From: Jimgerdemannia flammicorona
Taxonomy: Eukaryota
DNA: 52,140 bases
Reading direction: 5' to 3'
NCBI GenBank assembly: GCA_003990765.1
Contig: RBNJ01000021.1
Location: 1-52,140 of the forward strand
Positions within the stretch are counted from its first letter, which is position 1. Each line of letters starts with the position of its first letter. The position numbers were made by a program, and so were the translations under genes. Shown in pieces: positions 1 through 52,140 of the stretch. Below the pieces are notes generated by a model. That model saw only the letters and a list, made by a program, of their open reading frames with translations, was not told where the DNA came from and searched no databases.

Positions 1-99
1 TTTAAAATAAATCTTCCATCATCTGAAATAGTTGCTTCAGCCGACTGAAGAAAAAAAGAATACATACCACAGCAAACTCCAGTGCACACTGGATCATTG

Positions 100-1540
100 C
101 AAATGTTGAGTTCCAACGCATACAGACGTCCAATATAAGCTCTTTTGGGGCTAAACTGATTGCCCTACACTGCACAGTGAATTTGTCTCGTCATTGTGGA
201 GATGATCGGACTGACACAACCAGTTTGCGCAGCTTGGAAATTATACTCAGGGCCCCTCCTCTCTCGGATGTTTTGTCTACATGCATAAGATAGTCCTGAA
301 CAGCGAGGTTCAGTACGTGGGCCTGGTATCGCACACAGCAGCTTTCTGCACTGAAGGCCACATTTTCCTGTTTGAGGCTGGCCGCTAAACCTTGGAAAAA
401 TGTTGAGTTGTTTGTGGCATTGTCCATCGTAATGGCCAAAATCTGTACTTGAAATATTTGGTTGACAAATTTGTGTGAAAATAAGTAATCAATAAAATCT
501 GGTTTGGTTTAGGACCTCTCTCAAAACACCGACCTGATGGCAAGCCCCCCTTTTTTACCTTGGTGGTGATCCCAAGCTTCCGGATACAACTAATAAAAGC
601 ATCTGCGATGTTTTCTCCAGAATGAGGGCCAGCAAGTTTGACGAAGTCAAGGGTGAGAGATTTAAGCTGCCAATCGAGGTCAATCTAATGACTGGTAATG
701 CCCAGAAATGAAATTGCATTGGGGGATGTCCATGTGTCGATCGTAAACAAAATTTTGCCTGCCAAATTCTGCTTATTGAATGTGAGGTTAAATTGGTGAG
801 CTCTTTTGTATAATTCAGCTTGCAAAGGTCACAGTGCTGCCCTTATTTTACCTGAAGTGTCTGGCGGAGATTGTCATGCTCCTTCCTATAGGCCTCCAGG
901 ACATCTTTGTGAATAGTATCGGCACTTAGCAAATATAAATCGTGCTTGAGGAGGCCAAAGATGCTATGCAATTGATCACTCTCGATGGTTGTGAATGGCT
1001 GGTCTGTGCACATAATCCAGCGAATGAGCCGATTTTGAAATTCTGCCGAAGAGTATGGCTAAAATTTTTGATTAAATAGCATTGTTGGTATAGAAATGGT
1101 CAGGCAATCGGATAAACGTACTCACCACAGCTTGGATGTTGATTTTATTTGTCTCCATGTTCTTTTTGATTTTGTCAGAGTACTTGTCTTTTATGTATCG
1201 ATTCATGTTCGAAGTCGTACCCCCAAGCATTTTGAACTTCTGGCTGGTGCAGTTCATGGGGGTGGATGAAACAATATCATGTGTGTATCAAACAATATCA
1301 TGTGTGTCAAAACAAGGTGTCAATAGGTGCATCTTAATTTTTTACCTGCAATAATTACAAACAACATCATCTCCTATCTTAGTACAATGTTGCCAGATTT
1401 CGGAGTGAGGATTGCATGGAAGGTGTGGAACTATCAGGGATGTTTGACTTGAAGCATCATCGGTACTGTGAACTGTTGAAGACTGATCTGTCAACATGTG
1501 TGTTTGTGTGTTTGCATGTGTATGTGTATGCATGTGTGTA
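100..1540 (-). pseudogene. hAT transposase with BED zinc finger and part of the DDE core; intron-containing, disrupted
   Basis: ORF fragments 191-439, 1072-1257 and 1342-1533. There is an in-frame stop at a conserved Trp position (~685) and the C of the CxxH motif is replaced by Y. Confidence 0.85.
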
Positions 1541-1566
1541 TATGCATGTATGTGTGTTGTGTTGTG
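1495..1566. repeat. Imperfect (TG)n/(TATG)n microsatellite
   Basis: tgtgtgtttgtgtgtttgcatgtgtatgtgtatgcatgtgtg... Confidence 0.9.
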
Positions 1567-1589
1567 GACGCGTCCGGCATATAAGTCAT

Positions 1590-2030
1590 GTGGAGGATTT
1601 GGATTAGAGGATTCGGTTGAAGGATTTGGATGAGGATTCGGATTGAAGGATTTGAATTGGAGGATTTGAATTGGAGGATTTGAATTGGAGGATTTGAATT
1701 GAGTGATTCGGATTGAGTGATTCAGATTGAGTGATTCGGATTGAGTGATTCGGATTGAGTGATTCGGATTGAGTGGTTCGGATTGGAGTGGTTCGGATGG
1801 GTGATTCAGATGGGTGATTCGGATGGGGTGATTCGGATGGGGCGATTCGGATTGAGTGATTCGGATTGAGTGATTCAGATTGGGGTGGTTCGGATGGGTG
1901 ATTCGGATGGGGCGATTCGGATGGGGCGATTCAGATTAAATCCAAGTGGATCCGGATAGCTTCGGATTTGAGATTCGAATCAAACTGTCATGTGATGAAT
2001 CGAATCCGGATTTGATTCGAATTGACTCGT
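1590..2030. repeat. Subterminal tandem array of the hAT element (~14-15 bp unit GTGATTCGGATTGA and variants)
   Basis: Many adjacent copies of gattcggat/gatttgaat lie immediately inside the terminus. Confidence 0.9.
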
Positions 2031-2041
2031 TCGGAGCACTA

Positions 2042-2583
2042 CTCTAAACATTGGCTGAGAGAGTGTGAGATGATAGGAGACTTTTGGAGAGAGATTGAAA
2101 TATAGCTGAGAGTGTGCTTACCAGGGCTGGTAGCTGGAGAGAGGTGGGGCAATCTCTGGAGGAGGATGGTGGGGGGAGTGGGAGATGAGTGGCTGATATT
2201 AGAATGGGTGTTAGTGATCTGGATCAGTATGGCTTAACATTAGCTTTTAGTATTTGAGGAGGATTGAAGGCTGTCACTAGAGTGGAGAGTAGCTAGATGA
2301 GAATGGCTGATGTTAAATATATTGAATGGGTGGTGGAGGGGTGGAGGTGTAGGTAGAGGGTATCAGTAGTAGCTGGTGAAGACAATCTGTATAAAGAGTA
2401 GAGAGAGTATTAGGGTGACAAAAGAGTAAGTAGTATTTCAGGGTAATGGTAAGAGATAGAGAGACTTTCTAAGTGAGATTGGGTGAGGGACATATGTGTA
2501 TTAGCAATATATCTTAGATTTAGATAATAAATTAGAAGTCCACATAACTAAAAAAAAAAAAAAAAAAAAAAAAACCACAAAAC

Positions 2584-2610
<27 letters not shown>
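2042..2610 (+). mobile_element. 3' fragment of a poly(A)-tailed non-LTR retroelement
   Basis: G-rich strand ending aataaa..gaagtccacataact, followed by poly(A) 2550-2610. A similar 3' end occurs at 12511-12537 and, reversed, at 52061-52090. Confidence 0.6.
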
Positions 2611-2615
<5 letters not shown>

Positions 2616-3130
2616 TATACTTTTTGAAAAATAACTAAATATTTTATTACTTATGTAACTGAGGCCTCAAGCCAATCTTCATAGCAGCTTCAACTTTATA
2701 ATTTATCTCAATTGAACTAGTATATTATATTTGGAGGCTCAACTGAAAAGTTTTTCAAATCTAAATAACTTTTTAGCTCATAAGAACCTAATAGTTAAAC
2801 TAGATATTTTTAATACAATACTAATCTCTGCTATTACAGGAAAATAAATCATTAGTAATATTTAGACTAGAAGAGAAGTAATTACCTCAAGACTTACTAA
2901 CTATCCAGTATTAGAAGGATCTCAATCAGAAGTATGAAATTCTCAATCAGTACTATCTCAATTATTAAGAGTACAGCTTGTAAATACTTCAAAAATACTA
3001 GCAGACTTATCACTAAAAGATCTAATCCAGCCAGACAATACTAAAGAACCTATCTGAAGTTCTAATGAACTTGTATAAAAACTTAAAAACCATATTATCA
3101 GATTTCTATTTTATTGAAGGTTTTCATCTA

Positions 3131-3162
<32 letters not shown>

Positions 3163-3350
3163 AAGTTCTGTGAATTTTTATTGGAAAGAAACCTAGACTA
3201 TATAAGCCAAAACTCTCCCCCACTACCTGAGCACTACACCCTTATTGAATCTAGGCTAGCTATTGTCCAGCAGCTTGACCATACCAGATACAGTAGGGCA
3301 AAGTTGTCTGCACCTCATTCTGTACAACATGCTCTTTCTATCACCAGGGG
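3131..3350 (-). mobile_element. Probable non-LTR 3' fragment (minus strand) abutting the truncated A1 LTR
   Basis: Poly(T) 3131-3155. The minus strand is G-rich with AATAAA shortly before the tail, and similarity to the A LTR begins only at ~3351. Confidence 0.45.
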
Positions 3351-3737
3351 GCCACAGAAGCCCAATCCACCATCACTCTCAATAGTGATGAGGTAGAAGA
3401 GTTCTGGTATTCTATTCTCTAGAATAATCTAGATTAATTCCTACAAGAATTGATCTCAATATTCTAAGGTCTCAGTATCTAGATTAGACCTCCTCAAGAC
3501 TCCACATTTGTCTCTTATTTTGTAGAAGAAAACCTCATAGATTGGAGAGCCCCTGATCTCTTTGCTCTTCCTGCTACTGCCAAATATGATGATATCATCA
3601 GTGATGATATCATCCTGCTAATTGGCAATATATACAAAATAGACAAAATGTTTACTGATCTCATTTCCTTTGAAGACATCCTGATCTCTAACAGCAACAA
3701 AGATGAAGCCTCCAGGGTTCTGAACATTCTGCTCTGA
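3351..3737 (+). pseudogene. C-terminal part of the LTR-encoded ORF of family A (A1 5' LTR)
   Basis: ATEAQSTITLNSDEVEEFW...FVEENLIDWRAP...FTDLISF...LNILL* aligns to ORF 36883-37464. Its internal stops fall at Gln codons (CAA/CAG to TAA/TAG). Confidence 0.75.
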
Positions 3738-4349
3738 GTTCTTTGTATAATTGTTATTCTTCTAGTATTCTGATCTTACATAACTCAGAAATTCTAATAG
3801 TATTCTTTTCTTATATAACTGAAATCTACTGGTATTCTGAACTTGTGCAACCATTTGTACAGGCACTCAAGTTTGTACTTACAACTAAAGTTTTCTGTAT
3901 ACCTCATTTATTTAGTTATTGAAATTTATATTTAGCTTTTTATCTTAGCAACCTTGAATTATATTTTGTATAAATACCCCTCTCATTTTTTTTGAAATAA
4001 AGTCAGTTCCCTCAGTTCCCTCAGTATACTTATACTCAATTCTATACAAGCAATCTAAGAGATAATAAGACAGTTTAAAGATAAGAAGTTTGAGGACTAT
4101 AAGATCTTGAGAAGGTACTCCAATAAGTACTTACTTATAACAAACTTATAGTTAGTCTAAGAGATATACCTTGAAGAGAATCTGATATACTTGAAGGACT
4201 TAGCACCTACTATATGACAACTTGATGTCTATTAGCTGGTGATTCAAGATGAATCTCTCACTTTCAAGCTGAAAAAACAAATAACCACTACAATAACTAC
4301 TCTGTCTACAAGAGTCAACTTCTGCAAGAATTCAAGATAAGATAGAAAT

Positions 4350-7300
4350 ACATCCCTCTATATTCTATGGATTTACTACTAAAGAGTCAATTCTGACCTT
4401 CATTGAAGACTTTGAACAATTTGCTACCATATGAGCTCTTATCATAGATGTACAATTGGCCCTTCTACCAGTCAGTCTCAGAAGACCTGCTAGAGACAAG
4501 TTTAATATAGACACTATTGCTGATACTGGTACAGCCAAACTTATCAATATGAAGAACTTCCTCAGAACTACATATATATTATACTGAAGAGATCAAGCAA
4601 GCTCTCAAAGATCAACTCAATACTATCTGTCAGGGACTCAGTAAAGATTCCAACTTATTCTATATTCAAATCTGCCACCAGATTGTCTTGGCTAATATGA
4701 TAATGCTCTCAAGAAAAAGAGCTGATTCAATCTTTCTAAAAGGAGTCTACTATAAAATTACTCTAGCAATCTAGTCTACTCTAGCTGCTCTGATCCTTGA
4801 TCAGAAAGTGGTCTTTGCATAGAGATATTGAACTATCAGACATCCTGTCAAATACTCAATAGAAAGAATAACTGGCATTAAGATGGAGCCATCAAAACCA
4901 ACCAGCATTATCCCATTACAGCCATCAACAGACAAATATTCCCACCTACTCTCAAGATGACCAAAGCTGACCCAGTGGAGGAACTTACCCAGCAGTTTGC
5001 CAAGATGACTATATATATTAGTAATATTGTTAGAGAAGTACAAAGTGCCAACAGGAGACCAATGTAGAAGTTTGTAGCTACTATAGAGGAATATACCATC
5101 ATATACTTTAAATATAAAAAAGAAGGCCACTATGCAAAAAATTGCATAACCAAAACAAGGTGCAGAGCTCAACTAAGTAATGCTACCAGAACTGAGAATA
5201 AATCATTACAGTAGTCATCGAGGAGATTAGTGATACTGATGATGAAGAATACTATAAGGAGTCTGAATTTTACCCTATTACTAAACCTATTAGAATCCAG
5301 TCTAAGCCCTATGACAAGAAGGATAATAGCAAGCTAGTTGGAAGACCAAAAAAGACCTCAACCATCATTATTTAAAGTAAGACACAATCTGAGGAGATTA
5401 ATTAAGACATAGAGTTAGATGAAGCTGCCCAACAAATTATTGAAGATACTACTCCAGTCTCAGGAGAAAGCAAAAGCAAGAAAGAATAGAAACTGTATAA
5501 GACTAAGATCTACCAGTATAATATCTATAAGGATCTTAAGAAACAGAAGGTCAATGCTACTTTTGGACAACTAGCAGAAGTCTCCGTCTTCAGACAGCAG
5601 TTGAGAGTAGAACTTACAACTACTATCAAGAACCAAGAGTACAAGATCATAGAAGCTCACAATACACAAGGAAATGAACAAAAAGACTCAGGTAAAGAAT
5701 CTGAAGATCAGCACAAGACTTTAGCCTATACTTAATGTCAGATTAAAGATTATATCTTTGATGCCATTATTGATACCAGTGCTGGAAAATACCTTATGAG
5801 CAAGAAGGCAATTGACCATCTAGGCTGAAATATTGGAGAATTTACCAAAATAGTCTATGTTACAGTAGATGGTACATGAGCTACCCCCCTAGGCAAGATC
5901 TGGGAAGTTTCTATCAAGATTGAAGGAGCTACTATCTCAGTAGATGTAATCATTTATAAGTACCACCAACTATGACATCCTCATTAATAACCAATGGCTT
6001 CACAAGACCAAGGTAATCATTGATCTCAATGTCCAGAAAATACAGATCAACTATAGAGAAAGAAAGGTATGAGTCTCTATCAATGTCCACAAAGAAGTAC
6101 TACTAGACATGGAGGAAAGAGATGAAGAGGAAACAGAAGTCTTTATATACTCAGTATATAAGAACAAGAGCAAGACAATCAAGCTCACAGATGAGCAGTA
6201 GTATAACAAGATATTTAATAGCTATGTTTCTCAAGGAAGATACCTCTATAGTGCTAAGATATACTGCTTTGAACATCTGAATAACTACTGGTCCTGCATC
6301 AGTGAAGTCAGAAAAATCTATTAATAAAAGTATAAGCAAGAAGCTGCTAAAGCAAAAAGAAAAGCTAAAGAAGATGGCCAGTCCTCAGAGTTTCAAGCTG
6401 ATAGTAATAATAAGGAGGAATAAGAACCAGACATCACTCTTAATGTTAAGAAGTTTTATCCTAAAGCCAAGATTCCAGAATATAAGACTGAAGGAGCCAT
6501 AGAAATAGACCTTGTCAGCATCCAAGATACTATACTTAAACCACAGACCACCACTTTACTTGATACTGAAATTGGAGTCAAGTTGCCAGAGAACTATGCC
6601 AGAATTATCAAGACTAGAAGCAGTCTGGCCAAGAGTGAAATCTCAGTTAAAGGAGGAGTCATTAATTCTAACTATACTGGTGAGATCTTTCTTATAGTCA
6701 GAAATCACAACTCCACCACTCCATTCAAAGTCAAGAAGTATGACAGAATTGGCCAGATGCTGATCTATGAAGTCAAGAAGCCTAAGATCACTAAAGCCAT
6801 CAAACTCATCAAGACTAAGAGAGGAGAACAAGACTTTGGATCTACTGAAAGAGAAGTCTATACTACTACCAAGATTACTGAACTTGAGCAAAAGACAGAT
6901 AAGGACCAGAATAAGTATACATATATCATTAGAGAAAACTTTTCTCTAAAAAAACAACTTCTCAAGATCTTGCACCAGAATGAGAAAGTACTTACCACAG
7001 ACTTCAGAGATATCTACAATCAAGAATCCAAGTACTACTACAAAGTTGACACCAGTGATATCAAGCCCATCTATCAGAAAGCCAGATCCATACCATCTGC
7101 CTATAGAGAATGACTACAAATAGCACTCAAGAAAATGAAAGAAGTCAGTATCATCAAGCAAGCTATTAGCCCCTAGACTTCACCCATTGTTCTTGCTCCA
7201 AAAAAAGGAAGCAAGCCTGGAGAGTTTGCCTTAAGACTCTGTATTGATTGCAAGAAGCTCAATATAATCACCAAGAAGGATAGACAGCTCTTGCCAAATA

Positions 7301-9510
7301 TTCAAAAAATCCTTACCACTCTTAGAAGTGAAGCCAAATACTACACTACCTTAGATCTGTTCTCAGGCTTTCATCAGATTGATCTCACTCAAGATGTTAG
7401 TGAAAAATCAGCCTTTATTATATCTGATGCCACCTATGTCTACCTGTGAATGCCATTTGGAATATGCAATACCCCAGCAAGTTTTCAGTAAATAATAAAC
7501 AGAGTCTTCAGCAATGAGATCAGAAAATGGCTCTTTGTCTATATTAATGATGTGATCATTTTCAGCAACACTGTATGGGAATATATCAACTATATAGCTA
7601 GCCCTCAAGAAGCTCAAGGAGCATGGCCTCTACATTAAGCCCAAGAAGTGTAAGTTTATAGCTCAAGAAATCACATACCTAGAACACATCATCAATCAGA
7701 CTGGAATTCATACAGACCTCATAAAGATTGAGGCTGTTGCAGCCTATCTAAGATCAAGGACAATTACAAAAGTCCATACCTTCCTTGGACTGATCTCTTA
7801 CTACAGAAGATTCATCAGAGAATTGTAGCACCTATCTATGAGCTACTAAAGAAGGAGACCAAATTCGAATGGACCAAGAAGTATCAAGAAACCTTCAATG
7901 AACTTAAGATCAGATTGGAACCTAGAGTTCATCCTGCAGACAGATATAAGTGCTATAGGACATGGAGTAGAGCTAGCTCAGAAGAAAGATGGATATGAAT
8001 ATGTCATCTCTTATGCAGGCCAAGGTACTCACAGAGTAGAACAGAACTATAAGTTATATAAGCTTGAATACTTAGCAGTAGTCTGGGCAGTAGACAAGTT
8101 CTACTACTATTTAGCTAGAAAATACTTCATTATTCAAATAGATCACTCTGTTCTCATCTGGCTATTCCATACTCTGAACTCTAAAGGAATATATACTAGA
8201 TAGATCTATAGACTATAAGAGTATGACTATACTGTCAAATACCACTCAGAAAGAACTAATGCCAATGCTGATACACTTTTAAGGATATTTCAAAATACTC
8301 TCATCAAGACTATTCAATATGAATAAGGAGTTATATTATGGATTAATTAGCTACCTTGGGCAGCAAAAGATGCCCAACCATCTTGAACCCTGAACTATCA
8401 CTATTATCAATCAGACTTAGAAACAATTTGAACTAGACAATACTATACTCAGAAAAGGAAGAAAGCTTATAATACCTGAACATAAGAAGTATCAAGTAAT
8501 GAAGGAAGTATATAAACAAGGATATCTAGGAGGAACTAATATATATAACAAGATAAGAAGAACTATGTGATGACCTAAAATAGAAGAAGACCTGTACTAA
8601 TTTGTCAAAGGGTGTGATAAGTACCAAAAACAGAAATAAGATCAGCAAGGCCAGACACCTGAGTCATCAAGAATTGAACCTATCTCCTTCTACTACATTA
8701 CAATGGACATCATTGGACCACTACCAGTAACTCTATTAGTAAACTGCTATATCATAGTTATTGTAGATCTCTTTACTAAATAGATAGAAGCAGGAGTATT
8801 ACAAGAAGTCAATGCTCTCTCTATTGCTAACTTCCTATATCAAGAAATCATCTGCTAATATAAGACACCAAGACAAATCACTACAGACTGTGGTACAGAA
8901 TTTGTCAACAGATTCCACAAGATAATATATCAGAAATATAAGATTTGGTACATCAAGACTACTATGTATCACTCTCAAGAAAATGGAGAGACAGAAAGAA
9001 CCAATAAGACCCTTAAGAACATCCTGGCCAAGATCTCAGAAACATATAAAAATTGGGATAACCACCTCCAACTACCCTCTCTATCTTATAAGATATATAG
9101 TCACAGAGTATATACTTTACTTCAAAAGAACTCTCTTTAGAGAAGAAGATTCTGATAAAACCTCAGCTACAAATCTAGATCTAACTTAGTGATAGATTGA
9201 CTCAGAAATCTAGAGACTATACCAAATCAGGAAGAAGGCAGAAGATTATATTATTAAGTTACAAGCACTGACAAGAAAGAATGTAAAAAAGAATTATAAG
9301 ACTCTAGAACTCATTCAAATTAGAGAAAAGATTCTACTATATCAAAATATAGTAAAAGTCTCATAGTTACAAAAACTGAAGCCCAAATAGAAAGAAACTT
9401 TCTATATGCAAGACATCAAGATAACTACCTTCTGGCTTAGAAAACTCTTAGAGATTATACTGCCTACTATGATATATAGAAACAGACTCAAGAAGTACTA
9501 TAAACACATA
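4350..9510 (+). pseudogene. A1 gag-pol: gag with zinc knuckle (~5100-5150), aspartic protease (~5755-6000), dUTPase, RT (~7110-7810), RNase H (~7915-8290), integrase (~8330-9510)
   Basis: DAIIDTSAG protease motif; RT LDLFSGFHQI and VYINDVIIFS; RNase H FILQTDISAIG...LEYLAVVWAVDKF; integrase MDIIGPLP. Many stops and frameshifts. Confidence 0.9.
6440..6850 (+). pseudogene. dUTPase domain of A1, between protease and RT
   Basis: ORF 6583-7113: RSSLAK, GGVINSNYTGEI, DRIGQ and RGEQDFGST correspond to trimeric dUTPase motifs II-V. Confidence 0.9.
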
Positions 9511-10242
9511 TAAGAGAAGCAAAATATAATAACCACCTGTGAGGTTCTAGTCTGTGAATCATAACAGCATATCTTATGACCAGCAGGTAATCTGTCTGGA
9601 CTATTCTCTAAAAAATATGGTACCAGCAACTACTCATCTGTGAGACTTCAAAGCTAAAGGAGTTTGAACTATCAACTGATTGATCAAGATTAGAATTAAA
9701 CCCTTGCTCTATATAAAGAAAGTGACTCTTCACCATTATGCCAAAATATATAAAGAAGATATTAGCTCATAAATACCACTTTTTGACCCCCTGTCAGAGG
9801 TTATGGGATTAGCAAATTTTTCAGACTAGACCAATGAATAAGAATATTCAAAAGAAGATTCTTATTCAGGAAGAAGATGTAACAGTGATCTTATAATGGT
9901 GACATTATCATAGGAGATAGCCTTTTCTTACAAGCTTTCAGATTAGAGTATATGTAAGAAGATTATATGGCATAACTCACCCAGACTATAAAATGAGTAA
10001 TGATGACCAACCATAAGTCATTGCAACTATAAGATAGATATCTCAAGAAATATAAAAGAAGAACTAAGGAAACACAGCAGCAGCAACTTAAACAAGACTC
10101 ACAAACTCCCAAAATAGCTCAAAGACTCACTATAAACAAAATGTCTGCTACTCACCAAACTTTAAGATCTAGCAACTACTAAGGATTCTCAGTCCTAAAA
10201 AGAATGTTCCAAGATATCAAAAGAGTCATAAGGACCTATACT

Positions 10243-10490
10243 AATATTTGAAGCTCTCAGCTTATGCTTGTTGCTCATGGGATTAGAGTATGTACTCACT
10301 ACAATATTCAAAGCTCTCAGCTTTATAGGATTATAGGCTTATAGGCTTGCACTTGTTGCAATATTCAAAGCTCTTGGCTTACATTTATTGCTTACAGAAT
10401 TGTAGGCCTGAAGGCTGTAATATTTGAAGCTCTCAGCTTACACTTGTTACTTGTAGACTTATGGACTGGTGAGCTTGCAAGTATAAGTAT
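10243..10490. repeat. Four imperfect ~60-bp tandem units with core AATATTYRAAGCTCTCAGCTT, probably subterminal repeats of the adjacent hAT
   Basis: The core occurs at ~10243, ~10303, ~10359 and ~10419, downstream of the minus-strand hAT C-terminus. Confidence 0.7.
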
Positions 10491-10829
10491 TTCAGATATA
10501 ATGACCAAGTAGGTATAATGTATATCCTTAAGCTTTGAATATATTTGAAATTCTATATATTATACCATTTATACTGCTTGTCATCTATCCCTAGTACTTC
10601 CAGGCAGATACAATGATATCTTGCTCATCTCATCAGAACTAGAAATAACAGAAATCATATTCAAATATGACAATCAGGTATGTATTCAGAAATTATATTC
10701 AGATATGGTATATCCATAAGTTCTGGATCATACTTGTATAATATGATACCCAAGTACTATATTTATTTGGTATTTTGAAATTTAACTACATTTTAAGATT
10801 TAAGATTGGCTATTTTTATTGGAATACTA

Positions 10830-11760
10830 GACTGATTGCCATACCTTTAAACACATATATTCATAAATTGTTTCAGGGTCTAAAGTATCTCTTTTAGGCA
10901 TCATAAGATCTGTACTACTTGAAAAAATCCACTCAATTGGAGTACTTGTTGCTGGGATAGCTAAATAGTCATATGCCATTTTTACTAGATTTCAGAAATC
11001 TTCACTATGGCTCTAATGTTTTTAATAAATTAATTAATTAGAAAAACTCAGTGTTTCAAAATAGACCTAATTTGAAAATGAAAATCCAACTCATTTATCA
11101 CTAAGATAATGTATCAACTTCTGATTGAAATTTCACAATTTCACTTTATAAATATATATCTACTTCCTGCTCAGGATTTATTGTCAGTTTTTATCTTTTG
11201 TTAAAGAATATATATTGATTTAGTTTAGTATTGATGTCATCTACTTCAATTGTAGCATTAGTGTCATCTACTTCAGAATTTGTATAATAAACTGATTCAG
11301 ATAGAGAGGTATAGTTTTTGTTATAGACTATACAAAATATGTTTTCAGCCTTTTCAATCCAAATATCTTCTCAATTATGAGATGAATAATATTCTAGTTT
11401 AATCCTGGGATTGAGAACTGGTTTTATTCCAAAAAAAGAAAAAAAAAATAATTTCAAAATAGATTTATAGTAACTAACCAATTAAGTAAATTTCAAATTT
11501 TGAAATAGATATATGTTGTCTTTAGTACTAAATGAATTTCAAAATTAATTACTAGTATCAATATAATAAAGACTATCTATCATTGAATAGTATGTCTTCA
11601 ACTTATCAATAGCTGCTATTATTGCCTAGTGAATAGTATCTGACTCTTCTGTCTTTGCTATATATATTTGAATATCTTTGTTATTATCCTCCAATATATT
11701 CAGTAGAAAATTGTAAATTGAAATAGCTATATAAATTGTTGTAGATTGACTTTCAGCTTA
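10830..11760 (-). pseudogene. hAT transposase C-terminal remnant (dimerisation domain), heavily mutated
   Basis: Minus strand ~11010-10830 reads F*NLVKMAYDYLAIPATSTPIEWIFSSSTDLMMPKRDTLDPETIYEYMCLKVW, which fits the hAT dimerisation motif. Confidence 0.85.
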
Positions 11761-12589
11761 AGAAAGTATATAGTATCAGTAAGGACAGAGTAGAGATCTA
11801 TACTCCAAGAGTTGCAAGAGATAGTTCTAAATAAAGATTAGAACTGAGTAGATATCTAATTAAAAGGAGAGAAAGTATTAAGATAGCTCTTTTTTAAGTT
11901 CTAGATTATATAGTGGTAACTCTTATAATAGAATATAATTTTGAAGTTTTGGTCAGAATATTTAGTAGAAGAGAGATTATTTGAGTATGAAAAGAGCTTT
12001 AATATTGAGTAAGAGAGTGAAGTGGTACAGACTCCAGAATATTGACTGGAGAGTATAAGGTGTTATTAGATTCCTAATTAGCTATTGAGAACTGATTGGA
12101 GATACTATCTCCTAGAGAGATGGGTGGGGGGCAGTGGAGTACTCTTTAGTTAAAACTAGTAGAGGAGATTAATAATAAGTGGCTTTCTGTAAGATAGACC
12201 CTTGTAGTTTAAGTTAGTCTTCTAGATATTAGCTATTTATTTTTGAGAATAGTCTGTAGCTATTACTAGAAGTAAGAGTATTAAGATAAGAGTAGTTATT
12301 GATAAAATTGTTGAACAGATAGTGAGTTGAGTGAAGTCCTAAAGAGGGTCAATACTATGAGCTAATAGAATAGATTTATATAAAAAGTGAGGGAAGGGTT
12401 TAGATAGTTGGGAGATAGTTGACTTTTATAGAAGATTGAGAGGAGACCTTATGAGAGAGTTGGGTAGAGGAGTAGAGCTTTGCTATTTATATAGATATAG
12501 ATTAGTTTGATAATAAATATAGGAGTTTAAATAACTTAAAAAAAAAAAAAAAAGTAAAAAAAAATAAAAAAAAAAAAAAAAAAAAAAAA
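11760..12589 (+). mobile_element. 3' fragment of a poly(A)-tailed non-LTR retroelement interrupting the hAT remnant
   Basis: G-rich strand ending aataaatataggagtttaaataactt, followed by poly(A) 12538-12589. Confidence 0.6.
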
Positions 12590-12686
12590 GAGATAGCACA
12601 GACCTCCTCAAAGAAGGCCTGGCAGTATTTCTCAGGAAGAATAGAGAACTTGATAATAGACAGAGCTATTATATCAATCTTATAGC

Positions 12687-12964
12687 TAGTGCTCTCAAAT
12701 CAATTGAATTAATTTAAATTAAATTAAATTAATTTGAAGATTTTTCAATTTAAATAAATTTCAAATCAAATTGAATTTAAATCAAATTAAGTATATATTT
12801 GGAAATATTAAAAGATAATTAAATTTAAATAAAATAATTTAAATTTAAGTCAATTTCAATTATATCATTTTTTTTAGAAATAAATTTTTAAACTAAGAGT
12901 TAAGTTAAATAAGAAAAAAAAAACTAGTTAAAATCAAATTAAATTATTTTATTCAAGAGTATTA
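12687..12964. mobile_element. AT-rich MITE with TAGTGCTCTC-type TIRs (hAT-related)
   Basis: Left end tagtgctctca. The right end caagagtatta is its reverse complement allowing only transitions. The interior is made of aatyaaat motifs. No clear TSD. Confidence 0.55.
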
Positions 12965-14215
12965 GTCTGAATATAGATTTTAACTTAGCTATAATAGTTT
13001 TTTATTTTATTTTTATAATTAGTAAGAATATATATTAAAGTCTTTATTAAGGTGTTTTTATTTAATTTATTAAATAAAAAATATTTATAAATATTATTAG
13101 AACTTATTTAATATTTATATTATATAATTTTAATAATATAAAGATATATATTATATAATAGTTGATTAATTTATTTAAAATATATTAGTTAGGTACTTTT
13201 AAAGTAAATAAATACAGGATTAAAATCTCACTAATTTTAACAATTATAAGATTGCAAAATATTAAAATATTTTCAAGATTGACTATCTACTAATATTAGA
13301 GATCTTTCCACTAAATAAATTAAACCAAGAAAGATGAGATAAATTACAGTATGATAAATATCCTAACATAACTATTATATTGTAAATCAAGATATGTATA
13401 TTATGGAGATCTTACTAAGTCTTTAGCTCTTAATGAGTCGGGAACATCGTAACCATAATGTTATGTAACCTGATTTAGTTTGATTTCGTTGATCTCGGGG
13501 TGTTAATACCTTGGAAGCAGGTAACGCTCATACTTTGTTAGGTTACTTGTTAAAGCATATATTCACCGTTTTGTATTGAACCTCGTTTCAGCATTTCGTC
13601 TGTAGACAACTATATTTCAGCATGAACCAATTTAGTGTATTATTAATTTGCAGAAAGGCTCGTGTGCAACGTGACATTTGCCTGGGCATGAAAAGGCAAT
13701 ATACATGTTTGACAGACCGCACCGACGTGGCCGTAACGTCGGTAATAACGCCATGCAACCGTTTTACTGCTGCTTGACAACCTCCAGTCTAAACTAAAAA
13801 AAAGAAAAATGTGAAGAGAGATTCTCCTTATCGTAGTTTCAGGTCTTGTTGAAGCAGTGACTGCATTCTACAAACCCCACGCTGCTGCCAATACCTGAAT
13901 ACCTGAACCAGCTCAAGTGTCGGCCACACCGGACGCAACAAACATTTAGCAAGTCTGTAAACGAACTTCTTTTTTATATCGTGCTGGTCTTGGCCATGCC
14001 CGTATTTCGGAACGGGCAAGTTTGCAACCTTATGGATGGAAAATCGATGGTGTTTAAGCTATTTCATCGGTGTTTGAAATTTACGTTCTCGGCGGGAATT
14101 TGCACCGTGAAACTGTGAATGAGATAAATTTCCTCAATTTTTCAACAAGTTCTTCTCTTCCACGCCAGGACATCGACCCCAACCGGCAGATAGTTCTACC
14201 AACCTCTACTACGAT

Positions 14216-17200
14216 ATGGCCACCGTCACTCCCACACCTGGGGTCTCTATCGTAGCTTATGATGACAAGGATCAAGTGGTATACACCCTGACCGCTGCCG
14301 ACCTCCCGACCTATAACGGAAAATTCTTCCCGAAAATGAACTCGGTGCAATACTACCACATTGGAAACGGCACGACCTTGCTGGAGGCGAGATCTCCATT
14401 CTTAGGTATTCCCAAGGCCGGCGTTGCTGGGGTTGCCATGACAGTCATAAACAACTTTATTTATGTCAATCGCAACGCGGATAAAACGGATCAATACACC
14501 GTTAAGCTTGTCGTCGGCACGTGGGACGACATGGTCGCAAATGTCTGCACCCCAGGGTCGTCTTGCCCTGATATCGTCTTTATTGGGTCGACACAGGTAT
14601 TTATTTTACTCTGGTGAATCTCCGTGATAGATTCATTCCGTCTGATGAATTTTCTATTCTATTTTAGGTGGCAGGGCAAGCGGCAAATCAAACCATCCTC
14701 CAACTAGAATCTTTCTTTGACGAGTACACCGAAATCAATAGTTGGCTTCTTAAAGATGCCTTCTCCAAGGTAAGGGTGGCTCGTAATTTTCAAATCACTT
14801 GTCTACCTATGCACGCTGTTCACAGTTGTCCTAAATCCTTTCAGCTTACATACTATGACTACACGTATAATGGAAACTGGTGAGTTTCATGCTATTACCT
14901 ATGTGAGGTATAATTGGTATAATCGAATTTCGCTGATTGACATCTCATTCATATAGGTACGCCGTCCCCCTCACGACGGACATGCGCCTTCTCTTTTACA
15001 ACACAACAACCTTCGACATACTCGGATTGACTCATCCCCCACCAGTCGGAACCACCTGGGGTGATGAATGGTGGCGTACCTGGAACTGGTACGAACTTCG
15101 TCCATAAAGGCTATATCACTCAAAATATCGCCTATCCCTCACTGAATCATCTTCGGCATGGGTTTTCAGGACTCAATTTACTCAGTATGCGAACACCATT
15201 CGTAACTCGGGGCTTGGATATGGCTTTACCTTTTCGGGCACTGTAAGTTACTGGTCCGTTATTCAATTCCTGGAGAGGCATGATTTTTGGCCTGACTTTT
15301 TAATTGTGACCGTTCTAGTATGACGAAGAGACGAAGTTCATGGCCATGATTGCTCGCAATTGGGACGTCCAGGTTGTGACCAGTAACGGCTCATGGTATT
15401 GGCTTACCCTCTCCATTTTTTTATTACCTTCCGACCTTGTGGTATTCGTTTGAAATCCTGACATTTTCTCACACCACCACAAAGCGGTCTACGCAATTCT
15501 AATTTCGAAGAGGTGCTCGACCAAGTCATCCGCCCGCTTTTCCTGCCCAACAGCGCCGGCCTCACAGCTGCAAACGCGGACAGTTTCTACGACAATGCAA
15601 CTGTAGGATTCAAAGAGTGGCAGAACACTCCGCTTGACCAAGTCAATCTTACGACTCTTGACCCAAATATATTCTGTTGCCAGTTCAACAACTTGCCTGT
15701 GCCCATTACTGGGATGAACATTGATTCGTTAGTATTAACAATGAATTTATGTGAATATTTGAAGGCATGGTGTGTCTTAACCACCAGCATTTTCATGCAT
15801 TAAGAGTAGAAGGCCAACCCTTCGCCACTCTCTGGGCCAAGCAGGCAGCTGCCAGCAACAGTACTGATAGCACCACCACCGCTGTCAATGCCACCGCTTA
15901 CGTCGGCGACCTCGGTGTTGCGTTTGCCCCCGGCATAGCCACATGTAAGTAACCTTACGTCGGATTTGACATTACCACGATGAACGCCGCCCGCTCAGAC
16001 AACTTTATTTCCCTATAACAGACCTCGGTGGAACGGCCGTAGCCATCACGCAAGGAGCAAAACAGAAGGAACTAGCCTGGAAGTTAATCACCTTTATGAC
16101 CAGTCAAAACCCTGAAACGCCATATCTCAACGTCTGGAGCTACCAGGCCGGGCTGCCTCCACCGTATGACACCTCGTTGGAACTTCCGCCATGTAAGGTC
16201 TCAAACGGCTGTGTTGCATGATGTTATGGAAGGATTTCTACAATACTTAATTGATTCGTGTGTCTTGGCGATTTCCCCCACCCTCTTTTTTTATTTTATT
16301 TTTTTCTAGGGAGTGCGCAACCATATGAAGTGGCCCGTATGTCATTTAAGCATGCTGTACCCATTCAGTATCCAAATACCGCAATCCCTCAGTTTAGCAG
16401 TATTGAGAAAGCGCATGGTTGGTATCCTTCAATGTGAGCCTTCTTTTATTTGCTGATCCGGAGTACATGATTCAGGCCAACTAAATGCTCGTGTACTTAC
16501 ACAGTGTATAGACAACTGATGTTGGAGATTATCCTAAAGAATGCGACAAACGATCAGGCCATTAACCGTGCTTGCCAAGTGAGTGATTATTTATAATTTC
16601 CGGCTGTTACGAGTGAGGAGCATCTCATGACTGACAAATTAATCACACCCGTCGTCAGGTCCTGGAGGATATCGGGGCTCCTGCATGCACAGCCCAAGAC
16701 TGGGTTTTCTACCAGCCGCCGTACTGCTCGCCGGGTACCAATCATCTCGACCTGACTTACGCAAAGAATTCGACCAGTATCTGTCGCCGAGGTGTTCCCC
16801 TCCCTCTTCCTTACTCGCTTCAATGCCCTTACATCCCATTCAACAGCCCTTTCGGTCTTATAATCGCTATGCTCACGGGAATCGGCCTCATGACGTCGCT
16901 CGTGTACATGCTCATGCTTGCCTGGTACCGCCGTTCCGACCCCATCAAGAGGGCAAGCTTCGTCTTCTGCGAGGTCATCCTCCTCGGTTCTGTATTCATG
17001 TACATGACCCCTATATTTATGACCGATACCCTCGTCCTCTGGAAATGCAACGTTTCCATATGGGTGTTGGTTATCGGGTTCGGCATGACGTTTGGCGGTC
17101 TCTTTGTGAAACTGATGAGGATTTACAAGATCTTCTCCAATAAGGGCTTCAAAGTGATTCGTGTAACAGATTGGTTCCTATTCAAGAACCTCTTGATCAT

Positions 17201-17933
17201 TATTGCCTTTGAGATCGCCGCACTTCTGATATGGACTTTTGCAGACGGCGGCCCGCAGATGGCCGAGACAACCATCGGCAGAGAACCAACCCAGAACATT
17301 CCCATCCATCAAAACACGTGCAACTTTGGCTCGTCGGGCGCCTTGGCTGCTCTTGGGGCCGTTAACCTCGTCCTCATCATTCTCGCTGTCGGTGTCGCCT
17401 TCGCGACCTGGTCCGTCCCCACACAGTACAACGAAACAAAGGTCATCATCACCTCCGTGTTTGGTGTCTCGTTCGGTTGCTTTGTTTGCGTCCCTCTCCT
17501 CTTCGTTGTCCCGTCTGCCACCGTCGCCATGATCGTTGGCCCCGCGATCGACATAGCACTGTTGTTTTCCATGGCGGTCTTCTGCGTCCCCAAGGTGTAC
17601 GAAAGCATTCGACTGGAGAATCGGCGCGCATCTCACTCGAACACGAAATCAGAATGTTGGGGCTGGGCGTCCGCTAAAGCCAAATCAACCCAAGGCAGCA
17701 AATCATCCAAAGGCAAGGTGAGCAAGGACAGCGCCAGCAGAGAGATGGAAAGACATCTCTCAGAAATATCCGACCCGGAGGAACACAACATCCGCATGGA
17801 TCCCACCGCTTTGACGCCCATCGACACACAGTCGGCCATCAGGCGATTTAATCTCGGTCTTTCGAGTACTCCGGCCAACAACGAATTCTGTCCACACTGT
17901 GGACTGGGTATAGGGGCCTGTGGTGAGCGCTAA
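14216..17933 (+). CDS. Class C (GABA-B-like, 7tm_3) GPCR-like receptor with an N-terminal family-1 extracellular solute-binding (sugar-binding type) domain; ~936 aa, 12 exons
   Basis: Manual GT-AG splice model: 14216-14596, 14668-14769, 14845-14879, 14957-15088, 15170-15242, 15319-15395, 15485-15727, 15805-15944, 16022-16192, 16310-16417, 16505-16578, 16659-17933. This totals 2811 nt in one open frame. SBP motifs: CPDIVFIG, GNWYAVPLTTDMRLLFYNTTTFDILGLTHPP, LGGTAVAI..AKQKELAWKLITFMTS. 7TM motifs: PIKRASFVFC, GFGMTFGGLFVKLMRIYKIF, VPTQYNETK, FCVPK. The 5' end is uncertain because there is no signal peptide after Met 14216. Confidence 0.9.
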
Positions 17934-18975
17934 GGACAGGCTGTTGCTTTATCTGCGAACCTTATTTAGACGAGTATAATATATTGTTGTTTCGCATAGA
18001 AGGACGGGGCATTGTGATATTTATTGATATCTACTAAAATACCACAGACAATAGTTGTAATATATATAGAGATGATATATATATATATTAATACAGAGAA
18101 TTGATATCAAATAAAGAACTTCAAACATATCTTTTGCAAGGCCATGAAAAGGCACCTCAAGAAACAGCCTTCTACCGATCCCAACACTCCAATTCAGACA
18201 CCCGATTTGATTGGTCATTCAAGTGAACGTCGGGCTAGACTTGCAAAATCATATTTTGTCGAAATCAATCGAAGCACAAGGGCGAATGTTCTTTGCATTT
18301 TTGGAGGTTGGCTGTTAACAAGCTCAGTGGAAGCGGAGAACCATGATATTTTTTGATAAGGGCCGGAATGTTATGGGGGGAGCGAAGGCCTCACGGCACT
18401 TGATCATAGTTCCCGGTACGTGGAGATCGGGTTCCAAACAATTTTCCTGCTTGTTCCGCGTGCAGCTGTTTTAGTTCAGCTCACATGGGGTGACACCTGT
18501 TTTTTGAGTCATACTAAACCGCCAGAGGAGACATTTTATAAGTGGACGCCTCATATTCCTTAATGCAGGAAAAAAAACCGCCGATATAAATTCGGGTGTG
18601 ACCTCCTCGACATCGGTGAATCTGGGTTCGAGCTGTGACGGCTCATGCAGGTGTTCCCTTCATGAGAAATCCTAGCTGAAATCGCCGAAATTTCATTTAC
18701 GAGCGTTTTGAACACAAGCCAAGCAAGCTCTGTGAGCAGAACAGCGCGGAGGATGACAGTTATTGGGGTATAGGCGATACGTTCCGTAATTTATCACGAA
18801 AAAAAAAACCGCATTTTGACCCGCCTTCTTACGCGTTCGTTAGAATGCGCAGGTTCAGAATGTAGCCAGAATCAGATTGCACCTGGGAACGCCAGCTCAG
18901 ATTGCGCGAAAGCGTACACGTTGGGAATGCTTCCAGAATAACAGCCATTCATACTTGCACTTTCTCAATTGTCAC

Positions 18976-19228
18976 TAGTGCTGAATCAAATCGAATTTCT
19001 GTTAAATTCAATTTGATTCAAATAGTTTAAATTAAATTTTGCCCCATTCAATTCATATTGAAGTCCAATTCAACTCAATTCAATTTTTTAAAATTCAATT
19101 ACATGTATATGTCTAAAATATATCCTAATTAAATCATTTTTAGCCATTGTATTTACTTTGAATATATAGACAAATTCAGCATAATAAAATTTGTTAAATT
19201 TCAATATTTTTCAATTGAGAAAAGTTTT

Positions 19229-19265
<37 letters not shown>

Positions 19266-19335
19266 CAATCAGATTTTAATTTAATTCAAATTAAATCAAA
19301 TAAGATCTCAATTAAATTTAAATTCAAAATTATTA
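18976..19335. mobile_element. AT-rich MITE-like element starting TAGTGCTGAATC
   Basis: Has the same TAGTGCT start and AATCRAAT-type internal motifs as the 12687 element. The right TIR is degenerate. It marks the right edge of the CpG-normal island. Confidence 0.45.
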
Positions 19336-19552
19336 TTATAGGCGAAATTTAGTAAAGATAGTAATTATTGAGAAGAAAGAAATATAAATTATATATATAA
19401 TGAGAAGAAATAATTTATCTGTATATTATATAAGAGAATTTTATCTAAAATTCTTTATATAATATAATATTATCTTTTATATTAAGATAAATAATTATAA
19501 TATATAATAGATAACTAAGTATAGAATAAAGATAAATAAAAACAAAATTTAA

Positions 19553-19931
19553 TATAATAATAATTTCACAGTTATATTTTAGTCTTAGTACTTTTTGCAT
19601 CTTTTCTCTAGTCTTTTTTTATCTTTTCTTGGTACCAAGTATCTTGTCTTAGCTAGTCATAGAACATTTTGGAATATTGTAGAATTCTATTAGTTATCTT
19701 TACTAAGAACCTATTTCTTAGCCTTTCTCTTCTATTCTAAGATTCTTTTATATCTTTCTTTCAGATCCTATATAAATATCTTTATTCTTTACTTAAATAA
19801 AGCTCAGAATATTTTCTCTTAGAATTTCTTTAAGAACACTTGAACCTACAAATATCTCTTTGAGCTACTTTAGATCTATTAAAATTATCAGAACTTAGCT
19901 ACTTTCTCTTAAAGAAACTAGAACTATTATA
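19553..19931 (+). repeat. B1 5' LTR
   Basis: Direct repeat of 34947-35234 plus 35791-35883, and reverse complement of 45354-45817. Termini are mutated TGTAAT...CATTACA. Confidence 0.85.
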
Positions 19932-19933
19932 CT

Positions 19934-19951
19934 TAATAGCAGTAGATAGTT
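19934..19951 (+). promoter_or_regulatory. Primer binding site, initiator tRNA-Met-like
   Basis: taatagcagtagatagtt resembles the eukaryotic iMet PBS TGGTAGCAGAGGATGGTT, differing mostly by G>A changes. It starts 2 nt after the LTR. Confidence 0.65.
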
Positions 19952-20079
19952 ATATCTTTTCTTATTAAGAAACCTTATATAAATTTAGAAACTAGTCACA
20001 ACTAGTTATAAGAGTTCAAATGAACTATAGAGAACTAGTCTATTATCTAGATCTCTCTGCTACAGAAGAAGCAGATGAT

Positions 20080-23000
20080 GCAGAATCATAAGTCAATCTG
20101 GAGGAAATGATTACCATCATAACTCATCAAATTTGACAACTTTAAGCACAGATAGACTATCAGAAAATAAAGACTGTAGCTATATCACATCTTACTACTA
20201 CACTAGTCAGCTTCAAGCTACTCAAGTCAGATATCTTTAATGATTATTAAGAAGGAATAACTATAGATATATAGATCTTCCAGTTAGACTAATACTTCAA
20301 ACTTATAAGAATGGAAAAAGATATATAAGTCCAATTTACTACCTTACTTTTCTGAGGAAATATAGCTATTTGATAGCATAATTATAATATAACTACTACT
20401 ATCTATTTAAATATAAGAATCCAAGATTGAAAATCCTTCAAAAAGGTCCTTCACCAGTAGTTCAAGTCTGTTAATACTACCAAACTAGCTAGAGATAAGC
20501 TAGCAAATATATATCAAACAACTTAAGTATATATAAAGTAACAATATATAATTTCTGTCAATTTCACTTAAACTACTAGTGATATCAGAAGATAAAAAGA
20601 TAGACTACTATATCTGAGGCCTGAAAGGAAATACATAAGTTAAGATCAAGTTAAAAGAACCACAGACCCTCTATAAAGCCATAAGAATTGTCAATAGATT
20701 TAATGTTATTACCTTTAGTAACTACTTTGAGCCAAAATACTACAAGAGAAACTATTTTGAGAACTATTACAAAAACCAACTCAAAGCAGTTGGCCTAGTA
20801 TCAATGGATTTAGATACTATAAACAAGAAGAATACCAAGCATACTCTAGAAGAAATAGACTATCTAAAAATATCTGGAGCTTACTTCTTCTGTTACCAAA
20901 TAAGATACATTGCAATCAAATGTTCTAAAAAGACTAGTGAACTCTCAAGACTAGTTACTATATTATTCAAAGATATACCTATCAACTCTACTATCAGTTA
21001 ATCTGAACTCAAGATCAAGAAGCTTTATTTAAAGACCCAGATCTCTCAATATCAATCAGAAGAGACTATTGGTCTTAACCTATACTCTGTCAAGCAAGTC
21101 ACTATTCTAGCCAAAGGCTGAACTCTGGTATCTACTGAAATTATAGTTCAATATCCTAAAGGACATTATACTAGAATTATATTATGATCAAAACTCAGTA
21201 TCAAATATTATTTAAATATAGGTACTGATATCATTGACTTAGACTATTAAGGATAAGTTCAAGTCTTATTAACCAGAAAGATTAAAACTATATAGTTAAG
21301 AAAGGAGATCAAGTTGCACAAATAATCCTAGAAAAAGCCAGTCAATCCAAGATCACAGAAGTCTAAGAACTATCTAAAACTAAGCAAGATTAGAAAGATT
21401 TTAATAGTATTGATCAAGTAGTAAGTTTTACTAAAAATTGAGCTCAAGCTATCCTTATTTTCAAGAGTTTAGTTAAAGAAAAAGAAGTTTAAGTATATAT
21501 AGAAAGTAGAGCTACAGAATACTTCATCAACTAGAACCTCATCAAAAATCTTGAGATTCTTACTAAGCCAATATTCAAGAATGATGGTATAGTAACTGCA
21601 GATAGTACACTATATCTTATTAAGTCAATTACAGCCAAACTACTCATCAAGATTCAGAAATATTAGAAATGAGTAAACTTTGAGATTATACTACTAAGAG
21701 ATCATAATTTGATCTTAGAAAAACCCTGGCTTATCAAATATAATTCAAACATTGATTAATATAAGAATAATGTTACTCTACTTTAAGAAGGAGTCAATAT
21801 CATCATCAAGATAGATAGACCTATGAACAAAATTAAGATTGTAATACTCTCAGTGATATAGTATAAGAAAGTACTCAAGAAGACAGTATATATCTTTGTT
21901 GTAATAATCTGTTCCAAGACATAAGATAAGAAGCTCTCAATTAATGAAAGTATTAAGTTATTACTTGAAAAATTTAAAGATGTCTTTTCAGACAAGCTAT
22001 CTGATCTACCATCTATATGAGAAGTTAATCATGAAATTGAACTGACTTTAGGAGCTGTATCACCAAGAAATATATATACTATATATTATCTCTTGAGATT
22101 GAAGTAGTTAAGAAAAAACTAGAAGAGTTACTTATATGAAGAGCCATTTAACCAAGTAAGTCTCCCTATAGCTCATCAGTCTTATTTGTCAAGAAGAAGA
22201 ATAGTATGCTATAAATATATATAGACTACTGAGTACTCAATAAGCTTACAGTTAAGAACTAATATCTGCTACTTTTAATTGATCAAATTTTTGATACTAT
22301 TAAGAATGCTAAGTACTTCACTAAGCTGGACCTTATGTCAGAATACTACTAAATCCAAATTAAGCTAGAAGATATTTCCAAGACTACATTCATAACTCCC
22401 TTTGAACTTAATAAATTTTTAGTCCTAATATTTAATCTTACTAATATACTTATCATATTCTAGACCCTCTTCTTGTTTATATATCTTGATGATATTCTGA
22501 TCTTTAGTGCAACTAAAGAAGTATATCTCAAGCATATCTAAGTAGTTCTGGAAATCTTATGAAATATAAACTTTATGTAAAGCTTAAGAAATGTGAATTT
22601 TTAAAAGAACAAGTTGAATATCTTAGTCATATTATCTCTATATAAGAAATTCAAGTAGATTTATACAAGATAGAGGCAATTCCAAAATATCCTATTCTAT
22701 CAAAACTTACAGAACTTTAGTTCTTTCTTGGTCTAGCTGACTACTATTATCATTTTGTCAGAAACTTCTCTGGCATTACTGAGCTACTGACCAATCTCAT
22801 AAGGAAGGCCTTTTACTCTGATTACTACATATCCTATACTTGGGACCTCTTTTGTCAATAAGTCTTCTAAGAACTTAAGAACTGTCTAATCTATGCTCTA
22901 GTTGATCCAAGTCTGAAATTTACTATTACTACTAATATATTGAATTTTGCCATTAGAGCAGTCTTGTTATAAGATGATGGTAAAGGACATCACTCTATTG

Positions 23001-23764
23001 CCTTTAAGTCTCACAAGTTAACCTCAGCAGAACAAAAGCTAGCTACTTATGAGAAGGAGCTACTAATAATAATATATATATTAGACCACTGGTGATACTA
23101 TCTAGAATGTGTTGGGTTTGATATTATTACTAATTATCAATCTCTTAAGTATATTAACACCCAATCTACTCTGTTATACCTAAAAGCCAAGTAGAGTTAA
23201 AAGCTTCAAACCTTTAATCTGACAATTATCTATAAGTCTGGTAAAATAATTATAGTACTAAATACTTTATCTAGATACCCAGACCTCACTATAATTATAC
23301 AAGTTACTCTGACATCAGAATTTCTAGACCAAATCAGGCAAGCTTACAAATAAGACACTATTATCACTAGAGTCTTCATAAATTAGCTCAAGGATATATA
23401 TACTATCAAGGATAATCTGATCTACTATCAAGACAAAGTCTATCTATCTGACAACATAAATCTACACTATATGATACTACAAGAACACTATGACTTCCCA
23501 CTTACTAATTATCCTGAAATTGAGAAAACTGTTAAGAATATCCAGTATCACTACTATTGTTAGCTATGATCTCTATCAGTACAACAAGGCTACCAACTAA
23601 GTACTAGTTAGTTTGCTACAACTACTGCTAATTCTAATTAAAAAATTTAAATAATTTACAATGGACTTTATAACTCAACTACTATAAACTCAATCTGGTA
23701 CTAATACTATCATCATATTTATTAATTATCTGACCAAGACTATGGTTGCTGAACTTATTACTAT
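20080..23764 (+). pseudogene. B1 gag (zinc knuckle ~20880-20925), dUTPase, protease (~21450-21760), RT (~22050-22750), RNase H (~22900-23280), integrase N-terminal part
   Basis: GAYFFCYQIRYIAIKC knuckle; RT FTKLDLMSEYY and IYLDDILIFS; RNase H FAIRAVL and YEKELL; integrase FTMDFITQL. Many stops. Confidence 0.85.
21040..21420 (+). pseudogene. dUTPase domain of B1, between gag and protease
   Basis: ETIGLNLYS, TLVSTEI..YPKGHYTRI, IIDLDY*G*VQVLL, GDQVAQIILEK and TKQD*KDFNS are degenerate motifs I-V. Confidence 0.8.
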
Positions 23765-25098
23765 TGTAACATATCTGGCCCAATAGAGATAAATTATAAG
23801 GTTGAGAGTTGATGTAGTTTGGCTTGAACTCCTAGTTACTTTGTCAAAAGTAACAAAATGTTCTAAGATTCCTAAGGTCCTTGGTGTTTAGTAGTATAAT
23901 AGTCAATTCTAGATACAATGGTAGTCCCTCTGTTCACTTGATAGTTGATTTATATGGATTTCCTTATTGAGACAGTTCTCTGGATATAGTGGCAATTTAT
24001 GTGTATATGTATATAGCAGATATACAATTTAGCAGTTTTCCTTCTTAAGTGGTGGTAATCTCCAAAAGTATGTAATTTCTGTATGATAATCTCTTATGTA
24101 GTGTAATAATCTCTATATAGCACAATGAGTTCCTTATGCAATTTTAATTTGGCATAGATTCTTCTGAACTAGGCTCACTAGAAATAGAGGATAGTATAGA
24201 TTCTCCCTGAATCAGCAGCTTACTAAAAATAGATAAATAACTTGGATAACATAGATAACTCAAATAACTCAGATGTCATGGATTCCTAGTAAGTTGTATC
24301 TAAGACTGGCTTCATTTGTATGAATAAATCACTGTGAAGTTATATCAGAAGACTGGCTTATGGCAAGAATAATAGGTTCTCTAGGAATGCAGGTAACTTG
24401 AAAATGATAGATAATGTAGATTCTCCTGAATCAGCAGGCTTTTTGGATAATAACTCAGATTCTCCAGGCTTAGTCTGACAAGTATACAAAAATACAGCAG
24501 CTTATTTCTTAAGTAGCAGGTTTCTCTTCAAAAGGTAGCAAAGTTCTTTACTTAAACTTAAGTGGTAAATCTTCAGGCTTATCTGATAGGCAAACCAAGA
24601 CTTTGTATTGGAAAGTAGACCAGAGTGAGAAAAGAGAACCAATGCTCACAATCTCTTAGTAGTGGCTTTAGAGTGGGCATTTCTCCTAAGTATTGCAATC
24701 TAATTCCTTTAGAATCAAGTGGCTTTTGACAGACATATCCCTTGAAGTATAGTAGGCAGACTTGTCTTTTGCTTTGAATTTCAGACTTTTCGGACTGAGG
24801 TTTATTCACTCTTATCTCTGGGGTATTTTATATAGTTGTGATTGCTATCTGATTACTATATTGCTAACTATAGATTGCTATCTATAGCAAGTGTTCCTAG
24901 ATGGAACAGTATACTCACTAGGTATGGTATACCTACTAGATACAGTGTACTCACTCAGTATAGGTAAATATACTGTTTCTGATATCTCTGGCTAATTATA
25001 CAGGTTGGTGCAGTAAAGCAGTCTTGGTTGCTTAGTATACTAGATATAGTATATGGCTAATTTATAAATTCAGTAGTACAATTCTGTTGCTCATCACA
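23765..25098 (-). repeat. C 3' LTR (~1.33 kb)
   Basis: TGTAAC...TCACA, a direct repeat of 32505-33703. A G-rich PPT-like sequence (gtgggggc on minus) is adjacent at ~25102-25110. Confidence 0.9.
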
Positions 25099-25129
25099 TC
25101 AGCCCCCACTAACAGATGATCTGTTCTCA

Positions 25130-25655
25130 GACAATTCTTTAGTTATCATTACAATGTACATAAGTATCTTTAGCATCAATACCTGAACTAGTATCTTTAT
25201 TTGGATCAGAGTCACTCTATTCAACAGGTTCTTCTTCTTCCTCTAGAAATAGGATCTTGACATAATTGATGATACTCTAGTAGGTAGTAGGATTTATGTT
25301 TTATATATCATTTAGGAAGAATTGGGCCTGTATCAGTGCTGAGATATTTCATTTGTAGATTGTATACAATCTGTCTGCAGTAGTGGTGTTTTTTCAGATG
25401 AGGTCAGTGGAGTTTCTGATATAAGTTAGGTCTGCTACTAGAAGGTTCTGTAACTGTTCTCCAATTGTATAGTAGGCCTGTAGCTGGTGGACTTGCAGTA
25501 AATGTCTAGCCAAGGTGAGGTTCTCCTAATGGGTTTGGATTTGCTGAAGGGAGTTTCTATTGGCTGGTCAGAATTATGGAAGATGAACTGGAAGTTATTA
25601 GATTGAACTTAGGACAAGAGTCTGAAGGTACTTATCAATTGTCTGGTTCATACAT
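25130..25655 (-). pseudogene. Additional ORF of unknown function between integrase and the 3' LTR of element C
   Basis: Reads MNQTIDKYLQTLVL...ENLTLARHLLQVHQLQAYYTIGEQLQNLLVADLTYIRNSTDLI*KNTTTADRLYTIYK...INYVKILFLEEEEEPVE. Most stops are explicable as C>T changes. Confidence 0.55.
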
Positions 25656-28600
25656 AGTAGGAGAGGTATATCTTGAGGTAGTTGATGTGTACTGGTATTC
25701 TGAGGGTTCATCCATCTATGCTTCTTAAATAGATGCTGGTTCTTCTGATGTTGTGTACAAGATAACATCCTTCCCACTTGGACTCCAGTTTGGTAGCAAA
25801 ATTTATTTCAATCATGCTTCTCCAAACTAGTACTTGATCTCCAATCTTGATCTTCTGATCCTTCTGCTTCTAGTTATAATACTTCTTTTATCTTTCTTAA
25901 GCTTTGATAATCTGAACTTGGGCCTAATTACATAACTATTCTGTCTTTTTGAGGAGGTCTCTGATATTCTCATGGTCAGCAGTTCTGATTTTCTTAGCAA
26001 ATATCATTTTTTCAAATGGCTTTTGTTTAGTGGAGGCAGCAGGGGTGTTCCAAATTTTCCATAGGTTCTCAGACAAGCAGAGATCCAGTTGGTAGGATTA
26101 ACTCAGGCAAGTCCTTTCTTAATGATCTGGTTCATTCTTTCTATCATACTATTAATCTGAGAGTGGTATAATATGGTCTATTTGAGGTGGATCTATGAAT
26201 TTGGGCATAACTTATAATTATATTAATGATGAATTCTGTGCCTTGGTCAGAGATGAGTTCTTCTGGAAGTTCATATCTGAGTGTGAGTCTATGAAGGAGG
26301 CCTACAATAGTTAAGACATCTGTGATTTCCATTGGGAAAGCCTTGGGCCACTTGGTCAGATATTCTATAAATATAAGAATATACTTGTTTCTTCTTACTA
26401 TAACTAGTAGGAGTCCAATTATATCTACTCCCCATCTCTGGAAGATGTTGTCTGGTGGTACAATTGGTTGTAGTGGTGCTTGGTAGTTCTTCCTTTCTTA
26501 GTACTTCTGGTGGATGTCACATTTCATAAGTATATCTCAGACTTATATTCTGAGATTGAGCCAATGTTGGTGTATTGTTCACAGCTTTTCTTCTATATTC
26601 ACCTATCCTTGGTGGGCTTTCTGATGTTCTTTTTAGATGAGGTCTTCTTGTATCTTAATAGTCAGAGACTTCCTTTAGGATATAGTTCCTTAGAACACCC
26701 TTCTTCTGATTCATTAGGGTTGGTGGAAAAGTACATTAACATTGTTGTGAGCTTTCTCTGCTATGTGAATGATAGTGATTTTATAATCCTAAATAATAAG
26801 AGCCCAGTAGGCTAGGATTTCAGTAGATTTCTTATAGTTAAATAGCCATTTGGGAGCTACATGGTCAGTTATTAGAGTGAACCTTTTTCTGATAAGGTAA
26901 TGCTTGAACAGAGTGACCACCCATATGACTGTAAGGCATTCCAATTTGGTGCTACCATAGTTCATCTACTGCTGATTGGTAGCTCAGATTATATAAGCTA
27001 TCACATAGTGCTGTTGATCAGATCCTTCTTGAGCTAGAACTGCTCCCAGGCCATCTTTAGAGGAATCTGTATACAAGATAAATGGCTTCTGTAAATTGGG
27101 GCAGACAAGGATTGGTGCTGTGGTCATGCAGTGCTTGAGTTCCTTGAAGGCTAGTTCTTGTGATTCTGTTCATTTATAAGGTACTCCTTTATTGAGAAGG
27201 ATTCGAATTGGGGCAGCAATTTGGACAAAGTCCTTGATAAATCTTCTATAGTAGGATACTATTATTAGGAAGGATAGTATTTTCTTTGGGGTCTTGGTAC
27301 TAGCCAATTGTTGATCTTCTCAGTTTTCTTTGAATCTGTATGGGTTTTTTCTTTTGAAACTAAAAATCTAAGAAATTTAAGTTTCTGTTCCTCAAAGTAG
27401 TATTTATTGACATTGAGTCTCAAGTGGTTCTTGTGGGTGAGCTTGAAGAATTCTTCTAGGTAGTACAGGTGTTCTTCGAAATTTGCAGAATAGATATTTG
27501 AATCATCCATATATACAATCAGGCAGTAGTGAATCAGAGGGGCATAGACTGAATTCATCATTCTCTAGAAGGTGAGAGGTACATTACAAAGTCCAAAGAG
27601 TATTCAGAGATATTCAAACAATTTTCTAGAGCAATAAAGGCTGTCTTCTGAATTTCTTTTGGGTCTATGGGGATCTCATGGAATTCTGCAAAAAGATCCA
27701 TACTGCTGAAGTATCTAGTATCTTATAACTAGTCCAAAAGGTCATTGATTCTGGGCAAAGAATAGGCATCCTTTCTTTAGTATAATAAGTATAGGACTGG
27801 CCCAAGGGCTTGTAGAGGGTCAGATGACTCCATTGTCCAAGAGTTCTTGAATGTGCTTCTTTTTGAATATCTTTAGGTGATGAGGTATTCTATAGAGTTT
27901 CTGCCAGATAGTTGTTGCATTTCCTGTATTTATACTGTGGTAGTTTGATGGGTTGTATGGCAGGTTGCCATAATCAGTAGTGAAGATATCTTGATATTTG
28001 TTGAGGAGTTTGACTAGTTGTTGCTGTTACTGAGATGTCAATTCTTCTCCAATGTTAGTAGAAGGCTTCACTGTCTCCTGAGTCACAGAGGGGCCTTTCC
28101 TTTCTTCTGGGACCTTTTGCTATTTCTCAATAGGTTCAGTTTATAAACTTCTCTATAAGTTTAGTTGAGAAAAGGCACCAGATATCCTATGATAGTTCCT
28201 TTTGGCAAGATGATGGTTTCCCAACTTTGGTTAGTTGCTCAGGAGTGTACTGAATTCTTCTTGTCAGAGAATGTATATCCTTTAATATCCAGATTCAGGA
28301 TATCTTCATTGAGTTCAAAGAAGTGATTTCTGGGGTCAAGTGGTACAAAGATTTCAAAGGTGGTTTGCTCTCCAGACTCTGGAATAAGATTCTTGTACAT
28401 TTTGACTGGTTGGTAGTACACTTGCTGAGGAACATTTCTCTTGAGGTAATTGATCTGAAGGAGATGTACTTCCTTCTTATCTGAGCTTCCAAATCCTTTG
28501 GCTTGCCTTGTTCCTTCAGTTAGTTCAGAGACTTCTTATAATTGGGGAGTCTTGATCTTCATAAAGACTGCTTGGGCAATCTTCTGTCCTCTTATAATTC

Positions 28601-31600
28601 AGTGCCATTCTGTACTACTATTGTACAGGATGACTTTGATTGTGCCTATATATTCTGGGTCAATAGTTTCTTCTTCTACTATTATTCCTTGTCTGGAAAG
28701 TCCAGAACTTGAGGTCAGTTGGATGTAAGTTTCTTGGGTTGACTGTATGGCTAGTCTAGTTCTGATCATCAGTGTTCTTTCAGGCTTAATGGATTCATCC
28801 TCTAGGATGTGAAGGTTATACCCTATATCATCTTGGTGAGCTTTGGTTAGGGGTTGAGCCTTGGGATGTAACAGAGTATACTGGGCAATATCTTTGCTGA
28901 GTTCAGACTGTACTTATGCTGAAGCTCCACTGGCAGAGAGCCTCCAGGCTCTAAGGTTGAGGTGTGGCCATCTGGCTCCAGTAGAGGGGTCTCAGAGATA
29001 ATTGATTCCTCTTTTTCCTATAGGGTCTAGGGCTTCTATGAAGTTGGTGGCATCTTCTATCCATTCTTGATAAGTTGCATGTCTGATAAGAGCTAAGATG
29101 TCTTCTTCTAAATCATAGATCTTGAGTGTCCTTCTTCTTGACTTCCTGGCCTGGCTTTTTCAGATCTGAGCTCTGTTATCTCCTCTTTTCAAGGTATGAA
29201 TTACAATATCATACCTGAGGTGAATCTTCTGATGTCTGCAGTCTCAGCAGTCTGGATGTCTTCCATGATTACAATATCCCATTGCTCAAAAATGCTATTT
29301 CCAGTTGTTGATTTCTTACTACTTTGGAAATTAGTATCTATCTTGGTCATAGATTGGCAGAAAAGTAGACAGGGGGGGGTATACTTCTGTTTAGGTGAAG
29401 AGAACTTGTCCTCTAAATTGGCTTTGCAACTTGATAATAACTTCTTGAAAGGTGGTTAACTGTGCAACTATGGTAGGAGGTTCTAATCTTCACAGTCTCT
29501 GTCTTTCTTATTGGTCCAACAGGTGACACTAATAGCAGTAGTCTTAGAGAGAGTGGAAGACCATTTGGTATAGACATCTTCCTAGCCAGAAAGCTCTTTC
29601 TTTGTATATTTCTTACTTTAGAATAATGGGGATTATACTGAGTCCTTCTTCAATATTCCAGGGGTCATTATTTTCAGGTAGTGTCCAGCAAGAGTCATCC
29701 TAGGGAATGAGTTCAGAGACCTCCTGTTCAGGGGTTTCTTCTTCCTCAGATGATTCTTGACCCCAGATTGCTTGTACTTCTGCAGCTTCAGCTACAGGTG
29801 TTTTTGGAATATGTCTGCATTTCTTCTTCTTTCTTCTGCACTCAGGGCAGGCTGTGCCAGGCGAATTCCTTGTCCCAATGATCTTGGAGGAGTGCTCAGA
29901 GCACTTGTGTCTTTTGAGGCAGATAGGGCATTCTTTGATTTCTCCTACAATAGCTCCAATAGTAATGGAGATAGTGTTCTTGGCCTTTACATTGTATTCT
30001 GGCTAGTCATCTATCAGATTGATTTGGGAATTGAGTCTGGGGTTATTTCTATCTTCAGATTCTTCTGCCTCTTCTGTAGTAGACTCTTCACTACTGACAT
30101 ATTCCTCTTAGATGGTGACCTTCTTCTTCTTCTTCAATTACTTATAGCTGGTCACTTTAACTCTGTACTTCTTACCTCAGTAGTCAAACTTGAGTATTTG
30201 TTAACCAATATCAACAACTGCATTCATTTCCTTCATCCATTGGTGCCAAGGATCATATTATAGGTGACAGCTTCAGTGACAATAGCTTTCAGGATAGAGA
30301 ACTGAATGTATCCAAGGGAGATGGTGATGTTTTGTACTTCTCCAAGGGGTTGAGTTCGGGCTCCATCTGTTACTATGATGCTGAGATTGGATGGTCCATC
30401 AATGGGCCATTAGAGGGTATCCAGGAATTATTTGGCAATAATACAGACAGCTACTCCTATATCAATGAGGATTTTCGCCTTTTGTTCTCCAATATCTCCA
30501 TATAGGTAGGTGCTGATATATCTCTCTGTAGCCTAGATAGGGGTGGGGGCTGGCTCTTGCTGTAGGACTAGAACTTAGCCAATGCTAGACCTAGTGGTCC
30601 TCAGCAATTTGTTTTGGACCCTAGCTAGTGTCAGTTGCAGGAACTGCAGGAGAGAGACTTCTATCTTGATTTCTTAAATCTCCTACCAGGCTTTATTGTA
30701 GATGTCTCTGGGCATAGTCTTGGTGTACTTCTTATTGGGCTTTGGGGCAGCTCATTTGTCTCAGAGGCAAAAGGTGAGAGAGACTGAGAAGGTGTTTCTA
30801 CTTACTTTTCTTCATCTTTCTCTTGGATTCTTCTGCTGATATTCCTGGATAGCCTTCCTATAGATCCCTTCCTTTTCTCTACTAGGTAGACTGTCTTTCA
30901 GGTGGTGACTTTGGCTAGATACAAGTCCAGGTCACTGTAGTCTTCACTGTTGCTTTTTTCTTCAAAGTCTTCAACAGGATGGGCTTCAGTCTTTTTATAT
31001 TGAGTTTTATTTCTTCAATTTGGTAGTTCAGAATCCCTTTGATCACTTCTATTATTATCATATTTAGTGGTATAGTGTCTGAATTGTCTATAGTAGAAGC
31101 ATTAGACTTGGGCTCTATCTTGGACAGAATATCTTCTTTCTTCTTACTAGTAGTTCTTATTATCTCTTGGTGAATAACCTTGGTTCCTCTGTAGTGAATA
31201 TCCTCTGTTATCTTGATAACTCTGATTTTTACATATGGTGAGGTTTTCAATCTGTTCAATCAATCTGTTCAGCTTGGAACTAAGGTCTTGAATTTTACTT
31301 CTGTCCTTTTTTCCTTCTTTGGCTGGTCTTCTTTCTTCAGATCTTTCCTATTCTTAGAGGAGTCCTTGCAGGGCTTTGACCAGGATGTCTTCTTTGTCAT
31401 CTTTTTTGTCATAATCACTCCAGGTAGGTCTTTGTCTGACATCAAAGAATTCTTGGGCTATATCTACTTATTCTTCAGACCTTTTGATGCCTAGGATACA
31501 GATATACTGAGCAATATTCAGGGGAATTCCATTTATGAAGATCATTGGACCTATGATGTTGCATTGTATCTAGCTATATACATTCTCTTCTGGATTATTA

Positions 31601-32330
31601 TAAAGAAGGCTCTGGGTGATTCTCCAATGTTCATCTTCATTTCTATAATAGATTCTTGAGCCTTATAGTAGGTTTCATTTTCTACATATTTTTCAATGAG
31701 CCAGTAGACTATGGCTATATATTCCAGCTCATAAGATGCTACTGCTTATATTTGTGCTATCAGTTCTGAGTATGGGTCATTTGCTATTTGGTGGAAAATT
31801 CCTCTGACTGGTTCTCTGAGCTGGGTCTTGTAGATGACAATTTTCCTTTCATCTGAGAGATTCCTCAGGGTTGCAATTCCTTTAATTCCATCAAGGAATT
31901 CTCTAGGATCTTCCTCTGGATATCCTGCAAAGGTTGGCAATGAGGTGGTTATTTTATCATCACTTTCTTCTGATTCTGGTTCTGGTCTGGATTCTGATTT
32001 AGATTCACTTTCTGAAGTGTTACTGGAGATAGGGGTGCTTGGGTATCTTGAGGATAGTGTTATGGATCTCAGATGAAGTAAAATAAGCCTAGGTATTCTT
32101 AAAGGAGCTACTTCTATTTCTGTAAGGACTGGTGATAAAGGTTCAATGATTGAGATTGGTGGAATCTCTCCGAGATATCTGGCTGCTGGATATTGGGTCT
32201 GTATAATGAGATCTTCTAGTTCTTGTACAAGTTCTTTAAAGTTTCCAACAGGACTATCTGTGTTGTCTGATTGATCTGGTTGAGGATTTTAGGCTGTACT
32301 GATTTCTGATTAGGATTTTTCTGATACTAA
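25655..32330 (-). pseudogene. C gag-pol: gag (~32330-30900), protease (~30500-30230), Cys/His-rich insert, dUTPase (~28890-28485), RT (~27900-27240), RNase H (~27110-26810), integrase (~26700-25655)
   Basis: PTFAGYPEEDPREFL gag; KILIDIGVA protease; dUTPase DIGYNL, IDPEYIGTI, QKIAQ, RQAKGFGS; RT IVYMDDSNIYS; RNase H YTDSSKDGLGAVL; integrase LISDQGTEF. Confidence 0.88.
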
Positions 32331-32483
32331 GAAGATGGCAAGTCTTGAGGTAATTACTTCTCTTCCTGTCCAAATATTGGTGATGACTAGTTCTCCTATA
32401 GTGGTAGAGATTAGTATTATATCAAATGTATCCAGTTTGACTGTGGGTTCTTATGAGCTGAAAAGTCATATTGATTTTGGAAT

Positions 32484-32502
32484 CTTCCTAGCTGAGCCCT
32501 CA
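32484..32502 (-). promoter_or_regulatory. Primer binding site of element C, tRNA-Pro-like
   Basis: The minus strand just after the 5' LTR reads tttgagggctcagctaggaa, resembling TGGGGGCTCGTCCGGGA. Confidence 0.45.
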
Positions 32503-32504
32503 AA

Positions 32505-33703
32505 TATAATATGCCTGACTCAATGTAGGCAAATTACAAGGTTGAGAGTTGATGTAGTTTGGCTTGAGCCTCCAGTTACTTTGTCAAAAGTAACAAAATG
32601 TTCTTTCCTAAGGTCCTTGGCCTTTAGTGATATAATAGTCAATTCTGGATATAATGGTAGTTCCTTTGTTCACATACCAGTTGATTTGTACTGATTTCAT
32701 TATTGGAATTGTTCTCTGGATGTAGTAGTGATTTATATATATATATAGCAGACTGGCAATTTAGTAGTTTTTCTTCTTAAGTGATAGCAATCTCTAAAAG
32801 TATGCAATTTCTACATAATGATCTTTTTTTTAGTATGATGATCTCTGTGTAGTGCAACAGGTTCCTTATGTGATTTGGCAGATAACTTGATTTGGTATGG
32901 ATTCTTCTGAACCAGACTTACTGGGAATAGAGGATGGTATGGATTCTCTTCGAATTGGCAGCTCACTAAGAATAGATAAATAAATCAGATAGCATAGATA
33001 ACTTGAATAACTTGGATATTGCAGATTCTTCTGAATCAGTAGACTTTTTGGATAATAACTCAGATTCTTCAGGCTTAGTCTGGCAAGTATTCCAAAATAC
33101 AGTAGCTTATTTCTTAAGTAGTGAGTTTCTCTTCAAAAGGTAGTGAAGTTCTTCACTCAAACTTAGTCAGCAAATCTTCAGGCTTATCTGGCAAGCAAAC
33201 CAAGGCTTTGTTTCAGAAAGTGAACCAGAGTTGGAAAAGAAAACCAATATATACAATCTTCTAGTAGTGGCTTTAGAGTGGACATTTCTCCTAAGTGTTG
33301 CAATCCAATTCCTTTAGGATCAAGTGGCTTTTAGCAGGCATATCTCTTGAAGTATAGTAGGCAGACTTGTTTTTGCTTTAAATTTTGAACTTTTTGAACT
33401 GAGGTTTATTCATTCTTGTCTCTGAAATATTTTATACAATTGTGGTTACTATATGGTTACTATATTACTAACTCTAGACTACTACCTATGATAAGTATTC
33501 CTAGATAGTACAGTGTATCCACTAGGTATGGTATATCCACTTGGTATGGTATACCCACTGAATATGGTGTACTTGCTCAGTATAGGTAAACATACTGTTT
33601 CTGGTATGTATCTTTAGCTAATTATATATTGATTGCTTAGTATACTAGATATGGTATATGGCTAATTTATGAATTCAGTAGTACAATTTTATTACTTGTC
33701 ACA
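32505..33703 (-). repeat. C 5' LTR (~1.2 kb)
   Basis: Direct repeat of 23765-25098. Contains short GGTATGGTATAYCCACT tandem units at ~33500-33580. Confidence 0.9.
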
Positions 33704-34670
33704 CTATCAATACTACTACATCTGAGATGGCAAGAATCTTCTTCAAGTTTATCTTCCATTACTATGGTCTACTATTAGTAATTATTAGTAACTATAATCC
33801 CAAGTTTACTAATTACTTCTGGAAAATTCTCTTTAAGACTCTGGGAACTCAATTGGCTATATTTACTACCTTTTATCTACAAACTAATGAACAAACTAAA
33901 TACATGAACAGAACTCTAGAACAAATTCTCAGAAACTATATTTCTTATCAGTAAGATGATCAAGATCACTACTTGACTTAGAAAAAATTTGTATATAATA
34001 ATTTCAATTATTTACTGGCCTTTTCCCCTTTTAGCTACTCTATGGTTAAGATCTTAAAACTCCTATAAATCTAGTCTCTTTCAAGAAAGTAGTCAAATAC
34101 AAGTTTCTACTACTAAGAACCTCATAGATAAGATAGATGAACTACTCAAGATTGCTACTGTGAACCTTCAGAAAGCCCAATAATATCAAGCCAAGTATAC
34201 TGAAAAGAAATACTATGATATCACCTTCACTATTAGTAACTAAGTCCTACTGTCTACTGAAAACCTCAAGATATAATTTCAAGTCAACTATCTATTGAAC
34301 ATATTCTAATCCAAGTATATATATTAGACCCTTTGAGATTATCAAACTAGTCTCTGTATCCTTCTATTATCTCAAGTTATTTGAATTATGAGAGTATATC
34401 CAGTCTTTTATATATCATATCTTAAGATCTGAAACTAGTCACCACTCTACTCTGGTCAAATTCCCAAACCATCTACTCCTATGATTATTAAAGACCATAT
34501 TGAGTATAAAGTCAAGAAAATCTTTGACAAATGAATCTGCTACCATTATCCTGAATATCTAGTCAAGTAGATGAGCTACCCTGAATATGATGCTATCTGG
34601 GAACTACTGGTTAACCTCAAGAACTCTCAAGATCTAGTCTAAGACTTTGAGACAAAATATATTATCTAAT
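33704..34670 (+). pseudogene. B1 integrase C-terminal part and chromodomain (~34495-34660)
   Basis: ORF 33727-33954 (IISNYNPKFTNYFW...QTNEQTKYMNRTLEQILR). Chromodomain EYKVKKIFDK...EYLVK*MSYPEYDAIWELLVNLKNSQDLV. Confidence 0.85.
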
Positions 34671-34946
34671 CCCTATAGTAACTTTCTTGGATTATCAATA
34701 ATCTACAGCAATAACCAGTATCTTATATATCAGAAGTTTACTTTGAGACCCTGGAACTAGCAGAACCTTTAGTGAATAAAAAGTCTATTAAAATAAAGCT
34801 ACTAGATGGATTTGAATTCCTTCTAGTTAATTAGTCTAGTAATAGGCCAATATATTGATACAAGTTTGAGAAATATTGGTTAAGTATATTTAGTCTTCTA
34901 TAATCTAAAAACTCAATAAAAATATTAATTCTTAAGAAGAGAGAGA

Positions 34947-35883
34947 TATAATAATTTCACAGTTATATTTTATTCATAGTACTTTTTTATATCTTTTTTC
35001 TAGTCTTTTCTTATCTTTTCTTAGTACCAAGTATCTTATCTTAGCTAGTCATATATAGAACCTTTTGGAATATTATAGAATTCTATTAGTCATCTTTATT
35101 AAGAATCTATTTTTTGACCTTTCTCTTCTTTTCTAAAATCCTTCTAGATCTTTCTTTTAGATTCTGTATAAATATCCTTATTCTCTGTATAAATAAAGCT
35201 CAGAATATTTTCTCTCAGAATTTCTTTGAGAATATAGTGCCCTACACCTATAGTCATTTTTTCTTTTAAAAACTTTATTCCTGGATAATTGATATAATAA
35301 TAAAAAAAGAAAAATCATAATCTAATAATAAACTTTCTTGAATTTACTTCTATAGAGAGTTTTTTATAATTATTCTCTTACATATATAATAAAATGGTCA
35401 AGTATAATGTCTCATACCTATTTTTTAAAAAATTTATTCCTAGATAATTAATATAATAATAATAAAAGAAAAATAATAATCTAATAATAAATTTTCTTAA
35501 ATTTATTTCTATAGAGAGATTTTTCTATTATTATCTCTTATATTTATAATAATTAATTTTTTTATAAAAATATTACTCAAATTTACTAAATTTGTAGCTT
35601 AAATTGTATTGTATAACTATAATTTCCATACCTATACTCAACTATTCCAATATATGAGAGAGAATAATAAAAAAAAACTCTCTATAGAAGTAAATTTAAG
35701 AAAGTTTGCTATTAGAATATGATTTTTATTTTATTATTATTATATTAATTATCCAGAAATAAGAAAAATGACTATAGGCATTGTGCACTATATTTAAAGC
35801 TAAAAGTATCTCTTTGAGCTATTTTAGACTTACCAGAATTACCAGAATATAGCTGCTTTCTCTTAGAAACTAGAATCATTATA
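34947..35883 (+). repeat. B1 3' LTR, interrupted by a MITE
   Basis: Similarity to the 5' LTR stops at 35234 and resumes at 35791. Confidence 0.85.
35235..35790. mobile_element. 556-bp MITE with long TIRs and TA target duplication (Tc1/mariner-like)
   Basis: TA|tagtgccctacacctatagtcatttttct ... agaaaaatgactataggcattgtgcacta|TA. The arms stay complementary for ~150 bp. It is absent from the other two B LTRs. Confidence 0.8.
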
Positions 35884-36404
35884 AGAAGTATAATAGATTT
35901 TTTATCTTAAATACTTAATCTTTGACTTCTCAGAGTTCTCAGATATTGAGATGAGTGAGTTTAAAGTATATCTATCTGTAGGCTTACTAGTTCTCTTGTC
36001 TCTTTTACTTTGAAATATTTTGATCTGAGATTTATTTACTCTAGATACTATGATATTTATAGCTATATAATAGCTAAGTTAGAACTTCTTTTCCTATAAG
36101 TTATTTTGTCCAGATATGAGATCTGTATATCTGTACAATTATGAGTTTTATATAGTTGTACTTTTTATATAATTATATAAATATACAACTGTGAGATCAA
36201 GTAACTACTAAACTATATAATACTATACTATATCAGAAATCAGATTTAGATATTACAATTAAATATCTATCTCTAATTATACTTTCTAATTTGGATCAAC
36301 TATTATAACTTTCTCCTAAATAAGTAATTTTATTTCTAAATTATCTTATTCAAACTTCTAAGCTTTCACTTATTATATGTTCCTATATTATATAATCTAT
36401 CTAA

Positions 36405-37911
36405 TGTCATGTAGTGGTTGCTGAGTCCTTCAAATATGCCAGATTCTCTTCAAGATATATCTCTTAGACTAACTCAAGTTTGTTATAAGCAAGTTCTTAT
36501 TAGAGTACCTTCCCAAGGTCTTATAGTCCTCAAACTCCTTATCTTTAACTGTCTTGTTATCTCTTAGATTGCTTGCAAGGAAGTGTGTATATTGTACTGA
36601 GAAGACTGACTTTATTTCAGAGGAAATAAGAGGGATATTTATATAAAATATAATTCAATGGTTGCTAAGAAATAAAGCTAAATATAAATTTCAATAACTA
36701 AAACTGCTAAGTTCCAGGGTCGGCGCTGATGGTTGTACAGATTCAAGATGCTAGTATAATTTAGTGTCACATCAGAATACCAGTGCTGGAACAATTTCAC
36801 ATCACCTCAAAATGCCAGTGCTGGCATTATCCAGTGTTACATCAGAATACTGGTGCTGGCATTATTCAGTATAATAAAAAACTTAGAGCAGAAAGTTCAG
36901 GATTATGGGGGCTTCATTATCATCATCATCACTAAAGGAGATGAGATCCGTGAATTTGTCATTTTCACATGCTTTGATGTTGCATGAGATGATATCATTG
37001 CCAATGACATCATCACATTTGGCAGTGGGGAAATTGGGAGCTCTCCAATCTATGAGGTTCTCTTCCACAAAATAAGGAACAAATGTGGGGTCTTGGGGAG
37101 ATCTAACCTGAATGCTTAGGCCTTGGAATACTGAGATCAATCCTTGCAGGAATTGGTCTGGGTTGTCTTGGAGGATGGGGTGCCAGAAGTCTTCTACTTC
37201 ATCACTATTGAGAGTGATAGTGGACTGGGCTTCTGTAGCCACCCTGGCTTCTAGTACATTGATATGGTGAGATGACAGATCTCTGAAATCTGAGACTCTA
37301 ACATACTCCAGGTTGGAGATCGACCATGATGCATGCCTGAAGATCTGATGGATCTTTTTAGCTATTCTTGTCTCACATATATCCATGGGGGTGGTATCTT
37401 GTAGCTCTTGAGGGCTGGCCTGTGGGAACTCCCAGCAGAGAAGGTTTCCTATTTCATACTTCAACTATATTTGGAGGCATTTGGTAGCAATGGTGATCCT
37501 TGTTTCCATTTCATAGTGGTAGAGGATATAATGATAGAGATCTGCAGTACCCAGGTCAACACTAGGAGTCTTCTTGAGCAGGTCCTCATAGCTCTCCTGA
37601 TGTCTTGGATCATCCTTTCTTCAACTGAGGTACCTTGGTGGTTCCTTGACCTTGAGGTTCGGCAAGTGTTAGACATTTCTTTTGTGGAAAGTCTTTGAGC
37701 CATTTTGGAATTGGTGGGTCTTATTGGTTGCTGCTACTGCAGTTCCTTGATCCTTCTTTTATATTCTTTAGGATGCTTATACTGTGGTCACAATGACTCA
37801 CAGTTGGTCATTATTGCTCATCTCATATGTCATATGATCTCCTTGTGCTAGTGGCTTACAAGGAAAGACTGTCTCCTGTGCTGATGTCATCATTCTGAGG
37901 TCACCATTACA
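36405..37911 (-). repeat. A2 3' LTR (1507 bp)
   Basis: Direct repeat of 43599-45112 with TG...CA termini. Confidence 0.95.
36883..37703 (-). pseudogene. LTR(U3)-encoded ORF of unknown function, ~270 aa reconstructed (193 aa still open)
   Basis: ORFs 37461-37703 and 36883-37464 join if one frameshift and one stop are corrected. Homologous frames occur in the 5' LTR and in A1. Confidence 0.7.
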
Positions 37912-38284
37912 TCTTCCTCCTGAATAAGGATCTTCTTGAGTATCCTTATTCATTGGTCCAGTCCTGAAAAATTTGCTGATCCCACAACCTCTGGCAAGGG
38001 GTCAAAAAGTGATATTTATGGGCTGTTGTCTTCTCTTTATATTTTGATATGATAGTGAAGGGTTGCTCCCTTCATATAGAGCAAGGGCCTGATTCTGATC
38101 TTTACCAATCAGTTGATGGTTTGAACTCCTCTGACTTCAAAAGTCTCATGGATGAGTAGTTGTCAGTGCCACATCTCTTAGAGAATGGTCTAGACAGATA
38201 GCCTGCTGGTTATAGGATATGCTGTTACAATTCACGGACTAGAACCTTGTAGGTGGTCATCACATTTTGCTTCTCTTATATAGG

Positions 38285-41200
38285 TTTGTAGTACTTCTTG
38301 AGTCTGTTTCTATGTACCATGGTAGGCAGTATGGTCTCTGAGATTTTTCTAAGCCAGAAGGTGGTTCCCTTGATATCTTGTACATAGAAGGGTCCTTCCC
38401 ATTTGGGCTTCTGTTTTCGTGACTATGAGGCTTCTACTATATTTTGATACAATAGAACCTTTTCTCTGATTTGGATGAGTTCTAGGGCCTTGTGATTCTT
38501 TTCCACATTATTCCTTATCAGTGCTTGTAACTTAGTGATGTAATCTTCAGCCTTCTTTCTGATTTGGTGTAGTCTCTGGATTTCTGCATTAATCTGTCTC
38601 CAAGTTAGGTCTAGATTTGTAGCTGAGGTTCCATCAGAATCTTTTTCTCTGAAGAGCAGCTCTCTTGGGGTAAAGTGTGTGCTCTGTGACCATATGTCTC
38701 ATAGGACAGAGAGAGTGGTTGGGAGATAGTTATCCTAATTCCCATATATCTCTGAGATCTTCACTAGGATGTTCTTGAGGGTCTTATTGGTTCTTTCTGT
38801 CTGTCCATTTCCTTGAGGGTAGTACATAATGGTCTTGATGGGCTGGATCTTATATTTCTGATATATTATCTCATAGAATCTATTGACAAATTCCATTCCA
38901 CAGTCTGTTGTGATTTGCTTTGGTGTCTTGTAGTGGCAGAGTGCAGGAAGTCAGCTATAGAGAGGGCATTGTCTTCTTGTAATGCTCCCACCTCTATCCA
39001 TTTGGTAAAGAGGTCTACAATAACTATAATATAGCAGTTTCCTAATAGTGTTACTGGTAGTGACCCAATGATATCCATTGCGATATGGTGGAAGGGGATA
39101 GGCTCAATTCTTAATAACCCAGGTGTCTGGTCTTGCTGATCTTATTTCTGTTTTTGGCACTTGTTACACCCTTTGACAAATTGGCACAGGTCTTCTTCTA
39201 TCTTGAGCCACTATATAGTTCTTCTTGCCTTGTCATATGTATTGGTTCCTCCTAAGTGTCCTTGCTTGCATACTTCCTTCATTACTTGATACTTCTTGTA
39301 TTCAGGTATTACTAGCTTTCCTCCTTTTCTGAGTGTAGTGTTGTCTAGTTCAAACTGTTTTCAAGTCTGGTTGATGATGGTAATTGTCCAGGGCTCAAGG
39401 TGGTTGGGCATCTTCCACTGTCCAAGATAGTTAATTAATCCATAGCATAGCTCCTTATTCATGTTGAATAGTCTTGATGGGGGTGTTTTGGGATATCCTT
39501 GAGAGGGCATTGGTGTTGGTATTGGGCTTTTTCTGAGCAGTGCTTGATAGGACAGTCATACTCTTGTAGTCTATAGATCCATCTGGCATATATTCCTTTG
39601 GGTTCAGAGTGTGGAATAGCCAGGCAAGAGTGGAGTGGTCTGTTTGAATGATGAAGTGTTTCCCAGCTAGGTAGTAGTGGAACTTGTCTACTGCCCAAAC
39701 TACTGCTAAGCATTCAAGCTTGCAGGACTCATAGTTCTGTTCTGCTCCACAGGTACCTTGGCTTGCATAGGAGATGATATATTTATGTCCATCTTTCTTC
39801 TGAGCTAGGACTGCTCCAAGTCCTATAGCACTTGCATCTGTCTGCAGGATGAATTCTAGATTCCAGTCTGGTCTTCTGAGGATAGATGCTTGGGTCAACC
39901 TGGTCTTGAGTTCATTGAAGGTTTCTTAGTGCTCCTTGGTCCATTTGAATTTGGTTTCCTTCTTCAGTAGCTCATAGATAGGTGCTGCAATGTTGGAATA
40001 TCCTTTGATGAACCTTCTGTAGTAGCTGGCCAGTCCAAAGAAGGCATAGACTTCTGTGGTTGTCCTGGGTCTTGAGTAGGCTGCAACAGCCTCAATCTTC
40101 ATAGGGTCTGTATGGATTCCAGTCTGGTTGATGAGATGTCCTAGATAGGCAATTTCCTGAGCCACAAATTTACATTTCTTGGGCTTGATGTAGAGGCCAT
40201 ACTCCTTGAGCTTCTTGAGGGCTAGCTATATGTGATTGATATGTTCCTGTGCAGTATTGCTGAAGATGATCACATCATCAACATAGACAAAGAGCCATTT
40301 TCCAATCTCATTGCTGAAGACTCTGTTCATCATTCATTGGAAACTTGCTGGGGCATTGTACATTCCAAATGGCATTTGCAGGTAGATATAGGTGGCATCA
40401 GGTATGATGAAGGCTGATTTCTCACTGGCATCTTGAGTGAGACCAATCTGATGGAAGCCTGAGAACAGATCCAAGATGGTGTAGTATTTGGCTTCACTTC
40501 CAAGGGTGGTAAGGATTTCTTGAATATTTGGCAAAGGTTGCCTATCCTTCTTAGTGATGGCATTGAGCTTCCTGTAGTCAATACAGAGTCTTGGTGCAAA
40601 CTCTCCAGGCTTGCTTCCTTTCTTCAGGGTAAGAACAATGGGTGAGGCCCAGGGGCTGATAGCTTGCTTGATGATTCCAGCTTCTTCCATTTCCTTGAGT
40701 TCTGCTTGCAGTCACTCTCTGTAGACAGGTAGTATGGGTCTGGCTTTCTGGTAGATGGGCTTGGTATCCAGTGTCAACTTTATGATAGTACTTGGGTTCT
40801 TGATTGTAAATATCCCTAAAGTCTGTAGCAAGTACTTCTTTGTTCTGGTGCAGGATCTTGAGAAGTTGTTCCTCTAGGGGAAAGTTTTCTCCAATGGTAC
40901 ATATATGTGTGCTTGTTCTGGTCCTTGTCTTTCTTGTGCTCAAGTTCAGTAATCTTGGTGGTGGCATAGGCTTCTCTTCCAGTAGATCCAAAGCCTTGTT
41001 CTCCTCTCTTAGTCTTGATGAGTTTGATGGCTTCAATGATCTTGGGTTTCTTGATTTCGTGGATTAGCATCTGGCCAATCCTGTCATGCTTCTTGACTTT
41101 GAATGGGGTGGTGGGGTTGTGATTCCTGACTATGATAAAGATCTCGCCAGTGTAATCAGGGACAATTACTCCTCCTTCAACTGAGATTTCACTTTTGGCC

Positions 41201-43475
41201 AGACTGCTCCTAGTCTTGATAATTCTGGGATGGTTTTCTGGCAGCTTGACTCCAATTCCAGTGTCAAGTAGGGTGGTGGTCTGTAGTTCAAGGGTAGCAT
41301 CTTGAATGCTGGCAAGGTCCATTCCTATGGCTTCTTCAGTCTTATATTCTGGGATCTTGGCTTCAGGGTGAAACTTCTTGACCTTGAGGGTGATGTCTGA
41401 TTCTTATTCCTCCTCATCATTGCTGTCAGCTTGAAGCTCTGGGGGCTGGTCATCTTCTTCAGCTTTCCTTTTTGCTTGAGCAGCTTCTTGCTTATGTTTC
41501 TGTTGGCAGATTTTCCTAACTTCACTGATATAGAATCGGCAGTCATTCAGGTGTTCAGAGCAGTATATCCTAGTACCATGAGGGCATCTTCCTTGAGGGG
41601 CATACCCATTGATGATCTTGTTGTACCACTTCTCATCTGTGAGCTTGGGTGTCTTGTTCTTGTTCTTGTTCACTGAGTGCATGAAGACCTCTGTGTCCTC
41701 TTCATCTCCTTCCTCCATATCTGATAGAACTCCTTTATAGACATTGATAGAGACTTGTATCTTTCTTCCTCTATAGTTGATCTGCATCTTCTGGGCATTG
41801 AGGTCAATGATGGCCTTGGCCTTGTAAAGCCATTGATTGTCAATGAGGATATCATAGTTAGTGGCACTTGTAACAATCACATTTACTGGGATGGTAGCTC
41901 CTCCTATCTTGATGGGAACTTCTCAGATTTTGCCAATAGGTGTAGCTCATATACTATCTGCTATAACATAGATCATCTTGATAGACTCTTCAATGTCCCA
42001 ACCTAGGTGGTCAATTGCCTTCTTGCTTATGAGGCATCCTCCAGCATCAGTATCAATGATGGCATCAAGATACAGTCTTTGATCTGGCAGGGAGTATAGG
42101 CTGATGTCTTGCGCTGGTCTTCAGATTCTTTACCTGAGTTCTCAGATTCTTCCTGTGCATTGTGAGCTTCTACAATCTTGTACTCTTGATTCTTGACAGT
42201 AGTTGTAAGTCCTACTCTCAACTGCTCTGAAGGTGGAGACTTCAGCTAGCTATCTAAGATAGCATTGACCTTCTGTTCCTTCAGGTCCTTGTAGATATCA
42301 TACTGGTGGATCTTGGTCTTGCACAGCTTCTGTTCCTTATTGTTTTCACTTTCTCCTGAGACTGGAGTAGTGCCTTCAATAATTTGGCAGGAAGCTTCAT
42401 CTAACTCCATGTCTTGATCAATCTTCTTGGGTTGGGTCTTGCTTTGAATAGTGACAGCTGGGGTCTTCTTTGGTCTTTCAACTGGCTTGCTGTTGCTCTT
42501 CTTGTCATAGGGCTTGGATCAGGTTCTGGTACCTTCAGTAGTAATATAGAATTCAAGCTCCTCATAGTATTCTTCATCATCAGTATCACCAATCTCCTTG
42601 ATGACTACTGTATTGGTTTGTTCTCTAGTTCTGCTAGCATTGCTTAGTTGGGCTCTGTGTCTTGTTTTGGTCATACAATTCTTTACATAGTGGTCTTCTT
42701 CTCTACATCTGAAGCATGTGATATTGCATTCTTCTATAGCAGCTGCAAATCTCTGCATTGGTCTCCTGTTGGTGCTTTGGACTTCTCTAACAACATCACC
42801 AAGGTGTGTAGTCATCTTGGCAAACTACTTGGCGAGTTCCTCCACTGGGTCAGCTTTGGCTGTCTTGGGGGTAGGTGGGATTGGTTGTCTGTTCACAACT
42901 GTGGTGGGTATGATAGTAGTTGGCTTTGATGGCTCCATCTTGATGCTAGTTATTTTCTCCATTGAGTGTTCGGCAGGGTGTCTGGCAGTCCAACATCTCT
43001 GTACAAAGACCACTTTCTGATCAAGGGTCAGTGCAGCTGGAGTAGACCAGATTGCTAGGGCAATTTCAGGGTGAACTCCTTTGAGAAAAGTTGAATATGC
43101 TATTTATTCCTTGAGGCATTCATCATAGCCAGCCAAGATAATCTGGTGGCAGATTCAGATATAGAATGAGTTGAGATCTTCACTAAGTCCCTGGCAGATA
43201 GTATTGAGTTGATCCTTGAGAGCTTGCTTGATCTCTTCAGTATAGTATATTGTTCTGAGGAAGGCCTTTATGTTGGCAAGTTTGGCTATACCAGCATCAG
43301 CAATGGTGGCTGCATTGAACTTGTCTCTGGCAGGTCCTCTGAGGCTGACTGGTAGAAGGGCCAATTGAGCATCTATACCAAGGGCTCATATGGCAGTAAA
43401 TTGTTCAAAGTCTTCAATGAAGATCAGGATTGACTCTTCAGTAGTATATCTATAGAATGTGAGGGGATGCATTTC
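38285..43475 (-). pseudogene. A2 gag-pol: gag with CCHC knuckle (~42720-42675), protease (~42080-41780), dUTPase (~41385-40975), RT (~40720-40010), RNase H (~39860-39505), integrase (~39450-38285)
   Basis: CFRCREEDHYVKNC; MDL...RSSL...GVIVPDYTGEI...DRIGQ...RGEQGFGSTG; SPWASPIVL...RLCIDYRKLN...LDLFSGFHQI...MPFG; LQTDASAIGLGAVL; MDIIGSLP. Stops and frameshifts are present. Confidence 0.95.
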
Positions 43476-43598
43476 CATCTTGTCTTGAATTCTTACAGAG
43501 GTGACTCTTGTAGTCAGGGTAGTTGTTGTGGGGGTTGTTCGTTTTTCAGCTTGAAAGTGAGGGATTCATCTTGAATTACTAGCCAATGGGCACCAAGT

Positions 43599-45112
43599 TG
43601 TCACATGTGGTCACTGAGTCCTTCAAATATGCCAGATTCTCTTCAAGGTATATCTCTTAGACTAACTCAAGTTTGTTATAAGCAAGTTCTTATTGGAGTG
43701 CCTTCCTAAGGTCTTATAGTCCTCAAACTTCTTATCTTTAACTGTTTTGTTATCTCTTAGATTGCTTGTAAAGAAGTATATATATTGCACTGAGAAGACT
43801 GACTTTATTTCAGAGGAAATAAGAGAGATATTTATATAAAATATAATTCAATAGTTGCTAAGATATAAAGCTAAATATAAATTCCAATAACTAAAACTAC
43901 TAAGTTCCAGGGTTGGCACTGATGGTTGTACAGGTTCAGGATGCTGGTATAATTCAGTATCATATCAGAATATCAGTGCTAGAACAATTTCGCATCACCT
44001 TAGAATATCAGTGCTGGCATTATCCAGTATTATATCAGAATACTGGTATTAGCATTATTCAGTATAATAAAGAACTTAGAGCAGAAATTTCAGGATTATG
44101 GGGGCTTCATCATCATCATCATCACTGAAGGAGATGAGATCTGTGAATTTGTCATTTTCATATACTTCGATGTTGTGTAGGATGACATCATTGCCAATGA
44201 CATCATCACATTCAGTGGTGGAGAAATTGGGAGCTCTCTAATCTATGAGATTCTCTTCTACAAAATAAGGAACAAATGTGGAGTCTTGGGGAGGTCTAAC
44301 CTGGATGCTTGGGCCTTGGAATACTGAGATCAATCCTTGCAGGAATTGGTCTGGGTTGTCCTGGAGAATGGGGTGCCAGAAGTCTTCTACTTCATCACTA
44401 TTGAGAGTGATAGTAGACTGGGCTTCTGTAGCCACCCTGGCTTCTAGTGCATTGATATGGTGGGATGATAGGTCTCTGAAATCTGAGACTCTAACATACT
44501 CCAGGTTGGGGATTAACCATAGTACATGCCTGAAGATCTGATGGATCTTTTTAGTTGTTCTTATCTCACATATATCCATGGAGGTGGTATCTTGTAGCTC
44601 TTGAGGGCTGGCCTGTGGGAACTCCCAGCAGAGGAGGTTTTCTATTTTGTACTCCTGTCATATTTAGAGGTATTCAGTAGCAATGGTGATCCTTGTTTCC
44701 ATTTCATGGCAGTAGAGGATATAATGATAGAGATCTGCAGTATCCAGGTCAACACTGGGAGTCCTTCTTGAGTATGTTCTCATAGCTCTCCTGATGTCTT
44801 GGAATATCCTTTCTTTAACTGAGGTGTCTTGGTGGTTCTTTGATCTTGAGGTTTGGTGAGTGGCAGACATTTCATTTATAGTAAGTCTTTGAGCTATTTT
44901 GGGATTGGTGGGTCTTATTGGTTGCTACTACTGCAGTTCCTTGATCCTTCTTTTATATTCTTCAGAATACTTGTACTGTGGTCACAATGACTTACAGTTG
45001 GTTATCATTGCTCATCTTATATACCATATGATCTCCTTGTATTCTGATCTGGTGGCTTGCAAGGAAAGACTGTCTCCTGTGCTGATGTCATCATCCTGAG
45101 GTCACTGTTATA
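43599..45112 (-). repeat. A2 5' LTR (1514 bp)
   Basis: Direct repeat of 36405-37911, flanked by the PBS and the CTAA TSD. Confidence 0.95.
44076..44870 (-). pseudogene. Second copy of the LTR-encoded ORF (A2 5' LTR)
   Basis: ORFs 44664-44870 and 44238-44579 are nearly identical in translation to 36883-37703. Confidence 0.7.
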
Positions 45113-45353
45113 CTAATTTTATTCTCTCAATAATATCTCTTTATCTATCAGAAATAGACTAGGGCTTACTTGTTATCTTTAAATAGTTTATAAATCTGCT
45201 TAGTAATAGTGATCTGAATATAGAATATTTGGTACTCTATAATCTACTTTTCTTTTATTATATTCTTATTCTTATTTAGTAATTGTTCTAACTTAAAGTA
45301 TTTATAAAACTCAGTATAGTTTTAGTAGATTCTAAAATATAAAATATATAATA

Positions 45354-48300
45354 TATAATGGTTCAAATTTCTTTAAGAGGAAGTGACTAAGACTGGTAAT
45401 TCTGGTGAGTCCAAAGTAGCTTAAAGAGATACTTATAGATTCAAGTATTCTCAAAAGAATTCTGGAAGAAAATATTCTAAGCTTTACTCAAGTAGAGAAT
45501 AAGGATATTTATACAGAATCTGAAAGAAAGATCTGGAAGGATCTCAGAAAAGAAGAGAAAAGCCAAGAAATAGATTCTCAGCAAAGATGACTAATAGAAT
45601 TCTACAATATTCCAAAAGGTCCTATGATTAGCTAAGATAAGATACTTGAAACCAAGAAAAGATGAGAATATTTTAGTAATGTCTTAGTACCAAGAGAAAA
45701 TTTCTAGGAATTTAAAAGGTGCTGAAACATAGCAGAATATATAAGCAAAGATAAGAAAAGATTAGCAAAAGATGCAAAAAAGTACTAAGACTAAAATATG
45801 TCTATAAAATTATTACATTCCTTTCTCCTTAAGAACCAACATTCTTATTGAGTTTTTAGATAATATAAGACTAAATATACTTAAACAAAATTTCTTAAAC
45901 TTATATTAATATATTGGTAAAGACTAGCTATTCTTGTATAGAGCAGAGAGCCTATTATCAAACTAACTAACTAAGAGGGGTTCAAACCCAGCTAGTAGCT
46001 TCATTTTAGTAAATTTCTTATTAACTAAATATTTTACTAGTTCTAGTGTCCCAAAGTAACTTCTGATATATAAGGTACTAGTTATTACTATAAGTTATTG
46101 ACAATCCAAGAAAGTCACTACAGAGATTGGGAAATATATTTTCTCTTGAAGTCTTGAACCAGATCTTGAGATTGACCAGTGGTTTCTAGATAGTATTATA
46201 TTCAGAATAGCCCATCCACTTGACCAGGTATTCAGAATGATGGTAGCAGATTCAGTTGTTTAGAATTTTCTCAACTTTATATTTGATATTATCTGTAATA
46301 ATTATAGGAGCATATAGCTTAAAAATTTGACCAGAGTAGGGTAGTAACTAGTTCTTAGTCTTGAGGTATGACATATGAAAGACTGGATTTATTCTCATAG
46401 TTTCAGATAGCTTGAGATGGTAGGAGAATGCAGAGACTTGTTTGATAATCTCAAAGAGTCCAATATACTTGAGTTGAAATTTGTTTGATGGATAGTTGAC
46501 TTGAGATTATATTTTGAGGTTTTCAGTAGATAGTAGAACTTGATCTCTAATAGTATAGATGACATTATGGTATTTCTTATCAGCATACTTGACTTGATGC
46601 TATTGGGTCTTCTGGAGATTCACAGTAGCAATCTTGAGTAGCTCATTCATTTTATCTATAAGTTCTTAGCAGTAGAGACTTATATTTGACTGTTTATCTT
46701 AAAAGGAACTAAACTTGCAGAGGTCTTGGAATCTTAACTATAGAGTAGCCAAAAAGGAGAAAGACCAGTAGATGATTAGACAGTATTATTTTATACAAAT
46801 TATGCATATATAAATCAAGTAATGATCTCAATTATCTTATTTATAAGAAACATATTTTCTGTAGAGTTCTGTTCATGCACTTGGTTTATCTATCAGTTTG
46901 TAAGTAGAAGGTAGTAGATATGGCCAATTGGGTTCCCAGGGTCTTGAAGAGAGTTTGCCAAAAGTAACTGATGAACTTGGAGTCATGATTACTAATAATT
47001 ACTCATAGTAGATCATAGTGATAAAAGATAGACTTGAAGAAGATTCTTGCAATCTTGGATATATTAGCATTGATAGTAATTGGTTCAGCAATCTTAGTTT
47101 TGGTCAGGCAGTCAATAAATACATATGATAATAGTATCAGAATCAGATTGAGTTCATAGTAGTTATATTACAAAGTCTATTGTAACTTGCTCAAATTTCT
47201 TAGTCAGAATTGGTAGTGGTTGTAGCAAACCAGCTGGTGCTTGGTTGGTAGACTTATTGTACTGACAGAGATTATAGCAAGTAAATAGTTCTTGATTTTC
47301 TCGATCATACTTGATCAATAGTAGTGATACTGAATATTTTTAACTATTTTCTCAATTCTAAGATAACTGGAAAAAGGGAAGTCATGGTGTTTTTACAGAA
47401 TCCTATAATATAGATTCATTTGTCAAATAGGTAGACTTGGTCTTGATGGTAGATCAGATTGTTTTCAATAGTATATATATCCTTGAGCTCATTCAAGAAA
47501 ACTTGAGTAGTGATAGTGTCTTCTTAGTAAGCTTGCTGGATTTGGTCTAGAAATTCAGATACCAAGATGACTTGCATAATTGTAGTAAGGTCTGGAAATC
47601 TTAATAAGGCATCTGATACTATAAGTATCTTTCCAGACTTATAGATAATTATCAGATTGGAAGTTTGAAGCTTTAGGCTCTACTTGGCTTATAATTATAA
47701 TAATATTGATTGGGTAATAATATATTTGAGAGATTGATGATCAGTGATGATATCAAACTCAATATCTTCAAGATAGTATTATCAATAGTCTAGTACATAT
47801 ATTATTACCAGTAGTTTTTTCTTATGGGTAACTAGCTTTTGTTCAGCTAGAGTCAACTTATAGGACTCAAAGACAATAGGATGATGTCCTTTACCATCAT
47901 CTTGTAACAAGACTACTCTAATGGCAAAATTTGATATATCAGTAATAATGGTGAATTTTAGACTTGGATTTATATTATATAGAACTAGAGCATATGTCAG
48001 ACAGTTCTTGAGTTCTTGAAAGACTTATTGATAGAAGAGATCTCAGATATAGGGTACATAGTGATCAGAGTTAGAGATCTTTCTCATGAGATTAGTCAGT
48101 GGTTCAGCAATACCAGAGAAGTTCTGACAAAGTGATAGTAGTAGCTAGTTAGACCTAGAAAGGACTAGAGTTCTATGAGGTTTAATAGAATAGGCCATTC
48201 TTAAATTGCATCTATCTTGTATAGATCTACTTGAATTCCTTATGTAGAGATAATGTGGTCAAGATATTTGATTTATTCTTTGAAAAATTTATACTTCTTG

Positions 48301-50090
48301 GGCTTTGCATAAAGCTTGTATTTTCATAATATCTCTGGAACTATTCAGATATTCTTGAGGCAATCTTCTTTAGTTATACTAAAGATCAGGATGTCATCAA
48401 GATATATCAATAAGAAGATTAATAGTTAGTCCTTGAATATTTTATTCATAAGAGTCTGGAATGTGGTAGATACTTTAATAAGACCAAATACTAGAACTAA
48501 AAATTCATAAAGTCTAAAGAGAGTTATAAATATAGTCTTGGGGATAGCTTCTGACTTGATTCAGATTTAGTAATAGCTCAATATGAGGTCCAACTTGGTG
48601 AAGTCCTTGGTATTCTTAAGAATATCAAAAATCTGATCAATTAAGGGTAGTAGATATTAGTTCTTAACTGCAAGCTTATTGAGTATATAATAGTCTATAT
48701 ATATTTACAGAGTATTATTCTTCTTCTTGACAAATAGAACTGGTGAGCTATAGAGAGATTTGCTTGGTTGAATGACTTCTTATATAAGAAGTTCTTCTAG
48801 TTCTTTCTCAACTGTTTCAATTTTGAGTAGTGATATATAGTATATATATTTCTTAGATAGTATAGCTTCTGGGGTCAGTTAATTTCATGATTAATTTCTG
48901 GTATATATAATAGACCAGATAGCTTGTCTGGAAAGATATTCTTGAATTCTTCAAGTAGTAACTTGACACTTTTATTGATTGACAGCTTCTTGTCTTATTT
49001 CTTAAGACAGACTATTACAACAAAGATATATACTGTCTTCTTGAGTACTTTCTTATACTATATTACTGATAGTATTATAACTGAAGTCTTATTTGCAGAC
49101 ATGTCTGCCTTGATAGTAATGTTGACTTTTTCTTAAAATAGAGTAACTTCATTTTTATACTAATCAATATTCAGATTATATTTTATAAGCTAGGGATTTC
49201 CTAAGATCAAATTATGATCTCCTAGTGTAACTGTAAAGTCTACTTATTCTCAATATTTCTGAATCTTGATGGGTAGTTTGGTAGTAATTGACTCAATAGG
49301 ATGAGTATACCATCTGTAGTAACTATACCATCATTCTTGGATATAGACTTATTAAGTATCTTGAGGTTTTTAATGAGATTCTGGTTGATGAAGTTTTCTA
49401 TAGCTCTACTGTCTATAAGTACTTGAACTTCTTTTTCTTTAACTAGACCTTTGAAGATGAGCATAGCTTGAGTTCAATTTTTAGTAAGACTTGCTACTTG
49501 ATCAGTATTATCAAAATCTTTCTGATCTTGCATAATTTCAGATAGTTCTTGGACTTCTGTAATATTGAGTAAACTGGCTTTTTTTAGGATTATTTGTGTA
49601 ACTTGATCTCCTTCCTTGACTGTATAGTCTTGATATTTCTGATTGATAAGTAAGACTTGAACTTATCCTTGATAGTCTGAGTCAATAATAACAGTACCTA
49701 CATTTAAATGATATTTAATATTGAGTTCTGATTATATTACAATTCTGGCATAATGTTCTTCAGAACATTAGACTGCAATTCCAGTAGGCACTAGAGTTTG
49801 GCCTTTAGCTGGAATAGTGACTTATTTAACAGAGTATAGGTCAAGACCAATGGTATTTTCTAATTAACATTGAGGGATCTGGGCCTTTGGATGAAGCTTC
49901 TTGATCTTGAGTTCAGGTTGACTGATAGTAGAGTTGACAGGTGTATCTTTGGATAATACAATGAGTGATCTTGAGAATGCACTGGTCTTCATAGAACATT
50001 TGGTTGACATGTGTCCTATTTGGTAATAGAAAAAATAAGCTTCAGATTTCTTCAAATGGTCTTTTTCTTCAGGGGTAAGCTTGTTGTTCT
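45354..50090 (-). mobile_element. Chromovirus family B, copy B2: 5'-truncated within gag
   Basis: 3' LTR 45354-45817 and PPT 45818-45830. Chromodomain ~46310-46145, IN, RH, RT, protease (VLIDSRAIENFI, ORF 49240-49464), dUTPase ~49870-49505, knuckle YFFYYQIGHMSTKC. Confidence 0.88.
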
Positions 50091-50919
50091 TTTTATTTAT
50101 AAGGAAGGTGATGATAATGACCATCATAAGGCCAAACTTGACCTTATAAGTGATAAATTGTTGATAGAGCATATTGAATACAGATTAAGAATAGCAGTAA
50201 TATGAAGGATAAGAGTTTTGTAATAGTACTATATAAAGTCAATGAATTGATCTGAGTAAGCTGAGATAGATATAAACTATATGAATGGGTTAGAGTAGAT
50301 ATGGTCACTGCTGTAGAGGCTTGACTAGTGGTTTTCATCTTTAAAGTAGACTGAAATATAATAAAGAGAGAGATAGTATCAATTAGATCAATAGTCAGAA
50401 AAGAAGACAAAAAAAATTTATAAGAGGGGATAGTATTACTAAGACTAATACCAGATATATTAAGTCATATGATGTCATTATGATGTTATTATTTATTTTG
50501 ACATCAAGATATTTAGCATAGTTTAATCTCTTAAACTGCCAACTGTATACATCGTTATATCTATTGGATATGCTTTCAAATATATATGATTACTTTAGCT
50601 ATACTATTATTATCTTACACTATTGATGCATGGACTAATTACTAATCCAAAATAACCATGCTTCTAGTTTTGGATTTCTATAGATCTACTGACTCTAAAG
50701 AATAGATATCCATTTGAATTGCCAAGTACAATCATGTAAACCCCCCAAAAAGAGACTAAAACTAGTGCTGGATAGTATAAAGAAAGACCTTGAGATTGTT
50801 GCTGCCAGCAATAGATATGACAGACTACACAGAAACAAGGTTCAACAAATTGTCAATAAATGGAAGATATATTTGTTTTAGTTTGACTGATTGGTTAGTT
50901 AGCTAGCTCAATTAGAAAA

Positions 50920-51310
50920 TAGTATTAGTTTGTATCTCTCAGTCATCTTCAGTGACAAACTGGGACTAGTTGTTCACCAGTTATGAACTTCTAGTTTGCC
51001 AGTCACTCTAGAAGGATAGAATCTTACTTGTGGGCAAGTCTTGATAAAGATAATGGTCAGGTGTGGTCAAGCTGAAACTACTTATCTACTAGTTATAAAC
51101 TGCTAGTTCATACTCTCTCCTCTTGATCATTTGGCTGACCAGTGATTAACTACTAGTTTATGTCTCTTAGTCATCTTCATGCAGCAAGCTGGGACTGCTT
51201 GTCTACTAGTTAAGAACTGTTAGTTCACCAGTCTCTCTAGAGGGATAGTGATGAAAATAATAGCTATATGGTCAAGTTAGAACTACTCATCTATTACAAG
51301 TTTGCTGGTC
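50920..51310. repeat. Diverged tandem duplication (~230-bp period) with shorter internal subrepeats
   Basis: tagtttgtatctctcagtcatcttca...ctgggact...agttatgaact...ctctaga.ggatag at ~50925 recurs at ~51154. Confidence 0.65.
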
Positions 51311-52041
51311 TCTATCACTCACTCTTTTCTAATGATTATTATCTCTGATATTAATTGTTTTGTACCCTTTTTGCAAAGTATTATATTATGTCTCTAAAGT
51401 TGAAGTATGAAAATGTAGAGAAATATAAATAAGAATGTCTTCACTAGAAGGTTGAAATATTACAGATGAGTTGATTAGGACATCTGAATTGGGACTCTTT
51501 GTAAGATAGAAATGCTGAACTATACATCTCTTCAATCAAGCAGAGCAACAGGTACTAGCAACAGGAAATGCAATAGTCTAGATAGATATAATCTAAAAAA
51601 ATTTGCCAATGCAAGCTGTCCAACAATTCAAAAGTACATTCAAGATAAAAAGGTGAAAACTGAGAGTAAAGGAGCTGAGAAGTAATAACTATTAGTGAAA
51701 AAGATAAGGACAGAGCAGCTTTCCAAAGTTTATCTAATTATACTAATATTATAAAAACTTATCCTTATTCTGTATCAATCTTCTATCTCTTCTATAGGTG
51801 AGATTGGATATTGATAATGTGAGAATTTTAAATTCTTCTGATGCTAATTTGGATAAGGTACATTGTAACATATTCCCAAATAATTCACAGTCAGTATAAA
51901 TCTCCAATTTCTTATTTTTTATCTTCCTGAAATTAATTAAATTTATAAATGTGAATTTGAATTTATTAAGAAGAAGACAGGAGACATATAACCATCTGTA
52001 AAGAGCAGCCTGAGAAGGTAAGAATTAAATTCAATAGTAAC

Positions 52042-52140
52042 TTTTTTTTTTTTTATTTTATAGTCACTTGGACTCCTTTCCTTTATTAATATCCATCTAT
52101 CCTATATAATTACAGTGATCCCACCCCCTATCCAATCCCC
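52042..52140 (-). mobile_element. 3' end of a poly(A)-tailed non-LTR element, continuing beyond the window
   Basis: The minus strand reads aataaaggaaaggagtccaagtgacta followed by poly(A), similar to the ends at 2549 and 12537. Confidence 0.55.

Follow-up and report, generated by a model that had tools for sequence, protein, structure and literature searches.

The 1.5-kb long terminal repeat (LTR) of a dUTPase-bearing Ty3/gypsy lineage very probably contains a genuine gene of about 264 codons (in the element named A2; 271-342 in its relatives) that was kept by purifying selection while the family diversified, its four copies in the window being dead as a result of C>T/G>A transitions and a single 1-nt deletion that occurred after insertion. 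By the window we mean the whole stretch of DNA analysed, 52,140 nucleotides of contig RBNJ01000021.1 from Jimgerdemannia flammicorona. Below we refer to the gene as the LTR ORF.

A2 is a minus-strand Ty3/gypsy element flanked by two direct LTRs, 37911-36405 and 45112-43599, that are 90.5% identical to each other. The 3' LTR (36405..37911, minus strand, 1507 nt) begins with TGTAATGG (TGTAAT...) and ends in ATGACA, the 5' LTR occupies 43599..45112 (minus strand), and a 4-bp target-site duplication, TTAG, is found at both flanks of the element (36401-36404 and 45113-45116). A primer-binding site, TGGTGCCCATTGG (about 43583-43595), begins 3 nt past the 5' LTR, and a polypurine tract, AGGAGGAAGA (37912..37921, minus strand), abuts the 3' LTR. 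Between them, the internal region (38279..43565, minus strand) encodes a gag with a CCHC knuckle, protease, dUTPase, RT, RNase H and integrase, with every domain decayed by stops and frameshifts; the Pfam order on the minus strand is zf-CCHC, RVP_2, (dUTPase), RVT_1, RT_RNaseH, rve. The TG...CA LTRs with their duplication, the domain order, and the primer-binding site together with the polypurine tract all place A2 in Ty3/gypsy (Metaviridae), and the position of its dUTPase agrees with that in some fungal Gypsy elements, as far as the available part of that report describes them (PMC2864245). The second copy, A1, lies on the plus strand; its 5' LTR is reduced to LTR positions 679-1521 (3344-4219), and what is left of its 3' LTR corresponds roughly to the first 130-330 nt of the LTR and ends at 10237. 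Scans of the window for tRNAs and Rfam families gave no match. CpG is nearly absent from the repeats of the window and not so from its gene island, and the element family is abundant in soil-metagenome runs.

The LTR ORF lies wholly within the repeated LTR, as can be seen from the two LTRs of A2 and the two LTR remnants of A1. It starts 236 nt into the LTR, spans LTR nt 236-1029 and ends about 480 nt before the end of the LTR. The copy of the 3' LTR of A2 occupies 36883..37676 on the minus strand (ATG 37676-37674, TAA stop 36885-36883), while that of the 5' LTR, at 44076..44870 on the same strand, runs from ATG 44870 in a single frame of 264 codons plus stop. On the plus strand, the 5' LTR remnant of A1 preserves the C-terminal 128 codons with a LNILL-stop end (3351..3737), and its 3' LTR remnant preserves the N-terminal 35 codons (MSATHQT..., 10141..10245). 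When five family proteins were compared with the window by tblastn, matches were obtained at 44870-44079, 37676-36886 (in two frames), 3351-3734 and 10141-10242, and at no other place above noise; the initial annotation had thus correctly located a sense-strand coding frame in both A2 LTRs and in both A1 remnants. A2, A1, the metagenomic locus L001 described below and the database proteins share one start codon, the ATG at 37676 / 44870, and A1 and A2 both terminate in L-L-stop, as had been pointed out. Neither gag nor the other repeat families of the window resemble the LTR ORF. The pol of A2 stops near 38279, about 365 nt short of the polypurine tract and the 3' LTR, so that the LTR ORF is not an extension of pol; its reading as a fusion to pol was ruled out on this same distance.

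As it stands in the window, the gene is broken. The 3' LTR copy is interrupted by a 1-nt deletion near 37570 and by a TAG at 37467-37465, and the 5' LTR copy by a TAA (44666-44664), a TGA (44660-44658) and a TAG (44240-44238), while in A1 the C-terminal piece (3351-3737) contains four internal stops and the N-terminal piece (10141-10245) a single one. An open ORF of about 270 aa had been announced in both A2 LTRs; this does not hold, the longest open stretches being only 193 codons in the 3' LTR (36883-37464) and 139 codons in the 5' LTR (44238-44657). Nor can the frame be carried back to the LTR start as a protein of about 340 aa by reverting two stops: this 343-codon frame contains seven internal stops rather than two, the extension also crosses a conserved TATA-like box, and intact relatives start at M-P, that is, at ATG 37676. 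Contigs of the related population carry an extra C after 37569, which restores the window frame. Between the 5' and 3' LTRs of A2, 130 of the 138 differences are transitions and those in the ORF are spread flatly over the codon positions (16/12/17); these differences are neutral decay that followed the insertion.

Intact forms were found outside the window. A 193-residue piece of the LTR ORF retrieved seven homologues at 55-80% identity, and the family profile retrieved 11 proteins among 5.8 billion clusters and, by exhaustive HMMER search, 5 clusters among 1.84 billion representatives. Full-length intact forms comprise P0002 (271 aa), P0013 and L001 (323 aa), P0009 (342 aa) and P0022 (325 aa). 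Their identity with P0002 is 28-56%, and each of them starts with M-P. Taken over all comparisons, intact relatives of 271-342 aa occur in at least four subfamilies at 28-80% identity, all of them on metagenome contigs. For the members whose source was read, the origin is in every case a metagenome contig from JGI/IMG or ENA that does not exceed 4848 nt, and NCBI or UniRef is the source of none. A search for forms of 476-2000 aa returned none (lengths from about 600 aa upwards were covered by that search only), and no relative of the LTR ORF was found on viral contigs. The scan of metagenome contigs produced a single locus, L001 (1345 nt), with an open 343-codon frame whose chance occurrence has, from base composition, a probability of about 1e-8; chance as the origin of this frame is excluded. 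Downstream of the stop of L001, the TATAAATA...AATAAA signals of the A-family LTR recur, and for this reason we take L001 to be an LTR fragment of a diverged subfamily. Since the other homologues sit on short contigs, the LTR context is established for the window and, through these downstream signals, for L001.

We estimated dN/dS by the Nei-Gojobori method on protein-guided codon alignments, with DNA from the four window copies and L001 only. The 5' LTR of A2 compared with L001 gives an omega of 0.18 over 258 codons, with 86/61/129 differences at the three codon positions, the 3' LTR compared with L001 gives 0.16, and the LTR ORFs of A1 and A2 give 0.29-0.35. The dS between subfamilies is saturated (1.8-2.1), and the strong transition bias deflates the absolute omega values: the post-insertion control, the 5' against the 3' LTR of A2, yields 0.41 and not 1, which reflects this bias. 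We therefore made a new count for each of the three frames on a MAFFT alignment of the nucleotides alone, with the shifted frames as controls for the deflation, and obtained 0.26-0.27 in frame versus 0.97-0.98 and 1.2-1.4 in the shifted frames. For the same A1/A2 pair, dUTPase (0.25, 168 codons) and RNase H (0.36, 136 codons) provide the benchmark, and the LTR ORF is, by this measure, as constrained as pol.

The lengths of the indels point in the same direction. Between A1 and A2, the indels inside the ORF measure 12, 3 and 15 nt, all three of them multiples of three, in line with the kept frame that the initial annotation had noted, whereas those outside measure 5, 3, 2, 1, 1, 10, 1 and 1 nt (one of the eight a multiple of three). 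Between L001 and A2, the indels inside the ORF are 3, 12, 6, 18, 9 and 19 (five of six multiples of three) and those outside are 6, 28, 22, 22, 5, 1, 7 and 13 (one of eight). Related contigs from four runs show in-ORF indels of -3, +9 and, after 37569, +1 (among 12 of 42 indel rows). Altogether, the proposal that the frame is an accessory gene under selection is upheld by intact relatives in several diverged subfamilies, by in-frame dN/dS of 0.16-0.27 versus about 1 in shifted frames, by frame-preserving indels and by a constraint equal to that of the pol domains of the element; two of the checks that had been proposed for it, dN/dS and indel frame bias, came out in its favour on the copies compared, dN/dS not being near 1 in frame and indels favouring multiples of three.

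The encoded protein is about 265 residues long. A short basic, Ser/Arg-rich N-terminus precedes a helical core of about 150 residues marked by the motifs W-x-[ED]-Y-E-I, HQ[IV]FRH.PW, LQDNPDQ and F[QE]GP, and a beta-hairpin, FVPYFVEENLIDWR, follows the core. AlphaFold2 models built from alignments of 14 and 21 rows are weak (pLDDT 52 and 56, pTM 0.39 and 0.48); both show helices at residues about 18-185 and the hairpin (FVSYFVEENVIDWR) at 200-212, and in both pLDDT is <50 in the tail, which begins at 218. This tail, which is predicted to be disordered, varies in length from 56 to 126 residues, bears a net charge of -15 to -27 in five of five proteins and is rich in F, L, I, V and W (18-40 hydrophobic residues); it keeps across subfamilies the motif F-x-[DN]-L-I-x-F (also F-x-D-L-I-x-F), and then an acidic run and a closing LNF. 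No transmembrane-like segment was detected in six of six proteins, in which the top 19-residue Kyte-Doolittle mean is 0.59-1.07, and as no segment reaches the transmembrane level the protein is not env- or Sag-like. Pfam returned no family at E<=1 for five family proteins and none at E<=0.01 for the window ORF, a sequence profile search of PDB returned nothing at E<=1, and, as judged from sequence, the protein belongs to no known family. The ESM Atlas offered no lead (best feature score 0.83, best TM 0.33), Foldseek against PDB and viral structures gave no match at E<=0.001 from the weak models, and in a wide VIA-align search the best Z, 4.9, concerned one long helix only. The initial annotation had proposed AlphaFold and Foldseek among its checks, and no lead on the fold came of the weak models; because of this weakness, the blank fold searches say little about the fold.

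The LTR contains several signals around the gene. A first TATA-like box, GAATATAAAAG (37756..37766, minus strand), stands 87 nt upstream of the ATG and is found identical at 44950-44960 and at positions 1-11 of L001, where 65 nt separate it from the ATG downstream; the box may serve the LTR ORF as an own promoter. Its conservation concerns two lineages, A2 and L001, and since L001 begins exactly at this box, the flank of L001 is not comparable. Between the stop of the ORF and a second TATA-like box lies a tandem array of about 3.4 copies of a 35-nt unit (36749..36866, minus strand), revealed by repeat search and missed by TRF, whose copy number varies among related contigs (alignment joints going back 35 and skipping 39 and 84) and which may be enhancer-like. 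The second box, TATAAATATCCCTC (36643-36630), is followed 27 nt on by AATAAA (36616-36611), the pair covering 36611..36643 on the minus strand. The same arrangement, TATAAATA(C/T)C(C/T)CTC about 240 nt past the stop and then AATAAA 26-27 nt on, occurs in A1, A2 and L001 (3969 in A1; 1218/1244 in L001; LTR nt about 1269-1301). In this respect the TATA-like box that had been described downstream of the ORF is confirmed, at 3969 in A1 and at 36643 and 43836 in A2. We presume that the second box and the AATAAA are the promoter of the genomic RNA and its poly(A) signal, at the U3/R border; alternatively, the second box could be an AU-rich polyadenylation element.

The simplest reading of these signals is that the second TATA box would start the genomic RNA at or past the AATAAA, which would leave the LTR ORF in U3. 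We hold this placement to be probable, the one argument for it being the conserved TATA...AATAAA pair downstream of the stop. From the first TATA box, 65-87 nt upstream of the ATG, an mRNA of about 1.1 kb might then be made that ends at the poly(A) signal of the LTR; that each LTR, whether 5', 3' or solo, could make such an mRNA is quite conceivable, if somewhat short of an even chance. Because of the position of the ORF in the LTR, solo LTRs would carry it as well. The product would serve the family in trans; its most likely role would be that of a nuclear adaptor or regulator, with the acidic tail recruiting host factors. This tail, with its many hydrophobic residues, would fit an activator, and a transactivator of the LTR is our leading guess for the product, a tentative one that is argued from composition. 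It is tempting to go further and to picture the LTR as a self-contained cassette with its own TATA box, its 264-codon ORF and its own poly(A) signal, so that one trans-acting protein might be supplied by each 5', 3' or solo LTR. The family would then have a helper gene distributed over its LTRs, with a dosage that would scale with LTR copy number, and the protein would activate the promoters of the family or counter silencing by means of the acidic, motif-bearing tail. This wider picture is speculative, and we regard it as unlikely to hold in full. A precedent for two TATA boxes in one LTR is BARE, where they give rise to distinct RNA pools according to the available part of its description (PMC3735527).

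Other readings accept the gene and question how it is expressed. If the first TATA box were the main promoter and the second an AU-rich poly(A) efficiency element, the LTR ORF would lie in R or the leader; the full-length RNA would have it as its first cistron and would carry it at either end. The conservation of the first box and its correct placing upstream of the ATG agree with this, as does the resemblance of TATATAAATA followed by AATAAA to a bipartite fungal-type poly(A) signal. However, R would then reach about 1.1 kb, which is unusually long, and the translation of gag would need reinitiation after a 264-codon cistron; moreover, the variable 35-nt array sits directly upstream of the second box, like U3 enhancers, and the 26-27 nt from this box to the AATAAA put the start at or past the hexamer, an arrangement that lets the 5' LTR skip its own poly(A) signal. 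We thus find it doubtful that the gene lies in the leader. The ORF could also lie in U3 and be expressed, in keeping with the proposal of the initial annotation, from a spliced or subgenomic RNA of the 3' part of the element transcript, and not from a promoter internal to the LTR. Retroviruses express genes in or close to their 3' LTR in this way, and the first TATA box is known from two lineages only; against it, no conserved pyrimidine tract plus AG was seen by eye between the LTR start and the ATG, which is a weak objection, and we would call this route somewhat unlikely.

Two further readings deny the element a gene of its own. LTR retrotransposons are known to capture host sequences, and a protein without any recognisable retroelement domain might be a passenger, the fragment of a captured host gene that does not serve the element. 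Yet no longer or cellular homologue was found (none in the search at 476-2000 aa, and five clusters in 1.84 billion), every member stems from a short metagenome contig, start, stop and C-terminal motif have been preserved, and purifying selection equal to that on pol extends across subfamilies down to 28-33% identity, so a passenger is very unlikely in our view. It might even be asked whether there is a gene at all, for U3 regions are regulatory, both window copies contain stops, and an open frame could arise by chance or as a cis-regulatory feature of a long U3 at the DNA level. The probability of about 1e-8 for the 343-codon frame of L001, the codon periodicity of 86/61/129 together with the frame-specific omega, the frame-preserving indels and the intact ORFs in at least four subfamilies all speak against a non-coding origin, which we consider extremely improbable. 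The preferred reading remains that of a gene kept by the element in its LTR.

ORFs located in U3 or overlapping it are known from complex retroviruses, namely sag, nef and bel2. Sag, the type II membrane glycoprotein of the vertebrate betaretrovirus MMTV, is encoded by an ORF in U3. Like sag, the LTR ORF is complete within the LTR and would lie upstream of the LTR promoter elements; by its place in the LTR it occurs twice, once at either end of the provirus, and would be carried by solo LTRs too. Unlike Sag, its protein has no hydrophobic segment and no Pfam match, and it is found in a Ty3/gypsy element devoid of env. With nef of HIV/SIV and bel2/bet of foamy viruses it would share the character of an accessory gene at the 3' end with coding sequence in U3, but these genes begin internally and overlap U3, whereas the LTR ORF begins 236 nt inside the LTR. 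No similarity to Nef, Sag or bel2 was found in sequence (Pfam) or in fold (Foldseek from weak models). The Tas (Bel1) protein of foamy viruses serves as a working analogy, being an accessory regulator with an acidic C-terminal region and a second promoter apart from the main LTR promoter; there is no homology with Tas, and the putative second promoter would be inside the LTR here, while that of Tas is in env.

Among LTR retrotransposons, additional ORFs have been described in Ty3/gypsy elements: ORF0 between the 5' LTR and gag-pol in Retrosat2, RIRE3 and RIRE8 (PMC3485330), the additional ORF brtn in Boty/BcGypsy1 (bioRxiv 10.1101/2021.04.13.439636) and the 'add. ORF' of fungal elements (PMC2864245), each source being available in part. 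According to these partial texts, they resemble the LTR ORF as extra ORFs restricted to a lineage and under some constraint. Their descriptions, to the same extent, set them apart, for none of the three is placed in an LTR while the LTR ORF lies within one. Additional ORFs such as ORF0, the env-like ORF3 and antisense ORFs belong to the internal region, either after the LTR and before gag or after pol and before the 3' LTR; the LTR ORF has no such location. The comparison with BARE also finds its limit here, as both BARE RNAs serve gag-pol and replication and no protein is encoded between its two boxes in the accessible part of the account (PMC3735527). No ORF inside a retrotransposon LTR was found in the literature searched, supplementary material lying outside that scope.

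Retrotransposon LTRs are regarded as DNA with regulatory roles alone and are masked by annotation pipelines. In the present case the LTR carries a conserved protein gene of unknown family, with relatives known only from metagenome contigs that lack annotation. Provided that the protein is made, a simple Ty3/gypsy element would possess an accessory gene in the style of retroviruses, and the coding load of solo LTRs would need to be recounted. Should the cassette reading prove true, solo LTRs, which are usually counted as dead remnants, would be coding genes. Finally, a protein made from the LTR would be a candidate for how a high-copy element living in a heavily CpG-depleted, transition-mutated genome compartment promotes its own expression.

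Both copies of the family A Ty3/gypsy retrotransposon in the window, the truncated A1 on the plus strand and A2 on the minus strand, encode a dUTPase, which Pfam places in the order protease, dUTPase, reverse transcriptase (A1, 6424-7113, plus strand, E 5e-25; A2, 40819-41403, minus strand, E 4e-26). According to PMC2864245, some fungal Gypsy elements, such as PosPlaTy3-5 of Postia, likewise carry a dUTPase between protease and reverse transcriptase, and the same paper mentions a dUTPase for elements of Phanerochaete and Tuber. Between the end of the A2 integrase and the polypurine tract lies a gap of about 365 nt (37922-38278, minus strand) in which no ORF or domain was recognised, a 50-codon frame there being without a Pfam match. 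Within the LTR, a 35-nt unit is repeated in tandem about 3.4 times (36749-36866) between the stop of the LTR ORF and the second TATA box, a TATA-like box followed by AATAAA. At this array, some related metagenome contigs go back 35 nt and others skip 39 or 84 nt; the copy number of the unit is therefore variable.

Two further repeat families are present in the window. A pair of direct repeats, 79-84% identical and 8.6 kb apart (24391-24961 and 32996-33565), probably represents the LTRs of another element, and internal sequences form a long inverted pair of 80-84% identity (19616-23454 versus 45393-50101). The CpG observed/expected ratio falls to 0.01-0.05 in all repeat stretches (3344-10237, 19000-24000, 24391-33565, 36410-45105, and 45200-52140), whereas it remains at 0.95 in the GC-rich gene island at 14000-18500. 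Transitions, moreover, account for 130 of the 138 differences between the 5' and 3' LTRs of A2, and 82 of these 130 are C>T changes in CpA. Taken together, the loss of CpG from repeats but not from the gene island and the dominance of transitions point to cytosine mutation aimed at repeats, either RIP-like or driven by methylation.

The sole clear host gene within the window is a 432-codon open frame (16635-17933, plus strand) that encodes a class C GPCR seven-transmembrane domain (Pfam 7tm_3, E 1e-32) preceded by only a short N-terminus. Another open frame, of 197 codons (1342-1935, minus strand), had no match in a Pfam search.

Short contigs from four sequencing runs, two of soil metagenomes and two of a single organism, align to the LTR and integrase of A2 (36300-39300), with 2846, 559, 296, and 233 records in runs X1, X2, X6, and X7, respectively. 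Among the kinds of change listed for X1, 335 of 359 were transitions. Since thousands of short contigs match at 80-99% identity, family A is abundant and diverse in soil samples.
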